Shown: one piece after another, positions 1 to 64,000 of the stretch | Position numbering within the stretch: the first letter of the stretch is position 1 | Layout: every line of letters begins with the position of its first letter | Assembly (NCBI GenBank): GCA_963765125.1 | Contig: CAVXUZ010000004.1 | Span: forward strand, 792 to 64,791 | Length of the DNA: 64,000 nucleotides | Reading direction: 5' to 3' | From: an uncultured candidate division WWE3 bacterium | GTDB taxonomy: Bacteria > Patescibacteriota > WWE3 > UBA101185 > UBA10185 | The notes under the pieces: generated by a model | Databases searched by the model: none | Seen by the model: only the letters and a program-made list of their open reading frames with translations | What the model was told of the DNA's origin: nothing | Made by a program: the position numbers and the translations under genes

Positions 1-344
1 TGCGGTTTTGAACCTACTGGACATTCAATGTCATGGAAAGGTTTAAAATCGATGGTACTTTGAGTAGGATTTGAAACCTGTTTAATATCTTGTTCTTTTT
101 TATCTATCATACCTGCATACAGGCACTGTTTTGCAATAACCGAAATTGATTCAGACCGCACCCCTCCTGCACGATCCTCTGCGCTGTTCACGAAGAAACT
201 TGATCCGTCAGGAAGCTGAATTCTGTAAACCCTGATATTAAGCATTCTAACTCCTTTTTTCTAGATTTTGCGCTAGTATATCAAAAAGTATGACATGTAG
301 CAAATTATGTAGTACTCCCAATTAAATCTCAAAAACCCTCCCCC

Positions 345-359
345 ATCACCAAACCAAAA
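345..359 (+). repeat. 15-nt motif ATCACCAAACCAAAA (copy 1; extended 22-mer CTCCCCCATCACCAAACCAAAA identical to copy at 3318-3339)
   Basis: Exact string match seen directly in sequence; intergenic, ~60 nt upstream of ORF at 420. Confidence 0.8.
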
Positions 360-419
360 TTCTATTTAAAATTCAGAATATGCCTTTAAATTAGTAAAGC
401 TAAATAAGATAGTTTCTGT

Positions 420-731
420 GTGCTACACAATTTTGCGTTCATAGACAGCAACAATCTGTACCAAGGAACCAGAGAGCTTGGTTGGAATCTTGATTACCAA
501 AAATTCAGAAACTATTTAAAAACAAAATATGATGCTGAAAAAGCTTATCTTTTCATCGGTTATATTCCTTTAACAGGACATACGTGCAATGGCACAAAGG
601 ATCGTCGAAGAAAACTCCCCCGAAATGTATTATGGCAAGGCGGTAGCGCAGGCTGCAACACTAATAATAAGATAACAGACACATCAAGTGCCAAAGCACA
701 AACCCCTAAAGTTTGTGCTTTTTTTGTTTAA
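420..731 (+). pseudogene. Possible NYN/LabA-like (DUF88) gene fragment, frameshifted or truncated after ~50 aa
   Basis: N-terminal ~50 aa (FAFIDSNNLYQGTRELGWNLDYQKFRNYL...AYLFIGYIP) resemble NYN-domain N-termini; remainder is low-complexity and an alternative frame looks more protein-like. This suggests a frameshift. Confidence 0.3.
694..727 (+). terminator. Rho-independent terminator (AAGCACAAAC...GTTTGTGCTT + T-run)
   Basis: 10-bp perfect stem followed by TTTTTTT seen in sequence. Confidence 0.55.
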
Positions 732-908
732 TTAACTCCAATACAAACAAAATAGTAAGTAGCTTAGTCTAGCTACTCAATTAGGTATTTAAGGAGGTAA
801 CTATGCACTATAGGTTTACATAATCACCTCTTTAAGGTATAATGCTGAACAAATAAGACTTAAGAGCCGGATATTTCCAATTCAAATCAACCAAAAAGGA
901 GAAATACA

Positions 909-1397
909 GTGGAGCATATGATAAGTAAGAAGCTTGTAGATAATGCGATAGATTTAGCACATCCTCAAATATTGGCGATAATGGAAAACCCAGCCTTTAT
1001 TTGGGGGCCACGGTATGTTTCAATCGCTGTTGTTAGCCCGCATCTGGATAGGATACTTCAGTATGTTGTCAGTAACCCAAAACAGAGAGAATGGAATCCT
1101 GAATGGGGAGAAGCCGCAGAGTATGGGGGAATCGCAATCTGGAAAGCCAAGACAGCTTTAGAAAAAGGCGTGCCTACGTCTGTTCTTGCCAATGACTTTC
1201 CACTCAGTCTTCAGCGAGGGCAACTTTTTCGATATCCTGGCGGTGTTCCTGGACCACGCAATGAATTTGCTGTGGGCACATCAGGTATTATGGGGCGTGG
1301 TGATGAGGCTATTTCCAAAATCATTATCACACTCATGGAAGCTTTAGCACACCTTGAAGTTGACAAAGCTGTCATTGAAAAAAAGAAATACCTCTAA
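909..1397 (+). CDS. Hypothetical protein, possibly GlcG/HbpS-like (DUF336)
   Basis: 162-aa ORF, GTG start 7 nt after AAAGGAG; weak recollected similarity to DUF336 proteins (GG..G.SG motif region). Confidence 0.45.
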   Translation: MEHMISKKLVDNAIDLAHPQILAIMENPAFIWGPRYVSIAVVSPHLDRILQYVVSNPKQREWNPEWGEAAEYGGIAIWKAKTALEKGVPTSVLANDFPLSLQRGQLFRYPGGVPGPRNEFAVGTSGIMGRGDEAISKIIITLMEALAHLEVDKAVIEKKKYL

Positions 1398-1414
1398 AGT
1401 ACGTCACTGCCAAT

Positions 1415-1450
1415 AAGGCACTCTTAGTAACATTCAAGAGTGCCTTTTTT
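1415..1450 (+). terminator. Rho-independent terminator (AAGGCACTCTT...AAGAGTGCCTT + TTTTTT)
   Basis: 11-bp perfect inverted repeat followed by T-run immediately after stop of 909..1397. Confidence 0.6.
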
Positions 1451-1555
1451 ATATACGCGCCTTTGAAAGAGTTAGTATCATCATACTTCGGATAATGTAT
1501 TGTGTTAGGAACCTTGTAAATATTTTGGTCTCAATAATAATTTCTAGTCTTTTAA

Positions 1556-1570
1556 ATCACCAAACCAAAA
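1556..1570 (+). repeat. 15-nt motif ATCACCAAACCAAAA (copy 2)
   Basis: Exact match; lies in a probably non-coding stretch (the overlapping ORF 1495..1722 looks spurious). Confidence 0.8.
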
Positions 1571-1714
1571 AACATATTTTGTATGAACGAAGTGAAATAC
1601 AAAGCGTTAGACTCGTGACCAAAAACGTGTTGCCCCAGCCACTTTTTAATACTGTAACGACAATCTCTAGAAATGGGGGTATTCGCACATTGGAACTTCT
1701 GTATAATTATTGTT

Positions 1715-2179
1715 ATGAGTAATATAAAGAACGGAATATTATTTGAGAAATCTGCATGGGTTGTTTTCCTTGTTATTGGAATACTAATTTTAGTTGGTGC
1801 AATCCCTCATGTGTTAGGCTTTAATACAGACCCAACATTGGTGCAAACTATTAGTGGTAAAACAATAGATGAACTGAAAACTTCAAGTCCCACGATTTTC
1901 AACTTGTACAATTTTTATTTTAGAGGTGGTGGTTTGTCCGATATGGGTTTTGCTTTTTTTCTTATAACCATTTCCGTAACTGCTTATAGGCGGGGGCAAC
2001 GATGGTCGTGGTATGCTTTTTGGTTTGTTCCGATGTATTTTTTAAGTTGGATTGGGCTTAGTCTAACTCTACCCTCTGAATCAAGTTCTTCTTTAATTCC
2101 GCCATTAACGCTATTTATCCTTTTAAGCTTTGTGGGTCTATTGTTACCGTTTAGAAAGTTCTTCCCAAGGAACCTCTAA
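1715..2179 (+). CDS. Small integral membrane protein (about 4 TM helices), function unknown
   Basis: ORF with hydrophobic helices; in-frame ATG at 1715 preferred over the upstream extension. Confidence 0.45.
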   Translation: MSNIKNGILFEKSAWVVFLVIGILILVGAIPHVLGFNTDPTLVQTISGKTIDELKTSSPTIFNLYNFYFRGGGLSDMGFAFFLITISVTAYRRGQRWSWYAFWFVPMYFLSWIGLSLTLPSESSSSLIPPLTLFILLSFVGLLLPFRKFFPRNL

Positions 2180-2424
2180 CTACAATCGTAAAGATCAAGA
2201 TAAGTATTTTTGGTTAATAAAAGTTCCGGTTTGAGACCAGATGTCTAGCCATGCTTAAGAAAAATGTCCTAGATGGTCATTTTTTTCTACATACTTGGAC
2301 AGCAATTTAAATCTAGGTTAAAAATGCCACCTCAAGACTTAGCAAATAAAACGAGCTTAATAGTTTGTATATATTAGGCGCGAAGCGGCGAGTTGCCAGT
2401 TTTCCAGCTAATTTTAAAAAACCC

Positions 2425-2682
2425 TAGTTATTAGTACTGCCAACGGTAACGACCACATCTCCTTTTTTATGACCTTCGTCAACGTATCTGCGAGCTTCAA
2501 CCATTTGTTCCAAAGGGTATATTCTGTCAATTACTGATTCTAACTTCTCTATTTCAACAGTTTCTTTGAGAGCAATTAAATCAGTAGCCTTTACCTTTAC
2601 TCTTTCTAAGTACGTAAGTACATTAAAATAAACTCCTGACTTTTTTAAAGATTTTTTGACTTTTAAATCGAGGTTTTAAAAT
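2425..2682 (-). pseudogene. 3'-terminal remnant of a medium-chain dehydrogenase/reductase (quinone oxidoreductase-like) gene
   Basis: Minus-strand translation ...LESVIDRIYPLEQMVEARRYVDEGHKKGDVVVTVGSTNN* matches the conserved C-terminus of MDR-family Zn-ADH/quinone oxidoreductases. There is no start codon, only ~80 codons are open, and the rest of the gene is missing. Confidence 0.5.
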
Positions 2683-2690
2683 TAATTATA

Positions 2691-3236
2691 TCAACGCTTA
2701 CCGTAAATAGTGTCTTCATAAAGTAAGTTTAGTGCTTTTGAGCAAGCAACCTTTACTTGTGGCTGATTTTGTGTAATTTCAAGATCTTTTATAAACGCAA
2801 CAATTCTTTTTTTTCTATCAACATCTTTAGAAGCAATATTTGCCAGCGATGCAATTGAGTATAATTTAACTACTACGTTGCTTGATGTAATAATATAATT
2901 AGCCAGCAAATTTGACACTAATTCAACTTCCTGGGAATTTATATCTATAATTCCTAATAATTGTGATAATAGCAACTTATTTTTTTGCTGTTTGGCAATA
3001 GTTGCAAATTTAATTATTTTTTTAACCTGAGTATCACTAAAAATAAAATCTTTTTTGGCAATTCGCAAAAGAACCGATACGGATCTAAATCTTATACCTA
3101 CTACTTTCTCATTTAAGGCATCGGTTAGGGTATCTACAAAATCAGTGTTTTTTAGAACCACATCTTCGAGTAAATCGATTTGCCCAGGTGTGCTTAAATC
3201 TCCACCATATAGCAATAGCTTGAATTGCTCTTCCAT
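2691..3236 (-). CDS. Hypothetical protein (helical-repeat-like)
   Basis: 181-aa ORF, no recognisable catalytic motif. Confidence 0.45.
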   Translation of the reverse strand: MEEQFKLLLYGGDLSTPGQIDLLEDVVLKNTDFVDTLTDALNEKVVGIRFRSVSVLLRIAKKDFIFSDTQVKKIIKFATIAKQQKNKLLLSQLLGIIDINSQEVELVSNLLANYIITSSNVVVKLYSIASLANIASKDVDRKKRIVAFIKDLEITQNQPQVKVACSKALNLLYEDTIYGKR

Positions 3237-3324
3237 TGACTTATTTTATCACTTATTGAAATCATATAAAATTCTGAGTTTAAATTTCACTATTTTTTAA
3301 AAAGACTTTTCTTTTTTCTCCCCC

Positions 3325-3339
3325 ATCACCAAACCAAAA
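3325..3339 (+). repeat. 15-nt motif ATCACCAAACCAAAA (copy 3; 22-mer identical to copy 1)
   Basis: Exact match; ends 19 nt upstream of a TATAAT hexamer at 3359-3364 and 32 nt upstream of the ORF at 3371. Confidence 0.8.
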
Positions 3340-3370
3340 CACACACCTATAACTACGGTATAATTTTTTT

Positions 3371-3982
3371 GTGAAAATAATATACAGAGGGGGCTACCAG
3401 ACAGAAAACGCAGATAAATCCCTATTTTATGAATACGCAGACGCCATCAAAAACTACATAAATAAAGGTAAAAGCGTTGTATACGTTACTTTTGCAAAAC
3501 CAGATCACTATTATGACAACAGAATGATTGAATCACTGGGGACTCTACCTAACATTATCGACAACAGCAGCACAAACGCCGCTTGGTCTACATTTGATTT
3601 AATAGTCATGCCCGGCGGCGAGATGGATATTCTCCAAGAAAGTCTAATAAAGTACGGCTTTTCATTAGATAAATTAAAAAATGATGTAATTATTGTTGGT
3701 GATAGTGCTGGCGCATACGTGCTATCAAAATATTATTTTGAAAAAGAACAAAGTGGAGACACTATAAAATATATTTTGGTTGATGGTTTAAATCCAAAAT
3801 CTAATTTGATAACCGTGGGGCACATTGATAATGAAAAACACTGCACGCCTGAAAAATTAACTAAGGCACAGAGAGTCGCCGATGAAGTTGGCGCTCGTTT
3901 GCTATTACTTAAAGAAAATGAATCGATGATGTTTGAAGATGGTGAACAAGTGGAATTTAATATTGAAGATGTTTTGAGTTAG
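3371..3982 (+). CDS. Peptidase S51 (dipeptidase E)-like / class I glutamine amidotransferase-like protein
   Basis: VMPGGEMD...IVGDSAGA motifs typical of S51 Ser-peptidase fold. Confidence 0.5.
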   Translation: MKIIYRGGYQTENADKSLFYEYADAIKNYINKGKSVVYVTFAKPDHYYDNRMIESLGTLPNIIDNSSTNAAWSTFDLIVMPGGEMDILQESLIKYGFSLDKLKNDVIIVGDSAGAYVLSKYYFEKEQSGDTIKYILVDGLNPKSNLITVGHIDNEKHCTPEKLTKAQRVADEVGARLLLLKENESMMFEDGEQVEFNIEDVLS

Positions 3983-4061
3983 TTTAAATCAACCTCACAC
4001 AATTTATACATAAGCAATATATTTGGTATATATTTATATTAGTAATTTATTAAGGAACACT

Positions 4062-4574
4062 ATGAAATCAAAACTATTTATCTTACTTCTCCTAGTTGCT
4101 TCAACCTTTCTCTTAACCGGATGTACATTAAATTCAGCGCAAAATAGTGATGCTGACAGCCAAAATGTTGAAGAAGATGTATCCGTAAATGACACACCAA
4201 AAACGCAAGTAAGTGCTGAGAAAAAGGATGCGGAAATTGAAAATATTTTAGACATAGTAAGCAATACAACTGGATTTACTGGTGCTTCTGCAATGCGATT
4301 AAGAAGAAATGTCGATAGCGTATCTCTTGATGATGAGGGAAAAGGATTTTTAGTGAGAATGGCATCAAGCGATGAAAAACTTACAACGAACGAAGAAATA
4401 ATTAGCGTAGAAATGTCTGGTTTAAATTATGAGGTGAAAAAGTTTGAACCCAAAAGTAATTCTTTAGTAACTAAATTCTATAAATTTACCAATCCTAATG
4501 ATGTAGAATGTACGCTTGAAATAAGAAAAGTTGGAACTACTGGACAAAGCGATCTTTCTTTTGGGTGTTTATAA
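4062..4574 (+). CDS. Lipoprotein (signal peptide + lipobox LLTGC)
   Basis: MKSKLFILLLLVASTFLLTGC; AAGGA 8 nt upstream of ATG at 4062. Confidence 0.6.
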   Translation: MKSKLFILLLLVASTFLLTGCTLNSAQNSDADSQNVEEDVSVNDTPKTQVSAEKKDAEIENILDIVSNTTGFTGASAMRLRRNVDSVSLDDEGKGFLVRMASSDEKLTTNEEIISVEMSGLNYEVKKFEPKSNSLVTKFYKFTNPNDVECTLEIRKVGTTGQSDLSFGCL

Positions 4575-4615
4575 TTTAGTGTTTTAAAAAGTTATTCTGG
4601 ATTCGAGTGTACGAC

Positions 4616-5992
4616 TTACTCCATGTCTTGGTTTGTATCCTCGTCTGTGTCCGTTTCCTCTTGCTCCTCTGCAGTACATTCTGAAGCACCTCTTACAATT
4701 GTACCTGTAACCTCAGTTGGTCCTGAAAAGTGCCCAGTTAGTGGTGGAGTAGTTTTAAGTGTTATGGCATTACCACGTAGTTTCGGGTCATCTTTTTCTA
4801 GTTTAAAACTAAAATGCTCTTTGTCATCTGATAGTACTTTTTCGTGCCAGGGGTCTACCATTACTGTTTTTATATGCTTATAACCATCCCAATTAGAATA
4901 AAGCCCGTCACAGCTATACGCGCGCATTTGTGTAATATCAGCGTAAATATCTAAACCCTGTGTACCTGTTACTGGAATATTTTTATAATGCTGATCGGAA
5001 AACGTAACCGACCAAGCTCCGTCTGTTGTGCACGTTTCGTTATACCAATTTTCTAGTTTCACTTTCTTTTCTGTGATTTGATCGGCGAGTATATCCATAC
5101 CAAGTTTTTGCGATATTGAGGCGTGATACTCTCTTTGCTCTTCATCCCAACGCTCGTGGTCTCTATGCACAATTGCTTTAAACCCATTTTGTATCCACTC
5201 CCATAATTCAACATCGCGATCTCTCCCTAACTTTTGCGCAAGAGCCATAACTTTTAGTGCGTCGTTTACTTTTTGTAAATCTGCCTCACAAAAATTTTGC
5301 GACAGCGTATTTGCAATAAGTGTGTCGGGAGGAGAGCCTATTATTTCATCTTGGGTGGTGCCACAATTTTGATTTAACCAACCGCCCAAACTTATATGCC
5401 CGTTGATAATCATATCGAAGAGACTTTCTAAACCTAGCATACCTGCAAATTGCGCGTGATAAGCCCACTTATGTAAAATGGGGTCGGTGTAAGTATCTGT
5501 CCAAGAATACGCTACGGTTGAAACATAATAAGTGTAACCATTCTTCGCCCACGTCATTAGCTGATCAGATAAATCATCAAGCCCTGTTCTTTGCGCAGAT
5601 TCTGCTGTTTCTATAGCAATTTCGATATCTCCAAGATTTGCCTGACAAATATTTTTGTTTAATACGGCTTGAGCCTGTGATTTAACAGTTTCCTGAGATA
5701 CTGCGAGGTCACGATCTTGCTGTTCTTCAGTGTAGATATCGTTCTGATGTGCCTCTATATACTCCATCATCGCTTTAAGAGCTGCAATTTCAGCATCAAC
5801 ATCTTCATAAATTTCTATACCAAGCTCTTCGTAGTCAAGCGTGCCACTTTCTAATGCTTGTGACGTAGCACCAATATCTGAATTATTTGTTGGTGATGAA
5901 AGGCGATAAACCGCGTAGGCTCCGCCTGCTAAAATTAAAGACCCACCGAGCAAGATAGCCAAGAATAAAAGTGCAATACCTTTTTCTCTCAT
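4616..5992 (-). CDS. Secreted/membrane-anchored hypothetical protein (458 aa, Trp/Cys-rich, acidic C-terminus)
   Basis: Long ORF with N-terminal TM/signal segment. Confidence 0.55.
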   Translation of the reverse strand: MREKGIALLFLAILLGGSLILAGGAYAVYRLSSPTNNSDIGATSQALESGTLDYEELGIEIYEDVDAEIAALKAMMEYIEAHQNDIYTEEQQDRDLAVSQETVKSQAQAVLNKNICQANLGDIEIAIETAESAQRTGLDDLSDQLMTWAKNGYTYYVSTVAYSWTDTYTDPILHKWAYHAQFAGMLGLESLFDMIINGHISLGGWLNQNCGTTQDEIIGSPPDTLIANTLSQNFCEADLQKVNDALKVMALAQKLGRDRDVELWEWIQNGFKAIVHRDHERWDEEQREYHASISQKLGMDILADQITEKKVKLENWYNETCTTDGAWSVTFSDQHYKNIPVTGTQGLDIYADITQMRAYSCDGLYSNWDGYKHIKTVMVDPWHEKVLSDDKEHFSFKLEKDDPKLRGNAITLKTTPPLTGHFSGPTEVTGTIVRGASECTAEEQEETDTDEDTNQDME

Positions 5993-6069
5993 ATATTAAT
6001 AGTACCAAAAAAAAGCTCAGACAATTGCGATAAAATGCAATTTGACTGAGCTTTACTTATATAGTGCGT

Positions 6070-6420
6070 TTAGGTTAAATTCAACGCTTCTAAAACATGT
6101 TCAGGGACTTCTTTACCTTTTTCACAAGTGTCATCACAGCCGGCGAAAAAAAGCCTGTGGCAATTTTCACTCTCTGACGACGTAGCGAGCATCGGACCTT
6201 TAAAGGTCTTCCTCATCTCTCTAACTAACGGTTCGGTGTTTACTTGACTACCAGGAACGCAAGCATCCATAACCACTGCACTAATATCAGGATTTTCTCT
6301 AAATTTCTCCGTAGCCTCCTCGACCGAATAAGCAGAAATAATTTCTACCTTATTTTTAAGATACAAAATGTATATACGATGCCAAAAGGGGTCATCATCC
6401 ACAATCAGTACCTTCTTCAT
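6070..6420 (-). CDS. Stand-alone CheY-like response regulator receiver domain protein
   Basis: MKKVLIVDDD... receiver motifs; GGGAG RBS before ATG at 6420; no cognate histidine kinase adjacent. Confidence 0.6.
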   Translation of the reverse strand: MKKVLIVDDDPFWHRIYILYLKNKVEIISAYSVEEATEKFRENPDISAVVMDACVPGSQVNTEPLVREMRKTFKGPMLATSSESENCHRLFFAGCDDTCEKGKEVPEHVLEALNLT

Positions 6421-6584
6421 ATGTTCTCCCTTCACTCTAGTATTATCCTAATCTTTGTGCACATTTTAACATGACTATGGGACGGTGTCTAAGACGCGTC
6501 TTTGGCGCTAAAGGCTTATGGGAAACAGAAAAAGGCGCTTGGACAGATACTAATTAATACAATTAGTAGTATATTATTATTTAT

Positions 6585-7385
6585 ATGGACATAAGTAATG
6601 AACACGTTTACCTAGAAAGGCTGTCGAAACCACTTAAGGAAAAGCTTAAGATTTATAGATTTATTCCCGAAAATGCGCGAAATGTTCTAGATGTTGGATG
6701 CGCCGACGGGGCCGTTACCCAAGCTTTGGCAAACTTATTTCCTAATATAAAGTTTTTAGGAATTGATTTAAACGAGCATTTCATTGAGAAGGCAAAAGCG
6801 GGAGGTAAAAACTTAAAAAATCTTAGTTTCGAAAAAGTTTATCTTAGAGAACTTCTTGCAAGAGAGCAAAAATACGATGCTGTTATCTTTTGTTCGGTTC
6901 TTCATGAGTTCTATACATACGGTGAGGGAATATCATCTGTCCTAAAAGCTTTGGCAGATGCCCATGAACTGTTAAATGAAGGTGGGGACATCATTATAAG
7001 AGATATGATTCTTCATGAGTACACAAAGAAGGCAGATTTTGAGTGCGAGCTAATGTCTTCAACGATCTATGCTAAAAAGGATTTAGTAAAATATTACACA
7101 GACTTTGAAAAGATACACGGTAAATTAGATACTCATTACAAAGTAAATCATTTTTTGCTCAAATACTTTTATACAGAAAATTGGGAAAGAGAGGTTCTAG
7201 AAAATTATTTACCAGTAACCTTTGAACAGTACGAAAAAATATTTGAGCTTTTAGGTATGAATACGCAAGAAAAACAGTCATATTTAATAGAGTATTTAAA
7301 GAATAAGTGGATCGAGGACTTTAACTTTACTTCGGAGAATATATCTTCATATAAATCAACCGGTATTTTGATAGCAAGAAAATAG
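6585..7385 (+). CDS. Class I SAM-dependent methyltransferase
   Basis: VLDVGCADGAVT motif I. Confidence 0.6.
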   Translation: MDISNEHVYLERLSKPLKEKLKIYRFIPENARNVLDVGCADGAVTQALANLFPNIKFLGIDLNEHFIEKAKAGGKNLKNLSFEKVYLRELLAREQKYDAVIFCSVLHEFYTYGEGISSVLKALADAHELLNEGGDIIIRDMILHEYTKKADFECELMSSTIYAKKDLVKYYTDFEKIHGKLDTHYKVNHFLLKYFYTENWEREVLENYLPVTFEQYEKIFELLGMNTQEKQSYLIEYLKNKWIEDFNFTSENISSYKSTGILIARK

Positions 7386-7487
7386 GTTGGGGCTTAAAAC
7401 CTTACATTTCAAGTAATAAGAGAATTTAAACAATATAAAAGCAAATTTTTGACTTATGCTTTAGTGGATTATTTTACGTGTTGCTAA

Positions 7488-8150
7488 TTAAAATATTCTC
7501 AGATCGTGCTCTTTAAACTTATAAAGCTCTGCAGGTCTGTGTGTAACTTCTTCTTGCATTCTTCCTAAACTTTCTAACATCTCCAAAGATTTTATTTTTT
7601 TTCGAAAATTTCTTTTATCGAGCTTCTCCCCTAAAACGATTTCATAAATCTTTTGCATATCTGTAAGTGTAAATTCATGAGGAAGAAGTGAGTAAGCAAT
7701 GTTTGTATATGAAAGTTTATCTTTTAGTCTTTTGTGAGCAACGCTTAATATTATTTTGTGATCAAAAGCCATCTCGGGTAACTTGTCTAGAGGAAACCAT
7801 TTAATGTCTTTATAGAACTCCAATGTTTTAATCTCGATATCTTTTGGTGTATTAATGAGCGCAAAGTATGCGACAGAGACAGATCTTCCTCTTATATCTC
7901 TTTTAGGATCACCAAAAGTGTAGAGCTGTTCTAAGTAAATCCCCTTCAGGCTTGTTTTTGCTCTAAGTACTCTTATTGCTGCTGCATCAAGGCTTTCATC
8001 TACCTTTACTAGCCCACCAGGAATCGCCCACTTTCCCTGATAATTACCCGAATTTATTTGAATAAGAAGAGCAGAAAGTACGCCATCTACGACGCTAAAA
8101 ACAACGGTGTCAACAGCGAGTAGTGGGTTTTTTGGCTCTATATCGGTCAT
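7488..8150 (-). CDS. nrtR: Nudix-related transcriptional regulator NrtR-like (N-terminal Nudix domain + C-terminal winged-helix)
   Basis: Nudix-fold N-terminus and basic helical C-terminus (FTLTDMQKIYEIVLGEKLDKRNFRKKI). Divergent from an operon containing pncA and pncB, the classic NrtR regulon. Confidence 0.55.
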   Translation of the reverse strand: MTDIEPKNPLLAVDTVVFSVVDGVLSALLIQINSGNYQGKWAIPGGLVKVDESLDAAAIRVLRAKTSLKGIYLEQLYTFGDPKRDIRGRSVSVAYFALINTPKDIEIKTLEFYKDIKWFPLDKLPEMAFDHKIILSVAHKRLKDKLSYTNIAYSLLPHEFTLTDMQKIYEIVLGEKLDKRNFRKKIKSLEMLESLGRMQEEVTHRPAELYKFKEHDLRIF

Positions 8151-8205
8151 ATTTGATTTATACCATACCTCTTACTATTTGTAAATAATACACTTAGGCA
8201 TAGTG

Positions 8206-8234
8206 TTGACATTACACCATTATGGTGGTATCTT
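8206..8234 (+). promoter_or_regulatory. Candidate sigma70-like promoter TTGACA-N17-TATCTT for the 8321-13981 operon; nearby inverted repeat GTGTT-N11-AACAC (8239-8259) is a candidate operator
   Basis: Hexamers and inverted repeat seen in the 170-bp divergent intergenic region between nrtR and the operon. Confidence 0.3.
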
Positions 8235-8320
8235 TCGTGTGTTAGTGTATAAACAACACCAACAGAACTTTGACAATTTAGACAACTAAAACAACAAGAT
8301 CAACTTGAAAGGAGAGGCTG

Positions 8321-9061
8321 ATGGAACTAAAAGTTAGAACAGGAATAGTAACTGGACGTGAACATCTTGTTTATGGTATTAACTGCCAAGATTCTCTTTT
8401 TGCCAAAACTTTTGAGCACGAGGGATATACATACCATATAGGAGTTGTGTCTGATGGGTGCGGAGAAGGAGAAAGGAGTGAAACTGGAGCCCACTTGGCT
8501 ACAAGTTTTCTCATATATAAAATGGAGAAACTTGTTCGAGATGGGTATTCAATCAAATTTATTTTGAGAAAACTTTATTTCGAATTACTAAGATTTCTCA
8601 AGAAGATACTGACCGCATACGACCTAAAACACTTGCCGGCAGAAGAAGTGGATGTAATTAAAAACCATTTTCTTTTTACAGTTATCGGTTTTATAATCGG
8701 ACCCGATGACACAGTAATATTTGCTGTAGGTGATGGAGTCGTGTTGATAAATGACTTCCTAGATGTCAGAGATCAAAAAAACACTCCTACATATCCTACC
8801 TATCACTTAGTTTCGTCAAAATATCTGAAAAGTGATCGGACATACATTCCAAAAGAATTTGACGTGTACGACGTGAAAACAGAAAATATGCAAAAGCTGG
8901 CTGTAGGAACCGACTCGTGGCAATACGAGCTCGACTCCCTGTTCTTGCTTTTTAATGAAGAGCAAAAAACAACACCTCAGCGCCTAATGAACGTTTTATC
9001 TCAAAAAGAAAAACGCTTCAAAGATGATGCAGCCATAATCACGGTAACAAAAACCGAATAA
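8321..9061 (+). CDS. PP2C-family (PPM) Ser/Thr protein phosphatase
   Basis: VVSDGCGEG and AVGDGVV metal-binding motifs, C-terminal DDAAIITV; strong RBS GGAGAGG. Confidence 0.6.
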   Translation: MELKVRTGIVTGREHLVYGINCQDSLFAKTFEHEGYTYHIGVVSDGCGEGERSETGAHLATSFLIYKMEKLVRDGYSIKFILRKLYFELLRFLKKILTAYDLKHLPAEEVDVIKNHFLFTVIGFIIGPDDTVIFAVGDGVVLINDFLDVRDQKNTPTYPTYHLVSSKYLKSDRTYIPKEFDVYDVKTENMQKLAVGTDSWQYELDSLFLLFNEEQKTTPQRLMNVLSQKEKRFKDDAAIITVTKTE

Positions 9062-9072
9062 AGGAGGCTCAG

Positions 9073-10962
9073 ATGAAAGTATTTGTCGGAGGTCACCTCA
9101 TCAATATGAGTAGCTTAGACGTAATAGGTCCAGGCGGTGAGGGTCTTGTGGTCAAAGCCAAAATCAACGGAAATAAAACTGTTGCACTTAAGGTTTACCA
9201 TGAGAAGTTGCAAACAATAGCACGCGCAAGAAAACTTAAAGCCTTCTTTGCGCAAAAATGGACTTTACCGACAAACAGGATTGCGGTACCAATCGAACCG
9301 GCTTACAACGAAGATAAATCATTAATCATAGGTTTGATAATGCCCTATCTCGGAACCGGCTTCGACGACATTGCACAACTTTCCAATAAAAATATACGAC
9401 TAAGTTATGGCATAAATACCAAAAACGTAGCTCAAATATTTTTAGATGGCCTCGGAACTCTTGAGCAGATCCATTCTAATGGACTAGTGGTTGGTGATCT
9501 TAGCGATCGCAACGTCCTATTCCGAGGAACGGAGATGCTATGGATCGATGTTGACTCCTGGCAGTTTGGTAATTTTCCATGTCCCGTAGCTACAGAGGAA
9601 TACGTTGACCCCAATCTTTACGGGGTTGATCTTCCAAATGCTCCGGCGTTTAAACCTGAAAATGACTGGTATTCCTTCGCTGTCTTATTTTTCAGAAGCC
9701 TCTTAATGGTTCATCCATACGGAGGCGTCCATAAAACAGTAAAAGAATTAAAACGAAGAGCGAAGAGTAGAATCACGGTTTTTGACAAAGACGTGAAATA
9801 CCCAAAGATCGCTTTTTCACCAGACATTTTATCAGACGATTTGGCTCAGGAATTCGACAAGATATTCAGAACTGGCGTAAGGGAAACTTTCCCAAAAAGC
9901 CTAGTCCAAAATTATCTTAATGACCTGACTGAATGTTCAAACTGTCATTCGTGGTACCCACGAAATAGAAAAGGTTGTCCTGTTTGTAACAAACGCACTG
10001 TAGTGATTATCGCAAGAAAAGTTATTGCTAATAAGGGTGTTAGGTCTTTCGAGTTTTTTAAAACCTCAGGCGACATCGTTTACACAAAAGTTAGTAATAA
10101 CAAAATCTTTGTGGTAACTCATGAAAATGGAAAAGCTAAGTTACATACAATCGACCAAAACGGTAACGTTTCAGAAAAACATCTTTCAGATACTTCCGAA
10201 GGTGCCCGTTACACTATGACCGAAGAAATTCTGTCTGTAAATTACGGACACTCACAAGAAATTATCCTGCACGATGTTACATCAAAAAGCGTGAGGCAAA
10301 TAAAGCAAACCGTTACGGAACTTTATGAACCAAACCGTAGGGCAGTCTTTCAAGCAACACAAAATAAAGTCCTTCGCATGATCGGAGGAAATATTCTATC
10401 TATAGAGAAAGGAGGAATGGGAATAATTGAACGATCAATCAGAACTGGTGTTCCTAACCAAACATGGTTTTCCGCAAACGACAGTTACAACGGAATGCAG
10501 CTTTTTGGCTTAATCCAAATACTGCACGAAAAAAGATTCTGGTACCACCTAGATGGGCAGAACTTTGAACCCAGTATTCCAAACTTAGAAATAGACGAGG
10601 TTCTGCTAGACATTTCTGTAAAGTTCTCACATGGAGAAGTATTACTAAGAAGGAAGTCACAGCAAAACGGAGTCGACTTTTTAAGACAAGAAATTGTGAA
10701 CGACAACGGTGAGGTAACTTACTCATCAAGAATTAGGTATGGTGATTATCCGGTACAAGGTATGCACGGGCAGATTTACTCAAACGGTATACTGCTTCAT
10801 GCTACAGACGACGGGATAGTTCAAGAAAAAGTTACTAGCCAAGAGTTCAAGACCTTCAAGCAAACTATGCCTTTTGTTGGAGAAGGAGACATCCTTCACA
10901 AATTTAACAAGGGCATCGTCGTAGTAGATTCAAACTCAATAACATATCTTGAATTAAGATAA
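9073..10962 (+). CDS. Ser/Thr protein kinase-like protein with zinc-ribbon and large C-terminal domain of unknown function
   Basis: Gly-loop GPGGEG, VALK lysine, catalytic loop GDLSDRNVLF, DVDSWQFG, DWYSFAVLF; CSNCHSW...CPVCNK zinc ribbon; RBS AAGGAGG. Confidence 0.65.
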   Translation: MKVFVGGHLINMSSLDVIGPGGEGLVVKAKINGNKTVALKVYHEKLQTIARARKLKAFFAQKWTLPTNRIAVPIEPAYNEDKSLIIGLIMPYLGTGFDDIAQLSNKNIRLSYGINTKNVAQIFLDGLGTLEQIHSNGLVVGDLSDRNVLFRGTEMLWIDVDSWQFGNFPCPVATEEYVDPNLYGVDLPNAPAFKPENDWYSFAVLFFRSLLMVHPYGGVHKTVKELKRRAKSRITVFDKDVKYPKIAFSPDILSDDLAQEFDKIFRTGVRETFPKSLVQNYLNDLTECSNCHSWYPRNRKGCPVCNKRTVVIIARKVIANKGVRSFEFFKTSGDIVYTKVSNNKIFVVTHENGKAKLHTIDQNGNVSEKHLSDTSEGARYTMTEEILSVNYGHSQEIILHDVTSKSVRQIKQTVTELYEPNRRAVFQATQNKVLRMIGGNILSIEKGGMGIIERSIRTGVPNQTWFSANDSYNGMQLFGLIQILHEKRFWYHLDGQNFEPSIPNLEIDEVLLDISVKFSHGEVLLRRKSQQNGVDFLRQEIVNDNGEVTYSSRIRYGDYPVQGMHGQIYSNGILLHATDDGIVQEKVTSQEFKTFKQTMPFVGEGDILHKFNKGIVVVDSNSITYLELR

Positions 10963-10981
10963 CAAAAAAAGGAGAAATAAA

Positions 10982-11914
10982 ATGAACACAAAAAATAGTT
11001 TTCTATCGCTCTACAATCCTGACGACATCTACAAAGACTACACACCACGAATCCAGGAATTTATGGAACTGGGTGTTAAAGCCGGTTTGCAATCTTCTCA
11101 CAAAGACAAGGTTCGCGGTGCACTAGTCATCATCGACATGCAAAACGACTTTGTCAGACCCAACGGCGCTTTGGCTGTACCCAACGCAGAAGATGACGTG
11201 AAACGCCTGGTGGAATTTATTTACACCAACGCAGAATCAATCACTGCCATCTACTCAACGTTAGACTCTCACTACCCTATGCAGATCTTTTACAGCGAAT
11301 GGTGGGAAAATCCTGCAACAGGTGAACATCCTGCTAGCTTTACAGTCATCACAGCTACCGACATCAAAAACGGTACCTGGCGCGCCCGCATTGATCCCGT
11401 TTGGTCACACAAGTATGTGGCTGAACTAGGTAAAAAGGGAAAGAAAGCCTTGATGATCTGGCCAAAGCACACAATGGTAGGAACTTGGGGCCATGCGATC
11501 ATTCCGGCACTGGCAGAGGCAATTGCCTGGCACAGCGCAGCAAGAATGACACAACCCACTTTTCTGACCAAAGGTGACGTCCCACAGGTTGAGCGGTACG
11601 GAGCCTTCGCACCCGAAGTGGAATATCCCAATAACCCCCGTGGTGGAACGGATACTTTCATACTAGATGCAATTGGGCGCTACGACCGAACCTGGTGGGC
11701 AGGAGAAGCAGAAACACACTGTGTAATTGAAAGCCAAATTCAGGCTGTCGATTACTTTAAAAATCAGCCAGACGTGCTAAAAAGCATGTTCTTTCTGATG
11801 GATTGCACCAGCCCCATCCTTCATCCAGCGATAGACTTTGTCGCAATTGCTCGAGCTGAGCAAAAGCGTATGGAGTCACTCGGGGTGCAGCTGGTAAAAA
11901 GCACAGAAATATAG
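10982..11914 (+). CDS. pncA: Nicotinamidase / isochorismatase-family hydrolase (PncA-like)
   Basis: ALVIIDMQNDF..., LDSHYP, KHTMVGTWGH, ETHCVIES catalytic Cys context; RBS AAAGGAG. Confidence 0.6.
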   Translation: MNTKNSFLSLYNPDDIYKDYTPRIQEFMELGVKAGLQSSHKDKVRGALVIIDMQNDFVRPNGALAVPNAEDDVKRLVEFIYTNAESITAIYSTLDSHYPMQIFYSEWWENPATGEHPASFTVITATDIKNGTWRARIDPVWSHKYVAELGKKGKKALMIWPKHTMVGTWGHAIIPALAEAIAWHSAARMTQPTFLTKGDVPQVERYGAFAPEVEYPNNPRGGTDTFILDAIGRYDRTWWAGEAETHCVIESQIQAVDYFKNQPDVLKSMFFLMDCTSPILHPAIDFVAIARAEQKRMESLGVQLVKSTEI

Positions 11915-11925
11915 AGGAGATTAAC

Positions 11926-12720
11926 ATGAACACAAAAAAATCTTCAACCCAAGTTACTGTCAATCCGCAGGCTTCGTTCAATTCGGCTCTTGCCGATGGG
12001 AGCATTAGCAGAGTATCGCATGAAATTCTGGTAGAAAACCTCAATACGCTAACCACGTTGGGTGCGCAGGGTGTTTCTCCAGATGATTTAGCCGAAGATC
12101 GTGTAACGATTTTTGTGCCAGTCCTGGATGCATCTGGCTCCCGCTTCAACGAAAGTGATTTAATGCGCTCCGAATACAACAAAATGTTGGACGCTCTAAA
12201 ACTGAGCAAGGCAAGCCACACAATCCTGGTGTCTTCCTGGATGTTCAACACATCGACTGCATTACTTCATGGTTTTGTGTCACTCGATGACGCAGAACGT
12301 TTGGATGTAAATAATTACAACCCAGACGGTGGAACAGCAATGTTTGACGCGATGCTAAATGCCCTGACGAGCACCACAGCATACGCAAAATCACTTCTTG
12401 ACCAAGGTTACCGAGTGAAAGTCGTAATCGTTCTGATAACAGACGGTGAAGATAACTCAAGCGACCCTTCAACCTTGGGCAATGTTAAGAAAGTGATTGC
12501 AGATCTTCTGACTCAGGAAATCTATGTATTTTCCATGATCGCTTTTGGCACCGGGTACGCTCAATCAGCGGCCAGGAACATGGGTATTCCTGATCTAAAT
12601 GTTATCGAATTCGGCGGAACCGACAGGGATATCCGTAACGCTTTTAGTTTAGTGAGCAGCTCAGTGATTCGCCAAAGTCAAACACAAATCGGCGGTTCAT
12701 CAAGCTTCTTCGCACCGTAA
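11926..12720 (+). CDS. von Willebrand factor A (vWA) domain protein with MIDAS motif
   Basis: DASGS ... DGGT ... TDGEDN MIDAS residues; RBS GAGGAG. Confidence 0.65.
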   Translation: MNTKKSSTQVTVNPQASFNSALADGSISRVSHEILVENLNTLTTLGAQGVSPDDLAEDRVTIFVPVLDASGSRFNESDLMRSEYNKMLDALKLSKASHTILVSSWMFNTSTALLHGFVSLDDAERLDVNNYNPDGGTAMFDAMLNALTSTTAYAKSLLDQGYRVKVVIVLITDGEDNSSDPSTLGNVKKVIADLLTQEIYVFSMIAFGTGYAQSAARNMGIPDLNVIEFGGTDRDIRNAFSLVSSSVIRQSQTQIGGSSSFFAP

Positions 12721-12799
12721 ACTTGAAAGCGTAATTATAGGGCAGCATACAAAAACAAATGTCTGCTGCCCTTCCTTATTTAAAGAAAAGGAGGTTTAA

Positions 12800-13981
12800 A
12801 TGCAACCCATTATTACGTCTCTGTTAACAAACGACTTCTATAAATTCACCATGCAACAATTGATTCTCAGAAATTTTTCTGATGTAAACGTAAAATACAA
12901 ATTTTACAACAGGGGCAACACAGAATTTCCAGAAGGGTTTGCAAATAAACTTCAGAAACATGTGAATGCTCTTGAAAAACTTAAATTTCATCCTGCAGAG
13001 GTAAACTTTTTAAGAATGAAAGCACCATTTCTCAAAGAAAGTTATTTGAAATGGTTAGAAATTTTTCAACCAAATGCAAGCCAAGTTTTCATAAAGCAAA
13101 GTGGAGGTAGTTTAGACATAGAGGTAGAAGGCCCATGGTGTCAATCAATCTATTGGGAAATCCCTCTCTTGTCGATTATTTCAGAACTATACTTTTTGGA
13201 AACTAATCAACACGCGGATGACAATTATGTTGAACGGGCATCGCAAAAATTTGCACTTCTTAAAGCAAACGGTGTTTCGTTTGCTGACTTTGGTCTCAGA
13301 AGACGCTTCTCTGCAACCGTACATGAAGCAGTTTTACTCGAGATGATCAAACATACAAGAGGTGAAAATGACTTAGGAGGATTTGTAGGAACAAGTAACG
13401 TAAATCTTGCTTACAAACATAACACAAGACCAATCGGAACTATGGCGCACGAACTTCCTATGGTCATCGCAGGGCTTTACGGCTTTAGGTCAGCTAATGA
13501 AATCTTGCTTAAATCCTGGCAAGATGAGTTCAACGGTGACCTCGGAATCGCTCTTACGGATACCTTTACAACAAAGGTATTTCTACAAAGCTTTAATAGA
13601 GAGCACGCAAACACTTTCGACGGTGTGCGCCAAGATTCAGGTTCACCAGAAGAATTTTCTGGTTTGATAATAGAACACTACAAAAGTTTAGGTATTGACC
13701 CGATGACCAAAACAATAATCTTTAGTGACAACCTAAACGCCAGCAGGGCCATTGAAATCGCAAAGTACTGTGAGGGTAAAATAAAATGCTCATTTGGCAT
13801 TGGAACTAACTTCACAAACGATGTAGGAGTCAAACCTCTAAATATCGTAATTAAAGCTGACTGCGCAGGAAGAAAAGGGCAACCGATGCTTCCCACAGTT
13901 AAGCTATCAGACTCAATAGGAAAAATAACGGGAGATACTGCAACAGCTAATAAGGCCAAGTATCTTCTGGGAATCTCCTAA
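12800..13981 (+). CDS. pncB: Nicotinate phosphoribosyltransferase
   Basis: Collinear similarity to E. coli PncB (LTNDFYKFTMQQ, SGPW, EIPLLSIISE, GLRRRFS, VGTSN, GTMAHE, GIALTDTF, RQDSGSP, SFGIGT, KPLNIVIK, KLSDS.GK); RBS AAAGGAGG. Confidence 0.85.
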   Translation: MQPIITSLLTNDFYKFTMQQLILRNFSDVNVKYKFYNRGNTEFPEGFANKLQKHVNALEKLKFHPAEVNFLRMKAPFLKESYLKWLEIFQPNASQVFIKQSGGSLDIEVEGPWCQSIYWEIPLLSIISELYFLETNQHADDNYVERASQKFALLKANGVSFADFGLRRRFSATVHEAVLLEMIKHTRGENDLGGFVGTSNVNLAYKHNTRPIGTMAHELPMVIAGLYGFRSANEILLKSWQDEFNGDLGIALTDTFTTKVFLQSFNREHANTFDGVRQDSGSPEEFSGLIIEHYKSLGIDPMTKTIIFSDNLNASRAIEIAKYCEGKIKCSFGIGTNFTNDVGVKPLNIVIKADCAGRKGQPMLPTVKLSDSIGKITGDTATANKAKYLLGIS

Positions 13982-13991
13982 AACAATTTAA

Positions 13992-14029
13992 AGGCAGAAT
14001 AAATCTAAATGATTGTTCTGCCTTTTTTT
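13992..14029 (+). terminator. Rho-independent terminator after pncB (AGGCAGAA...TTCTGCCT + TTTTTTT)
   Basis: Seen in sequence. Confidence 0.6.
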
Positions 14030-14063
14030 AACATGGACGTTTTGTAAAAGCTTGTGATAAAAA

Positions 14064-14078
14064 ATCACCAAACCAAAA
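14064..14078 (+). repeat. 15-nt motif ATCACCAAACCAAAA (copy 4)
   Basis: Exact match, intergenic, just downstream of pncB terminator. Confidence 0.8.
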
Positions 14079-14387
14079 ATACCTACACTCTGTAAAAACA
14101 AACCTCAATCCATAAAAGCTTCTACTTAAAAGCAAAAATTCCCTAATTTTCATTTACAAACAAAATCCTATAGTATATAATCTTTTTTATGCATGAACGA
14201 GATAACAACTATCTTAATAAATTATCTAATTACCCAGTTACTAGGGCAGATTTTGTTGCCAAAAATTGGGACTTGATGGTTGTTGCTTATTCACCTGTAA
14301 AAACTTTTTAACTTTAAACAGCAATCACCAACTCCCAAGGTTGGTAGGTTGCACATTCAAAACATAATTAAATAAGGAGTTTATAAA

Positions 14388-15194
14388 ATGAACGCTAGTA
14401 ATGTAGTACAAACGTTTTATCGTCGTGCTCGGCAATATGATTTTGATTATGCCGATTATGGAGTGGACATTCCTTTTAATGTTCAACTCGCTCAAGAGCT
14501 TGCTAAAAACGGTAAGGTACTCGAGTTTGCGTGCGGAACAGGCAGAATAACTTTTGCCATCGCAAAAATGGGTGTAAATATTACCGGTGTTGATATTTCT
14601 CCGGCGATGCTCGACGTAGCTCGTGAAAAGTTGGTCTCGTTGAAAGCAGGCGGTGAAATTACACACGATGTTCTTTTGTTTGAAGGTGATATGCGAAACT
14701 TTGATGCGGGAAAAGGACTTTACGATTATGTCTTTATTCCTTTCACTAGTTTTTTGCATCTCACTGATCGACAGTCTCAGCAAGATGCGTTAACCAATGC
14801 CTACGAACATTTAGTTCCTGGTGGTTACTTTTTGGCAGATATCTTTATGCCGGATGTAGTACACCTCGCGCGAGATCTCGGACCCAATTGGTTGACTCAA
14901 GAAAAGACAGTCGAACGTGACGGCAGAATGCTAGTGCGTTTGTCAGCTGTGCGATACAACCAAGCATCACAGATTATTTTTGGCAAATGGTATTACCAGC
15001 TCTACGAAACCACTGGCGACGGTCGACAGATAGACTCGTACTGTGTTCCTATGGAACTTCGTGTGATTTTTCCTGCTGAATGGGAACTGTTGTTAGAACG
15101 AGCAGGCTTTAAAATTGAGCAAAAGTGGGGTGGGTTTAATCGTGAACCTTACGATGCCTCATCCAAACGTATGCTCTTTCTGTGTAAGAAATAG
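14388..15194 (+). CDS. Class I SAM-dependent methyltransferase
   Basis: VLEFACGTGRITFAIAKMG motif I; RBS AAGGAG. Confidence 0.6.
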   Translation: MNASNVVQTFYRRARQYDFDYADYGVDIPFNVQLAQELAKNGKVLEFACGTGRITFAIAKMGVNITGVDISPAMLDVAREKLVSLKAGGEITHDVLLFEGDMRNFDAGKGLYDYVFIPFTSFLHLTDRQSQQDALTNAYEHLVPGGYFLADIFMPDVVHLARDLGPNWLTQEKTVERDGRMLVRLSAVRYNQASQIIFGKWYYQLYETTGDGRQIDSYCVPMELRVIFPAEWELLLERAGFKIEQKWGGFNREPYDASSKRMLFLCKK

Positions 15195-15222
15195 TAAATT
15201 GATTTAAAACCTTGGGAGTTGA

Positions 15223-15260
15223 AACCCCGGCGGTGCTTTATGCATTTCCGGGGTTTTTCT
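15223..15260 (+). terminator. Hairpin terminator (AAACCCCGG...CCGGGGTTT + T-run)
   Basis: 9-bp stem, T-rich tail. Confidence 0.5.
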
Positions 15261-15261
15261 T

Positions 15262-15276
15262 TTTTGGTTTGGTGAT
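15262..15276 (-). repeat. 15-nt motif ATCACCAAACCAAAA (copy 5, minus orientation)
   Basis: Exact reverse-complement match immediately after terminator hairpin. Confidence 0.8.
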
Positions 15277-15324
15277 TTATTTGCTTTGATTATATTTTGG
15301 TAGACAATTAGCAACGAGAAATGG

Positions 15325-15786
15325 TTAAAGATTTAAAACAGCTTCTTTTCTATCTGATAATTTGAATCCAATCTTTTCATGAAACCTTATTGATTTTGGA
15401 TTGTCTACATTAATTAATCCTTTTATTTTTTTAATATTCATTCTTTTTGCTTTTTCAATTAAGCCTTCGTACAGTAATGGGCCAATACCTTTGTTTTGGT
15501 AATCTGGATTAATACAAATGTAACTAAGAAATAAAGTACCTTTGAACGGCAAGGTTTCATATGAAAAAATAAATCCCACAATTTTGTCGTCAATTTCTGC
15601 TACAAAACAAAAACCAGTGCTAACGTTAATACTAAACTCTGATTTTCTTGAAATTAAATGGGACTCTCTTTCGTCTTCGCTCATATTCTCAAAGTCTTCA
15701 TCTAGATATTGTTTCTGCGCTGATACATCAACGCTATATACAGCAGGGTAGTCTTCATTTGTCATTTCACGTATTTTTATATTCAT
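15325..15786 (-). CDS. GNAT-family N-acetyltransferase
   Basis: Q/RxxGxG/A acetyl-CoA motif region (YQNKGIGPLLYEGL). Confidence 0.65.
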   Translation of the reverse strand: MNIKIREMTNEDYPAVYSVDVSAQKQYLDEDFENMSEDERESHLISRKSEFSINVSTGFCFVAEIDDKIVGFIFSYETLPFKGTLFLSYICINPDYQNKGIGPLLYEGLIEKAKRMNIKKIKGLINVDNPKSIRFHEKIGFKLSDRKEAVLNL

Positions 15787-15918
15787 ATTTTTAGTTTATC
15801 ATCTGTAGGTTATAGGATCGGTACTATTATTGTATATCTCAAACCCAAACATCGCCAAACAAAAAATGTTTATAAAATTCTGGTTTTAAGTTTTACTTCT
15901 AGGCTATACAATTTAACT

Positions 15919-16566
15919 ATGAAAATAATAGATACACTAAAAAAGCTAGGAATATTTAGATTTGGATCTGTTTCGGGGACCTACAAAAACGGGGCAGAAA
16001 GGCCAACTGAGTTTATGATGGACGGCGTAATGAACGCAAAAACTGATTTAATTGGAAAAGGCAAGTTTAAGAAAATGCTTAGAATCTTTTACTATTTGTT
16101 TGTAGGAATTATTATCATTTCTTTTTTACAAGGAATACTTTCTAAGCCATCTACAGATATGACTGCTGAAGAGGCACTTATTGCGAGTGGTGGTGAAGAA
16201 CCAACAGTTATAAATAAAGATTCAACTACATTGCTTTTAGAAGAAATCGCAAAAGTTGGAGGTGTGGATGAGTACTTAGTTGAAGAAGACAGCACTTTAT
16301 GGACTTCTAAAAATATTAATGTTCAAAGAACTAGTACTAAAAGTTTAGGTTCGGAAGATATTGATTTAGACAGCGTTAAAAGCTTTTTTGCAAAAGAAGG
16401 CTGGACAACAAATGTTATTGGTTTTAATTATGTTGAAAAAAATAATATGGGCGGTATAGGTTACATAGCTCCAATGGGCGAAGAATATAAATACAAAGCG
16501 GCGATGTGTATTATCCTCGAAAGTCAAAACAAGATTTCGTGTGGATGGGGCCCTGGCGCTAATTAA
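15919..16566 (+). CDS. Membrane-anchored hypothetical protein
   Basis: ORF with one TM helix. Confidence 0.45.
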   Translation: MKIIDTLKKLGIFRFGSVSGTYKNGAERPTEFMMDGVMNAKTDLIGKGKFKKMLRIFYYLFVGIIIISFLQGILSKPSTDMTAEEALIASGGEEPTVINKDSTTLLLEEIAKVGGVDEYLVEEDSTLWTSKNINVQRTSTKSLGSEDIDLDSVKSFFAKEGWTTNVIGFNYVEKNNMGGIGYIAPMGEEYKYKAAMCIILESQNKISCGWGPGAN

Positions 16567-16628
16567 ACGTAACATTGTTTTTACAAATAAAAAAACCTCG
16601 TGGTGTTATTTACGAGGTTTTTTGGTAG

Positions 16629-17021
16629 TTATCTTTTCCCTTTAATAATATCTAAGATTTTTTGAGCAAGTGAGGGGTGTAACCTGTTCATCAAGTCTTT
16701 GTGATCCTTTTTACAGTCGTGGATTACACTACTATGAGCAAGTACTCTAAAGCGGCACTTCCACATTGTACGCCAACGAGAGATTTTTAATATGCGCACC
16801 TCCCATCGTTTATTACCAAGCCGCTCTTCCATAAGAAGAAAGTCACCTTCTGAAATACACTTAGCTCCGTATTCGTCAAGCGCAAGAGCGTTAATGCCGT
16901 TGAACTGCTGGTATCTTCCCAGATACTTTCCATCCAGTGTATACAAATACCAATAGCCCTCTACCATCGCAATTTCTCCTTTCTCCACAGTTTTCTTTTT
17001 ATTGCGGTTAGTATACCACAA
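16629..17021 (-). CDS. Hypothetical protein
   Basis: ORF only. Confidence 0.35.
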   Translation of the reverse strand: MWYTNRNKKKTVEKGEIAMVEGYWYLYTLDGKYLGRYQQFNGINALALDEYGAKCISEGDFLLMEERLGNKRWEVRILKISRWRTMWKCRFRVLAHSSVIHDCKKDHKDLMNRLHPSLAQKILDIIKGKR

Positions 17022-17069
17022 TATATATTGGTGATTTTTAATTTTTATTGAAGCTCAAAAATATTAGAT

Positions 17070-17109
17070 AAAAAAAGAGATAGTGTTTAATATTTAATAA
17101 CACTATCTC
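17070..17109 (-). terminator. Rho-independent terminator on minus strand (11-bp perfect stem GAGATAGTGTT/AACACTATCTC then T7)
   Basis: Seen in sequence downstream of 17124..17393 (-). Confidence 0.6.
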
Positions 17110-17123
17110 AATTAGTTGGGTCG

Positions 17124-17393
17124 TCATCCAAACAAACCTTTTTTCTTTGGTTTTTCTGCGAGCTCAGAAATATCTTCGATTTTAAATATATTCAGTGACT
17201 CGCCGTTCAACCCAAGCACACGGACACGCAGCGCTTTGTTAGTATTTTGATTATACAAGAACACCTGCTCACCTGGGTCAAGGATATTACCCAAACTGCC
17301 GTCAATGAAAAGCAGGTTTACGTCTTTGTTTATCTGGCAATTACCAATGAATGTCTGGTCCAATCTGTGCAAAAGGCACGTTGTTTGAAACAT
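17124..17393 (-). CDS. Hypothetical small protein
   Basis: ORF only. Confidence 0.35.
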   Translation of the reverse strand: MFQTTCLLHRLDQTFIGNCQINKDVNLLFIDGSLGNILDPGEQVFLYNQNTNKALRVRVLGLNGESLNIFKIEDISELAEKPKKKGLFG

Positions 17394-17499
17394 CTTAATC
17401 TCCTTTCTAATGTGGTTACAGTGATTATAACAAATTAAGTAAGTATTAACGGTGATTCTTTTAGCGCGGGCTTGCTTAAGACAATGTTAGAATATACGT

Positions 17500-18345
17500 A
17501 TGAACTTAAACGAATCCAGCTCGACAGAAAATACTGAAAATCATTATAATGAGACCGTACCACAACGTGCTTTAGAGATGGAAAAGATTGAAAAAGTGTT
17601 AGACGCTGGCAAAAGTGTTTTACTCTCAGGTGAAGACGGAAGTGGAAAAACCACGTTATTATCAGCACTCACTACAAAACTAAAAAACGAAGGTACTCAA
17701 ATTGAGTTTATTAATCATTTAGATTATCGAAGTCCTCAAGAACTTGGACGTAAACTTGAAACATTTTTAGAACCGGCAGTCAGGTCGAATGCGAAACCTA
17801 ACGAACTACCTATTTTACTGATCGACAGCATAGATTACGCGTGGGAGAAAACTGACGATGAAAGATCAAATCTTAGGCTAAGACTTGCGTCTGTCATCAA
17901 TTCAGAAAAGTTTAGATGCGTGATGACAATGCACTCCGAAGAACCAAAAGGTAAAAACGTTGATTACATTCTTAAAAAACAATTTCTACCTCAAATATCT
18001 GGTGATGGTATTGAAAAAATAGAATTGGCACCCTACTACACCCAAGAATCTGCAGAGGATTTTCTCAAAGCTAAAGGTTTACCAGAAAAAATGATAAATG
18101 ACCTAACCAAAGAAAACACCATCGGAAGGTCTCATGTACATCTTACAAATTATATTTTTACTGAAGAAAATGCGGGTTTGCTGGACTTGCTAAAAAATTA
18201 CGCAAACACATACGAGGCTGCTGTTTTAGAAAACGATACGACAAAAGCAGAATTTATTAATCAAAGATACGAGAAAAATATGAAAGAACTTTTGAAAATC
18301 GTTTACTTGAAAAAAGCTGAGAGCGACGAGAATTTTACTCATTAA
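17500..18345 (+). CDS. P-loop ATPase (AAA-like), function unknown
   Basis: Walker A GEDGSGKTT, Walker B LLIDSID. Confidence 0.55.
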   Translation: MNLNESSSTENTENHYNETVPQRALEMEKIEKVLDAGKSVLLSGEDGSGKTTLLSALTTKLKNEGTQIEFINHLDYRSPQELGRKLETFLEPAVRSNAKPNELPILLIDSIDYAWEKTDDERSNLRLRLASVINSEKFRCVMTMHSEEPKGKNVDYILKKQFLPQISGDGIEKIELAPYYTQESAEDFLKAKGLPEKMINDLTKENTIGRSHVHLTNYIFTEENAGLLDLLKNYANTYEAAVLENDTTKAEFINQRYEKNMKELLKIVYLKKAESDENFTH

Positions 18346-18423
18346 TTATTTTTAATCAAAATCACCAATGTCCGCACTATGTTAATATGACCCTGTAAAT
18401 AATAATTTGTGAAAGGATTTCTT

Positions 18424-19146
18424 ATGGATCAACCAAATAATGAATACACACCTATGCCAAGAATAGGTGATACTGCTCCCTCTTTTAAAGCAACGACCAC
18501 ACAAGGTACGATTGAATTTCCCTCTCAATACAAAGGTAATTGGGTAATTCTCTTTAGTCACCCCGCTGATTTTACGCCAGTGTGTACGTCTGAGTTTATG
18601 ACTTTTGCCAGTCTCGAAAAAAAGTTTAATGACGCTAATTGTAAATTGGTTGGGTTATCGGTTGACGGGTTGTATAGCCATATTGCGTGGCTAAGAACAA
18701 TCAAAGAAAAAATTGAGTACAAGGGTATGAAAAATGTTGAAGTTAAATTTCCTCTAATTGAGGACATCACAATGGAAGTAGCTAAGAAGTATGGCATGAT
18801 ACAACCGGGAGAAAGCACAACCAAGGCCGTTAGAGCTGTATTTTTTATAGACCCAAAAGGAATAATCAGAACGATTATTTACTATCCATTGAGTTTAGGA
18901 AGAAACTTTGCCGAACTTTACAGAGTATTAATTGGATTACAAACTGCAGATAACTTTTCAGTTGCCTTACCAGCAGACTGGGAACCGGGAGATGACGTCA
19001 TCGTACCACCAGCAAACTCTTGTGGAGTTGCAAAACAAAGAATGGATTCAAAAACTGAAATGAAATGCTATGACTGGTTTTTTTGTACAAAGAAACTAGC
19101 GAAAGAAGCTGTTCTAAAAGCTCTTACACCAAAGAAGAAAAAATAG
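18424..19146 (+). CDS. 1-Cys peroxiredoxin (Prx6-like)
   Basis: FTPVCTSEF peroxidatic Cys motif, HIAW; RBS AAAGGA before ATG at 18424. Confidence 0.8.
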   Translation: MDQPNNEYTPMPRIGDTAPSFKATTTQGTIEFPSQYKGNWVILFSHPADFTPVCTSEFMTFASLEKKFNDANCKLVGLSVDGLYSHIAWLRTIKEKIEYKGMKNVEVKFPLIEDITMEVAKKYGMIQPGESTTKAVRAVFFIDPKGIIRTIIYYPLSLGRNFAELYRVLIGLQTADNFSVALPADWEPGDDVIVPPANSCGVAKQRMDSKTEMKCYDWFFCTKKLAKEAVLKALTPKKKK

Positions 19147-19174
19147 TTTTTTTGAATTACAATTTAAAAAACAA

Positions 19175-19483
19175 CTAGTCTAGTGTGTCTTCGTCTTCGA
19201 AAGAGGCAGCATTTGCAGATTTTGGATACGCCTTCAATCTAGCTCTAGAAATAACGTATCTATAGGCGCCAAGAGCAAAAATACTTAATCCGAGTGAAAT
19301 TAACGCCCATCCTATTAGTAAAATAACAATGCCGTCTTGAATAAAATGCAAAGCGCCAGCTCCACCTATGATTAATGATAGTCCTGTTCTAATGTATGCA
19401 AGAAACGTTCTTTCGTTTGCCATTAGCGTGCGATCAAGCGCCAAAGAATCCCTAGTTTTACAATTTTCTGTATTTTTCATCAA
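19175..19483 (-). CDS. DUF202/YidH-family small membrane protein
   Basis: LALDRTLMANERTFLAYIRTGLSL signature. Confidence 0.5.
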   Translation of the reverse strand: MMKNTENCKTRDSLALDRTLMANERTFLAYIRTGLSLIIGGAGALHFIQDGIVILLIGWALISLGLSIFALGAYRYVISRARLKAYPKSANAASFEDEDTLD

Positions 19484-19604
19484 TAAAATGATAATGGTGA
19501 TTACACAGTTTGTAAAACACTACATTAATTGTGTAATTATAAACCCTATAGTATTTGACAGGTGGGGGCGACGCTTGTATAATATCAGAAACTCTAAAAA
19601 GGAG

Positions 19605-20258
19605 ATGAGAATGCACAACGTTAGCGAAGTCTTTGCAACGGCATTGAGCATGATTTTTTTGATCTTTGTCTTTAAACAGCTCCAAAATAAGTATCTAGCC
19701 ACTATCGGCGGAGAGAAAAACATAAAGTTTGGTTGGATGGAAAAAAACTTTGTCCAATACACGCTAACAATGTCGGTTTTGGAAAGTGGTTTGCGTAAAC
19801 CTATTACCGAAGAACTAGTCTATAGGCTACCATTGCTTCTTTTTGGGGTGGGTACGCCAGCACTGTGGATAATTATGACTCTGTGGTCTGTTTTATCTTT
19901 TGGTTTTGGCCACTGGAGCACACCTCGAGTTTTTTATATTACTCCAAAAAAGATCAGAAATAAGCTTGAGAACAGTCATACCGTTCGTTACTTCTATGAA
20001 AATATCGAAAATACACCACTAGACGATGTTGTTGATGAATATAGAAGACAGGCGGTAAAAGAATTGGATAGAGCTGCTATTAAAAAAGAATTTGATAAAC
20101 AAAGTGTTATATATGTTTCGTTTGCTTGTATTTTTGGCCTAGTAGTGTCCATTATTACAGTGTGGCAACAAAATATTTGGTACGCTGTTCTTACTCACTG
20201 TATTTTTAATGTCGCTAGTATCGTAACTAAAGTGCAAAGCTCCTATAAACTAGAATAG
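19605..20258 (+). CDS. CPBP (CAAX) family intramembrane metalloprotease
   Basis: EELVYRLPL (EExxxR) and FGFGHW (FxxxH) motifs; RBS AAAGGAG before ATG at 19605 (the upstream extension from 19368 is unlikely). Confidence 0.65.
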   Translation: MRMHNVSEVFATALSMIFLIFVFKQLQNKYLATIGGEKNIKFGWMEKNFVQYTLTMSVLESGLRKPITEELVYRLPLLLFGVGTPALWIIMTLWSVLSFGFGHWSTPRVFYITPKKIRNKLENSHTVRYFYENIENTPLDDVVDEYRRQAVKELDRAAIKKEFDKQSVIYVSFACIFGLVVSIITVWQQNIWYAVLTHCIFNVASIVTKVQSSYKLE

Positions 20259-20381
20259 GAGCTTTTTCTTTTTTAAAACACTGCAACTTAAACAAAAATC
20301 CCACACCCAAATATTACCTATAGGTTGACTAGAACGGTTTTCGCTGGTAAAATCCACGAAATCATAAAAATGGAGGGATTA

Positions 20382-20657
20382 ATGTTGAAAAAAGAGTATA
20401 TTCGATGGCAGATGGTTGCACAAAGTCCTACAGGTGAAAAAATGGTAGTCAGCGCAGATGAAGGCCCAACAAAGTTTGATAACTCTTTACCTGATGCTCA
20501 CCATCTTATTTTTCAGCGAGGTGTGACAGTAGCTGTGGATAACTTGGTGGTTGGACCATCGTTACCAACTAAGCAGATTGAAATAATTATCCCATTCGGG
20601 TATTGCATTTATTTTATAAACCCGGGAAATTTCATCGCACCAAAAGACGGTCAATAG
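20382..20657 (+). CDS. Hypothetical protein
   Basis: ORF; GGAGGG before ATG 20382. Confidence 0.4.
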   Translation: MLKKEYIRWQMVAQSPTGEKMVVSADEGPTKFDNSLPDAHHLIFQRGVTVAVDNLVVGPSLPTKQIEIIIPFGYCIYFINPGNFIAPKDGQ

Positions 20658-20665
20658 GAGGAGCT

Positions 20666-21013
20666 GTGTTAAATAAGTCTGATCTTGTAAAATTAAAAGC
20701 GTACATGCCTTATGACACAATTAAAGTCTGTGTTCATACAGATCAAGATGAAGTCGTTCACGTTGAGGGTGACCTGGTACCTGAATTTGGGATTTTTGCC
20801 AACAAAGTAGTCGACGAATGCAAAGATCTTAAGGGAAAACCGGATAGAGCCTCTCTCACGTTAAAAAACAGTGATGGAACGATTGCAAGATCCTTCGAAA
20901 TTGCAGAGGGAGCAGATTTAGCAAATATGGTAAGAGTCGTTATCGCAGAATCAGTCAACACCCTTAAACGCAGTTCATTAATCTTATTAAGGGATGACAG
21001 ACATAAGATCTGA
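20666..21013 (+). CDS. Hypothetical protein
   Basis: ORF; GGAGGAG before GTG 20666. Confidence 0.4.
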   Translation: MLNKSDLVKLKAYMPYDTIKVCVHTDQDEVVHVEGDLVPEFGIFANKVVDECKDLKGKPDRASLTLKNSDGTIARSFEIAEGADLANMVRVVIAESVNTLKRSSLILLRDDRHKI

Positions 21014-21033
21014 AAATAACTAGCTACAAAAAC

Positions 21034-21066
21034 AAGGACAAGCCAACAAAGCCTGTCCTTTTTTTA
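21034..21066 (+). terminator. Hairpin + T-run terminator
   Basis: AAGGACA...TGTCCTT then TTTTTTT. Confidence 0.45.
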
Positions 21067-21104
21067 TGCTCAAAATATTACGGGTGTATCATTAAAATAT
21101 CACC

Positions 21105-21374
21105 ATGCCATATACTGTTTATTTACTAAAATGTGCTGACGGTTCATATTACTGTGGGTACACTACTGATATAGAAAAGCGCTTACTTTTGCACAATACC
21201 TCAAAGAAGGGTGCAAAGTATACCGCGTCAAAACGCCCTGTTACGTTAGCTTATACGGAAACCTACGATAGTTTAAGTGAGGCATTAAAGCGCGAGGCTG
21301 CAATAAAACGCCTCAATCACCAACAAAAAGAATCACTTATAAAACTTGCTATTACGCCCAAAACACGAATATAA
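21105..21374 (+). CDS. GIY-YIG nuclease superfamily protein (UPF0213-like)
   Basis: YTVYLLKCADGSYYCGYTTDIEKRLLLHN. Confidence 0.65.
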   Translation: MPYTVYLLKCADGSYYCGYTTDIEKRLLLHNTSKKGAKYTASKRPVTLAYTETYDSLSEALKREAAIKRLNHQQKESLIKLAITPKTRI

Positions 21375-21380
21375 TCGGGT

Positions 21381-22325
21381 GTGCCTAATTTTTGGAAAAA
21401 CCTTAAAAAACCATTTACTGTTCTTGCTCCGATGGATGACGTTACCGACGTTGTTTTTAGAGAAATTATCGCAGACATAGCTAGACCTGACGTATTTGTT
21501 ACAGAATTTACAAGCGTCGATGCGATGGTGTCGATAGGTGCAGAAAAAATAAAAAGAAAATTGCAGTTCACAGAAAAACAACGCCCGATAGTTGCACAGA
21601 TCTGGGGAGCAAAACCAGAAAATTATTTTATCGTCGCACAAGAATTAGAAAAATTAGGTTTTAATGGAATTGATATAAATATGGGGTGCCCTGATAAAAA
21701 TGTCGTGAAACTAAAATCTGGTTCAGCGCTCATTAATAAAACAGAATTAGTTAGTGAAATTGTTGACGCGGTTAAAAAAGGAGCGCCTAATACTTCATTA
21801 AGCATAAAAACAAGACTCGACGTTACACCAGAGCTTACAGAAAAATGGATTTCTTATCTTCTTTCTCTAGATATTGATGAACTTACGATTCACGGCCGTG
21901 ACGCGCCCTCTCTTTCTAAAGTTGACGCAAACTGGGACGAAATCGGTAAGGTAGTTAAAGCCCGCAATAAAGCAAAAAAAGATGTTATTGTGGTTGGTAA
22001 CGGCGACGTTAAAGATATTATTGAAGTCGACGAAAAACACAAAAAATATAAAGTTGATGGTGTGATGATTGGTAGAGGTGTATTTCATAATCCTTGGCTC
22101 TTTGATAAAAATACTTGCCGCGAGATCCACTACAAAAAAGAAAGAATAGAACTACTACTCAAACATACGCGACTTTTTGAAAGCATGTGGGGTAAAAACA
22201 AAAACTTTGAAACAATGAAAAAGTTTTTCAAAATCTACATCAAAGAATTTATAGGCGCAGATAAATTAAGACAAAAATTAATGCTATGTAAATCGTACGA
22301 TGAGGTTTATGAAATCTTCTCTTGA
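21381..22325 (+). CDS. dus: tRNA-dihydrouridine synthase
   Basis: LAPMDDVTD N-terminus, TIM-barrel flavoenzyme pattern; true start may be ATG 21432. Confidence 0.7.
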   Translation: MPNFWKNLKKPFTVLAPMDDVTDVVFREIIADIARPDVFVTEFTSVDAMVSIGAEKIKRKLQFTEKQRPIVAQIWGAKPENYFIVAQELEKLGFNGIDINMGCPDKNVVKLKSGSALINKTELVSEIVDAVKKGAPNTSLSIKTRLDVTPELTEKWISYLLSLDIDELTIHGRDAPSLSKVDANWDEIGKVVKARNKAKKDVIVVGNGDVKDIIEVDEKHKKYKVDGVMIGRGVFHNPWLFDKNTCREIHYKKERIELLLKHTRLFESMWGKNKNFETMKKFFKIYIKEFIGADKLRQKLMLCKSYDEVYEIFS

Positions 22326-22636
22326 ATCGTCGCTCGATACTTAAACCACCTCTGCGTCATATTCTCCAAATATCTATAGTGAAAAATATAAGCGACAAAT
22401 AAAATCAGCAATGGAAAATCTAAATAAACCAAATACAGCCTAAGTGTAATTACCGTCGTGAGAATGCACATAAGCATCGCATTACCAACAAAAATAGTAA
22501 CCAAAAGATGAATTAATCTCTCGTGCTGAATCTGTAAAAGCATCGTTTTATGATTTTCTAAAACTTTTACCCAGTTTTCGGTTTGGTTATTTGCAGCAAT
22601 AATGTTTTTTATAGTTTTATCGTATTTTTTAAGCAT
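22307..22636 (-). CDS. Small membrane protein
   Basis: ORF with 2 TM helices. Confidence 0.4.
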   Translation of the reverse strand: MLKKYDKTIKNIIAANNQTENWVKVLENHKTMLLQIQHERLIHLLVTIFVGNAMLMCILTTVITLRLYLVYLDFPLLILFVAYIFHYRYLENMTQRWFKYRATIQEKIS

Positions 22637-22733
22637 TTGTTATCCCTACTAATTATAGAGCAGTCGACGCGATTTTTCTTTTTTGACATAAAAATGCCCG
22701 TATGATAGCCTTGTCTCAAATCAAACGAAGGGA

Positions 22734-22991
22734 GTGAAAAATATGGCTACTATAACCATTCAATGGAATCGGATGCCCGGTTATATTATTCTTAAATTAC
22801 TCAACGAAAGTGGTGAGCAGGTCGCAGAAGATTATTACGGCGGTGAACCTGAGCCCAATGTTGTTGAAAAATATTTAAGAGATATTGGTCAACTCAACCC
22901 GGAGAACGTGGTTCAACATAGAGAGGGTAAAGATCCTTATAAGATAGGACCTTCCTTCGCACATTCAAATCAACAAGATAAAGGAGAGTAG
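22734..22991 (+). CDS. Hypothetical protein
   Basis: ORF. Confidence 0.4.
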   Translation: MKNMATITIQWNRMPGYIILKLLNESGEQVAEDYYGGEPEPNVVEKYLRDIGQLNPENVVQHREGKDPYKIGPSFAHSNQQDKGE

Positions 22992-22993
22992 TA

Positions 22994-23698
22994 ATGGTAC
23001 CTATAAAAACTGTACTAAAAGAATGGCAATTTGTAAAAATCCTTAACGTTGATAAAGAGCTTGAGAAACTCAGATTTGAGTATGTCCAAGCACTGTATAA
23101 CAGCGTTCAAGAGTGTATGCTGAGCGTGCATGCCTTCATCAGCTTTAACTTGAGTTCAACGAGTAGATGGGTAGAATATTTTTTAAGTCAACAAGACATA
23201 AACCCTCATATCTTTTCTACTAATCCGACGCTAGACTCCGAAAAAGAACTGCTACTTTGGTTTAATACAGGTCGGATTGTACAAGTTGCTAAACTCGTTA
23301 CAACTCGAGAAGATGGCTCACAGATTGCCTTAATTAATTTAAGGTATGGGAGTGAACCGCTTGAGATTGATACTGCGACAATGCAAATAGAACCCGCGAA
23401 CCATTATGAAACTGAGGGATACACCAAGTTTCATCCTGGAATGCTAGTTTCGATTACCGAGCCAAGAGGCATTCTCTACGAGCTAGACTCAACTATTTAC
23501 CAAAGGTATAAAGCATTTCCAATAAGAAATGACGCAATTAATAGTGTGAAGACCTCTATATACAGACGGCTGAAAAGTAATCCCGTTCTTCAGGTGTTTA
23601 TGGTTGAACCTTCAGAAAAACGTATTTTGGTCTATAAAGACGAGCTTAGTAGTGATAACCCAATCTACGTAAATCCAAAGTTTCTTACTCCTGTCTAG
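22994..23698 (+). CDS. Hypothetical protein
   Basis: ORF immediately following 22734..22991. Confidence 0.45.
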   Translation: MVPIKTVLKEWQFVKILNVDKELEKLRFEYVQALYNSVQECMLSVHAFISFNLSSTSRWVEYFLSQQDINPHIFSTNPTLDSEKELLLWFNTGRIVQVAKLVTTREDGSQIALINLRYGSEPLEIDTATMQIEPANHYETEGYTKFHPGMLVSITEPRGILYELDSTIYQRYKAFPIRNDAINSVKTSIYRRLKSNPVLQVFMVEPSEKRILVYKDELSSDNPIYVNPKFLTPV

Positions 23699-23704
23699 AA
23701 ACTG

Positions 23705-23738
23705 AAATCCCCAATGTACCAACCTTGGGGATTTTTTT
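23705..23738 (+). terminator. Rho-independent terminator (AAATCCCCA...TGGGGATTT + T7)
   Basis: Seen in sequence. Confidence 0.6.
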
Positions 23739-23810
23739 GTGCAAAATAAAATAAACCACAAAAACACAAGTATCCAAAGCACAATCGTAAAGAGATGGTA
23801 ACATTAATGT

Positions 23811-24575
23811 ATGGATCTTATTAAAACGTCTACACACAAAGCGCGTATGGATTTGGCTGAAGAAATATTCTGTAAGATCATGCACGAGAAAAAGAACGAA
23901 ATCTTGGCAGTTGGGTTATATGGCTCCATGGCAAAGCACACCGATACTCCATTTTCAGATATTGAGTTTGATGTAATACCTAAAGAAGAAGATGTTAATT
24001 ATTCTGTGAGCCATATATATAAAGGTATAAAATACGAAATTTGTTACATAAGTAAAAACATATTAATTCAAAATATCCGTAATCCTGCAAATATTGATTG
24101 GCCAAAAACAATTTCAGCCTCTTTAACAGCTAAGCCATTTTACGACCCAACTAACACATTTGAAGAATTTAAAAAAGAATACAACAAAATTATAAAAGCT
24201 GATTTTACTCCATTTTATAAAGATTTGTTCGTTGATGGAATATATGAGTCTATGTGTAAGTTTATTAAAGCTGTTAAACACGGCGATATGTCTTCAGTAA
24301 GATTTTACGCGTATCACTATTTGTTTGATGAATTCATTTGTTTTATTGCAATACTAAATAAAACTTTTATAAACAATGCTGCTACTAGAGGTGTTGACTC
24401 TATAAATATGCCTATTAATTTTAATTCCTATAAAGTGTTTGCAAGATTACTTATAAATGGCGAAGTTGAAAAACCTGACACACTGATTGAGAGTGCATTC
24501 TCCGTTTATAAAGAAATAGAAACATTTATCCTATCAAAGAATATAAAAATAGAAACCGACGAAATAATCCTATAA
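23811..24575 (+). CDS. Kanamycin nucleotidyltransferase ANT(4')-like protein (Pol-beta superfamily NTase)
   Basis: VGLYGSMAKHTDTPFSDIEFDV aligns with the GS...SDIE motif and flanks of ANT(4')-Ia; similar length (254 aa); ...DWP.T motif conserved. Confidence 0.55.
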   Translation: MDLIKTSTHKARMDLAEEIFCKIMHEKKNEILAVGLYGSMAKHTDTPFSDIEFDVIPKEEDVNYSVSHIYKGIKYEICYISKNILIQNIRNPANIDWPKTISASLTAKPFYDPTNTFEEFKKEYNKIIKADFTPFYKDLFVDGIYESMCKFIKAVKHGDMSSVRFYAYHYLFDEFICFIAILNKTFINNAATRGVDSINMPINFNSYKVFARLLINGEVEKPDTLIESAFSVYKEIETFILSKNIKIETDEIIL

Positions 24576-24695
24576 GTTGCGTTTTATAACTACAAGTGGT
24601 AAATTACAACCAATCGTATCGTTGAGACAGTGCAATGCACATTGAAATATAAATGTCTCTAATCTCATCAAACCTATGACAAAAGAGAGGACAAA

Positions 24696-25268
24696 ATGAA
24701 TAGGCAAAAATGGTTTAATTTTACTACGCGTGAACTTGTTGCAATGGCCATATTGATCGCAGTAGCCGGGGTTATTCAGGTCCTTTGGGCCCAAATCGTC
24801 TACAACCTTCAATGGTTAGGACCGTTTACTAATCTTTTTGGAAGTTTTGGTTTCAACATTGTGAGCTTTGCTGTACTATTTCTCATCAGAAAACCAGGTG
24901 CAGCAACAGTTGTAAAGGTATTAGCTGGTGTTATTGAACTCGCTATGGGTAGTCCAGTCGGCCCAGTTGTAATTTTCTACAATCTTGTAGAGGGTTTCGC
25001 TGCTGATCTGGCATTTGTATTCTTCAAAGGTGATTTTTCTTTATACATGATAATCACCGGATCGATCATAGCTTGGCTTCTAGCAGCTCCAGTTGATGCA
25101 TACCGCGATGCCGTACCAATGACAACAAGTGGTATTGTTGGATACTTTGGTCCTGGCGGAATGGGTAAAGTATGGATTTCACTTTGGGTCTATCTAACCC
25201 TACTTGCTCTTAAAAAGGCAGGTGTTAAACCAATCACAAAGGAAAGTACTGTAATAGTAAATACTTAA
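24696..25268 (+). CDS. ECF transporter substrate-specific (S) component
   Basis: 190-aa polytopic membrane protein directly upstream of ecfA/ecfT. Confidence 0.55.
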   Translation: MNRQKWFNFTTRELVAMAILIAVAGVIQVLWAQIVYNLQWLGPFTNLFGSFGFNIVSFAVLFLIRKPGAATVVKVLAGVIELAMGSPVGPVVIFYNLVEGFAADLAFVFFKGDFSLYMIITGSIIAWLLAAPVDAYRDAVPMTTSGIVGYFGPGGMGKVWISLWVYLTLLALKKAGVKPITKESTVIVNT

Positions 25269-25379
25269 TCAGTATTACAACTATTTTACTTTTTGAATCG
25301 ATAAATAGCCCGTCAAAAATCATATTTGCCGGGCTTTTATTTTTGACTATTTTATAATTCAAAAGAAACGGAGGACTAA

Positions 25380-26969
25380 ATGATTTCGGTTAAGAACTTT
25401 TCGTATTCTTACCCAAACAACCGTCCAGCTTTGAAGAACATAAATCTTTCTGTATCCTCCGGTGAATTTGTATTGATAGCAGGCCCAAATGGTGGCGGCA
25501 AATCAACACTTTTACAAGCAATCCTAGGTGTAGTACCGGAGTACTATGGTGGTGAGATAAGTGGAAGAATTACGTTCGAAGGCAAAGACGTTAAAGAATT
25601 TGGCATAGTAAAACTAGCAGGAAAAATTGGCATAGTTCTTCAAGACCCAGAAAGCCAGATAAGCAACTTGACTGTATGGGAAGAAGTAACTTTTGCGTTA
25701 GGCAATCTTCTTACGCCGCAGGAAGAGATAATACAACGCGGTAAGCAGTCGTTAGAAACAATGGATATACTTCCGCTACGTAACGCGTCGGTTGAAACTC
25801 TTTCAGGTGGGCAGCTACAAAGACTAGCAATTGCAACTCTAGTAGCTTTGCATCCCAGAATTATGATCTTAGATGAGCCGTTGGCAAGCCTAGATCCTCT
25901 TGGAGTAAAGTCTGTTATCGACGCTCTAAAAGTTCTTAAAAACTTTGTTGATGTAATAATAGTTGCGTCGCATTGGCTTGACCCTTTCTTAGATCTATCT
26001 ACGCGTTTAATAGTAGTAGATTCTGGAAGTATCGTTTTAGACATACCGTCAGCAACTATTGATAACCACCAAGAAGAGCTTAGTTTTCACAGCGTTGAAA
26101 TCCCACAGAGAATCTTGATAAAAAAGATTTTAAGCTCTCAAGGTATCAAATATTTTTCCAAAAATGGAAGTCTAATTCTCCCTAATGGAAAAACACTCAA
26201 GCCAGTTCAACACAATGCCAGTAGTAATGCTGATTTTGGGTTGGTGATGGATGGCGTAAGCTACTCATATAGTGGATGCCTGGAAACACTCAAGAATGTC
26301 ACTTTAAGTTTAAGAAAACATTCAAGAACTGCGATTGCAGGCCGTAACGGCGCGGGAAAAAGCACGTTGGCTAGACTCTTAGCGGGGTTGAGAAAACCAA
26401 AAAGTGGTAGGTTGATAATTAATTATCAAACCATATCGATGACTACTCAAAAACCAAGTTTAGGTTTTATTACAAACAAAGTGCTTGAGGAACTGAGATA
26501 TGGATTGAATCTCTCTGAAGCAGAAGCAATTAGAATTCTTGAAGAATTTAATCTTGCTCAATTTAAAGAGGTTTCACCATTTACACTTTCTGGGGGTGAA
26601 CAAAGACGTTTCTCTCTGGCTTTAGCTTTATCATCAAAACCAGATCAGATAATTCTCGATGAACCTACTGCTGGTATGGATACCAATCAAGTGAGGTTTA
26701 TGATAAGCACTATGGAAAAGTTCGATGGTGCATCAGTTTTTGTGACGCACGATCCAAGACTGGTAGGAACGTTCTTGAAAGAAATCGCAGTCATAGAAAA
26801 TGGCATGCTCTTTTTCAAAGGTGTTACATCAGATTTAGACTCGGAAACTTTTTCCCTCTTGGGTTACCAATTCACAAATGCAACGGTAAAGTTTGCTCTA
26901 CAGTATCTTCAAAGAGAGCTACCGATGCTACCATCGCAGATCGAGGTGATACATGAATCTAGCATATAA
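25380..26969 (+). CDS. ecfA: ECF transporter ATPase, fused tandem EcfA-EcfA'
   Basis: Two ABC cassettes (GPNGGGKST / LSGGQLQR and GRNGAGKST / LSGGEQRR). Confidence 0.8.
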   Translation: MISVKNFSYSYPNNRPALKNINLSVSSGEFVLIAGPNGGGKSTLLQAILGVVPEYYGGEISGRITFEGKDVKEFGIVKLAGKIGIVLQDPESQISNLTVWEEVTFALGNLLTPQEEIIQRGKQSLETMDILPLRNASVETLSGGQLQRLAIATLVALHPRIMILDEPLASLDPLGVKSVIDALKVLKNFVDVIIVASHWLDPFLDLSTRLIVVDSGSIVLDIPSATIDNHQEELSFHSVEIPQRILIKKILSSQGIKYFSKNGSLILPNGKTLKPVQHNASSNADFGLVMDGVSYSYSGCLETLKNVTLSLRKHSRTAIAGRNGAGKSTLARLLAGLRKPKSGRLIINYQTISMTTQKPSLGFITNKVLEELRYGLNLSEAEAIRILEEFNLAQFKEVSPFTLSGGEQRRFSLALALSSKPDQIILDEPTAGMDTNQVRFMISTMEKFDGASVFVTHDPRLVGTFLKEIAVIENGMLFFKGVTSDLDSETFSLLGYQFTNATVKFALQYLQRELPMLPSQIEVIHESSI

Positions 26970-27693
26970 TGCAAAGGCAACGGTGTTTCAGAAAATTGAT
27001 CCGATAACAAAGCTGGTTTGGACCTTTGTTGTAGCGTGGTGGCTATACGGATTGAGAGACATTTGGAGTGTTGTAGCAGTAAGTTTTGGGATTACATTAA
27101 TCTCATACGTCTGTTCAAAGTTTAACTTAACTAGTTTTCTAAAAGTCTCTGGGATAATTTTTCTTGGAGGATGGGGATTAATGGTTTATCAAGGTCTTTT
27201 TAGACCTGGGCCAGGGATACCCGTTGGGCCTTTTGTGCTGTCATACGAAGGAATGACTTTAGGTTTCTCCTTGGCACTACGCACGTTTGGTCTTGTTGCT
27301 GCAGGCTGGGCTTTTTCTATCAGCACAAGCCCGAAGGACATGGAACTTTCTATGGTAAAAATGCATGTACCCTACAAAATTGCGCGGGTTGCATATTTAT
27401 CACTAAGATTAATTCCTATCTTTAAAAGAGACATTCAAATGATTCAGGACATTCAAACTTTAAGAAAGGTGAAAAACGGTTTAGACAGATTTAAAAAATC
27501 TATCGTTGCTTTAATCGCAACCGAAGTCAGACAGGTTGATACCATTTCAATAGCATTAGAAACTAGAGGATTTGGTCTGTACGACAAAAGGTCTGAATTA
27601 ACAACTGTCACAATTTCAAAAAGTGGAATCGCACTAGTAACTATAACAATACTACTGATGATTCTCCACAACGTAGCATTAAAAATGTTATAA
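26953..27693 (+). CDS. ecfT: ECF transporter transmembrane (T) component
   Basis: Overlaps ecfA stop; CbiQ-like membrane protein. Confidence 0.7.
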   Translation: MNLAYNAKATVFQKIDPITKLVWTFVVAWWLYGLRDIWSVVAVSFGITLISYVCSKFNLTSFLKVSGIIFLGGWGLMVYQGLFRPGPGIPVGPFVLSYEGMTLGFSLALRTFGLVAAGWAFSISTSPKDMELSMVKMHVPYKIARVAYLSLRLIPIFKRDIQMIQDIQTLRKVKNGLDRFKKSIVALIATEVRQVDTISIALETRGFGLYDKRSELTTVTISKSGIALVTITILLMILHNVALKML

Positions 27694-27734
27694 AAAAAGG
27701 GCAAGCTATTTTCCTCACGGAATATACTTGCCCT
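27692..27734 (-). terminator. Hairpin terminator for minus-strand rsmC-like gene (GGGCAAG...CTTGCCC, T-run on minus strand)
   Basis: Seen in sequence. Confidence 0.5.
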
Positions 27735-27746
27735 TTATGTTACTTG

Positions 27747-28937
27747 TTACTTTTTCACTTCCAGAATGCTGTATCCTTCGACACTGGCTGCAATTATTGG
27801 TGCACCAATTAGTGGTTCAAGAAATTCTCTTATTTCTGAAACTCGTGAATCCTCAATTACTAAGAACATCCTCCCACCTTTAGAAAGCCTACGACGCGCC
27901 TGGGTTAGAATTCTAACAAGGTGCTGGCGTGGTATGTGTAGTGGTGGATTAGTAAGAATTAAATCAAATTCTCCCGAGATTGCCTCAGCACCATCACTAA
28001 GAACCACATTTACACGATCGTTGAGCTCTGCAGCTTTAACGTTTATTACCGTAGAGTCTACTGCGCGAGCGTTGACATCACTTAAAACCAAGTTTGCGCC
28101 TGGATACAGTAATGCCGCCGATATACCTATGTATCCAGAACCGCAGCCCAAATCCCAAATTTTTAAAGGACTCAGGTTGAGCGAGGATACATAACGTATT
28201 AAAGCTGCGCTCCCTAAGTCAACGCCACCTTTTGAGAATCCGTCGTGTCCTGTTTGAATATGGATCACCTTGCCTGCAAATTCATAGGTGTAGCTGTTAT
28301 TTAGAAGCGTGAAATCTACCTTCTTACCATCGCTGGTAAACTTAATCACCCTAGCACCACCTTTACCTCTTGCTACAATTTCATTTTTTATTCCAGTAGC
28401 ATCGGTAATTACTTGCGAAAGATTTTCTGCTCCCTTACTTTTATGACTGATCATGAACAGTATCCCCTGCTTTGAAGAATTTACCAGGTCGATAACCTCC
28501 TCAACTATTGAAGCCTGATTCTGATAAGACTCGTGCACCAAAATACTCACATCGGCGCATTTGCTTATCTTTTTCTCAACAAAAACTTGAACATTATAAA
28601 AAACATTTTCTTCAAGATTTCTGTCGACAAGATCCCTGTTAGCCGTCCATAAAGATATATACGTTTGCATCTTTGGATTCGCTAGGGAAATTAGAGTTGG
28701 CACTAATCCTGTTCCGCCCTCTCTAATAACAACACTTTTTGCTTGCAAGTCTCTCAATGCCTTTAAAACATATTTGACACCTACAAATAACTCAGGAAAT
28801 TCTTTACCAAATTTCTGTATAACATAGTCTCCATTTGGTGTCTTATACAAGGACACTGGTTTTATTTGAACTGGAAGCTCCCCGGTAATAAATCTCCTTT
28901 CGTCATCAGCATTAACGTGATTGCGCTTTATATTCAT
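27747..28937 (-). CDS. rRNA (guanine-N2)-methyltransferase RsmC/RlmG family
   Basis: DLGCGSGYIG motif I, LILTNPPLH motif IV, duplicated MTase-like domain. Confidence 0.7.
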   Translation of the reverse strand: MNIKRNHVNADDERRFITGELPVQIKPVSLYKTPNGDYVIQKFGKEFPELFVGVKYVLKALRDLQAKSVVIREGGTGLVPTLISLANPKMQTYISLWTANRDLVDRNLEENVFYNVQVFVEKKISKCADVSILVHESYQNQASIVEEVIDLVNSSKQGILFMISHKSKGAENLSQVITDATGIKNEIVARGKGGARVIKFTSDGKKVDFTLLNNSYTYEFAGKVIHIQTGHDGFSKGGVDLGSAALIRYVSSLNLSPLKIWDLGCGSGYIGISAALLYPGANLVLSDVNARAVDSTVINVKAAELNDRVNVVLSDGAEAISGEFDLILTNPPLHIPRQHLVRILTQARRRLSKGGRMFLVIEDSRVSEIREFLEPLIGAPIIAASVEGYSILEVKK

Positions 28938-29334
28938 TAAGCACCTCTCTCTTTTATTATTCTTGCTGTGGATTATATCATTTTATGGTCTTTTATACTA
29001 ACCTCTAGTATTCCATTGCAAGACCGTGCTAATGACTTAACTGCGCTAACGCAGGACCTATTACCAACCGTTTATTTCACAGCACACCCTATATAGTATT
29101 AATGTTAGTTGGCGGACTGCACGATTTAAATATTAAATGTTTATAAATAGAAATATTGTCTAGATAAAACCTAACGCCTCAAAATTAAGTGTTATTCAGA
29201 AATATTATATTTCTAACAAGTTAGTTAATATTTATATGAAATCTAATTTTGTATCGCTCATATTTTAGACGCCATAAAAAACCATTCGTAATGCCAATAT
29301 TGACATGCTATTTTACGTGTGTTGTCATTAATAT

Positions 29335-29859
29335 ATGAAAAATAAATCTGCTCAAGGTTTCGGCGGTCTTCTTGTCTTATTAATTGTTGCACTAATAGGT
29401 ACCTCTGGTTATTTTCTTCTCACAAATAACGAGCAGGTTAGAATGCTTTGGTCCAAAACAAAAACTAAAATCTCAACCGATGAGAAATGTATTAGCCAAG
29501 CAGAATATGATTTACTTGTTGCTCAGGCTTACGAAGCTAATGACGAAGAGTCCATTAAATACCTTGAGGATATGATAGATAAAATAATTTGTACAGCATC
29601 CGTTGAAGGCAAAACACCTGAAATTGAACCACCACTTCCTCCAAAAAAGAGCTCTGATAAATATTCTGGTTATCAATACAATAATTGCTTCTTCTGTGAG
29701 TCGGATATGCAAATGTGTCAGGTTTGCTGGGAAAACGATTTTGGTGATAAGGTTTGCTGTTTAAAATCTGTGCAAGATAACGCAGACGATACTAAAAATA
29801 AATGCGCAGAGGGTGATAGAATCCTCGATCCTGACCAGGTGGCTAGATGTAGGGATTAA
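29335..29859 (+). CDS. Secreted Cys-rich hypothetical protein
   Basis: Signal/TM segment, 12+ Cys in C-terminal half. Confidence 0.5.
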   Translation: MKNKSAQGFGGLLVLLIVALIGTSGYFLLTNNEQVRMLWSKTKTKISTDEKCISQAEYDLLVAQAYEANDEESIKYLEDMIDKIICTASVEGKTPEIEPPLPPKKSSDKYSGYQYNNCFFCESDMQMCQVCWENDFGDKVCCLKSVQDNADDTKNKCAEGDRILDPDQVARCRD

Positions 29860-29983
29860 CTACACCCAACCGAATTTATCTTGATTTGACAGGGCGCCCT
29901 CTATCAATAATACGGCACATTTGACATTATCCCCCCTTGGATTACAATAACCTCAAATTTTTCAAATCGAGTGAAATAAGGAG

Positions 29984-30445
29984 ATGACGATGAAAAAGTC
30001 AGTTGACTACATTCTTCCGTTGTTTATAGTCGCATGGGTGTGCTTAATGATTTTTGTTTTTTTCTACGACGTGGCACCACAAATAGGTGGCGCGGTTTTT
30101 GCAGTAGCTTTTTTAGCACTGTTGGACATCGTGCTTATCTTGATGGATTTAAAATCCTGGTTTAAAAGTGTTGCAGTAGTTTTTCTAGGCGGCGCATTTC
30201 TTAAATCAAGTGAGCAGATTAAAAAATACTACATTATAGTTGTCCTGGTTTTCTTAGCTTCTGCAGTATTTTTTGGTTGGAGCATATTAGTAGCAAAAAC
30301 ATTTTTTCTCGGGTTCATTGCCACACTCATCTTTGAGGCATTGATCCTCGTCATGTTTATAACGATAGCAGTATTCTATACAGCCTTTGAAAGCATGTTT
30401 TCAAAAAAAGAAGATACCGCACCGTTGTCGACAAAAACAAATTAG
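29984..30445 (+). CDS. Integral membrane protein (4 TM)
   Basis: ORF, hydrophobic. Confidence 0.5.
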   Translation: MTMKKSVDYILPLFIVAWVCLMIFVFFYDVAPQIGGAVFAVAFLALLDIVLILMDLKSWFKSVAVVFLGGAFLKSSEQIKKYYIIVVLVFLASAVFFGWSILVAKTFFLGFIATLIFEALILVMFITIAVFYTAFESMFSKKEDTAPLSTKTN

Positions 30446-30452
30446 CCACAAA

Positions 30453-30493
30453 GCAGAGGTTTATTTTTTAAATACCCTCTGCTTTAATTTTTT
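30453..30493 (+). terminator. Hairpin terminator (GCAGAGG...CCTCTGC + T-rich)
   Basis: Seen in sequence. Confidence 0.45.
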
Positions 30494-30504
30494 GGTTTGG
30501 TGAT
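30490..30504 (-). repeat. 15-nt motif ATCACCAAACCAAAA (copy 6, minus orientation)
   Basis: Exact reverse-complement match, adjacent to terminator, ~80 nt upstream of hisS. Confidence 0.8.
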
Positions 30505-30580
30505 TAGGCGCTTTTTGCCTAAAATATTAAGGTACAAACATTTACATGCCTATGGGGGTATGCTATTGTTTTTACCATAA

Positions 30581-31948
30581 GTGGCTGTATTACAGCATTT
30601 TGAAAATATCATGCAAAAAGAAGAAACACTTATACAACCTACGATACTTTCAGGCTTTATGGAGCTACTTCCTAACGAACAGCTGGTCTTTAACTCAATG
30701 CTCCAAGCAATCCAAAAATCATACGAATCTTTTGGTTTTACACCATTAGATACACCAATAATAGAAAAGTCAGAAGTCTTACTTGCAAAGGCTGGTGCTG
30801 AGGCAACAAAACAAACGTACAGCTTTAAAAAAGGTGATAATGATTTAGCCCTAAGGTTTGACCTCACTGTGCCACTCGCAAGATACGTCAGTCAGCACAT
30901 GCACGAATTAATTTTTCCTTTTAAACGTTATCAGATTGGAAAAGTATATAGGGGAGAAAAACCTCAAAAAGGTAGATTTAGAGAATTTTATCAATGTGAT
31001 ATAGATGTTATAGGAAAAGATGAACTAGGTTTAGAAACTGACGCAGAAATTGTTGCTGTTACCTACAGCACTTTTAAAAATCTAGGGATTGGTAAGTTTT
31101 TAATCAGAATAAATAATAGAAAAATTCTTTCAGGTTTTATAAAAAGTTTAGGTATTGGTGCCAACTCTGTTGAACTGTTGCGTGTTATCGATAAACAAGA
31201 AAAAATGCCCAAAGAAAAGTTTAGAGAATTACTAGAAGAGCTCATTGGAAAAAAACAGAATGTAGATAAACTGCTGTCACTCTTAGCCATAAACGGTAAC
31301 TCGAAAGATATTTTTAAAAAACTAGAAGATCTTGGGGTTGGTGATAAAACATATTTAGAGGGGTTAACAGAGCTTAAAGAGGTTGTTAAATACGTAAATT
31401 ATTACGGAGTTCCTGAATCAAACTGGGAAATTGATTTATCTATTGCCAGAGGCTTAGAGTACTACACTGGTACAGTCTATGAAACAACTCTAGTCGACTA
31501 CCCTCAAATTGGTTCCGTTTGCTCTGGTGGAAGATACGATGACTTAGCAAATTACTACACAGAACAAAAACTACCAGGAGTTGGTATCTCCATAGGTCTA
31601 ACAAGATTGTTTTACCAGTTGAACGAATTAAAACTTATAAAAACAACTGCTCAATCACCAACAAAAATATTAGTAATACCTTTAACAGAGTCTTTGTCAG
31701 AAGTTTTCGCAGCAGCAAATAGTTTAAGAGAAATTTCTATTCCAACTGAAGTAAACCTCACAAACAAAGGTCTTGGCAAGAAACTAGATTACGCAAACAA
31801 AATGGGAATTAGGTTCGTGTTGATAATTGGGGATGACGAACTTAAAACAGGTATTGCAACGGTTAAAGATATGGAATCCGGTGAACAAACGCAGGTTAAG
31901 TTAAGTGAGCTGCAGGATCATTTTAAAAATCTAGAAATCTCCAAGTAA
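30581..31948 (+). CDS. hisS: Histidine--tRNA ligase
   Basis: Class II aaRS motifs, YRGEKPQKGRFREFYQCDIDVIG, C-terminal anticodon-binding domain; alternative start ATG 30611. Confidence 0.85.
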   Translation: MAVLQHFENIMQKEETLIQPTILSGFMELLPNEQLVFNSMLQAIQKSYESFGFTPLDTPIIEKSEVLLAKAGAEATKQTYSFKKGDNDLALRFDLTVPLARYVSQHMHELIFPFKRYQIGKVYRGEKPQKGRFREFYQCDIDVIGKDELGLETDAEIVAVTYSTFKNLGIGKFLIRINNRKILSGFIKSLGIGANSVELLRVIDKQEKMPKEKFRELLEELIGKKQNVDKLLSLLAINGNSKDIFKKLEDLGVGDKTYLEGLTELKEVVKYVNYYGVPESNWEIDLSIARGLEYYTGTVYETTLVDYPQIGSVCSGGRYDDLANYYTEQKLPGVGISIGLTRLFYQLNELKLIKTTAQSPTKILVIPLTESLSEVFAAANSLREISIPTEVNLTNKGLGKKLDYANKMGIRFVLIIGDDELKTGIATVKDMESGEQTQVKLSELQDHFKNLEISK

Positions 31949-31989
31949 AATTTAAAATATTTAAGCAATAAAGCAATAAACATTAGGAC

Positions 31990-32018
31990 TTGACACACCC
32001 TATAGGTTGGTATAAAAT
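31990..32018 (+). promoter_or_regulatory. Candidate promoter TTGACA-N17-TAAAAT
   Basis: Consensus -35 and AT-rich -10 seen in sequence ahead of an ORF-free GC-rich segment. Confidence 0.4.
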
Positions 32019-32024
32019 GGTCGC

Positions 32025-32520
32025 TAACAACCTAATAGGAGCGCAGCGTTGAATATCTATATTATCTGCTGTCGTACTCCAATTCCTGACCCAGATCTGG
32101 TCGGGATACAAGGTGGTGATTCCCCGCGTTGCGGAGATAAACCCACCAAAGGTTGCCAACGGATCATTTGTTCCACTTGAAGGGCCGATATCCAATAGGT
32201 TTTATCTAACGATAAACCCATACTGGATATCACCCGACATAGACAGGTGGATCGCGGTAGCCTCTTACTTTGCCCTACCATAAGCAAAGTATGGACACCA
32301 ACTCCCAAAAATAATTTTTGGGAACTTGTATTGACGGAATACATACAAAAACTTGTTGTTTTAAAAAGATCAACCAGAATTAAGCAGGTTGACGGTGTAA
32401 AGAGACTTGGAATGTCAAACTTACACTCTATCGTCTATAGCATAATAAAAAACAACAACCAGCCGTCATATACTTGAAGAAACCCAGAGTTAAATGCATA
32501 TGCAACTCTGGGTTTTTTAT
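32025..32520 (+). ncRNA. Candidate structured non-coding RNA (~490 nt), class unknown
   Basis: Bounded by a promoter-like element and a strong intrinsic terminator. It is GC-richer than the surrounding genome, has only short implausible ORFs on both strands, and no match to RNase P or SRP motifs could be recognised by eye. Confidence 0.3.
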
Positions 32521-32524
32521 TTTC
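32481..32524 (+). terminator. Rho-independent terminator (AACCCAGAGTT...AACTCTGGGTT + T-run)
   Basis: 11-bp perfect stem, 12-nt loop, TTTTTTATTTT tail. Confidence 0.7.
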
Positions 32525-32756
32525 TTTTTTTGGTGATTTTTGTGTGGTGCTTACCCCAGCTAATATGATTCCAGATTCTCTCATGTATTACATATAAAAT
32601 AAGGCTTGAAAAATTAGAGATTAAAACTACTCCAATAGCTAAATCATACCTTTTCGTTATTATAAAAACGATTAAACCGTCGATTATTAAAGAGGCAGCT
32701 CTGTAGGTTATTGCTTTTGCAACGGATCTTTTGATGTGTTCGAGAAATTTGGGCAT
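32517..32756 (-). CDS. Small membrane protein
   Basis: 79-aa ORF with 2 TM helices. Confidence 0.4.
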   Translation of the reverse strand: MPKFLEHIKRSVAKAITYRAASLIIDGLIVFIITKRYDLAIGVVLISNFSSLILYVIHERIWNHISWGKHHTKITKKRK

Positions 32757-32876
32757 AATGCTTTTTTAGTATACACGCAAGTTAGATCAGCGGTTAATAC
32801 TTTTTTAACAAAAAAAATAGCGCTACCTTTATTATCGATAGCGCTAGGCAAAACTTAAATGTGTAACCTAGTTACG

Positions 32877-33122
32877 CTAAAATCGGCGTATTCTTTCTAT
32901 TTCCTGCAGTTTTTTAAAGCTGTACGTGCAGTCTTTTAGATGCTCAAGAATCTCTATGTCCCAGGTAAGCTTTTTGCTACGTTCTTCGATCCTCAACTTC
33001 ATTCCAACAGTAATTTTAGCTGCTGCTGCAGGCTCAACTTGAAGAATGTTACTAAGTAATGACACTGATTCCCCCCAACCTCCTATAAACAACCCATTTT
33101 CATCGTAGATTCTCCAAAGCAT
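32877..33122 (-). CDS. Hypothetical small protein
   Basis: ORF. Confidence 0.35.
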   Translation of the reverse strand: MLWRIYDENGLFIGGWGESVSLLSNILQVEPAAAAKITVGMKLRIEERSKKLTWDIEILEHLKDCTYSFKKLQEIERIRRF

Positions 33123-33175
33123 GTTTTACTCCTTATCCATTAAAGTTTTGTGAATTATAGCACAATACTAGGGGT

Positions 33176-34207
33176 TTATTTGTTTTTTAGCTGTGGGTAC
33201 CTGCTAACTGCGGAGTTGATGATTAGAGTGAGTACCTCTGTAAACTTCAATCCTGCTTTTTCGGCTGTATACACTAAGCAGCTGATTGCATCTGGGTCGG
33301 GGTTTAATCCAGGCAATGTGTTTATTTCTAAAAAGTAAAGTTTGTTAGAATCGTTTAGACGATAATCAATTCTTGCCGCATCACGTACGTCTAGCAACTC
33401 GGCAATTTTAAGACTTGTCTCTTCTACTTCTTTTTTAATTTCTGGAGATACTTTTGCAGGGCATGAGTAGTATTTGTCGTTATCGGCCGCAGTGTCTTCA
33501 TAAATCCATTTAAGTTCGTAACCCGCTACTCTATTAAAACCTTTAGGTAAATGGTCAAATTTTTGCTCTAAAATAGGTAGTACTCTGAAAGGGTTGCCGA
33601 TAATGGTCACAGTGAACTCTCTTCCGTCTACATACTCTTCAACAATTGCCTCAAAATCAAATTCGTTTAGTACTCTTTCAACTTTTTCTATCACTTGCTC
33701 GGGCTTTGTTGCAACGCTGTCATTGTAAATTCCTTTACTCGATCCTTGTGTATTTGGTTTGATGATTACCGGAAAGGTAAGACCACTATAATCTGCGGTA
33801 GAATAATTTGTTTTATTTACGACTTTTGAGCGTGGCGCGCATATTCCATTATTGGCGAGGATTTCTTTAGCGTAGTGTTTATGAATTTTTATTGCGTGTG
33901 TAGTAGGTGAAGAAAACGTGTAAGGAATACCCAACATCTCACAAAACAGCGGTATTTGTGATTCACGCGCGTCGCCACCTAAACCTTCGGCGATATTAAA
34001 AACTAGGTCAATTTCGTTTTTATGTTTTTTTAGATTTTCATAGGCGTCAAGATCTGCCTCTATTTTTATTACAGAATGACCAAGCTGTTCAATTTTACTA
34101 ACAATATCATCAACCACACTAATAGGGTCAAATTCTATGTCTGATTGGTCTGCTTGAAGGGAATACTCTAGATTTTTTCTAACATTATAAGTAAAAGCAA
34201 TATTCAT
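33176..34207 (-). CDS. ddl: D-alanine--D-alanine ligase family ATP-grasp enzyme
   Basis: ATP-grasp motifs, EINTLPGL C-terminal motif. Confidence 0.65.
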   Translation of the reverse strand: MNIAFTYNVRKNLEYSLQADQSDIEFDPISVVDDIVSKIEQLGHSVIKIEADLDAYENLKKHKNEIDLVFNIAEGLGGDARESQIPLFCEMLGIPYTFSSPTTHAIKIHKHYAKEILANNGICAPRSKVVNKTNYSTADYSGLTFPVIIKPNTQGSSKGIYNDSVATKPEQVIEKVERVLNEFDFEAIVEEYVDGREFTVTIIGNPFRVLPILEQKFDHLPKGFNRVAGYELKWIYEDTAADNDKYYSCPAKVSPEIKKEVEETSLKIAELLDVRDAARIDYRLNDSNKLYFLEINTLPGLNPDPDAISCLVYTAEKAGLKFTEVLTLIINSAVSRYPQLKNK

Positions 34208-34255
34208 TTTTCAAATTATAAATATACTATTGATCGGTGAAAATACAATGTGTTT

Positions 34256-36064
34256 TTATCTGGCGGATCTTCGTCTTTTTGTGGCGTCTAAAATCTTTTT
34301 TCTAAGTCTTAGACTTTTTGGGGTTATCTCAAGCAATTCGTCGTCTTCGAGAAAGCTAAGCATCTGTTCCAAACTCAATTCCACGTGGGGTGGGAGAAAT
34401 AAAGTATCTTCGCCCTGTGAACGGTTGTTGGTAAGCTGTTTTTCTCTACAAACGTTTACTTCTATGTCTTCGTCTCTTCCGTTGAGACCAACTATCATAC
34501 CTACATAAACCATTGTTTGTGGCCCAACAAATACTGGTCCTTTGTCGTGTGCTGAAACTAAGCCGTAAGGAGCCGCTTTTCCTGCATTTGAAGCTATAAC
34601 AACACCTTTTCTAAGCTTTTGTATTTGGCTCGAAATCTTCTCAAACCTAATAAAAGTGGAGTTCGAAACTGCAGTTCCTTTACTTAGTGTCATTAATGTT
34701 CCACGAAGGCCGAGTATTCCACGGGTGGTAATTTCAAATATGAGTCTTGTCGATTGCGAGGTTAATTCTTCTTGGCTAATAATTATTCCGCGTCTGCGAC
34801 CTATTTCACTTTTTATAGCCCCCACATAGTCGTTGTCTACGTCGACTGTCAATTCTTCAACCGGTTCAACTTCTACTCCATCTACTACTTTTGTAATAAC
34901 AGTTGGCTTACTAACTTCAACCTCAAATCCTTCACGGCGTAAAGTTTCTAGAAATACTGAAAGATGCAGCTCGCCTCTTCCCAACAATGTGTATTTTCCA
35001 TCGTCGGTGATTTGAAATTTCATTGAAACGTTTGTTTGCAGTTCTTTCTCGATTCTTTCTAAAATGTGTCTTCCTGAAAAATATTTTCCTTCTGTTCCCA
35101 TGAATGGTGATGTGTTTGGCCCTATTGTAATACTCAGAGTTGGATCTTCGATTTTAATTCTTGGTAGTATTTCATCTAGTGATAGGTCACACACTGTGTC
35201 CCCTATTTCAGCATTTTTAATACCTGTCAAAGCGATAATATCACCGCTTGTACTGCTTTCGATTTCTACTCTGTGCAAACCCTGGTTCTCAAATACTTTG
35301 TCTACTACAGTTGCCTCTTTAACACCTTCATTTTTAAGTACAGATACTTTTTGTCCCGTAGAAACCTTACCGCTGCGGACTTTTCCAATGACGTATTTAC
35401 CTTTGTAGCTGTCCCAATCGAGTGCTGCAATTTGCATTTGAAATGGTTTTGTGGGGTCGCTTTTTGGTTCAGGAACATATTTTAGAATTGCTTCAAAGAT
35501 TGGTGAAAAATCAGCGTGGTCGCTTCTGTGCTCGGGTAGCTTATCCCAAGCTTTTCCGCTTTTTCCTGAAGCATATATTATAGGAAACTCTAAGTGGTCT
35601 TCGTGGTGTGCTAGTTCTAAAAATAAGTCTGAGATTTTTGAGATTGTATGAGGAATTCTTGTGATGGATTTATCAATTTTATTAATAACAACAATAATCT
35701 TAAGATTTAACTCTAACGCTTTTTTTAAAACAAATTTTGTTTGTGGCATTGGCCCTTCTTGTGCATCTACAACTAGCAACGCACCATCTGCCATATTTAA
35801 TGTTCTTTCGACTTCGCCGCCAAAATCTGAGTGCCCTGGAGTATCGATAATGTTTATTTTTGTATCTTTGTATGTAACTGCAGTATTTTTTGCAAGAATT
35901 GTAATTCCTCTCTCTCGCTCCTGATCGTTTGAATCCATAATAAGGTGCTGTGACATCAATGCTTCATTCTCTCTGAATGTTTTAGACTGCTTTAACAGAC
36001 CATCTACAATAGTGGTCTTTCCGTGGTCAACATGTGCAATTATCGCAACATTTCTTAGGTTCAT
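34256..36064 (-). CDS. typA: Translational GTPase TypA/BipA
   Basis: NVAIIAHVDHGKTT G1, DTPGHSDF, NKIDK; EF-G-like domain order. Confidence 0.9.
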   Translation of the reverse strand: MNLRNVAIIAHVDHGKTTIVDGLLKQSKTFRENEALMSQHLIMDSNDQERERGITILAKNTAVTYKDTKINIIDTPGHSDFGGEVERTLNMADGALLVVDAQEGPMPQTKFVLKKALELNLKIIVVINKIDKSITRIPHTISKISDLFLELAHHEDHLEFPIIYASGKSGKAWDKLPEHRSDHADFSPIFEAILKYVPEPKSDPTKPFQMQIAALDWDSYKGKYVIGKVRSGKVSTGQKVSVLKNEGVKEATVVDKVFENQGLHRVEIESSTSGDIIALTGIKNAEIGDTVCDLSLDEILPRIKIEDPTLSITIGPNTSPFMGTEGKYFSGRHILERIEKELQTNVSMKFQITDDGKYTLLGRGELHLSVFLETLRREGFEVEVSKPTVITKVVDGVEVEPVEELTVDVDNDYVGAIKSEIGRRRGIIISQEELTSQSTRLIFEITTRGILGLRGTLMTLSKGTAVSNSTFIRFEKISSQIQKLRKGVVIASNAGKAAPYGLVSAHDKGPVFVGPQTMVYVGMIVGLNGRDEDIEVNVCREKQLTNNRSQGEDTLFLPPHVELSLEQMLSFLEDDELLEITPKSLRLRKKILDATKRRRSAR

Positions 36065-36175
36065 AACTTTCGCCTATAGGGCGGTTTGAATTATACACCG
36101 AATCTGGCTTTGTAGTAATGATATCTTATATTTTGCGTGATACTATATAAATAGTATTTAATTTAATTAATTTAT

Positions 36176-36916
36176 ATGGAAATATTTATATTTTTAATCG
36201 TTATAGCTCTCTTTCTCTTGCCAATGTTTCTTAAAGTTATACCTGAAGGGTATAAAGGCGTCGTTCAATTTTTAGGAAAGTACAACCGAACTCTTACGCC
36301 CGGTCTAAATATTGTGATCTTTCCTTTGGAGATTGTTACCAAGGTAGATATTAGGGAACAAGTTATGGATATTCCTTCACAAGAAGCAATCACCAAAGAT
36401 AATGTTTCTTGCATGATAGACGGAATTGTCAGATTTAAAGTTTTAGAACCCTCTACAGCAATTTTTAAAGTTCAAAATTATAGAAATCAAATTTCTGCTA
36501 AGTCACAAACTGCACTAAGAGATATCATCGGTAGCATTACACTCGATGAGGTTCTTACTAAAAGAGCACAGATCGCAGAAGAAATAAAAATAATCGTCGA
36601 TGGTGCTGCTGAACAATGGGGCGTGGATATTTCTGCAATTGAAATTCAAAATATTGAAATTCCTGCCGATATGAAACGTGCAATGGCACAGCAAGCTGAA
36701 GCTGAAAGAGATAAGAAGGCAAGAATTATTAAAGCAGAGGGTGAAAAAGAAGCAGCCGTTAAACTTGCAGAAGCTGGACAAATATTGTCAGCCTCACGTG
36801 GTGCGTTAGAGCTTAGAACTTTACAAACGCTCAAAGAGATTTCGGCTGATCCGTCTGAAAAAATCATTATGACGATACCTAATTCATTCTTTGAGGTTAT
36901 TAACCCAAAGCACTAA
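36176..36916 (+). CDS. SPFH/band-7 (stomatin-like) membrane protein
   Basis: N-terminal TM + SPFH domain, AEAERDKKARIIKAEGEKEA coiled coil. Confidence 0.8.
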   Translation: MEIFIFLIVIALFLLPMFLKVIPEGYKGVVQFLGKYNRTLTPGLNIVIFPLEIVTKVDIREQVMDIPSQEAITKDNVSCMIDGIVRFKVLEPSTAIFKVQNYRNQISAKSQTALRDIIGSITLDEVLTKRAQIAEEIKIIVDGAAEQWGVDISAIEIQNIEIPADMKRAMAQQAEAERDKKARIIKAEGEKEAAVKLAEAGQILSASRGALELRTLQTLKEISADPSEKIIMTIPNSFFEVINPKH

Positions 36917-36922
36917 ACGACA

Positions 36923-37579
36923 ATGAGACGAGGAATAATACAGCTAGCATTTAACTACACTTTTAGTGATTTTGTTAATATCGTTCGACATATTCCACAA
37001 AACGATCGTGTTGTTCTAGAAGCGGGTACTCCATTCATAAAATTTGAAGGAATCAACGTCATCAGCAGAATGAGAATGTATTGGCGCGGTGCTATCTGCG
37101 CCGATATGAAAATCGCCGATGGAGCTTATGAGGAGGTTAGAATGGCGAGCTACGCAGGTGCAGACTCGGTTACTGCGCTAGGTAGCGCTTCAGATGAGAC
37201 GTTGAGAATTTTTGTTGCAGCTTGTAAAGAATTTAAGATTGCGTCGATCATTGACATGATAGGCACAACCAATCCGCTTAAACGCCTATGGCGTGCGAAT
37301 ATTGTCCCAGATATGGTTTACATTCATAGAGGCCGCGACGAGGAAAATTCGTTTGGAAAGATTATTCAGTATAAGGATATTGCAAAGCTTAAAGGAAAAT
37401 GGGAGATGCAGGTCGGAGCGGCCGGAGGAATAGATAAAAAGGAATTACAATCAGCGATTTTTAATAACGCAGATATTGTTGTCGTAAATATTGTACGTCC
37501 GCAGGATCAATGGAAGGGTGTTGTTTACGATAATGAATTTGATGAAAATCTAAATAAGTTTTTAGCTCTTGTTAGTTAG
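36923..37579 (+). CDS. 3-hexulose-6-phosphate synthase-like (OMP-decarboxylase family)
   Basis: EAGTPFIKFEG, ICADMKIADGAYEE, GADSVTALG, IDMIG, VYIHRGRDEE collinear with HPS/HxlA. Confidence 0.6.
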   Translation: MRRGIIQLAFNYTFSDFVNIVRHIPQNDRVVLEAGTPFIKFEGINVISRMRMYWRGAICADMKIADGAYEEVRMASYAGADSVTALGSASDETLRIFVAACKEFKIASIIDMIGTTNPLKRLWRANIVPDMVYIHRGRDEENSFGKIIQYKDIAKLKGKWEMQVGAAGGIDKKELQSAIFNNADIVVVNIVRPQDQWKGVVYDNEFDENLNKFLALVS

Positions 37580-38663
37580 GTAGTGAAAATCCAATATCTA
37601 GGTTGTTGCCCGTAGCGCTGTCATAGAAAATTTCAACGTCTTTGCAGTAATCTAGACTACCCGTAGAATCTGGCAATTTGTATGTTTTTACGTGATTTCC
37701 ATCTTTAATTGTGTATAGATACAATATGCACGGGTCTGACTCATTTTTTGTTACAACGTAAAAATAATCTTTATCTAATTTTATGCTTCCAATTTTATCT
37801 AACAACTCCATACTGTCATCGAGAGTTGCAGCGTATTCAAATCTTGTCTTTAGCTCACCATCTTCGGTCCAAAAACAAAAATCTGTTAATTCTGATTCTT
37901 CTGAGGGCGCATATGTAACTAATGAATCACCAAACCAAAAACTTTTTCCTGAAAGACAGTTTATTGTAGGGAGATCAATCTGCGTGTCCGTTGGAACATC
38001 GTAAATCTTGTATTCGTATTCCCAGTCTTCAACTTTATTTTTTTCAGCGTTTCTCACGAATATTTTGCTATAGATGCTTGTGGACCAGTCAAAAACCTCT
38101 GAGAACAGCTTTAGGCGGTTTCCTTCAAGGAGTGGGTCAGCAGTAGAAACACTTGGCTTTCTAATGTCTATTATGAAGCTTTCACCTGTATCGCACGTAA
38201 ATTTGGTGCTAACAAGCCTGTAAGGCTCTTTAAGGCCTTTTTCATCACTGGGGCTTAAATCCACCTCGATTTCAACAGCTTCTTCGTCTTCAGTGATTTT
38301 GCTCTTCTCTCCTCCTTTAACGTAGTAGACACTCTCCGCCACTTTAAAGTCTTCGGGCTGACAATAAGCTTTCTCGCCTTCATTAAAGATAACGTACGCA
38401 TCTTCTTCAATTTCATTGGCTAATACGTTTAATTCAAAATTAGTATCGATTTCCTCCAGTGTCGGCGCAGATTCTTGTATTTTAGTCTCGTCGGTGCTTG
38501 AAATTAACTCTGTTTTTTCTGATTTTGGTGAATTTATAAAAAAATGAAGTATGTAAGCACCAAAAGCGAGCATAAGCACCGCTAGTACGACTCTTATTAC
38601 TATTGGATGCTTATTACCATTTTGCTGGTTTTCCATAATGTTCATTGTAATGCCATTTTGCAA
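37572..38663 (-). CDS. Membrane-anchored hypothetical protein
   Basis: 363-aa ORF with N-terminal TM; contains motif copy 7 in its coding sequence. Confidence 0.5.
   Translation of the reverse strand: MQNGITMNIMENQQNGNKHPIVIRVVLAVLMLAFGAYILHFFINSPKSEKTELISSTDETKIQESAPTLEEIDTNFELNVLANEIEEDAYVIFNEGEKAYCQPEDFKVAESVYYVKGGEKSKITEDEEAVEIEVDLSPSDEKGLKEPYRLVSTKFTCDTGESFIIDIRKPSVSTADPLLEGNRLKLFSEVFDWSTSIYSKIFVRNAEKNKVEDWEYEYKIYDVPTDTQIDLPTINCLSGKSFWFGDSLVTYAPSEESELTDFCFWTEDGELKTRFEYAATLDDSMELLDKIGSIKLDKDYFYVVTKNESDPCILYLYTIKDGNHVKTYKLPDSTGSLDYCKDVEIFYDSATGNNLDIGFSLPN
37926..37940 (+). repeat. 15-nt motif ATCACCAAACCAAAA (copy 7, inside CDS)
   Basis: Exact match; encodes FWFGDS on the minus strand and may be coincidental. 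Confidence 0.6.
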
Positions 38664-38706
38664 AGATTCAAAATAAAAAGTAACAAATTGCTTGAACTAA
38701 TTTCAA

Positions 38707-39453
38707 TTGTACATTAGAATGAAAATATCCTGCCCACCTTATACCATGAGCGTTTTATCTAAACCTGAAATTCTAAAACATTTTAAAGCCGGTAATATTG
38801 TTATCGAACCGTTTAATAAAAGTAATATCGCAAACGCCAGCTATGATGTAAGACTTGGTAAATATTTTTACCGTCAAGACGAGCAAGCAAATTCAAAAAT
38901 ATTAAATCCATTTTGGGAAAAATCAGTCAGCAGAATGTATTCAGGCGTTCAAGAAGCTATTCCCGTTAAAGAAATTAGATCAGAGTTTAATCCTTTTTAT
39001 AATTTAAAACCAAATGATTTGGTGATTTTGGTGGGTCCGGGTGAATCTATACTTGCGCACACAATAGAGTTTATCGGTGGAAAAAATGGAGACGGCGTTT
39101 TACCTGCAGTGACTACTGAAATGCGTGCTAGGAGTTCTCTAGGAAGAATAGGAATTGCCGTTTGCAAATGCGCGGGTTGGGGTGATATTGGTTATATAAA
39201 CCGCTGGACGATGGAGATTACAAACTTCAGTACAGCTATTATTCCATTACCTGTAGGTATGCGAGTTGCACAAATAATTTTTCACGAAACCGTACCGGTC
39301 GAAGAGGATGATACTTACCAACAAAAAGGGAAATACCAAACGAGTAAAGAAATGGCTACTATCAAAAAAAACTGGAAACCTGAGGATATGCTTCCAAAAT
39401 TATATAAAGACAAGGATTTAGGTAAATTTTCTAAATTTTGGTGCCAGTCTTAG
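38707..39453 (+). CDS. dcd: dCTP deaminase (dUTPase superfamily)
   Basis: SYDVRLG motif and beta-rich dUTPase fold pattern; true start probably ATG ~38746. Confidence 0.65.
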   Translation: MYIRMKISCPPYTMSVLSKPEILKHFKAGNIVIEPFNKSNIANASYDVRLGKYFYRQDEQANSKILNPFWEKSVSRMYSGVQEAIPVKEIRSEFNPFYNLKPNDLVILVGPGESILAHTIEFIGGKNGDGVLPAVTTEMRARSSLGRIGIAVCKCAGWGDIGYINRWTMEITNFSTAIIPLPVGMRVAQIIFHETVPVEEDDTYQQKGKYQTSKEMATIKKNWKPEDMLPKLYKDKDLGKFSKFWCQS

Positions 39454-39646
39454 TCCACGCGGCTAGAGATTTTTCTGCTGTTTGGGAATCAATTTTATGC
39501 ATCGCTATACCCATTTGCACTTGAACATAATCACCAACCATAATACCCTCATCGCCTATCATTGCGTAGCGCTCCTCACCCGGGTACTCAATTAGTGCTT
39601 TTCGACCTTCAATTTTTTTGACTTTTCCTGGTATTGCTAGACACAT
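39431..39646 (-). CDS. hypC: [NiFe]-hydrogenase maturation chaperone HypC/HupF
   Basis: Canonical N-terminus MCLAIPGKV (Cys2 essential) and ~72 aa length; the longer upstream extension in the ORF track is unlikely. Confidence 0.7.
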   Translation of the reverse strand: MCLAIPGKVKKIEGRKALIEYPGEERYAMIGDEGIMVGDYVQVQMGIAMHKIDSQTAEKSLAAWTKTGTKI

Positions 39647-39662
39647 ATTTATATTATAATTT

Positions 39663-40181
39663 ATGAGCTCTATTATGTCAGATACAAACGCTCCAACAGA
39701 AAAAAAGAAACTCGTCATTGGATGGTACTCCTTTACATGCTGTGAGGACAGTACTATTTTATTCACCGAGTTATTAAACGATCACTACGACGAATGGAAA
39801 AAAGTAGTCGAATTTAGATATATACGTTCGCTAAAAACAAACAATGAAACACGCGATCTCGATGTGGCCTTTATAGAAGGCGCCATTTCATCAAAAAAAC
39901 AAGAGGACGAGGTAATAAATATAAGAGCAAACGCTAAATATGTTGTTGCGGTCGGCGCGTGTGCTTGCACTGGTATGCCTTCTGCGAGTCGAAACGCTTT
40001 TACACCAGAAAATATTACAGAACGAATTCAATGGTATTTAAGCCACTTTGATTACAGCGAAAAAGTAAGAAAACTAGACGAAGTTATAAAAGTTGACGAT
40101 TGGATCAACGGCTGCCCGATGGGTGTAGACGCTTTTTATGCAGCGCTTGATAAGTATTTAAAATTATTTGAAATAATCTAA
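39663..40181 (+). CDS. [NiFe]-hydrogenase small subunit, minimal NuoB/EchC-like (single proximal Fe-S cluster)
   Basis: FTCCEDS, GACACTG, GCPMG motifs resembling the NuoB-type CCxxE / GxCxxxG / GCPP cysteine ligands; 172 aa; immediately upstream of large subunit. Confidence 0.6.
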   Translation: MSSIMSDTNAPTEKKKLVIGWYSFTCCEDSTILFTELLNDHYDEWKKVVEFRYIRSLKTNNETRDLDVAFIEGAISSKKQEDEVINIRANAKYVVAVGACACTGMPSASRNAFTPENITERIQWYLSHFDYSEKVRKLDEVIKVDDWINGCPMGVDAFYAALDKYLKLFEII

Positions 40182-40182
40182 T

Positions 40183-41484
40183 ATGCATAGCGGAGAAATT
40201 ACAATTGATAACATTACAAAGATTGAGGGTTCTGCGGGACTTAAAGTTACTATAGAAAATGATAAAGTAACTGATCTCAAATTTATTATTCAAGATTATC
40301 GACGATTTTATACTGAGGCTGTCAAAGGTAAACCGTACATTGCAGCGCCATCGTTTCTCTCAAGAATTTGTGGCACCTGCTCAGTTGCACATTTATTTGC
40401 AGCGCTCGAAGCAGTAGAAAAATCTCAAGGTATTCAACTTAGCGAACAATCTAAAACATTACGTAGGCTTGCTTATGACGGTTTGATGATTCGCGACCAT
40501 GCACTACACTTATACTTTTTTGTATTACCAGACATTTTAGGAATAGATTCGATATTAGATATCCCAGACGAACACGATAACGAAGGTCACCAATTACTGC
40601 ACGACTCCTTTGATATAAAGCGCGTAGGTACAACAATAACTGACGTTATTATCGGCGCTGCAATACACGCTCCTTATCCAACAGTTGGAGGATTTTTAAA
40701 AACACCAGATGCGAGTAAATTTCCTGCATTGATTGAGAGTCTTAAAAAAATAAGGCCGATGGCAATCAGAGGAGTTGAGACATTTGCAAAATGGGATATT
40801 AAACTTATTAGAAATTCTGATTACTTAGCGATAAGAAACCCAGAAAGATACGACTACATTGAGGGTGAAGTGATTAACTCAAGTGGTAAACGCGTTCCTG
40901 AAGAAAAGTTTCATGACTTTTTGAAATCAGTTGTTATTCCATACTCTCAAGCTGAAGGATATGTATTTTCAGATGTTCACGATGATTACTTAGTAGGTTC
41001 TTTGGCACGCATAAACTTTAACAAAGATCAGTTGCATCCAGATACTAAACGGGATATTGCAAAATATTTAGATTTATTTCCTTCAAATAATGTTTTTCAC
41101 AATAATCTTGCACAAGCTATTGAGATATTGCAGAGTATCGATAACGCAATTGAGATACTAGAAAATATTAAACTTGTAGATGAAAAGCCAATCAGGCAGC
41201 CAGCACGCGCGGGTACTGGCGTAGGTGTTATAGAAGCTCCAAGAGGAATTTTGTACCACTACGCGCAGGTTAACGAAAAAGGGATGATCGTGGATTACGA
41301 TGTTATTGTACCTACAGCCCAAAATCAGATTAATATAGAAAACGATCTCAAAAAATATTTTAATGAGAATCTCGACAAAGACCAAAATACATTAAGACTT
41401 GAAGCAGAGAAGATTATTCGTGCCTACGATCCTTGTATGTCTTGCGCGACTAATTTCTTAAAAATAGAGTGGATTGTTAAATAA
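40183..41484 (+). CDS. [NiFe]-hydrogenase large (catalytic) subunit
   Basis: N-terminal RICGTCSVAH and C-terminal DPCMSCATN Ni-Fe ligand motifs, short C-terminal extension. Confidence 0.85.
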   Translation: MHSGEITIDNITKIEGSAGLKVTIENDKVTDLKFIIQDYRRFYTEAVKGKPYIAAPSFLSRICGTCSVAHLFAALEAVEKSQGIQLSEQSKTLRRLAYDGLMIRDHALHLYFFVLPDILGIDSILDIPDEHDNEGHQLLHDSFDIKRVGTTITDVIIGAAIHAPYPTVGGFLKTPDASKFPALIESLKKIRPMAIRGVETFAKWDIKLIRNSDYLAIRNPERYDYIEGEVINSSGKRVPEEKFHDFLKSVVIPYSQAEGYVFSDVHDDYLVGSLARINFNKDQLHPDTKRDIAKYLDLFPSNNVFHNNLAQAIEILQSIDNAIEILENIKLVDEKPIRQPARAGTGVGVIEAPRGILYHYAQVNEKGMIVDYDVIVPTAQNQINIENDLKKYFNENLDKDQNTLRLEAEKIIRAYDPCMSCATNFLKIEWIVK

Positions 41485-41846
41485 TCAATATCCTTATCTT
41501 TTGGTAATCCAATAATACTGACGTTTCCAATTTTTCCTAATTTCTTTAAATATTTTAATTGAAAACCTAAATCAAAATCGTGTACTGAGGTTCTTGGAGA
41601 ATTTACTAATTTATCTATACTCTTGTCGTCAAGTAAAACGGTTTTATCAATTCCTTCCACTGTGTCCATCAAAATAATATTTTCATTTTCGTTGAACGGA
41701 AGATCTTGGTTTGGTTTAACAATTTCAAAGTCTATATTGTTGTAGACACTGCTCTCATCACCAACCATAGTTTTTAAATGTTCGACTGCTCTAAATGAGT
41801 AATTATCTTGTGGGTGATCTTCGTTGCCAAAAAGGTAGACTTTCAT
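41424..41846 (-). CDS. Hydrogenase maturation endopeptidase (HycI/HyaD family)
   Basis: ILMDTVEG and SVHDFDLG metal-binding motifs; 3' end overlaps large-subunit 3' end by ~60 nt. Confidence 0.6.
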   Translation of the reverse strand: MKVYLFGNEDHPQDNYSFRAVEHLKTMVGDESSVYNNIDFEIVKPNQDLPFNENENIILMDTVEGIDKTVLLDDKSIDKLVNSPRTSVHDFDLGFQLKYLKKLGKIGNVSIIGLPKDKDIDYLTIHSIFKKLVAQDIQGS

Positions 41847-41874
41847 ACTATTTTATTTTAACCTGTATCAATCA

Positions 41875-42591
41875 ATGAAAGAAGATATTAAAGCTTTAAA
41901 ACTTGTTTCACGATTCTCACTCCCACCTAATTCACTTGGTTACTGCGGTAAAACAACTGCGCCAGAAAGGCTCAATTCGTGTGTTATCAAAGGTGATTGT
42001 GAAGGCGTTTCTAATGAATTGGAAAACTTTATTGTTTTAAACCCTTATCTAAAAACAATTAGCGAAATATCAGGTAAACCGAGATTTGGCTATGAAGTTA
42101 TAGAGTGTTACTGCATTGGAAATGAGCTAAGCGGTAAATTCGATTTATCAGGTTATGATTTACTACTTAAGAATTTTATCTCTCAGGGTGTTCCCGATTT
42201 TTTTGTTGATGAATTAAAATGTAATCCACCTAAGACTTTTATACCCACTCATCTTTTTCAAGTATTATATGTTGGGGTTGGAAAAGCGAGCGGGTCAGTA
42301 CTTTACAATATGGATACGATTAACAACTGTATGGTTAGATGGGGAGAAGTTAAAAATATAAGTAACGATAAAATTACTGTGGATTTAAATATGCTTGAAG
42401 GAACCCCTGAAGATAAATTATTTAAATTAGTAAAAAAAGAAGAAACATTTTCATTTAACAAATTGTTTGTCCCAAAATTAAAAGTTGGCAGTATTGTGGC
42501 AGTACATTGGCAGCAGGTTATTAAAATACTTACAAAGCAAGAAGTTAAAAATATTGAGTATTGGACAAAGAAAGTCTTAAATAGTTTCTAA
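41875..42591 (+). CDS. Hypothetical Cys-containing protein
   Basis: ORF; GYCGK...NSCVIKGDCEG. Confidence 0.4.
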   Translation: MKEDIKALKLVSRFSLPPNSLGYCGKTTAPERLNSCVIKGDCEGVSNELENFIVLNPYLKTISEISGKPRFGYEVIECYCIGNELSGKFDLSGYDLLLKNFISQGVPDFFVDELKCNPPKTFIPTHLFQVLYVGVGKASGSVLYNMDTINNCMVRWGEVKNISNDKITVDLNMLEGTPEDKLFKLVKKEETFSFNKLFVPKLKVGSIVAVHWQQVIKILTKQEVKNIEYWTKKVLNSF

Positions 42592-43491
42592 AGATTTTAC
42601 CTGATTTCCCTTTGCAGAAAACCAAAACAACATAAGTCCCACCACAGATAATAATATTTGTGGTGCAAGCTCTGCATTCCAGGCGCGAGTAATAAAAATT
42701 GCTGAAAAAGCATTTGTTATAAGCGTTGAAAATGCTAAAACTGAGGCAACGGTAATAGCAGGACTAATTTTTAAGGCTCTGTACCATGTATAAACATACG
42801 CGAGCAAAGTCATAGCGGTCGCTAATACCCAGATAATTTGGTTGCCATTGATAGCAACTACTTTTTGGAGAGCGTTAGGAATTGTTAAAAGTGAAGCACC
42901 AATTAGTAACAAGGAACCAACGCCCATTCTTGCGAAAGTAAGAATATCTGCGTCAACGTTTTTAAGAACTTTTTTAGCAATTATATTTTCCACCGCCCAA
43001 AGTATTGTCGCAGCTAAAATCATAACTTCTCCTGTTGAGAATTTAAATCCTGTGAATCCCCCGATAAATAAATTACTTCCAAAAAGTGCGAGAAGTCCAA
43101 CAATTTGAAGTTTAGTCATTTTCTCTTTTAAAAATGGAAGCGCTAGTAATGCAACCCAAATAATTAATGTTTTATGAATTAAAGCTGCGTTTATAGCTGA
43201 AGCAGATGATAGCCCAGTGAAAAATAAATAAAATGGCAGTGCACCTCCTACAAGTCCTACAAGTAGTAATCCACGTAGATTACGTTTTTCTAATTTCATG
43301 ATCTTTGCAATTTTTCCGGTGCTAAGTAGAACAGCTAATATCACCAAACCAACAATTGTATTTTTTACTGTAGTGAATAAAAGTGGAGGAGTTACCGCGC
43401 CGACAGCAAATTTGTTTATAAATATCGACACGCCAGATATTATCGCGGTCAACAAAGCTATATAAATACCTTTCATTTCTCTATTGGGCAT
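42577..43491 (-). CDS. EamA/DMT-family transporter
   Basis: 10-TM duplicated EamA pattern. Confidence 0.65.
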   Translation of the reverse strand: MPNREMKGIYIALLTAIISGVSIFINKFAVGAVTPPLLFTTVKNTIVGLVILAVLLSTGKIAKIMKLEKRNLRGLLLVGLVGGALPFYLFFTGLSSASAINAALIHKTLIIWVALLALPFLKEKMTKLQIVGLLALFGSNLFIGGFTGFKFSTGEVMILAATILWAVENIIAKKVLKNVDADILTFARMGVGSLLLIGASLLTIPNALQKVVAINGNQIIWVLATAMTLLAYVYTWYRALKISPAITVASVLAFSTLITNAFSAIFITRAWNAELAPQILLSVVGLMLFWFSAKGNQVKSLETI

Positions 43492-43513
43492 ATTTTTATT
43501 GTTCAGAAACTAC

Positions 43514-43768
43514 TTAATTTGGCCAAACCTGTTCGCCTGTTTCAGAATTGGTGATGATAATCGCTTTTGTAGGGCATGACTGCGCCGCTAAAAGCAAGTT
43601 ATCCTCTGTATCTTGGCTTGTTTCTAAAATGACTGCTTTTTTCTCAGCATCTAATTCAAACGTATCTGGAGAAAAAGCAATACATGAAGCAGCGCCAATA
43701 CACAGATCGCGAACGACTTGAACTTTATATTTTCCTATTTGGACTATTTTGTCTTGTGAGTTATCCAT
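43514..43768 (-). CDS. Ferredoxin (single/7Fe-type, Pyrococcus-like)
   Basis: CIGAASCIAFSP ... AAQSCPTKAI cysteine pattern, 84 aa. Confidence 0.7.
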   Translation of the reverse strand: MDNSQDKIVQIGKYKVQVVRDLCIGAASCIAFSPDTFELDAEKKAVILETSQDTEDNLLLAAQSCPTKAIIITNSETGEQVWPN

Positions 43769-43823
43769 TGGTCTATGTTATTAGATTTTAGCTAAATGTA
43801 CAACTACTCTTTTTGGAATGAAA

Positions 43824-44681
43824 TTACATGTACTTCTTAAAGATGTCGGTAAGATCTTTTCTGATTGGATTTGATGCAACCAGTGGATATTGAGAGAGCT
43901 GTGATAATTGTGATTCGTAAGAAGGTTTATCTTCTTCGTAAAGTATTCCCAACGGAACACTTTTTTCACCAAACTCCTGAGATTTCTTAAAAGCAGTTTC
44001 TTTGTTGGTCTTGTCGTAAGTAGAATCTAGATAGTATGTGTTATTGTGATAAAACTCATGACTCAGTGTTTTGTTGAAAGTTACACAAGGCTGCAAAATA
44101 TCTAAAACTGAAATTCCTTTATGCTTGTTTGCTGCAACTATCAAATCTTTAAGTTGAGCCATATCTCCTGTAAATCCACGCGCAACAAATGTAGCACCTG
44201 CTGAAATTGCTAAGGTCAGTGGGTTTAACGGCCAATCGGGATTACCGTCGGGTGTAGATTTTGATTTAAACCCGTGGGGTGAGGCAGGAGACGTTTGCCC
44301 TGTTGTTAAAGCATAAAGTCCGTTGTCATGAAGTAAAATAGTAATATCGTGGTTTCTTCTACACGCATGAATAAAGTGGTTACCACCTTCTCCTAAACAA
44401 TCACCATCCCCAGTAAAAACAAAAACATTGAGCGCGTGATTTGCCATTTTAAGACCAGAAGCAACCGGTATTGCTCGACCGTGCAAACCCTCAACCGCTG
44501 TAATTTTTGTGAAGTTAACAATATGGCCATGGCAACCGATACCTGCTACATATGATGTATTTGTATTATTCCAACCTTCTTGAACTGCTGCCATTTTAAA
44601 CGAAGACCAAAGTGCTAAGTTTCCACAGCCTGGGCACCAATTTGGATTACACGGAGTTTGAAGTTGCGCCATTGTTGTCAT
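43824..44681 (-). CDS. 2-oxoacid:ferredoxin oxidoreductase beta (TPP-binding) subunit
   Basis: CPGCGN, GDGD TPP motif. Confidence 0.85.
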   Translation of the reverse strand: MTTMAQLQTPCNPNWCPGCGNLALWSSFKMAAVQEGWNNTNTSYVAGIGCHGHIVNFTKITAVEGLHGRAIPVASGLKMANHALNVFVFTGDGDCLGEGGNHFIHACRRNHDITILLHDNGLYALTTGQTSPASPHGFKSKSTPDGNPDWPLNPLTLAISAGATFVARGFTGDMAQLKDLIVAANKHKGISVLDILQPCVTFNKTLSHEFYHNNTYYLDSTYDKTNKETAFKKSQEFGEKSVPLGILYEEDKPSYESQLSQLSQYPLVASNPIRKDLTDIFKKYM

Positions 44682-46429
44682 TTCTCTTCTCCCTTCAACA
44701 CTGAATTTATTTTTTCTATAATTTCTTCTACAAAAAATGGGCGACCGTCGTACTTTAAGAAATTATCTTTTATTTCAAAGCCAGTCTTTTCTCTAATAAT
44801 TCCCGCCATATGCCCTGTGTAATTAGCTTCGATATTTATGACATGTTTTGTTTTGCTTAATACTTCGAAAATTCTTTTGGCAGGAAATGGATTTGCCCAT
44901 GTAAGATGCAAATAGTTTACGTTTTCAAATTCATTTATGGCTTGAAGAATGCTTCCCTTGTTGCTACCCCAAGAAACTATTGTTATATCAGCGTTTTCTG
45001 GGCCATACAAAACTGGTTGATCCATATCTTCCCTCTCGCAAGTAATAAGTTTTTGCATTCGCTTTTTCATTTGCTCATTACGATTGTCTATTTCTTCGCT
45101 CGAATAACCTTTTTCGTCGTGCTCGTCTGAATTTGCAATAAAGAAATTTCCTACACCGGGAACAGTACGAGTAGAAATTCCGTCTTCTGATAAATTGTAG
45201 CGTTTAAATTCAGGGTCGAGGTCTAAAGAAAGTTTTCCTCTGTTCACTACAAAATTAGAATTATCAAATACTTCAACGGTTTTATCGTGTTCACAAAGAT
45301 TTTTGTCAATTAGTACAACAACTGGAGTTTGATATTTTTCTGCAAGATTAAATGCTTTTCTCGTAAGGTCAAAAACTTCTTCTATATCTCCTGGTGTTAG
45401 CACAATTCTCGGAAAATCTCCTTGATGTGCATGTAGAACAAATCTCAAATCACCTTGTTCGCTCCAAGTGGGAAGACCGGTAGCTGGTGCACCTCGCTGA
45501 CCTTCAACAATAACTACACCAACTTCGGCAATTCCTGCTAGACCATAAGCCTCAGACATTAATGCGAAACCTCCACCTGAGGTGGAAGTCATTGATCTGG
45601 CGCCTGCAAACGATGCCCCAATAGCCATATTTATCGCGGAAATCTCATCTTCTGGCTGTTTATAAACAAATCCATATTTTTGCTGGTAACTCGTTAAAAA
45701 GTGCAAAATATTAGAAATTGGTGACATTGGATAAATTGCAATAAACTGAACCCCGCCCGCGATTGCACCCATTCCCGCTGCCTCGTTTCCATTTACTACC
45801 ATAAGTGGTTTTCCATTTGGGTAACCTTGCACAGAATTTAGAATGTCTACAACCTTACTATCGTAGTTTTCTTTTGCATATTTATAACCAAGTTCTGCCG
45901 CTTTTAAATCGGCGTTGATAATTTCTTCTGATTTACCTGCGTACTCTTCTCTTACAAACGCTTTTAATATTTCTATATTTCCACCGAGCATTCCCGTGAT
46001 AGCCCCTAGTGCAACACTATTTATCAACAATTCGTCCCCACCTGATTCTTTTGCAAAAGCAGACAAATTTACAGGGTAAAGATTAATTCCCGCGGGAACT
46101 TTTGATACGTCTATCTTTTTATCGCCGTCATAAATTATTCCTGCGCCATCAGTCAAACTATCTAGATGAAAATCAATTCCGTCTTGATTAAGCGCAACTA
46201 GAAGATCTGTTTTATTACTTGGACCTTCAACTTTTTCTTTTGAAATATTAATCTGCATCACATTGTGTCCACCTCTAATAATTGAAGGATATTCGATATA
46301 GTTAAAAATGTAACACCCGGATCTGGCGGCAAATCGAGCAAAAAGGATCCCTGATGACTTAATACCCTGTCCAGCCATACCGGCTATTTTTACAGAATAT
46401 ATTTTTTGTTTTGTTAATGTTTTTTTCAT
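44678..46429 (-). CDS. 2-oxoacid:ferredoxin oxidoreductase alpha subunit (gamma-alpha fused)
   Basis: N-terminal gamma-type domain (GMAGQGIKSSG) + alpha pyrimidine-binding domain; overlaps beta start. Confidence 0.85.
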   Translation of the reverse strand: MKKTLTKQKIYSVKIAGMAGQGIKSSGILFARFAARSGCYIFNYIEYPSIIRGGHNVMQINISKEKVEGPSNKTDLLVALNQDGIDFHLDSLTDGAGIIYDGDKKIDVSKVPAGINLYPVNLSAFAKESGGDELLINSVALGAITGMLGGNIEILKAFVREEYAGKSEEIINADLKAAELGYKYAKENYDSKVVDILNSVQGYPNGKPLMVVNGNEAAGMGAIAGGVQFIAIYPMSPISNILHFLTSYQQKYGFVYKQPEDEISAINMAIGASFAGARSMTSTSGGGFALMSEAYGLAGIAEVGVVIVEGQRGAPATGLPTWSEQGDLRFVLHAHQGDFPRIVLTPGDIEEVFDLTRKAFNLAEKYQTPVVVLIDKNLCEHDKTVEVFDNSNFVVNRGKLSLDLDPEFKRYNLSEDGISTRTVPGVGNFFIANSDEHDEKGYSSEEIDNRNEQMKKRMQKLITCEREDMDQPVLYGPENADITIVSWGSNKGSILQAINEFENVNYLHLTWANPFPAKRIFEVLSKTKHVINIEANYTGHMAGIIREKTGFEIKDNFLKYDGRPFFVEEIIEKINSVLKGEEK

Positions 46430-49290
46430 TAAACGAATCTCTCAGAGTAAATTCTAGACTCCTGACAACCAGTTTGTTTTAGTAAATCAGTCGCACCTTT
46501 AATCATAGCAGGATGCCCACACAAATACGCCGAACAATTCATTGTATCTTTAAAATTTTGTTTAACTAAGTCGGTATTAAATCCTCTTGGGCCTGTCCAC
46601 GCAGGACTTGGCTCATATAAAACGTATTCGTAATTAAATTGTGGATATTTTTGCTTCAAATTGTCAAAAGTATCTTTCCAAAATATTTCTTCTTCACGTG
46701 TTAAACCATAATATAAAGTGTGTGCGGCTGTTGAATGTTCTTCTTCAAGTGACGTTTCGATCATACATCTTAATGCACTAATTCCAGAACCTGTTGCTAA
46801 AAATATTTTGTGGTCTGAACCATCGTCATTATGTAATACAAATACTCCAAATGGTCCTAAGAATTGCATTTTCTCTCCAACTTTTATTTTGTCAAAAAAT
46901 TGTGAACCAGGACCTCCAGGTCTTGTATCAACTAAGAGCGCGTATTTATTTGGACCGAGTTTTGATGCAATCGAGTAAGCTCTAATTGCTGTATCAGAAA
47001 CTTTTACGCTGACGTACTGACCAGCTTTAAAATCAAAAGGCTCGGCTGTCTCAAATTCAAAATAGTTGAATTTTGTTGCTGGCACAGTGTGAACGGTGCA
47101 TGTAGCTTCCTTAAGTTTTGGCCCCACTGCTGGTTTTTTACTTTCTTTGATGATGATTTTTCCATCAACTGCCCAAACGTTATCTTTTGTGACTATTACA
47201 GGATTAATTTCTATATCTGTAGCTTCTGGAATAAGTTCACCCATCTTTCCAACCCTAACGATTAAATCGTAAAGTTTTTCTAATGCGTACTGCGCAACGC
47301 CATCTTTATCTTTCAATAGTGAATAGATTTTTGAACCTTCAACAATCTTTTTTGCGTCGGTTAATTCTACAGGTAATAAATGAATATTCTTATCACCAAT
47401 CAAATCTGCATAATGACCACCTGCTCCAAAAAGAAGCAACGGACCAAATGTCGGGTCGGTTTTTATTCCAATAATTATCTCAACGCCACTCATTACATCT
47501 TTTTGTATTTGAAACGAAATTGTTTTTTTAATTTCGGTACTTAATTTTTCAGCGTTTAATAAAAGATCCATCCAGGCTTTTTCTAAACCTACGTTATCAA
47601 TAATATTTAAGATAACTCCACCGACTTTGTCTTTGTGTATAAGCCCTGGCGCAGACAACTTTAGAACAACTGGCCAACCATTTTCTGCAGCAAACGTTTT
47701 TGCTTCGTCGATACTCACTACATTTTTTGTCGGCGGTGTGTTTATTCCTACAACTTTAAATATTGAGTCGACATCGACGTTACCTACTGTTGTACTCCCT
47801 TCAGTAACTGTTTTTTGAATTATTGTTCTGATAACTCCAGTTTCGGGTGTAATTTCAAAAGGTGTACCAGCAAGTTCTTCTGGGTTGTTGATCTGACGCT
47901 TTTTAAACTGCCACATCGCGGAAAGTGCCTTAATAGCTCTTTCAGGAAATTCAAAAGACGGTATTTTATATTTATTGAGAGCCTTGGTACCTTGCTCGAC
48001 GGCTCTTCCACCGATAAATGAACAAAGTATTGGTTTTGCATATTTTTTAGATAACTCTCCTATTACTTGCGCAGTTTTTTCTGCTTCGGTCATTAGTTGA
48101 GGGGTAAGTAATACAATCAAAGAATCAACTTCGCTGTTTTGTAAAACTATTTCTATTGCTTCGGCAAACCTGTCTGAAAGTGCGTCACCCAAAACGTCTA
48201 CCGGATTAATAATGCTTGCCGATCTTGGTAACACATTTTGTAATTTAGTTTTTGTTGCGTCATCAAATTGAGCGAACTCAAGACCACTAGTTACAACCGA
48301 GTCCGCGCTAATAACTGCCGGCCCACCTGCATTAGAGATTACTGCAACTTTTGGTCCTAATGGAGAATTTTCCCATGCAAACGCACGTGAATAATCAAAA
48401 AATTCTTCGAGTGTGTAACATCTAATCGCACCTGATTGCTTTAAAACTTCGTCGAGTACTGCGTCTTCGCCTGCGATTGCCCCTGTGTGTGATTGCATTG
48501 CTTTTGCAGCCGCTGTGGTTTTTCCTGGCTTAATAATTAATACGGGATCTTTTTTTGATATTTCTGAAATGTAACGTAAAAGTTCTGGGCCATTTGCTAT
48601 CGACTCTAAATATAAACCGATCGGCCTCACATTTGATAACCCCTCAGGAAGATGTGTAACCAGCTGGTCTTGGCTCTGTCTTAAGAAATTAAAAAGAATA
48701 TCGTTTTCAGTGATGCCTGCTTTATTCCCTAAAGTTACAAATTCACTAACCCCAAGACCTGTTGTGTTGCAATAATCAACCAAACTCGCTGCAATTGCAC
48801 CAGATTGTGTTATAAATCTCAAATTTCCAGATTCTTGTACTTTTTCAGCAAACGTGGCGTTCAAAGAGATTTGTGTATTAACAAAACCTAAACAGTTAGG
48901 ACCTAGCAAATTAATTGAAAACTTCTTTGCTATATCGATTAGATTTTTTTCTAGCTTTTCTCCTTCTGCACCGATTTCTTTAAACCCCGCGGACAACACC
49001 ACAACATTTTTTACTCCCTTTTCGCCGAGTTTAGTTACCGCATCACCTACAACAGTTGAAGGAATGCATACTATGGCGAGTTCTGGAACTTCTGGTATCG
49101 CAGATACGTCAACAAACGCAGTAAATCCTTGAATATCTGTAGCGTTTGGGTTAATAGGAAATATTTTTCCACTATAACCAGATTCTTTTATGTTTTTTAC
49201 AACTATTGAACCTAGTTTTTCTGGTGATCTTGATGCTCCGATAATCGCTATCGATTTGGGATAGAAAAAATTCGTCAACTCTGTGGGCAT
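46429..49290 (-). CDS. ADP-forming acetyl-CoA synthetase (fused alpha/beta, NDP-forming acyl-CoA ligase) with C-terminal FNR-like FAD/NAD(P)-binding reductase domain (~last 230 aa, nt ~46429-47130)
   Basis: CoA-binding and ligase-CoA domains, then an ATP-grasp beta domain. The C-terminus carries RAYSIAS (RxYS), GGPGS, GPFG, ATGSGISAL (GxGxxP-like) and YLCGHPAM motifs of the ferredoxin-NADP+ reductase family. Confidence 0.8.
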   Translation of the reverse strand: MPTELTNFFYPKSIAIIGASRSPEKLGSIVVKNIKESGYSGKIFPINPNATDIQGFTAFVDVSAIPEVPELAIVCIPSTVVGDAVTKLGEKGVKNVVVLSAGFKEIGAEGEKLEKNLIDIAKKFSINLLGPNCLGFVNTQISLNATFAEKVQESGNLRFITQSGAIAASLVDYCNTTGLGVSEFVTLGNKAGITENDILFNFLRQSQDQLVTHLPEGLSNVRPIGLYLESIANGPELLRYISEISKKDPVLIIKPGKTTAAAKAMQSHTGAIAGEDAVLDEVLKQSGAIRCYTLEEFFDYSRAFAWENSPLGPKVAVISNAGGPAVISADSVVTSGLEFAQFDDATKTKLQNVLPRSASIINPVDVLGDALSDRFAEAIEIVLQNSEVDSLIVLLTPQLMTEAEKTAQVIGELSKKYAKPILCSFIGGRAVEQGTKALNKYKIPSFEFPERAIKALSAMWQFKKRQINNPEELAGTPFEITPETGVIRTIIQKTVTEGSTTVGNVDVDSIFKVVGINTPPTKNVVSIDEAKTFAAENGWPVVLKLSAPGLIHKDKVGGVILNIIDNVGLEKAWMDLLLNAEKLSTEIKKTISFQIQKDVMSGVEIIIGIKTDPTFGPLLLFGAGGHYADLIGDKNIHLLPVELTDAKKIVEGSKIYSLLKDKDGVAQYALEKLYDLIVRVGKMGELIPEATDIEINPVIVTKDNVWAVDGKIIIKESKKPAVGPKLKEATCTVHTVPATKFNYFEFETAEPFDFKAGQYVSVKVSDTAIRAYSIASKLGPNKYALLVDTRPGGPGSQFFDKIKVGEKMQFLGPFGVFVLHNDDGSDHKIFLATGSGISALRCMIETSLEEEHSTAAHTLYYGLTREEEIFWKDTFDNLKQKYPQFNYEYVLYEPSPAWTGPRGFNTDLVKQNFKDTMNCSAYLCGHPAMIKGATDLLKQTGCQESRIYSERFV

Positions 49291-49360
49291 ACGTTCAGTT
49301 TATTGGAGTTTACAGCAGGTGTCAAAGACCTAAACCTTCAACTCCTGTTAAAATAAAGGG

Positions 49361-50293
49361 GTGAAGAAACTAATTAGTTTTATAGTTCTTATAGCCCTGG
49401 TAGCAGTTATTTATCTTAATTTTTCTAACATAAAAGCTTACTACAATAGATGGGTAGTATTTTCTTTTTGTGACAACCCAATTACATATAGGGTTGGTGA
49501 AATTGACCCCAAATTTAATCTCAACAATGACGAGCTTAAAAAATACATTGATGAAGGAGCAGACGTTTGGAATACAATGCTAGGTAAAAAACTGTTTATT
49601 TACGATTCCAATTCAGAACTCGAAATAAGTCTTGTTTATGACGAAAGGCAAGAGACGATGAAAAAAGTTAGTGATGAGAGAACACAGGTCGAAAAACAAA
49701 AAGCTACATATGATAGAGAACTTGCAGATTTTGAAAATGAAAAGCAAACGGTGCAAGCTTCCCTAAATAAATTAAATGATGAAATTCAGTACTGGAATTC
49801 AAAAGGTGGCGCGCCTGAAGATGTCTATGATGACTTAATCAACAAGCAAAAAATAATTCAAAAGGACATCGATAGAATTAATCAAGAAACAGAAAGAATA
49901 AATTCATTAGTAGATAGATTAAATAACGAGATAGAAAACCTTAATGATAAAGTGAGCAAATTCAATAATATTTTAACTACAAAACCGGAGCAGGGGCTTT
50001 TTATTGGTGGTGCAAAAAGAATTGAAATATACATATATGATGATAAAAATAGTTTTGTTCACACAATTGCGCATGAGCTCGGTCACGCGCTAGGTCTAGA
50101 CCACACAGACGCGGATCTAGCAATAATGAACCCAACCTCCTCGCCAGATTCAAAAGTAACCGAGGCAGATAAAGAACTGCTGGCAGCGCTCTGTTCCGAA
50201 CAAGATAGAATGCAACTATTTGTAAATGACACCAAAATGATTATCCAAAGACTCTTTTCTGAATTGAAAAATGTGATACCATTGAAAACATGA
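49361..50293 (+). CDS. Secreted zinc metalloprotease (matrixin/M10-like) with coiled-coil region
   Basis: HELGHALGLDHTDADLAIM (HExxHxxGxxH + Met-turn), N-terminal TM. Confidence 0.65.
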   Translation: MKKLISFIVLIALVAVIYLNFSNIKAYYNRWVVFSFCDNPITYRVGEIDPKFNLNNDELKKYIDEGADVWNTMLGKKLFIYDSNSELEISLVYDERQETMKKVSDERTQVEKQKATYDRELADFENEKQTVQASLNKLNDEIQYWNSKGGAPEDVYDDLINKQKIIQKDIDRINQETERINSLVDRLNNEIENLNDKVSKFNNILTTKPEQGLFIGGAKRIEIYIYDDKNSFVHTIAHELGHALGLDHTDADLAIMNPTSSPDSKVTEADKELLAALCSEQDRMQLFVNDTKMIIQRLFSELKNVIPLKT

Positions 50294-50697
50294 AAAAATC
50301 AATAAAGTTTATACTCATTGCAACATTATTAATTGTTGTTTACTCATTTTTAAAGAGAAAGCCATTAGATAAAATTGAATTTTCAGAAAATATTAATGAT
50401 GTAGTTTCACCTGTCGAAAGAGTTGCAAACTATAGAGCTGATTTTGGATTGTGTCAAAAAGGTTTGAAAATTGAAATTCCTTCTAAATCTGGTTCGTCAA
50501 AGTTATTTATTAACGATAAAACTGAAACTGACTGTATTGCTCAAACTATTTTTGAATCACAAGGTGGTTTTTTTACAAATGATTGTCTAATACCACTTTC
50601 CACAGGAACTGTCGTCTTTAATGGTGAGAACTTTGAAGAAATCTCAAACTACTGCCAAATAAACTCAACCGGTACCGGTCTCCTCGAACTTAATTAA
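50290..50697 (+). CDS. Secreted hypothetical protein
   Basis: ORF with signal/TM. Confidence 0.45.
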   Translation: MKKSIKFILIATLLIVVYSFLKRKPLDKIEFSENINDVVSPVERVANYRADFGLCQKGLKIEIPSKSGSSKLFINDKTETDCIAQTIFESQGGFFTNDCLIPLSTGTVVFNGENFEEISNYCQINSTGTGLLELN

Positions 50698-50720
50698 GTG
50701 CTATATTAGTTTTATTCTTT

Positions 50721-52268
50721 ATGGAAATAAACAAAATATTGCCATTTATCGCGATTTTCTTAGTTTTAGCCTTAATTACTGTAATTGTACTTTTCTCACC
50801 AAGGACTAAGGGCGAGAAAATAGTCGAAAACATCATCAACACAGCAAAAAACAACATTTCTGAAAAAATAAGAAAAAGTTCAGTTGCAGGTCAATTTTAT
50901 ACAGACGACCCACAAAAACTGTCTTTAGAGCTAGAAAACTATATTAATTCCGCCAGTAAAATACAAACGCAAGGCAAGTTAAGAATACTTGTTTCACCGC
51001 ACGCAGGAACACAATACTCTGGAAAAACCGCGGGGGCTGCGTTTAAGCAAATTGATCCTAAAAATTATAAAAGGGTGATTATTCTTGGAGTAAGCCACGA
51101 GAATGTTATTAATAAAGCTGCTGTAATTTCAAAAGGATACTGGGATACCCCTCTTGGTAAATTACATATTGACGAAGAAGCCGCTAAAAAAATAGTTAAC
51201 GGTCATAATATTATCGAGAATGATACTGCACATAACAACGAGCACTCAATTGAATTAATTGGAATATTTGTTAAATACTTGTTTGGTGATGTAAAAATAG
51301 TACCTATTCTTCTCGGTCAAACTGATGATACATTATTAAATTCTTTAGCGTACACTATTGCAAATAATTTTGACGATGAAACATTACTCATCGTAAGTAC
51401 TGATCTTTCGCACTATCCAAATTGGGACGATGCGGTGAAATCAGATACTAATGTTATTAATTCTCTACTTACAGGAAATATAAATACTTTTGAAAATGCA
51501 GTTTTAGAAAATAAATCTGCAAATTATCCCAATCACAGTACATCAGCCTGTGGCTACGAACCACTAAGAGTCGCACTTAAAATATCAGATATTTTAAAGT
51601 TTAAAGAAATTAAAAAAATTGATTACACAAATTCAGGTGATATTACTGGGGACAAATCTCGTGTTGTGGGATACGGCGCTGTAGGCTTCTATAGCAACGA
51701 TATTACGCCCGTCACCTTAAGCCAAAATGCCAAACAAGAACTTCTAAGACTTGCACGCGCTACGATTGAAAGTTATGTAAAAAGTAACACTATTTTAAAT
51801 TTTGCACCGATAAATGATGAGCTCTTTTTACCGCTCGGCGCATTTGTAACATTAACAGAAAATGATCAGCTTCGTGGCTGCATCGGAGAATTTGAACCTA
51901 ATTACCCTCTATACGAAGTCATTCAAAGCGTGTCGATTTCTTCGGCTACCAAAGATCCTAGATTTAGACCAGTCACTACAGCAGAATTAGATAAAATTAA
52001 TATTGAGATCTCCACGATGACTCCTCAAGTACAGATATATGATTGGAAAGATATTAAACTAGGAGTTCATGGTGTAAGAATACAAAACGGTAATAAATCT
52101 GGAACTTTTCTTCCACAGGTAGCAACAGATAACAAATGGGATTTAGAAACGTTTTTACAAAATCTTTGTACTGAAAAAGCTAATCTTGATGAGGACTGTT
52201 ATAAAAATCCAGAAACAAAGATATACGTATTTGAAACTGACATTTTTGAAGAAACTCACGAAAACTAG
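50721..52268 (+). CDS. Fused AmmeMemoRadiSam system protein B (MEMO1-like) + protein A (AMMECR1 domain)
   Basis: SPHAGTQYSG...GVSH Memo-like N-terminal half; LGAFVTLTE...LRGCIGEFEP AMMECR1 signature in C-terminal half. Confidence 0.7.
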   Translation: MEINKILPFIAIFLVLALITVIVLFSPRTKGEKIVENIINTAKNNISEKIRKSSVAGQFYTDDPQKLSLELENYINSASKIQTQGKLRILVSPHAGTQYSGKTAGAAFKQIDPKNYKRVIILGVSHENVINKAAVISKGYWDTPLGKLHIDEEAAKKIVNGHNIIENDTAHNNEHSIELIGIFVKYLFGDVKIVPILLGQTDDTLLNSLAYTIANNFDDETLLIVSTDLSHYPNWDDAVKSDTNVINSLLTGNINTFENAVLENKSANYPNHSTSACGYEPLRVALKISDILKFKEIKKIDYTNSGDITGDKSRVVGYGAVGFYSNDITPVTLSQNAKQELLRLARATIESYVKSNTILNFAPINDELFLPLGAFVTLTENDQLRGCIGEFEPNYPLYEVIQSVSISSATKDPRFRPVTTAELDKINIEISTMTPQVQIYDWKDIKLGVHGVRIQNGNKSGTFLPQVATDNKWDLETFLQNLCTEKANLDEDCYKNPETKIYVFETDIFEETHEN

Positions 52269-54019
52269 TTTGACTTTAATGCAAGTTCTATATCATTAAG
52301 TCGTTTAAGTGCGTATTGATTATTTGGGTCGATAGCTAGCGACCTCTCAAAAAGTTTTTTAGAATCTTCGTAATTACCTAGTTCGAAATAAAATTCTGCA
52401 ACGTTAAGGTTGTACTCGATTTGCTCCATATCAAGCGCTAAAGCCCTATTTAAGAAGAATGAGATTGTCTTAATATCAGAGTTTTTCTCACTTTCACGTT
52501 TTGCATAATCAAAAAAATCCCTTGCTCTATTAGCATCCTGCGTAGGCTTGGCATAATCTTCTCTGTATATAAGAGGTCCGAATTGAATGTAAATATATCC
52601 AAGGTTGCTAATTGCTGTACCAGACGTAGGAATTACTGTTAAACCTTTTTCATAAAACGCAACTGCTTTTTTAATATCACCCTTCATAAAATAATGTCCA
52701 CCTACATCGTTGTATGGCCTTACACTTAACGGCGATGCTTTCATTGTTGCGTATGCCAATGTTTCAGTATCTTGCCAATCATTATTTCTCATTATCGTTC
52801 GAACAGAGTATATAATTAGAAGCAAACCAAAAGCTCCATAAATAAAGAATTTATTTTTCCATTTAGATTCAAGCTTCTCAAATAATAATGCAACCATGAT
52901 TGCAAAAAATGCAGTTCCTGTATAAAGATACCTTTCTGCTAAAAACCATGTAATTTTTATTGGGGAGTACGCCGGCGCAATTAATATGGGTAATATTATT
53001 AAGAGTCCTGTTAACTTTCTGTTTCTTTTCCAAAAATAAATAATGAGAGAAACGTAGGCGATAAATGCTGTGTACATGGATAAATAAAGAAGTGGCGTTA
53101 CTGCCATTCCATCATAGTAGACAGATAAATTCTTAGGAAAAAGATATAAGCCTGACATCAAATACGTGGTATACGGATAACCTTGTACGACAGGTATAAA
53201 CGACTGTGTGTTTATCGTTATTCTCGTTCCGCCTTCGCTTCTAGTATTCAATCTATTTGCGTAAATATCAGGAAAAACTGTAGCAAGATATACGCCAATT
53301 GGGATGAGCAATAAAATCACCCACCATAATTTTTTAATATTTAACTTTTTCTCAAAAAAGAATTGGTCTAGAACTACAAGTGCCATAGGAGTTACTAAAA
53401 CCCACGGAGACCTGAGTAATATTATCTGCAAAATGTATAAAACAATCATCACGGATAAATAAATATATTTGCTTTTGTTGCTTTTTTTGAATAGCAGGTA
53501 AAAAAGAAATATTAAGAGATTAAACAAACCTGTATATAGATACGGGCTGCCACTTATCCAAGTGGATGCCTCTGTGTTTATTGGGTGAACTAAAAATACT
53601 AACGACGCAATAATCGCCTTTTTCTGATCAAATAAAAGGTACACAAAAAAGTACACCAAGATGCTGGCTGTTAAATGCAACGCTAGCGAAACAATTCTTA
53701 ATGGCAAAGGGTTATATTGAAAAAAATGATATGAAATAGCGTAAACGGTTTTTTGTATGCTTAGTGATTTTACAGTTGCAACCAAATCTTTAATATTTTC
53801 GTCATAAACAAACCCCTGTATATCGTCAACTAACGTTAGCTGGTTGTCCAATGAATTAAAATAAACCCCCAAACCAATCAGTAGAAGAACAACAATCACT
53901 ATTAGGTGCATAAAAAGCCTGCTTTTTTTAGTGTTAGTTTCAGTGACAACAACAGCTTTTTCTACGTCTCTTTGCTCTTTTTGAAGTTCAATTTTCTGCT
54001 TCCTTGTCAGTTTAACCAT
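52265..54019 (-). CDS. Polytopic membrane protein (GT-C/PMT-like fold) with C-terminal TPR repeats
   Basis: ~11 TM helices then TPR-like repeats (AVAFYEKG..., AEFYFELGNYEDSKKLFERSLAIDPNN). Confidence 0.55.
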   Translation of the reverse strand: MVKLTRKQKIELQKEQRDVEKAVVVTETNTKKSRLFMHLIVIVVLLLIGLGVYFNSLDNQLTLVDDIQGFVYDENIKDLVATVKSLSIQKTVYAISYHFFQYNPLPLRIVSLALHLTASILVYFFVYLLFDQKKAIIASLVFLVHPINTEASTWISGSPYLYTGLFNLLIFLFYLLFKKSNKSKYIYLSVMIVLYILQIILLRSPWVLVTPMALVVLDQFFFEKKLNIKKLWWVILLLIPIGVYLATVFPDIYANRLNTRSEGGTRITINTQSFIPVVQGYPYTTYLMSGLYLFPKNLSVYYDGMAVTPLLYLSMYTAFIAYVSLIIYFWKRNRKLTGLLIILPILIAPAYSPIKITWFLAERYLYTGTAFFAIMVALLFEKLESKWKNKFFIYGAFGLLLIIYSVRTIMRNNDWQDTETLAYATMKASPLSVRPYNDVGGHYFMKGDIKKAVAFYEKGLTVIPTSGTAISNLGYIYIQFGPLIYREDYAKPTQDANRARDFFDYAKRESEKNSDIKTISFFLNRALALDMEQIEYNLNVAEFYFELGNYEDSKKLFERSLAIDPNNQYALKRLNDIELALKSN

Positions 54020-54048
54020 ATTTTATGATTTTATCATTCTGGGAGGAT

Positions 54049-54732
54049 TTATGAATCTTTATAACAAAATATTGAGGATTCTTCATTACCTTTGTACACC
54101 AGCGCGGGATACTCGTTAAAGTCAGATTCGAAATCATTTAGTCTGTGCATTAAACCGCTTTTTGCCTCGGTGTTTAAAATAACAAAATTTTTTGAAAAAT
54201 ACTGGCCAATGCACTGAACCGTCGCTGTTAATCTTATCTTTTGGTGTTCGGCGTGTTCATAGGCTATAAAATATTTGTTGCTAACAACTGGCTCTGTGTG
54301 TGGAAATATTCCAGCAGTACTTCCATCTTCACCCATACTCATAATAGATACGACTTTTCCAGCATAAAGTTGCATTAATTCTAGTAACTCGCTTTCATAC
54401 CCACTTGCTTCAACTTTTGGATTAGAAAGGTTCGCACTTAGTATTGAATGAAATTCTGATTTCTCCCACATTACACGCCCAATAATTCCCGAGTCTTTTA
54501 ATAAAAGTTCATGGCTATCTCGGTGCTGATTTGATGCACCCCACACCTCGTCTACCATTGCAACATGTTTAGGAAAAGGAAAATTAAAACTTGTAGATAT
54601 GTGTTTGTAAAGATCGGTTAATGAATTGCCCCCAGATAACATTAATAAATAGTCTTTTGTGCCGATCGCGTTCAACGCCTCGATCACTCGCTGGTTCGCT
54701 TCTAGTTTAGAATTTAAATCAAAGATGTTCAT
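54049..54732 (-). CDS. 6-phosphogluconolactonase / glucosamine-6-P deaminase family
   Basis: SMGEDGSTAGIFPH matches the GxGxDGHTAS(L/I)FP motif. Confidence 0.55.
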   Translation of the reverse strand: MNIFDLNSKLEANQRVIEALNAIGTKDYLLMLSGGNSLTDLYKHISTSFNFPFPKHVAMVDEVWGASNQHRDSHELLLKDSGIIGRVMWEKSEFHSILSANLSNPKVEASGYESELLELMQLYAGKVVSIMSMGEDGSTAGIFPHTEPVVSNKYFIAYEHAEHQKIRLTATVQCIGQYFSKNFVILNTEAKSGLMHRLNDFESDFNEYPALVYKGNEESSIFCYKDS

Positions 54733-54796
54733 ATGAAAATCACAACAATAACCACTCTACCGTTTTGATTATGATATCATGCGACTTCAGTCTTTT

Positions 54797-55102
54797 TTAG
54801 TAGTCAATATCAGACAAATCCTCAGATTCATCTATAGACAAAATGATATTATCGAGCTCTTCCATTGCGTCGTTATCTATAACCGCCGGAGTTGCCTTTG
54901 GTTCTGCAATCTCTTCAAATTTAGGCATATCCTCATTTTTTGACTCTTCACTTGTAACAACAGTCTCGGTATTGTCTTTCATCATGTTCTGTGAAGTTGT
55001 TGTATCTTTAAAATAAAGAAATATACCTACAATTAAAACCGCTGCAATTAACAAGAGCACACCTGCGGACACTCCTTTACCATCTCTTTGAAATATATTC
55101 AT
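54797..55102 (-). CDS. Small acidic membrane-anchored protein
   Basis: ORF with TM. Confidence 0.4.
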   Translation of the reverse strand: MNIFQRDGKGVSAGVLLLIAAVLIVGIFLYFKDTTTSQNMMKDNTETVVTSEESKNEDMPKFEEIAEPKATPAVIDNDAMEELDNIILSIDESEDLSDIDY

Positions 55103-55104
55103 TT

Positions 55105-55773
55105 TTACTCGTCCTCCATTTCTTCAGAACTATTTAATTCTACGGCTTGGGTACGTAAATCTTTGATGTCTTCTCTTATTTCATCTCGATAAAATTCTCT
55201 GATGGCAATTCTCTGATCTCTTACTGATTTAAGAAGTTCTTTTGAATCTGCTAAGTATTCTCTAAAATCTTCGTCCTTATCACCGCAGGCGTATCCTCTA
55301 ACATTATCGATAGAGTCAATTAGTTGAGCTAAAAGATCAGAGTAATCTCCAACCATCACGTCGAGTGACTCAATATCTACCTCAAGAGCCTCAGTATCAA
55401 GACCAAACTCCTGCATTCTCGCAACAATATTTCTAAGTTTATCTAGTAGCTCCGTGTACATGTTGCCATGGTTTAATCTATGTTCTCTAAATCTCTCTAC
55501 TCTTCCGTCAACACGCTCCTCAATGTTTTCGCACACTCTTTCACGACGCTCTTCCTTGTTCTCATCAAAAAGGTTGAGCTTTCCTCGAATGTCGATTTTC
55601 GTTTTATCAACTTCGATCTGCTCCATCGCAGGTTTATCTGTGCCGAAAATATTAAGCTTACTCTTCAGCTTTGAATTACCAGATAAATCTGGCATCTCTG
55701 CGCTGACAACTGGAATAAACAAAAATAAGAAAATTAGTACAAAAAACGTTGGAAATAGTATTTTTTTGTTCAT
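55105..55773 (-). CDS. Secreted highly charged (E/R/D-rich) hypothetical protein
   Basis: Signal peptide; repetitive RE-rich helical segments. Confidence 0.45.
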   Translation of the reverse strand: MNKKILFPTFFVLIFLFLFIPVVSAEMPDLSGNSKLKSKLNIFGTDKPAMEQIEVDKTKIDIRGKLNLFDENKEERRERVCENIEERVDGRVERFREHRLNHGNMYTELLDKLRNIVARMQEFGLDTEALEVDIESLDVMVGDYSDLLAQLIDSIDNVRGYACGDKDEDFREYLADSKELLKSVRDQRIAIREFYRDEIREDIKDLRTQAVELNSSEEMEDE

Positions 55774-55810
55774 AGATTTAGAATAGTTCAGGGGACTGCT
55801 CCTGTCAAAC

Positions 55811-56893
55811 TCAAACCTTGATTAAGTCCGTCAACATCGTGTAAAAACGCATGTTATGTATAGTTGCAAGCCTGTAAGCAGAAACGTCGCCAAGTTTAAA
55901 TAAATGTCTGAGATACGCTTTTGAAAAATATTTACACATCTCACAATCGCAATACTTACTAATCGGGATCTTATCAGATTCGTATTTTGCCTTATCAATA
56001 TAAATATATTCGTAAAAATTACTGCTTTTTTTAAAATTAATTTTTTTAGGGTCTTGTTTGAAGATGTACAACCTTCTGTGTCTCGCATCACGAGTTGGTA
56101 AAGTACAATCGAATATATCCCATCCCATTTGATAAAGAGCAGAAATGTCATCCGGCCTCCCAACACCGAGCGCAAATTTAATTTTATCGTTTGGAATTAA
56201 GTCAGCAATATATTTTGAAAGCTTAAGGTCCATTTTTCCCTCTGCATTTACCACGTAACCACCATAGCCGTAGGCATCAAAATTTAGTTTCACTAAAGCC
56301 TCCGCACATCTCTTTCGCTCTTCTTTAAAATATCCGCCTTGAATTACTGCCAACAAAAACGGGCGAGTTTTATCAGTCATTTTTCTTTTTTTAACCTGTC
56401 GATCAAATTCTTTTTTGCTCTTCTCAGCCCACAGAATTGTTCTATCTACGCTGTTTTCCGCTGTTTTTGTATCTGCGTCTGGGGGAGTAAAATCATCAAG
56501 ACAAATAACAATATCAGATTCAATTTCAAACTGAACTTTTATTGACTCTTCTGGCGTAAATATTTCTTTTTTGCCACCACCGATAATAAATTCAACACCC
56601 GCGTCAGTAATTTTTCCCCCACTACTATTTCTATGAATTAAAGAAAACACCTGCCAACCCCCACTGTCAGAAACAACCAGCCCGTCATAATTCATAAAAC
56701 CTTTAATTCCACCAAACTTTTTTAGAATTTTTGTTCCAGGAGACGTTTGTAAATGATAGGTATTTACTACAACACCTTTAACTTGTGCATTTTTTAAATC
56801 TTGAGAATCAACACTTTTAGTTACACCTCTAGTTGCATCGGGTAAATAAATCGGTAGGCAGTACTTTTTACCTTTTATTATTACTTCTTTCAT
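55811..56893 (-). CDS. tgt: Queuine tRNA-ribosyltransferase (tRNA-guanine transglycosylase)
   Basis: TIM-barrel TGT pattern with C-terminal zinc site CDCEMCKYFSKAYLRHL. Confidence 0.85.
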   Translation of the reverse strand: MKEVIIKGKKYCLPIYLPDATRGVTKSVDSQDLKNAQVKGVVVNTYHLQTSPGTKILKKFGGIKGFMNYDGLVVSDSGGWQVFSLIHRNSSGGKITDAGVEFIIGGGKKEIFTPEESIKVQFEIESDIVICLDDFTPPDADTKTAENSVDRTILWAEKSKKEFDRQVKKRKMTDKTRPFLLAVIQGGYFKEERKRCAEALVKLNFDAYGYGGYVVNAEGKMDLKLSKYIADLIPNDKIKFALGVGRPDDISALYQMGWDIFDCTLPTRDARHRRLYIFKQDPKKINFKKSSNFYEYIYIDKAKYESDKIPISKYCDCEMCKYFSKAYLRHLFKLGDVSAYRLATIHNMRFYTMLTDLIKV

Positions 56894-56903
56894 ATATTAA
56901 AAA

Positions 56904-57746
56904 TTATTTTGTGGCTAGTTGAGAGAGCAGAACAAAACCGCCAATGACACCTGCATTTTCACCCATATCAGACTTTACGATAGGGGGAATTTCAAAAAAA
57001 TCTTGCTTAGACAATTCTTCTAGGAGAGGAGCTTTAAAATATTGTTCGTATGCGTTTGATAAGCTTCCACCTAAAACAACTACATCTGGTCCCCACAGAG
57101 AAATTACATTAAGAATACCTAAAGAGAGGTTTTTTGCGTAATCTGTCCAAACTTTGATATCGGTACAATCTGCGGGTGACATAGCGTAAAGCTCCCTAAA
57201 TCCTGTTCCTGAAACAAAAGACGAGAGACACCCAACCTGATGACACGGAGCAAAAACTCGCGAGTCCTCTTTAATCAGCATATGACCGGGTTCTGAGAAT
57301 CTTTCGTATTGATCAATCTTTTTTCCTGCTATACGAGCACCACCAACTCCAGTGCTCAGTGTTAAGTAAGCAACAACATCATAGTTTTTTCCAGCGCCGT
57401 GGACAGCCTCACCCAGCGCGCCTAAAGTTGCGTCGTTTTCAACAATAATTAAGCTATCATCAAACTCGTTGTCAAAAATCTCAGTAAATGGGATGTTGCT
57501 GAATTCATGCACATTTACAATCTGTTTAAGTTTTCTGGTCTTTTTGTCAACCAAACCCGGTACACCCACACAAATTCCGCTTATTTCTTCACCATTCAAA
57601 ACATCGTACACAGACTTAACAATGTCTTTTTGTTCACATTCTAAGTTTTGATCGGTTTTAAATATATTTTCTTCGACGATATGATCAAGATCTCGTGATG
57701 AGGCTACTCTTGTTTTTGTACCGCCTAAATCTACTGAAATGTACAT
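56904..57746 (-). CDS. ROK-family sugar kinase (glucokinase-like)
   Basis: DLGGTKTR N-terminus, ROK signature with Cys/His zinc motif (CHQVGCLSS). Confidence 0.7.
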   Translation of the reverse strand: MYISVDLGGTKTRVASSRDLDHIVEENIFKTDQNLECEQKDIVKSVYDVLNGEEISGICVGVPGLVDKKTRKLKQIVNVHEFSNIPFTEIFDNEFDDSLIIVENDATLGALGEAVHGAGKNYDVVAYLTLSTGVGGARIAGKKIDQYERFSEPGHMLIKEDSRVFAPCHQVGCLSSFVSGTGFRELYAMSPADCTDIKVWTDYAKNLSLGILNVISLWGPDVVVLGGSLSNAYEQYFKAPLLEELSKQDFFEIPPIVKSDMGENAGVIGGFVLLSQLATK

Positions 57747-57789
57747 ATGTTTTTATTATACATATTAAAAAAATTAATATATACTTACA

Positions 57790-58422
57790 ATGTATATGAA
57801 GAAAATAACTGCCTATTTTATAAGTATTATCGCCTTATTTGCGTTTTTCCCATTAATTGCAAACGCGCAAGATGCCGCTCTGTATAATGCGGCTAAAAAC
57901 CTTCAGGAACAAGAAGAAACACCCAAAATTGACCCGCTTGCCGCGTGCTCTGAAACAAAAACTACGCTAGAAGAAAAATTTGAGATGTATTCTGTTAAAA
58001 AAGCGGAGCATTTAGCCACGTATCAAACCTTAAAGGTGTCGCTAAACGGCTTCATTGGAAAGGCTAAAGCAATGGGTTATAACACAACCTCTCTTGAAAA
58101 AGACCTCATCGAATTCGACAAGCTGGTTAATGCCTACGATAGAGCTTTTGTAGTCTTTTTGAGAAATCTTCAAAATGCAGTTGTAAATGTTTGTAATACA
58201 AATCAACAGCTTTACACAAGTAATTTAGCTTTATCAAAAACGAGTCTTGAAACAATAAGAGAAAGTACAATATCAATTTATAACTATTATTACGAAAGCG
58301 TTTTAGAAGACATTAAAAGTTTAGTAAAAATTGAGGTAGTAGAAAAAGTTGAAGAACCAGCACCAGCTACTACTCCAGCTACAACACCAGATGAAGAAGA
58401 GGGGGTTTCAGATGAACAATAA
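57790..58422 (+). CDS. Secreted hypothetical protein with PATTPATTP linker
   Basis: Signal peptide, ORF. Confidence 0.5.
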   Translation: MYMKKITAYFISIIALFAFFPLIANAQDAALYNAAKNLQEQEETPKIDPLAACSETKTTLEEKFEMYSVKKAEHLATYQTLKVSLNGFIGKAKAMGYNTTSLEKDLIEFDKLVNAYDRAFVVFLRNLQNAVVNVCNTNQQLYTSNLALSKTSLETIRESTISIYNYYYESVLEDIKSLVKIEVVEKVEEPAPATTPATTPDEEEGVSDEQ

Positions 58423-58750
58423 TAATATGGTAACAAACGCAAATACGATTATTCCAAAAAAAGAGAACAAACCACATGATACAAAAATGACAATCATGAT
58501 AAGCCTTACATTAATTCTTGGGCTATTAACAGTTCTCACACTTTTGTCAGTTCTTAGCTATAACAAGACTCCTGCCAAAGAAAAGGCGGCTGAACAAAAC
58601 GTTGAGATCGTACAAGATGAAATGCCCAGCGAGAAAGTCGAAAGCGATGATGAGCTTGGTAGAAATCAACTTATAAAAGATTTTGAAAAACTAGAATTAG
58701 AAAAAGCCACAAACTTTTACTCTGAAGAAACATTCGACGCAGGTCTTTAA
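58412..58750 (+). CDS. Membrane-anchored hypothetical protein
   Basis: Start overlaps upstream stop (ATGAACAATAATAATATGG); one TM. Confidence 0.4.
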   Translation: MNNNNMVTNANTIIPKKENKPHDTKMTIMISLTLILGLLTVLTLLSVLSYNKTPAKEKAAEQNVEIVQDEMPSEKVESDDELGRNQLIKDFEKLELEKATNFYSEETFDAGL

Positions 58751-58813
58751 TTAGTTTTTTGTGTGAAACTTCATCCAAACATTTACAAATTTATACTGAG
58801 CGTTAGCTGATTT

Positions 58814-59602
58814 TTAGTTAGAAGTTTTATCCCCACCAAAAGAACGATCTCTAGTTGCGTATACAATTATTGCGCGCATAAAATCTTCCTCTGTCATCTC
58901 AGGAAGAAGCTTTTCAGTAGCATAATATTCGGAGTAAACGCTTTGCCATGGCATAAAACCGCTCAATCTATGCTCCCCCGCAGTTCTTATAATGAGATCT
59001 GGAAAAGGATACGGTTGACCTGCGGTATCTAAATAATTTTTAAATGCAAAATATGGATATTTATTTTGATACATTCCGTCTGTTTTTCTCAAATCATCAA
59101 AAGTAATCTTCCCCTTTTGAATATCGTTGAAAGCTTTTTCCATTGCTCTGAGTAATTCATCATGTCCTCCATATGCAAAAGCAACGTTAGCAACAAATTT
59201 CGTATTATTTTTAGTTTTTTCTTCCCACTGATTTATTATCTTAACAATCTCGCCAGGTATCATTGCTTTGTTTCCTAAATGAACTAACCTCGCACCATCT
59301 TCGTGAGCCTCTTGGCCGGTTGTTTGAAAAACATATTGTAATAGTCTAAATAAATTTGCGATCTCAAGCGGCTCTCTTTTTTTAAGATTCTCTGTTGAGC
59401 TTCCCCAAACAGTACCTGTATGAATTCCCCATTTTCTAATAACCCGCGCAAATTTAATAAGCACCTCGACTCCAGCGTTATGCCCGTCGGTAATTGGTAA
59501 GTTATTTTTTTTAGCCCACGTTCTATTTCCGTTAGGAATTATTGCTACGTGATTAGGAAATTTATCTCTAGGGATTGAATTAAATTTTTCTTCAATAGTC
59601 AT
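58814..59602 (-). CDS. uppS: Ditrans,polycis-undecaprenyl-diphosphate synthase (cis-prenyltransferase)
   Basis: HVAIIPNGNRTWA, RTAGEHRLSGF motifs. Confidence 0.85.
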   Translation of the reverse strand: MTIEEKFNSIPRDKFPNHVAIIPNGNRTWAKKNNLPITDGHNAGVEVLIKFARVIRKWGIHTGTVWGSSTENLKKREPLEIANLFRLLQYVFQTTGQEAHEDGARLVHLGNKAMIPGEIVKIINQWEEKTKNNTKFVANVAFAYGGHDELLRAMEKAFNDIQKGKITFDDLRKTDGMYQNKYPYFAFKNYLDTAGQPYPFPDLIIRTAGEHRLSGFMPWQSVYSEYYATEKLLPEMTEEDFMRAIIVYATRDRSFGGDKTSN

Positions 59603-59603
59603 T

Positions 59604-60707
59604 TTATTTTTCTCGTGTGACTACATAATCAGCCAATGTCGCGAGAAGTTCTCTCTGTTTAGGATCAGATGTAATTTTTGCAATATGTTTTTTACCTTCT
59701 TCTACGAGTTTCCAGCTAAGTTTTTGCGAGTATTCTAACGCGCCAGTTTCTATCAAAATCTCGTTAACACGCTTTAAATCAGACTCTTTTACGTCCTGAT
59801 TACCGTGTACTGAGCGTAAGAATTTCAATTGTTCTGGGTTTGCATTCTCAAACGCCTTTGCAAACAAAACAGTATTTTTACCTTGTCTCAAGTCTGAATA
59901 AATAGGTTTACCCAACTCTTTTTGATTAGAAAACATACCGAGTTCGTCGTCGCGAAGCTGAAATGCAATTCCTAAAGGTAAACCGTATTCCTCAATTGCT
60001 TTATATTGGGTTGATGATTCATCTGCGCCTGCGAGTATCGCCCCGTATTGCATAGGACCAGGTATCGTGTAAAACGCTGTCTTGAATTTGTGAATTGCCA
60101 TAACTTTTTCTTCTGAAGGTGTTTCATCTTGTTCGTAAGAAACGTCTAACCCCTGACCCTGCACAGTTTGAATAACTACCTCGCTCACTCTTCTTAAAAA
60201 TCTAATTTTTAATTCTGGATCAAACTTTGTATCGTTGATAATTAGGTTTGCATAAAACGGACCTAGATCACCGACATTAATTGCCATCGAAGTTCCGTAA
60301 AGTTTTTGTGATCTTTTACTATGTGGAAATTTTTCTTTATGTACGTTTTGGTATTGAATGTGCATTGTTGGTCTGCTTCGTCTTAGTTCGTCTTCATCCA
60401 TAATGTCGTCGTGAATAAGCCCAAAGCCATGAATCACTTCACTAACCATAGACGCCTTGTAAATATCATCGCATTCAACACCGCCAAAAAGATCGTAACC
60501 AAGCTTTGTAAGTGAGCCACGTAATCTTTTTCCACCCAAAAATGCGTCAAAGCGTTCGACCATATCTAATGCAACAGGAGCTATTCTTTTTGAGAAATCC
60601 TTTTGTGAATTAAAAAAGTTATCAAAATGTGGTGAAACTTTAGAAATATACCCTACAAGGTATTCGTTAGCATTTTTGTTAATTTCTGCTCTGCTATTAT
60701 CATCCAT
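59604..60707 (-). CDS. trans-Polyprenyl diphosphate synthase
   Basis: GGKRLRG, first DDxxD (IHDDIMDED), second Asp-rich motif (RDDELGMF). Confidence 0.8.
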   Translation of the reverse strand: MDDNSRAEINKNANEYLVGYISKVSPHFDNFFNSQKDFSKRIAPVALDMVERFDAFLGGKRLRGSLTKLGYDLFGGVECDDIYKASMVSEVIHGFGLIHDDIMDEDELRRSRPTMHIQYQNVHKEKFPHSKRSQKLYGTSMAINVGDLGPFYANLIINDTKFDPELKIRFLRRVSEVVIQTVQGQGLDVSYEQDETPSEEKVMAIHKFKTAFYTIPGPMQYGAILAGADESSTQYKAIEEYGLPLGIAFQLRDDELGMFSNQKELGKPIYSDLRQGKNTVLFAKAFENANPEQLKFLRSVHGNQDVKESDLKRVNEILIETGALEYSQKLSWKLVEEGKKHIAKITSDPKQRELLATLADYVVTREK

Positions 60708-60722
60708 AATAATAAGTATAAA

Positions 60723-60848
60723 CTAGCAAACGCGTTTACTTTTTTTCTTGAAGCGCCTTCTCATTCTATTGGCCTGTGCTTCCTTTTTCTTTTGAGCTAG
60801 CTTATTAGTAACTGTCTTTATTTTGTCATGTAATTTGCTTCTTGCCAT
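60723..60848 (-). CDS. Possible small highly basic protein (42 aa; MARSKLHDKIKTVTNKLAQKKKEAQANRMRRRFKKKSKRVC)
   Basis: Unannotated ORF filling the gap between 59604..60707 and 60885..61253; composition resembles small ribosomal proteins but no family recognised; no clear RBS. Confidence 0.25.
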   Translation of the reverse strand: MARSKLHDKIKTVTNKLAQKKKEAQANRMRRRFKKKSKRVC

Positions 60849-60884
60849 AATGGGTATTTTCTCATAAAACCGGTGTCATTTCCA

Positions 60885-61253
60885 TTACTCGAATGTACTT
60901 ACCAGCTTTACTGTAAACTTCATACGCTTTTTATTACCGTCTGGACCAATAATCTCTAGGTTTCCTGACTCTTTATAATAGTCAGCTAGTTCTTGGTATA
61001 AAATCTCTTTGTTCTCTGTGAGGTCATCTTTCAATTCCTTGATCTGCTGTTCGTATTCTGCAAATTTAGGGTCTGAAAGTATCTTTGATTTTCTAATTTT
61101 TAAGTCTTCTCTGATTTTTGAAGCGTCTTCTTGAAAACCAACAAAGGCGTGGTCATCTTCTAATACCTCGTCGTAGAGAGCTTTTATCTTCTTCATCTCG
61201 TCTGAGATGTCTTTTACTATTTGTAACCTATTTTTTATTGATTCTGTAGACAT
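60885..61253 (-). CDS. Hypothetical coiled-coil protein
   Basis: ORF. Confidence 0.45.
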   Translation of the reverse strand: MSTESIKNRLQIVKDISDEMKKIKALYDEVLEDDHAFVGFQEDASKIREDLKIRKSKILSDPKFAEYEQQIKELKDDLTENKEILYQELADYYKESGNLEIIGPDGNKKRMKFTVKLVSTFE

Positions 61254-61340
61254 AATAATATTGATTCTAACACAATACGTTTTTTACGCATTAAACTGTA
61301 TACCAGATATTTGTTTAAAAATCAAAGAATTTTCTATATT

Positions 61341-62165
61341 TTAGTGATTTTTATTATATTTTGAAGAAAAATCGTATCTTTTTAGGTAGTTTTTTCCGAA
61401 TATTTGCTCCATTTTTTGAGCATTTTTTCTAGAATATTCTCCATTTTTCGTACGTATGAGTTTACTCACAAAGCCCTCGCAACCTAGTTTATTGCAGATA
61501 TCCTGGGACAATGACCTTACGTAAATACCTTTTGAGGTTTCTACTTCTATTCTAATTTTGTTAAAGATTTTGCCTTTATTTTTATGCAAAATTATCTCCC
61601 AATTTGAAATGATATTTTCTTGTCTAAATTCTCCGCTAACTTTTTTTATATTAGAAATTATTTTTTTAATTTGATCCTCAACAGGCACTTGCTCAAACGA
61701 AATTACTTTTAAATTATAAATTTCCCCACTAATTTCGGGCGCTTGAACAGAAATATTTTCTCTCCCATACTCGTGCAAGTGTTTTCCTAAAACTTTTTTT
61801 GTAGAAAAAAGCGGGGCTCTCTGTGTGTATGAACCAATAAAACTGCTTAAAACATTTTCAACCTCGTCTTTTGTTATTTTGGTTTGGTAAATTTCATCTC
61901 TATTCGTTAAACCTAACCCGTCGAATGTATCCGTACTAATTCCTAAACATATTTCAAAATCATAAGTCTTGTGAAACTTGGCAAGTTCCTTTTTATTTAA
62001 TCTATTTTCATCTAAAAGTACTATTATTACTCCCTCAGCCATCGGATCCAGCGTACCCGTATGAGCTGTTTTTACACCAAAAACATCACTAACCCGCTGT
62101 GTAATAAGGTGCGTAGAAAACCCAATCGGTTGCCATATAGGTATAATGTTTTTTGCTTCTTCCAT
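61341..62165 (-). CDS. truB: tRNA pseudouridine(55) synthase
   Basis: HTGTLDPMAEGV catalytic Asp motif. Confidence 0.8.
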   Translation of the reverse strand: MEEAKNIIPIWQPIGFSTHLITQRVSDVFGVKTAHTGTLDPMAEGVIIVLLDENRLNKKELAKFHKTYDFEICLGISTDTFDGLGLTNRDEIYQTKITKDEVENVLSSFIGSYTQRAPLFSTKKVLGKHLHEYGRENISVQAPEISGEIYNLKVISFEQVPVEDQIKKIISNIKKVSGEFRQENIISNWEIILHKNKGKIFNKIRIEVETSKGIYVRSLSQDICNKLGCEGFVSKLIRTKNGEYSRKNAQKMEQIFGKNYLKRYDFSSKYNKNH

Positions 62166-62187
62166 AGCTTTATCTTATCATTGCAGT

Positions 62188-62817
62188 GTGAAAACTATAA
62201 AAGGCAATAAAGAAGTTGAAATAGGCAAAGAAGAGCTTTTAAAACTAAGCGAGGGGTTTAAAAAAGTCGTTTTAGACATAGGAACAGGAGATGGACGATA
62301 CGTTTATAAAAATGCGATTGAAAATCCAAATACTTTTTATATAGGAGTAGACCCAAACGCAAAGCAATTAGAAATCTACTCAAAGACTGCGTTGAGAAAA
62401 AAATTGGCGAATGTTTTATTTGTAGTTGGTTCAATTGAGATAATGCCACAAGAGTTAGAAAGTTTTGCTAATAAAATAACTGTAAACTTACCTTGGGGAT
62501 CTTTACTCAAAGAAATTGTCAAACCAAATCCTTCTATTCTTAAAAAATATTTAAAGCAAGACGGAGAATTAGAAATACTTCTCGGTTACGATAGAAACTT
62601 AGAGCCCTCTGAAACTGCAAGATTAGAAATACCAGAACTCGATGATGAACTTTTAGCAAACACGATAGTTCCCGCTTTTCAAAATGACGGATTCTCTTTG
62701 GTCGAAAAATCAGAAATTTCAAGAACTTCACTAAAAAAAGTGAACACCACTTGGGGAAACAAACTTACTTTTGGTAAGGAGAGAAAGATATTTAGATTAA
62801 AATTTGCATTAAAATAG
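62188..62817 (+). CDS. 16S rRNA (adenine1408-N1)-methyltransferase NpmA/KamB-family homolog
   Basis: From GTG 62188 the protein (VKTIKGNKEVEIG...VVLDIGTGDGRYVYKNAIENPNTFYIGVDP...NLPWGSLLKEIVKPN...WGNKLTFGKERKIFRL) is collinear with my recollection of NpmA (LILKGTKTVDL...HIDLGTGDGRNIYKLAINDQNTFYIGIDP...LFPWGTLLEYVIKPN...WAKRLAFGRKRSFFRV) and has a similar length (~210 aa). Confidence 0.55.
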   Translation: MKTIKGNKEVEIGKEELLKLSEGFKKVVLDIGTGDGRYVYKNAIENPNTFYIGVDPNAKQLEIYSKTALRKKLANVLFVVGSIEIMPQELESFANKITVNLPWGSLLKEIVKPNPSILKKYLKQDGELEILLGYDRNLEPSETARLEIPELDDELLANTIVPAFQNDGFSLVEKSEISRTSLKKVNTTWGNKLTFGKERKIFRLKFALK

Positions 62818-62849
62818 ACAACCCGCATCACATACACTACTATTTAATT

Positions 62850-64000
62850 GTGAAGTATCATACTTTAGAAATTGTTAGAACATCCCTCGAATTAGCATGG
62901 AAGCATAAAATATTATGGATTTTTGCTTTAGCTATTACAGGGGCAGGGTTTGGAGGAGGAGGCGGCGGCGGAGACTTTTTAAACAGCCCTACAATGAAGG
63001 ATGGTCCTCTAGGAACCAGTGAAAACAGTAGCGTTTTTTATGAACCAACAACTGAAGAATCGGTGTATGGTGCGCAAACAATGGTTCTTGGAGATTCAGT
63101 AGCTTTAGATGATGAATTTCCCAAAATGAGAACAACAGACACCTCTGAGTACGACTTAAGGTCTCCCGATCGCCCACAAAAAGATGATATTTTCTCACGA
63201 CTCAACAACGTTGAAAATAAAAAGACGTCAACTATCTTTTTAATCGTATTAGCGATCTCATTTTTACTGTTTCTTCTTACAGGAATTATTGTCTCCGCGA
63301 TTCGAAAATCATGGGCTCTTGCAGCAACAATTGAAGGAACATTTTTAACTTCTGAAGATGGGCAAAACCAGCCACTCGATAAAGTCGCGCTCTCAAAATA
63401 TGGACTTGAAAAATTCTGGAACATTATTAAATTCTATTTGTTAATCGTTAGTTATTATTTGATATTTATAGTTTTGATTATTGGTCTACCTTTTGCTATG
63501 CGTTTAATCGCTATAGCTCTACCGGATATGAGTATAGTATTTTCAATAATTAGCGGCATAATCATTTTTGTTGCCTTTGTTTTGTTTATACTACTTAATC
63601 TATCGATAGGCTTATCGTTAAGAGTTCTTCTACAAGAAAATATGCCTCCTCGTAAAGCATTTACACAAGGCTTTAACTTAATGTTTAAGAATTTTGGTTC
63701 TTTTCTTAAAATCACTCTTGCAAGCGTTGTTGTTATATCTTCTATGGTTATGGCAATAGCGGTATTTAGCGGAATATTAACAGTTACAATATTTAAGGTG
63801 GCGCGCGCAACAAATATAGCAAATATGGATTTTAATCTTTTAAAAATAGCTTTTTCTGGGGTTGCTTTATCAATAATAGTGATAATCTTTGTTTTGCTAG
63901 TCAGTGCCGCAGGTGGCTTTATTACCACATATTTTGAGTACACTTGGACATTTTTATATAAAAAAATAGCAAATAAAAATTTATCTGCGGGAGTCCCTAC
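62850..64000 (+). CDS. Polytopic membrane protein, 3'-truncated by window end (Gly-run then >=6 TM helices)
   Basis: Open frame from GTG 62850 to the window end without a stop; the minus-strand ORFs in the track here are mirror artefacts. Confidence 0.45.
   Translation, partial: MKYHTLEIVRTSLELAWKHKILWIFALAITGAGFGGGGGGGDFLNSPTMKDGPLGTSENSSVFYEPTTEESVYGAQTMVLGDSVALDDEFPKMRTTDTSEYDLRSPDRPQKDDIFSRLNNVENKKTSTIFLIVLAISFLLFLLTGIIVSAIRKSWALAATIEGTFLTSEDGQNQPLDKVALSKYGLEKFWNIIKFYLLIVSYYLIFIVLIIGLPFAMRLIAIALPDMSIVFSIISGIIIFVAFVLFILLNLSIGLSLRVLLQENMPPRKAFTQGFNLMFKNFGSFLKITLASVVVISSMVMAIAVFSGILTVTIFKVARATNIANMDFNLLKIAFSGVALSIIVIIFVLLVSAAGGFITTYFEYTWTFLYKKIANKNLSAGVP

Follow-up and report, generated by a model that had tools for sequence, protein, structure and literature searches.

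An ADP-forming acyl-CoA synthetase with a C-terminal FNR-family module, encoded in a 2-oxoacid:ferredoxin oxidoreductase operon of a WWE3 bacterium

The locus described here raises the question of what a flavin reductase-like module would do at the C-terminus of an ATP-forming enzyme. It lies within a 64,000-nt stretch of DNA from a candidate division WWE3 bacterium (hereafter the window), in which an ADP-forming acyl-CoA synthetase (ACD) is joined to a module of the ferredoxin-NADP+ reductase (FNR) family and is followed by the genes of a 2-oxoacid:ferredoxin oxidoreductase (OFOR) and of a ferredoxin. The explanation that we favour, and consider reasonably probable, is that the ACD body is a competent synthetase, that the FNR module works for the OFOR-ferredoxin pool as a tethered NAD(P)H:ferredoxin oxidoreductase, and that the fusion of the two is organisational.

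Domain architecture of the fused protein

The minus-strand operon proposed in the earlier note (fused gene, OFOR gamma-alpha, OFOR beta, ferredoxin) is borne out by the open reading frames and their Pfam and NCBIfam matches (Table 1). The same holds for the joined ACD and FNR-type architecture of the 953-aa protein, for which all Pfam matches listed exceed the gathering thresholds, and for its lack of a [2Fe-2S] domain, the Pfam scan having found neither Fer2 nor any other Fe-S domain in the protein. A promoter-like site is located just 5' of the fused gene; such sites are fewer in the whole region than in shuffled controls, and its role as promoter of the fused gene is only suggestive.

Table 1. 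Features of the fused gene, its operon and the neighbouring hydrogenase genes (coordinates within the window).
Feature	Position (nt)	Strand	Residues	Basis and remarks
ACD with C-terminal FNR-like flavin reductase, fused gene	46429..49290	-	953 aa	ORF; Pfam and NCBIfam domains
ACD alpha part	47896..49290	-	1-465	CoA-binding, CoA-ligase flavodoxin-like and Ligase_CoA_2 subdomains; Pfam, PDB 2csu and 4xyl_A
CoA_binding			11-138	Pfam
Succ_CoA_lig			155-304	Pfam, 126 bits
Phosphohistidine motif MQSH268TG	48487-48489 (His codon)	-	H268	In ACD alpha part
Ligase_CoA_2			315-462	Pfam
ACD beta part	47149..47808	-	495-714	ATP-grasp_5; PDB 4xyl_B and 1wr2
ATP-grasp_5			495-714	Pfam, 173 bits
Second conserved histidine, HK-x3-GG motif	47635-47637 (codon)	-	H552	In ACD beta part
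Inter-module linker	47107..47148	-	~715-728	Lys/Pro-rich
FNR-superfamily module	46432..47106	-	729-953	FAD_binding_6 and NAD_binding_1, without Fe-S domain
FAD_binding_6	46840-47064		743-817	Pfam, 38 bits (cut-off 21)
NAD_binding_1	46492-46803		830-933	Pfam, 59 bits (cut-off 22)
FNR module motifs			RAYS 770-773; GGPGS 792-796; GPFG 812-815; TGSGISA 833-839; CGHPAM 924-929; F952	F952, aromatic near C-terminus
Promoter-like site TTGACA-17-TAAACT	49297..49325	-		Consensus scan, 10/12 matches
OFOR alpha subunit, gamma-alpha fusion	44678..46429	-	583 aa	POR, POR_N and PFOR_II; TIGR03710, 617 bits (cut-off 483)
OFOR beta subunit, TPP-binding	43824..44681	-	285 aa	TPP_enzyme_C and PFO_beta_C; TIGR02177, 297 bits (above cut-off)
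Single-cluster ferredoxin	43514..43768	-	84 aa	Pfam Fer4_13/Fer4_15
EamA/DMT-family transporter	42577..43491	-		Pfam EamA; 22 nt 3' of the ferredoxin gene
DUF6390 protein	41875..42591	+		PF19927, 89 bits; between operon and hydrogenase genes
HycI-like hydrogenase maturation protease (weak match)	41424..41846	-		Pfam HycI, E = 0.001, under cut-off
Group-3b-like [NiFe] hydrogenase, two subunits	39663..41484	+		Homology to P. furiosus sulfhydrogenase I
Hydrogenase small subunit, truncated, one proximal cluster	39663-40181	+	172 aa	Match confined to residues 4-150 of the delta subunit (261 aa); Cys inventory
Hydrogenase large subunit	40183-41484	+	433 aa	P. furiosus sulfhydrogenase I alpha, E = 2.5e-66, full length

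The ACD body (residues 1-714) is best explained as a complete, catalytically competent ADP-forming acyl-CoA synthetase. H268 (SHTG) is invariant in 21 aligned sequences, as are H552 and K553 (HKxxxGG) among the aligned homologues, and since both catalytic histidines are kept, the body is probably an enzyme and not a regulatory domain. Among solved structures, its best matches are ADP-forming CoA ligases known to be active (8wzu, E = 7e-117; 2csu; 4xyl). With the characterised ACDs (P. furiosus ACD, the Ca. Korarchaeum ACD 4xyl and the Nitrosopumilus 4-hydroxybutyrate-CoA ligase 8wzu) it has the five subdomains in common, and with 8wzu, which aligns over its full length, also the alpha-beta fused order; the expected reaction would be identical (acyl-CoA + ADP + Pi -> acid + ATP + CoA). 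The substrate cannot be assigned from profiles, as the scores against TIGR02717 (490 bits) and NF045493 (470 bits) fall below the equivalog cut-offs of 567 and 1300. What sets the protein apart is the 225-residue C-terminal module, which no characterised ACD or NDP-forming synthetase has. A parallel is Pat/PatZ, in which the same scaffold likewise carries a foreign domain C-terminal to the ATP-grasp part, a GNAT domain in place of the FNR-type reductase found here; this kinship, pointed out in the earlier note, is supported by the Pat structures 9isq and 9it0, which match residues 9-711 with E ~1e-80.

The FNR module (residues 729-953) is a complete unit of its family, with fold and cofactor motifs conserved: all motifs named earlier are present, and the FNR-family fold proposed for the C-terminal region is supported both by the two Pfam domains and by Foldseek. 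Among aligned homologues Y772-S773, G793/G795/S796, G812/G815, T833-G834-x-G836, C924-G925, M929 and the aromatic cap at F952 are conserved. The module probably binds a flavin, of which the type and affinity are uncertain, because the arginine of the flavin-phosphate motif RxYS is replaced by asparagine in 9 of 21 aligned homologues. The AlphaFold2 model is confident (pLDDT 87; ~90-95 over the module), and its closest structural neighbours (E ~1e-20) are NqrF-FAD, GcoB (rmsd 1.9), CarAd, T4moF and BenC; further matches are E. coli Fre (1qfj, E ~3e-18, target-normalised TM 0.90, rmsd 2.1), Fpr (1fdr, target-normalised TM 0.81) and the sulfhydrogenase I gamma subunit (9nf0_C, TM 0.74). The sequence comparison is similar, with PDB matches to 5ogx, NqrF, MMOR and BenC at 1e-19 to 1e-21 and to Fre at 5e-10, and alignment to the reductase halves of MmoC, BenC and AntC. 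NqrF, GcoB, CarAd, T4moF and BenC, unlike Fre, use a flavin to relay electrons from NAD(P)H to an Fe-S centre. The same path is proposed here, and the two-domain fold and motifs are shared with these enzymes and with MMO reductase; however, all of them carry their own [2Fe-2S] domain in cis, whereas the FNR module has none, is attached to an ATP-forming synthetase, and would have a separate [3Fe-4S]-type ferredoxin as its Fe-S partner. Fre and Fpr equal the module in size and fold and have no extra domains, and Fpr provides a precedent for a minimal FNR serving a small soluble ferredoxin or flavodoxin; they differ in sequence (~20% identity), in the covalent bond of the module to ACD and in the type of ferredoxin partner.

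The linker between both modules is predicted to be disordered (pLDDT < 50 at residues 718-723), and it varies in sequence and length, differing in every aligned homologue, with an insertion of ~16 aa in protein P0033. In a neighbour-joining distance tree, stand-alone and fused modules are intermixed, with low bootstrap support. Together, the variable linker and the mixed tree fit a bifunctional yet modular protein, arranged as beads on a string.

Conservation of the fusion and of its gene neighbourhood

The fusion is no rarity of this genome but a conserved trait of Patescibacteria of the WWE3/Microgenomates type. The search for it in other genomes returned at least 120 clusters, from NCBI, JGI, ENA and Logan assemblies, and the best 120 database matches show the same seven-Pfam architecture with full coverage at 50-64% identity; all named sources are Patescibacteria (WWE3 and Microgenomates lineages). 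The reading that two genes had been joined through misassembly, sequencing error or an overlooked stop codon, which the earlier note asked to have checked, is refuted by these matches and by the 14 of 14 fetched fused loci, from independent assemblies and including the complete genome RAAC2_WWE3_1 (CP006914.1), in which a single uninterrupted frame crosses the junction; its probability is negligible. That the frame is kept through a poorly conserved linker is evidence of selection. One apparent stand-alone homologue (P0123, locus L008) is in fact a fused gene, cut short by errors close to the end of its contig. A full-text literature search found no published description of an ACD-FNR fusion, in keeping with the earlier note, which knew of none.

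The gene order is conserved as well. Two overlaps argue for co-translation: the TAA stop of the fused gene runs into the ATG of the OFOR alpha gene (TAATG), and the OFOR alpha gene shares 4 nt with that for OFOR beta. OFOR alpha is located directly 3' of the fused gene in 13 of the 14 fused loci; in the fourteenth, L018, no OFOR match was found on a contig that ends ~0.9 kb downstream. The ferredoxin gene follows OFOR alpha/beta in most fused loci and is absent beside the operon in L005/L006 (protein P0113). The EamA/DMT transporter gene is probably the last of the operon; this gene and that for the DUF6390 protein occupy the same positions in L001, L003, L012, L013, L016 and L019, and the position of the HycI-like gene is conserved in related loci.

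The ferredoxin as partner of the reductase module

Two-subunit OFORs of the Sulfolobus type require an external electron carrier, and the [3Fe-4S] cluster of the Sulfolobus 7Fe ferredoxin is the one that OFOR reduces. The OFOR of the window has the same gamma-alpha plus beta make-up as the Sulfolobus/Aeropyrum enzymes and, judging from its Pfam content, no ferredoxin-like delta domain, so that it too would need an external carrier; a separate small ferredoxin is present in both systems. Here that ferredoxin differs in being a single-cluster protein of 84 aa, and the link from ferredoxin to NAD(P) is proposed to run via a domain of the downstream ATP-forming enzyme. The ferredoxin contains only three cysteines, C23-x2-A26-x2-C29 and C65-P, and the pattern is invariant in five orthologues. 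CxxAxxC...CP is a [3Fe-4S] motif and not the canonical [4Fe-4S] one (PMC6237146), which corrects the picture of the operon's ferredoxin: by its motif it is of the three-Cys, [3Fe-4S] type.

The FNR module probably exchanges electrons with this ferredoxin. In 12 fetched loci, stand-alone homologues of the module adjoin ferredoxin orthologues (35-69% identity to the ferredoxin of the window). At L009-L011, L021-L024 and L026-L028 the module (33-44% identity) is immediately followed by a three-Cys ferredoxin (35-67% identity), and at L019 and L020 it occupies the slot directly upstream of OFOR alpha/beta and ferredoxin, with no ACD gene within 10 kb of it. The ferredoxin adjacency and the use of the same slot without ACD favour viewing the module as an NAD(P)H:ferredoxin oxidoreductase on a tether and not as a catalytic partner of ATP synthesis. 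The earlier note had proposed that the module re-oxidises the ferredoxin reduced by the adjacent oxidoreductase: its dealings with ferredoxin are the best-supported part of the note's interpretation, and the electrons may flow either way. For characterised [3Fe-4S] ferredoxins the cited potentials range from -203 to -85 mV, and the extremes are -340 and +230 mV (PMC6237146). As these are often well above that of NAD(P)H, electron flow from ferredoxin to NAD(P)+ may be unfavourable and the proposed direction reversed.

In the favoured scheme, OFOR would generate an acyl-CoA, most likely acetyl-CoA from pyruvate, which the ACD body would convert into acid and ATP, while the electrons would be taken up by the three-Cys ferredoxin. 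The same carrier would partner the module, a predicted flavin-containing NAD(P)H:ferredoxin oxidoreductase on a flexible tether of ~10 residues, which would join the ferredoxin pool of the pathway to the pyridine-nucleotide pool. In one direction, reduced ferredoxin and NAD(P)+ would yield NAD(P)H and regenerate oxidised ferredoxin for OFOR; in the other, NAD(P)H would reduce ferredoxin, if the cluster potential is high. The fusion would add no new chemistry; it would fix the stoichiometry and co-localise the reductase with the OFOR/ACD/ferredoxin module and, where a hydrogenase is present, also with a group-3b-like [NiFe] enzyme devoid of a diaphorase. The tether is most likely organisational rather than mechanistic, since the two chemistries have no link, the short linker varies and is predicted to be disordered, and the module also occurs unfused with no ACD nearby. 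On the same grounds, a coupling of substrate-level phosphorylation with a redox step, as suggested in the earlier note, is unsupported: the module sits unfused in the same slot at L019 and L020, and beside ferredoxin alone elsewhere.

Other roles for the module and the neighbouring hydrogenase

Two further readings give the module a role apart from ferredoxin, and both appear improbable. In Pat an ACD-like body regulates the attached GNAT domain, and by mirroring this arrangement the FNR-like module might be a redox sensor that tunes the attached synthetase through NAD(P)H/NAD(P)+ binding or its flavin redox state. In Pat (9isq/9it0, residues 9-711), regulatory cross-talk between this scaffold and a domain fused at its C-terminus has a precedent, and strict conservation of the fusion among proteins only 50-64% identical suggests that physical linkage is advantageous; yet the module retains the full catalytic motif set of working reductases, down to the CG motif and the aromatic cap at its C-terminus, close relatives have it free and paired with ferredoxin, and the short, variable linker gives no sign of a fixed interface. 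Somewhat harder still to credit is a Fre-type reductase of free flavins (or one scavenging ferric iron or oxygen), which would lack a specific protein partner and serve either to shield OFOR, which is oxygen-sensitive, or to provide reduced flavin. E. coli Fre does not bind flavin tightly but works with free flavins, and the RxYS arginine of the module is not invariant; the module is Fre-sized, aligns with Fre end to end (PRK08051, positions 4-230 of 233) and has Fre among its closest folds. Nevertheless, it scores only 92 bits against the Fre model, far under the cut-off of 230, it matches Fe-S-linked reductases better than Fre, and a conserved, dedicated ferredoxin next door is unexpected for a free-flavin reductase.

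The hydrogenase genes downstream of the operon suggest another main physiological role, which we regard as unlikely overall: the FNR module and the ferredoxin would replace HyhG/HyhB as the missing diaphorase and connect NAD(P)H with H2, whether in evolution or in uptake, with OFOR feeding the same carrier. The large subunit is a full-length homologue of the group 3b HyhLSGB/P. furiosus sulfhydrogenase I (SHI) enzymes, being closest to SHI alpha. The small subunit covers the first ~150 of the 261 delta residues with cysteines for one cluster, and so lacks the C-terminal two-cluster part; the beta and gamma subunits are missing too, as no HyhB/G-like diaphorase gene was found among the window ORFs scanned, against the four-subunit HyhLSGB enzymes reported from other CPR lineages (PMC10811913). 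The SHI gamma subunit, too, has the FNR fold and is among the structural neighbours of the module. Of the 8 distinct loci with sufficient flanking sequence, 6 have hydrogenase genes linked to the fused gene; linkage to either form of the module, fused or stand-alone, is seen in the window, L001, L003, L012, L013, L016 and L019. On the other hand, L005 and L017 carry the fusion with no hydrogenase in at least 5-7 kb of downstream flank, hence the link is not obligatory. At a typical potential, a [3Fe-4S] carrier would be too positive to reduce protons, and genes for HyhB/G could sit elsewhere in the genome. Moreover, the module scores only 47 and 41 bits against the HydG/ShyC models, whose cut-offs are 395 and 600, so that it is no orthologue of these proteins; it is nearer to BenC, GcoB, NqrF and Fre. 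A diaphorase role would be a specialisation of the NAD(P)H:ferredoxin oxidoreductase described above, and not an exclusive alternative to it.

Organisation of the operon and of the fused protein

Four closely spaced ORFs on the minus strand, between positions 43514 and 49290 of the window, encode a fused protein, the two subunits of a 2-oxoacid:ferredoxin oxidoreductase (OFOR) and a small ferredoxin (Fd). The stop codon of the fused gene overlaps the start of the OFOR alpha gene (TAATG), and the OFOR alpha and beta genes overlap by 4 nt. A scan for promoters and terminators did not outperform shuffled controls, and the operon boundaries are accordingly drawn from gene spacing and synteny. The fused protein is composed of an ADP-forming acyl-CoA synthetase body (ACD, residues 1-714) and a C-terminal flavin reductase of the ferredoxin-NADP+ reductase type (FNR module, residues 729-953), and each of its six Pfam domain types scores above the gathering threshold. 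The anatomy of the operon described in the earlier note, and every motif named there, proved correct on the basis of ORFs, Pfam, NCBIfam and motif alignment.

Positions of genes, domains and related hydrogenases (window nucleotides unless residues or a related locus, L, are named)
Feature	Position	Strand	Details
Fused ACD-FNR gene	46429-49290	minus	953-aa ORF
CoA_binding/CoA_binding_2	residues 11-138		Pfam
Succ_CoA_lig	residues 155-304		Pfam
Ligase_CoA_2	residues 315-462		Pfam
ATP-grasp_5	residues 495-714		Pfam
FAD_binding_6	residues 743-817		Pfam, 38 bits (cut-off 21)
NAD_binding_1	residues 830-933		Pfam, 59 bits (cut-off 22)
OFOR alpha, gamma-alpha fused	44678-46429	minus	583 aa; TIGR03710 above subfamily cut-off
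OFOR beta, TPP-binding	43824-44681	minus	285 aa; TIGR02177 above subfamily cut-off
Predicted single-cluster ferredoxin	43514-43768	minus	84 aa
EamA/DMT-family transporter	42577-43491	minus	22 nt downstream of Fd, same strand; same place in six related loci
DUF6390 protein	41875-42591	plus	238 aa; several conserved-looking Cys, e.g. SLGYCG
Two-subunit group-3b-like [NiFe] hydrogenase	39663-41484	plus	large subunit of 433 aa and truncated small subunit
Related two-subunit hydrogenase, L001	15818-17630
Related two-subunit hydrogenase, L003	16941-18732
Related two-subunit hydrogenase, L016	16160-17957
Related two-subunit hydrogenase, L019	16479-18291

Domains, motifs and fold all place the ACD body in the NDP-forming acyl-CoA synthetase superfamily. 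All five ACD subdomains are present (the CoA-binding/ligase pair, Ligase_CoA_2 and the two-lobed ATP-grasp; Pfam and full-length alignment to 8wzu). Residues 5-461 align to the acetate--CoA ligase alpha subunit and residues 7-703 to the fused 4-hydroxybutyrate--CoA ligase of NCBIfam, with scores under every equivalog cut-off, and it is only the adjacent OFOR that points to acetyl-CoA as the substrate. An alignment of 21 homologues (mean column identity 61%) shows no variation in the phosphohistidine loop MQSH268TG or in the second histidine motif H552-K-x3-G-G; by analogy with the ACDs of P. furiosus and Korarchaeum, these correspond to the phosphorylated active-site histidine of the alpha part (SHTG loop) and the second conserved histidine of the beta part (HKxxxGG). 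Among solved proteins, the nearest are ADP-forming CoA ligases known to be active (8wzu, 7e-117; 2csu; 4xyl), followed by the Pat acetyltransferases.

The C-terminal part belongs, again by domains, motifs and fold, to the FNR superfamily, with FAD_binding_6 and NAD_binding_1 above their cut-offs and an FNR fold according to Foldseek, as the earlier note had predicted for this region. The cofactor motifs RxYS, GGxGS/T, GPxG, G(T)GxG, CG and the C-terminal aromatic are all found in the window protein; among the 21 homologues Y772, S773, G793, G795, S796, G812, G815, T833, G834, G836, C924, G925 and M929 are invariant, and the penultimate residue (F952) is almost always an aromatic. The arginine of RxYS (R770, nt 46981-46983) is replaced by asparagine in 9 of the 21 aligned fused homologues, which read N-C-Y-S or N-S/A-Y-S, and the RAYS-type and NCYS-type subgroups differ further at positions 839 (A versus P) and 926 (H versus N), a split that could reflect different flavin or nucleotide preferences. 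No reliable NADH/NADPH discriminator was found when the region after G862 was compared with relatives.

The full-length AlphaFold2 model (mean pLDDT 84.6) falls below a confidence of 50 exactly at residues 718-723, between the ACD and FNR parts, in a linker (about 715-728) whose sequence is unlike in every homologue and whose length also varies; the isolated FNR module was modelled with a pLDDT of 87, rising to about 90-95 over the module proper. Foldseek retrieved 334 FNR-superfamily matches from the PDB at E <= 0.001 (best E about 1e-21), the closest being the NqrF FAD domain, the GcoB reductase (rmsd 1.9 A), CarAd, T4moF, Fre and BenC, while the gamma subunit of Pyrococcus sulfhydrogenase I was a more distant fold match (TM 0.74). 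Judged by motifs and models, both halves of the fused protein look functional.

Distribution of the fusion and comparison with known families

A search of 5.8 billion protein clusters yielded 7634 relatives, the best 120 of which, drawn from NCBI, JGI, ENA and Logan assemblies, are 936-1018 aa long and 50-64% identical at ~100% query coverage, and have the same Pfam architecture without exception (120/120). One uninterrupted frame across both parts was found in all 14 fetched fused loci (12 distinct), one of which lies in a complete genome, that of candidate division WWE3 bacterium RAAC2_WWE3_1 (CP006914.1). The earlier note had considered a false read-through at the junction and the occurrence of the fusion in other genomes: no false read-through was detected and at least 120 clusters share the architecture, so that misassembly or a missed stop codon is ruled out, the probability of an artefact is negligible and the fusion is real. 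Source names of the fused relatives are WWE3, Levybacteria, Roizmanbacteria, Woesebacteria, Microgenomates and "Patescibacteria group".

Several TPA_asm records (L012, L014, L015 and L020-L022) are labelled 'uncultured Gammaproteobacteria', 'Pseudomonadales' or 'Saccharibacteria'. They carry a CPR-type cluster or an FNR-Fd pair with 40-70% identity to the window proteins, and because of their 32-47% GC and CPR-type synteny these labels look wrong and were treated as unreliable. A different pitfall is illustrated by P0123, catalogued as a 241-aa stand-alone FNR (L008 1-901; GCA_041643395.1, JBGGGU010021038.1): the ATP-grasp end VIVTLNDVWAVD lies in frame upstream of it, broken by stop codons near the contig edge. 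P0123 is thus the tail of a fused gene and was left out of the count of unfused homologues; gene calls on short contigs can mimic unfused forms.

Comparison with known families sets the protein apart from each of them. The C-terminal GNAT of Pat/PatZ is missing (no GNAT/Acetyltransf Pfam match; the C-terminus is FAD_binding_6 plus NAD_binding_1), which rules out a Pat identity. Class IB/III oxygenase reductases (BenC, AntC, MmoC) and NqrF possess an N-terminal plant-type [2Fe-2S] domain that is missing here: the alignment of residues 729-952 to MmoC, BenC and AntC covers their reductase halves, beginning after this domain (NCBIfam), the oxygenase reductase/NqrF profile matches starting at positions 124-197 with scores far under cut-off (124 vs 500, 113 vs 430), and no Fer2 Pfam match was found in the 953-aa protein. 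A reductase of the BenC/MmoC/NqrF type is therefore ruled out. The same residues align with the whole of E. coli-type Fre, whose fold is highly similar (TM 0.90 normalised to the target), but Fre is a stand-alone protein of ~233 aa and its profile (PRK08051) is matched at 92 bits against a cut-off of 230, which excludes orthology. The gamma subunit of group 3b hydrogenases (HydG/ShyC) scores 47, 41 and 30 bits against cut-offs of 395, 600 and 650, and its C-terminal [2Fe-2S] binding region is absent, the window protein stopping right after the NAD domain; with 47 vs 395 bits this identity, too, is rejected.

The earlier note knew of no described fusion of this scaffold to an FNR/Fre-type reductase, and a full-text search of open-access papers and bioRxiv likewise turned up no account of one. 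FNR modules are notorious for fusing with many partners, and ACD-FNR is a conserved, widespread and apparently undescribed architecture built from two well-known modules rather than a new principle; it makes FNR the third kind of C-terminal passenger on the ACD scaffold, after GNAT.

The three-cysteine ferredoxin and gene neighbourhoods of the reductase

The cysteines of Fd are arranged as C23-I-G-A26-A-S-C29 ... C65-P, a pattern that is invariant in five orthologues and lacks a fourth cysteine. CXX(A/G)XXC(X)nCP is a recognised [3Fe-4S] ferredoxin motif (PMC6237146), and Fd is predicted from this motif to carry a single [3Fe-4S] cluster. The two-subunit OFOR has no ferredoxin-like delta domain and therefore needs an external carrier of exactly this kind.

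Searching 1.84 billion representatives with the FNR module alone (phmmer) gave 58 matches at E <= 1e-30: a few fused representatives and, ranking after them, stand-alone proteins (~230-250 aa, 36-50% identity). Two of the latter, P0128 and P0129, are each directly followed by an 82-85-aa ferredoxin that is 62-65% identical to the window Fd and has the same C-x2-A-x2-C...C-P pattern. A scan of 185,579 species-representative genomes, together with tblastn mapping of all operon proteins, located FNR + Fd pairs at L009-L011, L021-L024 and L026-L028. At L019 (Levybacteria) and L020 a stand-alone module lies directly upstream of OFOR-alpha, OFOR-beta and Fd, with no ACD within 10 kb. On a 910-nt Logan contig (L007 1-862, SRR22388086), the gene for the stand-alone P0121 (~46% identity to the window module) comes immediately after the 3' end of that for an AMP-forming acyl/acetyl-CoA synthetase (ending ...PKTRSGKIMRRILKAKELG before the stop); on this single short contig, a second, independent tie of the reductase clade to an acetate/acetyl-CoA enzyme is only a lead.

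In a neighbour-joining distance tree, stand-alone modules whose neighbours are OFOR, ACS or Fd branch among the fused ones or next to them, and a sister clade is made up only of FNR + Fd pairs; the tree is poorly supported (11/50 for the clade of fused and nearby stand-alone modules), and no number or direction of fusions and fissions is claimed. Because of the gene neighbourhoods of the stand-alone modules, we consider the reductase plus three-cysteine ferredoxin to be the conserved unit, and attachment to ACD to be an add-on in one lineage.

Proposed role of the reductase and the wider cluster

Downstream of Fd, a conserved series comprising the EamA transporter, the DUF6390 protein, a HycI-like protease and a [NiFe] hydrogenase is found in the window and at L001, L003, L012, L013, L016 and L019; at L019 the transporter, DUF6390 and hydrogenase genes follow the Fd of a stand-alone module. 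The transporter probably shares a transcript with the OFOR/ACD operon, and its cargo might be a substrate or product of the pathway, possibly a carboxylate. In related loci the DUF6390 protein (46-59% identity) is always encoded between the transporter and the protease of the hydrogenase, and it could act as an accessory factor for the hydrogenase or for Fe-S clusters. The large subunit of the hydrogenase is homologous over its full length to the alpha subunit of group 3b sulfhydrogenase I (2.5e-66). The small subunit (172 aa; 165-172 aa across relatives) matches the 261-aa delta subunit just over the first ~150 residues of the latter and possesses the cysteines for a single proximal cluster. 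No genes for HyhB/HyhG (beta/gamma diaphorase) were present among the window ORFs scanned, and the composition of large plus truncated small subunit is kept across relatives, in contrast to the canonical four-subunit 3b enzymes reported from other CPR lineages (PMC10811913). The adjacent Fd is a candidate electron partner of this enzyme.

In the proposed mechanism, OFOR would convert a 2-oxoacid, probably pyruvate, to acyl-CoA and CO2 with reduction of the small Fd; the ACD body would convert the acyl-CoA to the acid and ATP, freeing CoA for OFOR; and the tethered flavin module would exchange electrons between Fd and NAD(P)(H). The FNR module is, we think probably, a tethered NAD(P)H:ferredoxin oxidoreductase. 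This agrees with the suggestion of the earlier note that the module deals with the Fd reduced by OFOR, since stand-alone modules adjoin orthologous three-cysteine ferredoxins. The coupling of phosphorylation to a redox step, which that note had also proposed, finds no support, because the tether is flexible and is dispensable in relatives. Characterised [3Fe-4S] ferredoxins often have potentials well above -320 mV, with lower-potential examples existing (PMC6237146); were this the case for Fd, electron flow from NAD(P)H to Fd would be favourable, and Fd would act as an electron sink for OFOR and NAD(P)H alike.

A role of the module as diaphorase surrogate for the truncated hydrogenase, compatible with the oxidoreductase reading, seems unlikely: the hydrogenase is linked to the fusion in 6 of the 8 distinct loci with enough flank and is absent near the fusion at L005 and L017, so that the link is frequent and not obligatory. 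We are more doubtful still that ACD-FNR, OFOR, Fd and the truncated hydrogenase form one dedicated fermentative metabolon, restricted to WWE3/Microgenomates, in which the tethered reductase replaces HyhB/HyhG; if they did, pyruvate oxidation, ATP formation, NAD(P)H balance and H2 metabolism would all run via a single small Fd, which would be a new way of assembling the energy metabolism of a minimal genome from modules and would give group 3 hydrogenases a new subunit composition. That the module is a redox sensor regulating ACD appears improbable, and a Fre-like reductase of free flavins, despite the resemblance in fold, slightly more so.

The fused protein is publicly annotated as "acetate--CoA ligase family protein" or "acetyltransferase". 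CPR/Patescibacteria represent a large share of bacterial diversity, with minimal fermentative metabolisms reconstructed almost entirely from annotation. Metabolic reconstructions of CPR count the gene simply as "acetate--CoA ligase" or "acetyltransferase" (Kantor et al. 2013, PMC3812714), and for this reason an NAD(P)H-flavin module that is conserved in a central ATP-yielding step has gone unnoticed. The fusion concerns core energy and redox processes in a major uncultured radiation. Should the module serve these organisms as their ferredoxin:NAD(P) oxidoreductase, it would fill a gap in their redox balance, through recycling of OFOR-reduced Fd or supply of NAD(P)H electrons to Fd-dependent enzymes, and the wiring of diaphorase-less 3b-like hydrogenases may be explained. 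The system, compact and soluble with three or four small genes, could be reconstituted in vitro.

The remainder of the window displays an ordinary small-genome housekeeping mix with ~36% GC. An M10-type metallopeptidase gene divergent from the fused gene, with a 515-aa Memo-AMMECR1 fusion protein and a TPR protein nearby (49361-54019), is conserved together with these neighbours at L001 946-7911 (GCA_964510435.1), so that synteny reaches beyond the operon. On the plus strand at 8321-10962, a PP2C phosphatase is paired with a 629-aa Ser/Thr protein kinase, and two ORFs without Pfam match come next; this region, with a GC of 0.40-0.43 over 8-14 kb, is the only part of the window having both raised GC and a strong positive AT skew.

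Follow-up and report, generated by a model that had tools for sequence, protein, structure and literature searches.

A core, vertically inherited homologue of the NpmA/Kam 16S rRNA methyltransferases next to truB in WWE3 bacteria

We analysed a stretch of 64,000 nucleotides (here termed the window) from an uncultured bacterium of the class WWE3, which belongs to the candidate phyla radiation (CPR). The window contains a gene for a homologue of the NpmA/Kam-family 16S rRNA (m1A1408-type) methyltransferases, which is oriented divergently to truB (Table 1). Its TAG stop codon was located at 62815-62817 (+) from the open reading frame and its translation, and NCBI/ENA already contains the identical 209-aa protein, with the same GTG start, on a 294-kb contig. 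The start was placed at GTG 62188 because this is the alignment column where all homologues begin and because a conserved -10 box, described below, lies downstream of the alternative ATG 62146. We thus agree with the original prediction, which had preferred this GTG to the start given in the ORF track; the latter, ATG 62146, was rejected, as it would also add 14 residues that have no counterpart in the homologues. Three antisense ORFs within the gene (62258-62449, 62540-62731 and 62679-62837) are unsupported and were read as shadows of the AT-rich coding strand. Public annotation pipelines already call homologues of the protein '16S rRNA (adenine(1408)-N(1))-methyltransferase'.

The gene is part of a conserved block that consists of the methyltransferase gene, the divergent truB and p122. 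Homologues of p122 adjoin truB or the methyltransferase gene in about 30 Patescibacteria loci (tblastn). The membrane protein encoded downstream of the methyltransferase was left out of this block because it has no detectable conservation in relatives.

Table 1. Coordinates of the methyltransferase gene, its key codons, the neighbouring genes and the putative promoter elements in the window
Feature	Position	Strand	Remarks
NpmA/Kam-family 16S rRNA (m1A1408-type) methyltransferase homologue, CDS	62188..62817	+	GTG start, TAG stop included, 209 aa
SAM-binding motif I, codons D30-R37 (DIGTGDGR)	62275..62298	+	D, G, T, G and G 50/50 in WWE3 clade
Codons P102-W103-G104	62491..62499	+	50/50 in clade
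Beta6/7-linker codons W189-R199 (WGNKLTFGKER)	62752..62784	+	W and R 50/50 in clade
truB (tRNA pseudouridine-55 synthase), divergent neighbour	61341..62165	-	TruB_N E 1.5e-29, TIGR00431 E 2.4e-36
p122, 122-aa conserved protein downstream of truB	60885..61253	-	tblastn synteny; no significant Pfam match
Putative methyltransferase -10 hexamer TATCAT	62176..62181	+	exactly 6 nt, then GTG 62188
Candidate -35 hexamer TTGCTT	62153..62158	+	17 nt upstream of TATCAT; weak match, 3/6
Putative truB -10 hexamer TAAGAT	62172..62177	-	6 nt, then truB ATG (62165-62163)

The methyltransferase GTG and the truB ATG (62165, -) are separated by a spacer of 22 bp, a length that is kept in 13 of the 31 loci with the divergent truB arrangement. 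The gene had been described as divergently overlapping truB; the divergent adjacency stands, whereas the two start codons lie apart and only the rejected ATG 62146 would create an overlap. On the methyltransferase side, the putative -10 box is present in 21 of these 31 loci. When all 46 orthologous loci are considered, a TANNNT motif precedes the methyltransferase start with the same 6-nt spacer in 28 loci and with 7 nt in six. The putative -10 box of truB overlaps that of the methyltransferase by 2 bp, and TANNNT motifs are likewise found on the truB strand, with a 6-nt spacer in 17/31 loci and with 7 nt in 5/31. No Shine-Dalgarno sequence was found ahead of GTG 62188, and a Shine-Dalgarno-like motif occurs in only 1 of the 46 orthologous loci. 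The spacing of the -10 boxes on both strands would be that expected for leaderless mRNAs starting at the start codon; our literature search found no paper on leaderless transcription in CPR. The candidate -35 hexamer falls within truB codons 3-5 (opposite strand), and a TTTTGC core recurs in orthologues. The putative methyltransferase promoter was missed by a generic sigma-70 scan, since the -35 matches at only three of six positions; the case for this promoter is based on positional conservation across orthologues.

To which family does the product belong? The Pfam family PF24675 (NpmA) matches with an E-value of 2.6e-54 and 184.2 bits (gathering cut-off 60), and the match extends over the full length (protein residues 3-204, profile positions 2-210 of 214). 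The runner-up Pfam models are generic, with 39 bits for Methyltransf_31 and 30 bits for the TrmB-type Methyltransf_4. A phmmer search against the PDB resulted in ten significant matches (E up to 2e-14), all of which are A1408 methyltransferases (UncKam 7JLZ, NpmA, NpmB1, Kmr, CacKam and KamB); the E-value is 1.3e-55 for 7JLZ and about 1e-38 for the NpmA chains. Such a comparison with NpmA and KamB had been proposed in the original prediction, which named a weak match to these proteins, combined with a better one to another class I family, as evidence against it. We found the opposite, with 184 bits against at most 39. The best NCBIfam matches are NpmA, NpmB, WarA and KamB, all of them A1408 enzymes, but the scores miss the allele cut-offs (NpmA 127 vs 470 bits, NpmB 124 vs 460, WarA 98 vs 305, KamB 75 vs 350). 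As judged from these profiles, the product belongs to the Kam/NpmA family but is none of the named enzymes NpmA, NpmB, WarA and KamB. The prediction of a family member at this locus was thus confirmed as a whole, with an ORF that is real and intact.

The alignment with NpmA is collinear, as originally predicted, and all four motif blocks occur with the same spacing as in NpmA: D30-I-G-T-G-D-G-R37; N48-T-F-Y-I-G-V-D-P56, where the residue numbers are as in NpmA; L101-P-W103-G-S-L-L-K-E-I-V-K-P-N114; and W189-G-N-K-L-T-F-G-K-E-R199-K-I-F. In the first block, D30 is the counterpart of NpmA D30 and CacKam D36, and GTGDG corresponds to the GxGxG loop of SAM-binding motif I (PMC4705659, PMC3061052). 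The residues that bind SAM in NpmA, namely D30, the GxGxG loop, the ribose-binding D55, the adenine-binding E88 and a Ser/Thr before the second tryptophan (S195), all have counterparts here (D30, G32-T33-G34-D35-G36, D55, E84 and T187). W103 (codon TGG, 62494-62496) is the counterpart of NpmA W107, which together with a second tryptophan sandwiches the flipped A1408 (PMC12340973, PMC4705659). The other tryptophan of the pair is W189, whose counterpart NpmA W197 stacks A1408, and R199 corresponds to NpmA R207, which holds the phosphate of A1408 and keeps the flipped base stable (PMC4705659). The glutamate that supports this arginine is present as E139.

We counted the conservation of these residues over 50 sequences of the WWE3 clade. 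The equivalents of NpmA D30, G32, T33, G34, G36, P106, W107, G108, W197 and R207 are found in all 50, those of E146 (here E139) in 48, of D55 in 47 and of E88 (here E84) in 43. W103 and W189 are also invariant in alignments A1 and A2. The beta2/3 linker is basic (K66, R70, K71 and K72; clade consensus YSKKAxRKKL), although it is four residues shorter than that of NpmA and has a T in place of NpmA K67. Further differences between the clade and NpmA affect contact positions, where N38 is replaced by Y or F, F105 by L, R153 by L and L196 by T.

The predicted structure is consistent with the family assignment. The family is characterised by a class I seven-stranded SAM-methyltransferase fold that carries a beta-hairpin at its N-terminus and in which the beta5/6 and beta6/7 linkers are extended (PMC4705659). 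The AlphaFold (AF2) model (pLDDT 96.5, pTM 0.92) is predicted to have this fold, including the N-terminal hairpin (E2-5, E8-11). In a Foldseek search with the model, NpmA (3MTE) was matched with a TM-score of 0.92, an rmsd of 2.1 Å and an E-value of 4e-25. Ranks 1-19 in the PDB are all A1408 methyltransferases, and a gap in E-value, from 1e-16 to 1e-10, separates them from TrmB, the first relative by fold outside this group.

Outside the family, the nearest class I methyltransferase is TrmB (tRNA m7G46 methyltransferase, PF02390), which has the SAM-binding half in common with it. The product might be a TrmB-like or small-molecule enzyme that shares only the Rossmann-fold SAM motif with the A1408 methyltransferases, and it does have weak Methyltransf_4/TrmB matches (E 5e-7 in Pfam, 9e-9 in NCBIfam) as well as matches to generic methyltransferase models. 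However, these matches cover only residues 25-100 or so, that is, the SAM half, and reach 30-39 bits compared to 184. TrmB lacks the PWG and W..RL.FG..R elements that hold the substrate; here, the PWG tryptophan and the beta6/7 motif W..(K/R)L.FG..R are present and invariant. Furthermore, the TM-score is about 0.65 for TrmB (0.61-0.67, E 1e-10). The profile and fold comparisons thus rule out a TrmB-like identity, and we consider any other class I function highly improbable. By every sequence and structural criterion, the product is a bona fide Kam-family enzyme, and the homology to NpmA and KamB is supported by the profile score, the PDB matches and the fold alike.

We observed that the synteny between the methyltransferase gene and truB extends across WWE3/Patescibacteria genomes. 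In a truB-anchored sample of ten loci of relatives, which were found by a TruB protein search and chosen regardless of the methyltransferase, a PF24675 gene lies within 1.5 kb of truB in all ten and is directly divergent in eight. The pairwise distances of the methyltransferase correlate with those of TruB (Pearson 0.73, Mantel 0/5000), and the mean divergence is similar (0.574 for the methyltransferase, 0.56 for TruB). The nearest neighbours largely coincide, with L001, L004, L011 and L002 among the five nearest for both proteins. Both the synteny and the co-divergence with truB persist at 40-50% identity. The WWE3 sequences form one clade in a neighbour-joining tree without support values, where they are placed beside NpmA and the Firmicutes homologues. 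These results support the conclusion that the methyltransferase gene is an old, core and vertically inherited chromosomal gene in WWE3. The terms chromosomal and intrinsic, which the original prediction had used, are borne out by the synteny, the co-divergence and the presence at all ten truB-anchored loci; its further suggestion of a reservoir of the resistance family would be compatible with the position in the tree, which carries no support values.

Since the named NCBIfam models that match best are those of NpmA and NpmB, one might suspect a recently acquired mobile determinant of the clinical NpmA/NpmB kind that came to lie beside truB by chance. The scores are, however, far under the allele cut-offs, and the identity to NpmA is only about 36%. 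The composition of the gene resembles that of its neighbour (GC 0.325 and GC3 0.248, compared to 0.322 and 0.273 for truB). No flanking repeats were found beyond AT-rich chance matches, no transposase or integrase was found among the more than 40 neighbouring ORFs scanned, and tblastn detected no match to the methyltransferase in 72,556 plasmids. Together with the synteny and co-divergence over long distances, these observations led us to reject a mobile determinant, which has only the slightest probability. The same degree of improbability applies to a self-protection gene of the KamB/Kmr type, for which the host itself would have to make an aminoglycoside. Aminoglycoside producers were the first known source of the family (PMC4705659), but WWE3 genomes are small and metabolically reduced (PMC8651080), no genes of the aminoglycoside-biosynthesis type were found among the scanned ORFs of the window, and the genes around the methyltransferase, including the conserved neighbour truB, are housekeeping genes. 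Producer self-resistance was thus rejected as well.

Taken together, we consider it likely that the gene encodes a functional m1A1408 methyltransferase of the Kam/NpmA family, core and vertically inherited with truB, that makes the ribosomes insensitive to aminoglycosides. By homology, the enzyme would dock on the mature 30S subunit via the basic residues K66, R70, K71 and K72 of the beta2/3 linker. A1408 in helix 44 of the 16S rRNA would be flipped out of the helix and gripped between W103 and W189, while its phosphate would be held by R199, an arginine that E139 would brace. SAM, bound by D30, G32-G36, D55, E84 and T187, would then give its methyl group to N1 of A1408. The assembled 30S subunit would be the presumable substrate; the enzymes of this family modify 30S only. 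A bidirectional promoter of 22 bp, shared with truB, would drive the gene, probably constitutively, and the mRNA would be leaderless. The cell's own ribosomes would consequently carry m1A1408 and be insensitive to aminoglycosides of the kanamycin, neomycin, gentamicin and apramycin types. An Rfam scan of the 64-kb window had no match, and the window thus contains no 16S rRNA. To our knowledge, A1408 is universally conserved in bacteria, and we therefore assume it for the host.

A protein of the same family and fold might also be a housekeeping enzyme that modifies the ribosome and tunes decoding or 30S maturation, and whose role in WWE3 is not antibiotic resistance, be it that this role was lost or that it never existed. 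Such an enzyme might recognise WWE3-specific features of the 30S subunit and hence be inactive on E. coli ribosomes. This would be in line with a core, vertically inherited gene that is coupled to truB, the gene of another RNA-modification enzyme, with a methyltransferase that evolves at the same rate as TruB and with the clade-specific changes at rRNA-contact positions. It would also be in line with a bioRxiv preprint of July 2026 (10.64898/2026.07.13.738296), in which a codon-optimised npmA-like WWE3 gene was placed in pET-22b in E. coli BL21(DE3) and the MIC remained unchanged for amikacin, kanamycin, tobramycin and gentamicin. Its authors argue for a poor uptake of aminoglycosides by fermentative CPR cells. 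Because of the unchanged MIC, we can only infer the activity of the WWE3 methyltransferase. In its accessible text, however, the preprint gives no control for whether the protein was expressed or the rRNA methylated, and its Methods interchange the accession labels. As the product is a bona fide Kam-family enzyme by the criteria above, controls for expression and methylation would be needed before the missing phenotype is taken as non-function.

Several further points argue against a purely housekeeping role. The product of the reaction would still be m1A1408, a modification that is sufficient to block the binding of aminoglycosides (PMC5716097); resistance would thus follow whatever the purpose of the modification. 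A homologue of ANT(4')-like aminoglycoside nucleotidyltransferases in the same window hints at real exposure to aminoglycosides. In addition, UncKam, a member of the clade, was named a 30S A1408 methyltransferase by its PDB depositors. We therefore regard the housekeeping alternative as unlikely, though less so than the other alternatives, and favour a functional m1A1408 methyltransferase that would also confer aminoglycoside resistance. Its biological purpose may be aminoglycoside protection or, alternatively, the tuning of the decoding centre.

Both the enzyme family and the crystal structure of a member of this clade are already known, as are surveys of the CPR resistome; we here add a further family member. 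The annotation itself is routine; the interesting aspect is the lineage-wide distribution. We tentatively extend our interpretation to a proposal that we find somewhat more doubtful than convincing: throughout the WWE3 (Katanobacteria) class, the decoding centre might carry m1A1408 constitutively, as a trait of the entire lineage, with the enzyme co-expressed with truB from the 22-bp bidirectional leaderless promoter, and the WWE3 genes might form an ancient pool that is sister to the NpmA-type genes in Firmicutes and pathogens. If so, an entire bacterial class would have natively 'aminoglycoside-proof' ribosomes. With a gene that is old, core and vertically inherited in an uncultured CPR class, m1A1408 would be native to the ribosomes of a whole lineage and not just a trait of self-protecting producers or of hosts that acquired it. 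The family matters clinically because NpmA confers pan-aminoglycoside resistance, and the result thus adds to the map of natural reservoirs. It also bears on the question, raised by CPR surveys and by the 2026 preprint, of whether the 'resistance-like' methyltransferases of CPR are true resistance genes. Furthermore, natural sequences that are about 50% diverged while their catalytic residues are fixed could help to study how 30S is recognised and to design inhibitors.

Lastly, we compared the protein to its known relatives. The closest solved relative is UncKam (7JLZ, '30S ribosomal A1408 methyltransferase from an uncultured bacterium'), which is collinear over the full length with about 44-50% identity. 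It is 100% identical (210/210 residues shown) to a gene on the Patescibacteria MAG contig L019 and, as L019, falls in the same Patescibacteria/WWE3 clade of the tree. Both proteins have Y at the position of NpmA N38, L at that of F105 and a short beta2/3 linker. UncKam differs in that it is about 50% diverged and carries E where D55 would be expected, and its gene abuts a p122 homologue rather than truB. Going by its PDB title, UncKam may confer resistance. Witek and Conn reportedly characterised new Kam enzymes in 2014; our literature search found no paper mentioning 7JLZ or UncKam.

The other relatives are more distant. NpmB1 (7EHF) belongs to the family (phmmer E 4.8e-36, Foldseek TM 0.85) and groups with homologues from Acidobacteria (Pyrinomonadaceae) in the neighbour-joining tree and not with the WWE3 clade. 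KamB, Kmr and CacKam (3MQ2, 4RWZ/4RX1, 4X1O/5BW4), which stem from high-GC organisms (Actinobacteria and Sorangium), have the same fold, the invariant tryptophan pair and the SAM motif, with E-values of about 1e-14 to 1e-31 and 24-33% identity. KamB is the self-resistance enzyme of a producer, and a different dependence on the beta6/7-linker arginines is reported (PMC4705659). NpmA, which is plasmid-borne in a clinical E. coli isolate (3MTE, 3P2E, 4OX9), has the same length and fold as the WWE3 protein. D30, D55 and P56 occur at identical residue numbers in both, and W107/W197, R207, E146, E88 and a basic beta2/3 linker are shared. From NpmA to the WWE3 protein, N38 changes to Y, F105 to L, R153 to L and L196 to T, in addition to the four-residue deletion in the linker. 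Whereas NpmA is an acquired gene in a pathogen, the homologue described here is native and vertically inherited.

The original prediction that the gene at 62188-62817 encodes a homologue of NpmA and KamB is confirmed by HMM comparison. In a Pfam search, the protein matches PF24675 (NpmA, '16S rRNA (adenine(1408)-N(1))-methyltransferase'; gathering score 60) with E 2.6e-54 and 184 bits, and the alignment spans protein residues 3-204 and profile positions 2-210 of 214, whereas the second-ranked models are generic SAM-methyltransferases that reach at most 39 bits and cover only the N-terminal half. A sequence search of the PDB agrees: the ten matches with E-values of 2e-14 or lower all belong to A1408 methyltransferases (7JLZ at E 1.3e-55 and NpmA at ~1e-38, as well as NpmB1, Kmr, CacKam and KamB), and the next match has only E 0.09. 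The top-ranking NCBIfam models are NpmA, NpmB, WarA and KamB; as each score is far under the allele-level cut-off, the protein is a member of the family and none of the named enzymes. The AlphaFold2 model (mean pLDDT 96.5, input of 67 homologues) contains the N-terminal beta-hairpin typical of the family. Its best Foldseek match is NpmA (3MTE, TM 0.92, rmsd 2.1 A), and ranks 1-19 are all A1408 methyltransferases, with TrmB and generic methyltransferases following after a drop. We consider it likely, by homology, that the enzyme is an A1408 methyltransferase.

All four NpmA-like motif blocks that had been noticed before are found at the spacing of NpmA. In NpmA, W197 serves to position the base and R207, supported by E146, to hold the A1408 phosphate; the SAM pocket includes a D30-type Asp, D55, E88 and S195, and the beta2/3 linker of A1408 methyltransferases is basic (PMC4705659). 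A1408 inserts between W107 and W197, close to F105, and SAM is contacted by T33, G34, D55, P56, E88, T109, L110, N38, S195 and L196 (PMC12340973). Alanine substitutions have been made at D30, D55, E88, T109 and S195 (PMC3061052). We mapped these residues onto the protein and 50 sequences of its clade. D30, G32, T33, G34, G36, P102, W103, G104, W189 and R199 are conserved in all 50 sequences, E139 in 48, D55 in 47 and E84 in 43, and the beta2/3 linker is basic here as well (K66, R70, K71, K72). There are no signs of decay: the catalytic apparatus has stayed fixed, with the remainder of the protein diverged to ~45% identity. Compared to NpmA, the clade has Y or F in place of N38, L in place of F105 and of R153, and T in place of L196, and its beta2/3 linker is four residues shorter.

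With the NpmA-30S complex (summarised in PMC4705659) as a homologous model, the basic beta2/3 linker would dock on the tertiary surface of the 16S rRNA in the mature 30S subunit, and the beta5/6 and beta6/7 linkers would then close. A1408 would be flipped from h44 and sandwiched between W103 and W189, its phosphate held by R199, which is itself braced by E139. The methyl group would be transferred to N1 from SAM, bound by D30, GTGDG, D55, E84 and T187.

The mechanical ORF list starts the gene at ATG 62146, which would give a product of 223 aa. We agree with the original prediction in preferring GTG 62188, as this start column is common to all homologues in the alignment, with the N-terminus M(K/R)x(V/I)xG(N)K. 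The GTG start is independently backed, because the putative promoter with its -10-like box sits downstream of ATG 62146. The same 209-aa product has already been deposited in NCBI/ENA, from a 294-kb contig. The gene was further said to overlap truB divergently; the divergent orientation holds, but given the GTG start there is no overlap, and the two start codons lie 22 bp apart. The spacer sequence is AGCTTTATCTTATCATTGCAGT.

Features of the window, with positions in window coordinates
Feature	Position	Strand	Remarks
PP2C-type phosphatase, directly followed by 629-aa Ser/Thr kinase-domain protein	8321-10962	+	E 7e-14; E 2e-8
Dus	21381-22325	+	E 1.5e-52
ANT(4')-I / kanamycin-nucleotidyltransferase-like, 254 aa	23811-24575	+	second aminoglycoside-resistance-family homologue in the window
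Two-domain RsmC/RlmG-like MTS methyltransferase	27747-28937	-	RsmC model E 7e-19, below cut-off
953-aa fusion protein	46429-49290	-	ADP-forming acetyl-CoA synthetase-type domains and C-terminal oxidoreductase domains
Memo-like and AMMECR1 fusion, 515 aa	50721-52268	+	E 3e-62 and 6e-50
tgt	55811-56893	-	E 1.2e-86
122-aa protein	60885-61253	-	charged, probably helical; no Pfam family
truB	61341-62165	-	TruB_N E 1.5e-29; TIGR00431 E 2.4e-36
Weak -35-like TTGCTT	62153-62158	+	17-nt spacer; inside first truB codons; TTTTGC core recurs in orthologues
-10-like TAAGAT	62177-62172	-	6 nt, then truB ATG; overlaps opposite-strand box by 2 bp
-10-like TATCAT	62176-62181	+	exactly 6 nt, then methyltransferase GTG
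Methyltransferase CDS	GTG 62188 to TAG 62815-62817	+	209 aa (translation)

No Shine-Dalgarno sequence precedes the methyltransferase GTG, and the distances from box to start codon fit the -10 geometry of a transcript beginning at the start codon, i.e. a leaderless mRNA. This arrangement recurs across 46 orthologous loci: on the methyltransferase strand, 28 of them have TANNNT at a 6-nt spacer and 6 have it at 7 nt, whereas an SD-like motif is found in only one. Elsewhere TANNNT occurs in 1-3 loci per position, except for a secondary peak of 19 at an 11-nt spacer, which is due to the overlapping truB-strand box region. Of the 31 loci with a divergent truB, 13 have a spacer of exactly 22 bp and 6 have one of 23-25 bp; the methyltransferase-strand box lies 6 nt from its start codon in 21 loci, and the truB-strand box keeps this distance in 17 and is 7 nt away in 5. 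These patterns suggest that the spacer is a conserved, putative bidirectional leaderless promoter of compact form.

The leaderless-type arrangement seems to extend across the genome: of 55 long window ORFs, 12 have TANNNT exactly 6 nt before their first start codon (against 1.35 expected at each position), 5 more have it 7 nt before, and about 14 show an SD-like motif instead. The gene downstream of the methyltransferase has TAGACA-17-TACTAT (62815-62843), followed by 6 nt and GTG 62850. A search of the literature collection for leaderless transcription in CPR turned up no paper.

Scanning one genome per GTDB species, we detected relatives at 482 loci. Of these, the 47 best (38-50% identity) belong to MAGs that carry the labels candidate division WWE3, Patescibacteria or the generic 'Saccharibacteria'; next come Pyrinomonadaceae (Acidobacteria) and Firmicutes. 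In a neighbour-joining tree, drawn without bootstrap values, all Patescibacteria sequences and that of the window form one clade, which adjoins NpmA and the Firmicutes homologues; NpmB1 lies among Acidobacteria, and CacKam and Kmr further out. About half of the Patescibacteria loci have truB as the direct divergent neighbour, followed by a homologue of the 122-aa protein; in about 8 further loci, this small protein directly abuts the methyltransferase. Conserved beside truB or the methyltransferase in ~30 Patescibacteria loci (29-56% identity), the 122-aa protein is a lineage-specific gene of the conserved block.

Furthermore, pairwise distances of the methyltransferase and TruB are correlated across the 26 loci with both (Pearson 0.73, reached by 0 of 5000 Mantel permutations), with equal mean divergence (0.574 vs 0.56), and the same four loci (L001, L004, L011, L002) are among the window's five nearest for both proteins. 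Prevalence was estimated from a methyltransferase-blind search for TruB homologues, taking ten on contigs of at least 59 kb without a matching methyltransferase record: a PF24675 gene lies within 1.5 kb upstream of truB in all ten, directly divergent in eight. GC and GC3 of the methyltransferase (0.325, 0.248) are indistinguishable from those of truB (0.322, 0.273) and of other long genes in this AT-rich window (GC 0.367). There are no flanking repeats around the gene and no plasmid relative in the plasmid collection searched. A scan of over 40 window ORFs revealed no mobile-element genes; these ORFs have housekeeping functions (tgt, ROK kinase, UppS, polyprenyl synthase, BipA, HisRS, Ddl, PFOR, hydrogenase and others). 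From synteny, co-divergence, prevalence and the lack of repeats, plasmid relatives and mobile genes, we therefore conclude that the methyltransferase is native, ancient and close to core in the WWE3 lineage, which strengthens the earlier proposal of an intrinsic chromosomal enzyme.

Selection on the gene may work through ribosome function or through protection from antibiotics. Its coupling to truB and an evolutionary rate like that of TruB speak for a housekeeping character. m1A1408 blocks the binding of 4,5-/4,6-disubstituted 2-deoxystreptamines and apramycin (PMC5716097). A homologue of ANT(4')-I-type nucleotidyltransferases, encoded 38 kb away, suggests that exposure to aminoglycosides is real. 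This protein matches Pfam KNTase_C (E 5.6e-8) and Polbeta, NCBIfam ANT_4p_I over its full length (E 5e-30, 105 bits, below the 350-bit cut-off) and PDB 1KNY (E 3.9e-12), and in the printed alignment it keeps the GS...SDIE metal-binding motif and the equivalents of E145 and K149.

Several other features of the window were observed. truB is one of several RNA-modification genes within the 64 kb, together with Dus, the RsmC/RlmG-like gene and tgt. A PFOR-type oxidoreductase (44678-46429) is encoded immediately downstream of the 953-aa fusion (CoA_binding, Succ_CoA_lig, Ligase_CoA_2 and ATP-grasp_5, followed at the C-terminus by FAD_binding_6 and NAD_binding_1), and the highest GC (0.41) is that of the phosphatase/kinase-domain pair. 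An Rfam scan of positions 1-64000 found no family at gathering score, hence neither tRNA or rRNA genes nor a riboswitch or any further known RNA.

Lastly, we compared the gene to what is known of the family. In a July 2026 preprint, a WWE3 'npmA-like' gene expressed in E. coli BL21(DE3) caused no MIC change for four aminoglycosides, and its authors consider such genes unlikely to be primarily resistance genes; the sections consulted mention neither a check of expression nor one of rRNA methylation, and its Methods have crossed accession labels (bioRxiv 10.64898/2026.07.13.738296). We treat this result as real but weak counter-evidence. Several homologues are already annotated as '16S rRNA (adenine(1408)-N(1))-methyltransferase' by JGI. 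Furthermore, PDB 7JLZ is titled 'Crystal structure of 30S ribosomal A1408 methyltransferase from an uncultured bacterium (UncKam)', and UncKam is 100% identical (210/210 residues shown) to the gene at 1514-2140 of a Patescibacteria MAG contig (CAZEAL010000168.1, locus L019), which falls inside the clade of the window's methyltransferase in the neighbour-joining tree. Thus, a crystal structure from this very clade exists, and its source, an 'uncultured bacterium' in the PDB, can be placed by sequence in the WWE3-type clade. UncKam is presumably one of the 'hypothetical' Kam enzymes of Witek & Conn (BBA 2014), which reportedly confer kanamycin/apramycin resistance and modify A1408. With the family and a structure from its own clade known already, the novelty of the methyltransferase itself is modest; what is new here is that it is core and vertically inherited in WWE3, and that a conserved 22-bp spacer, which looks like a bidirectional leaderless promoter, links it physically to truB.
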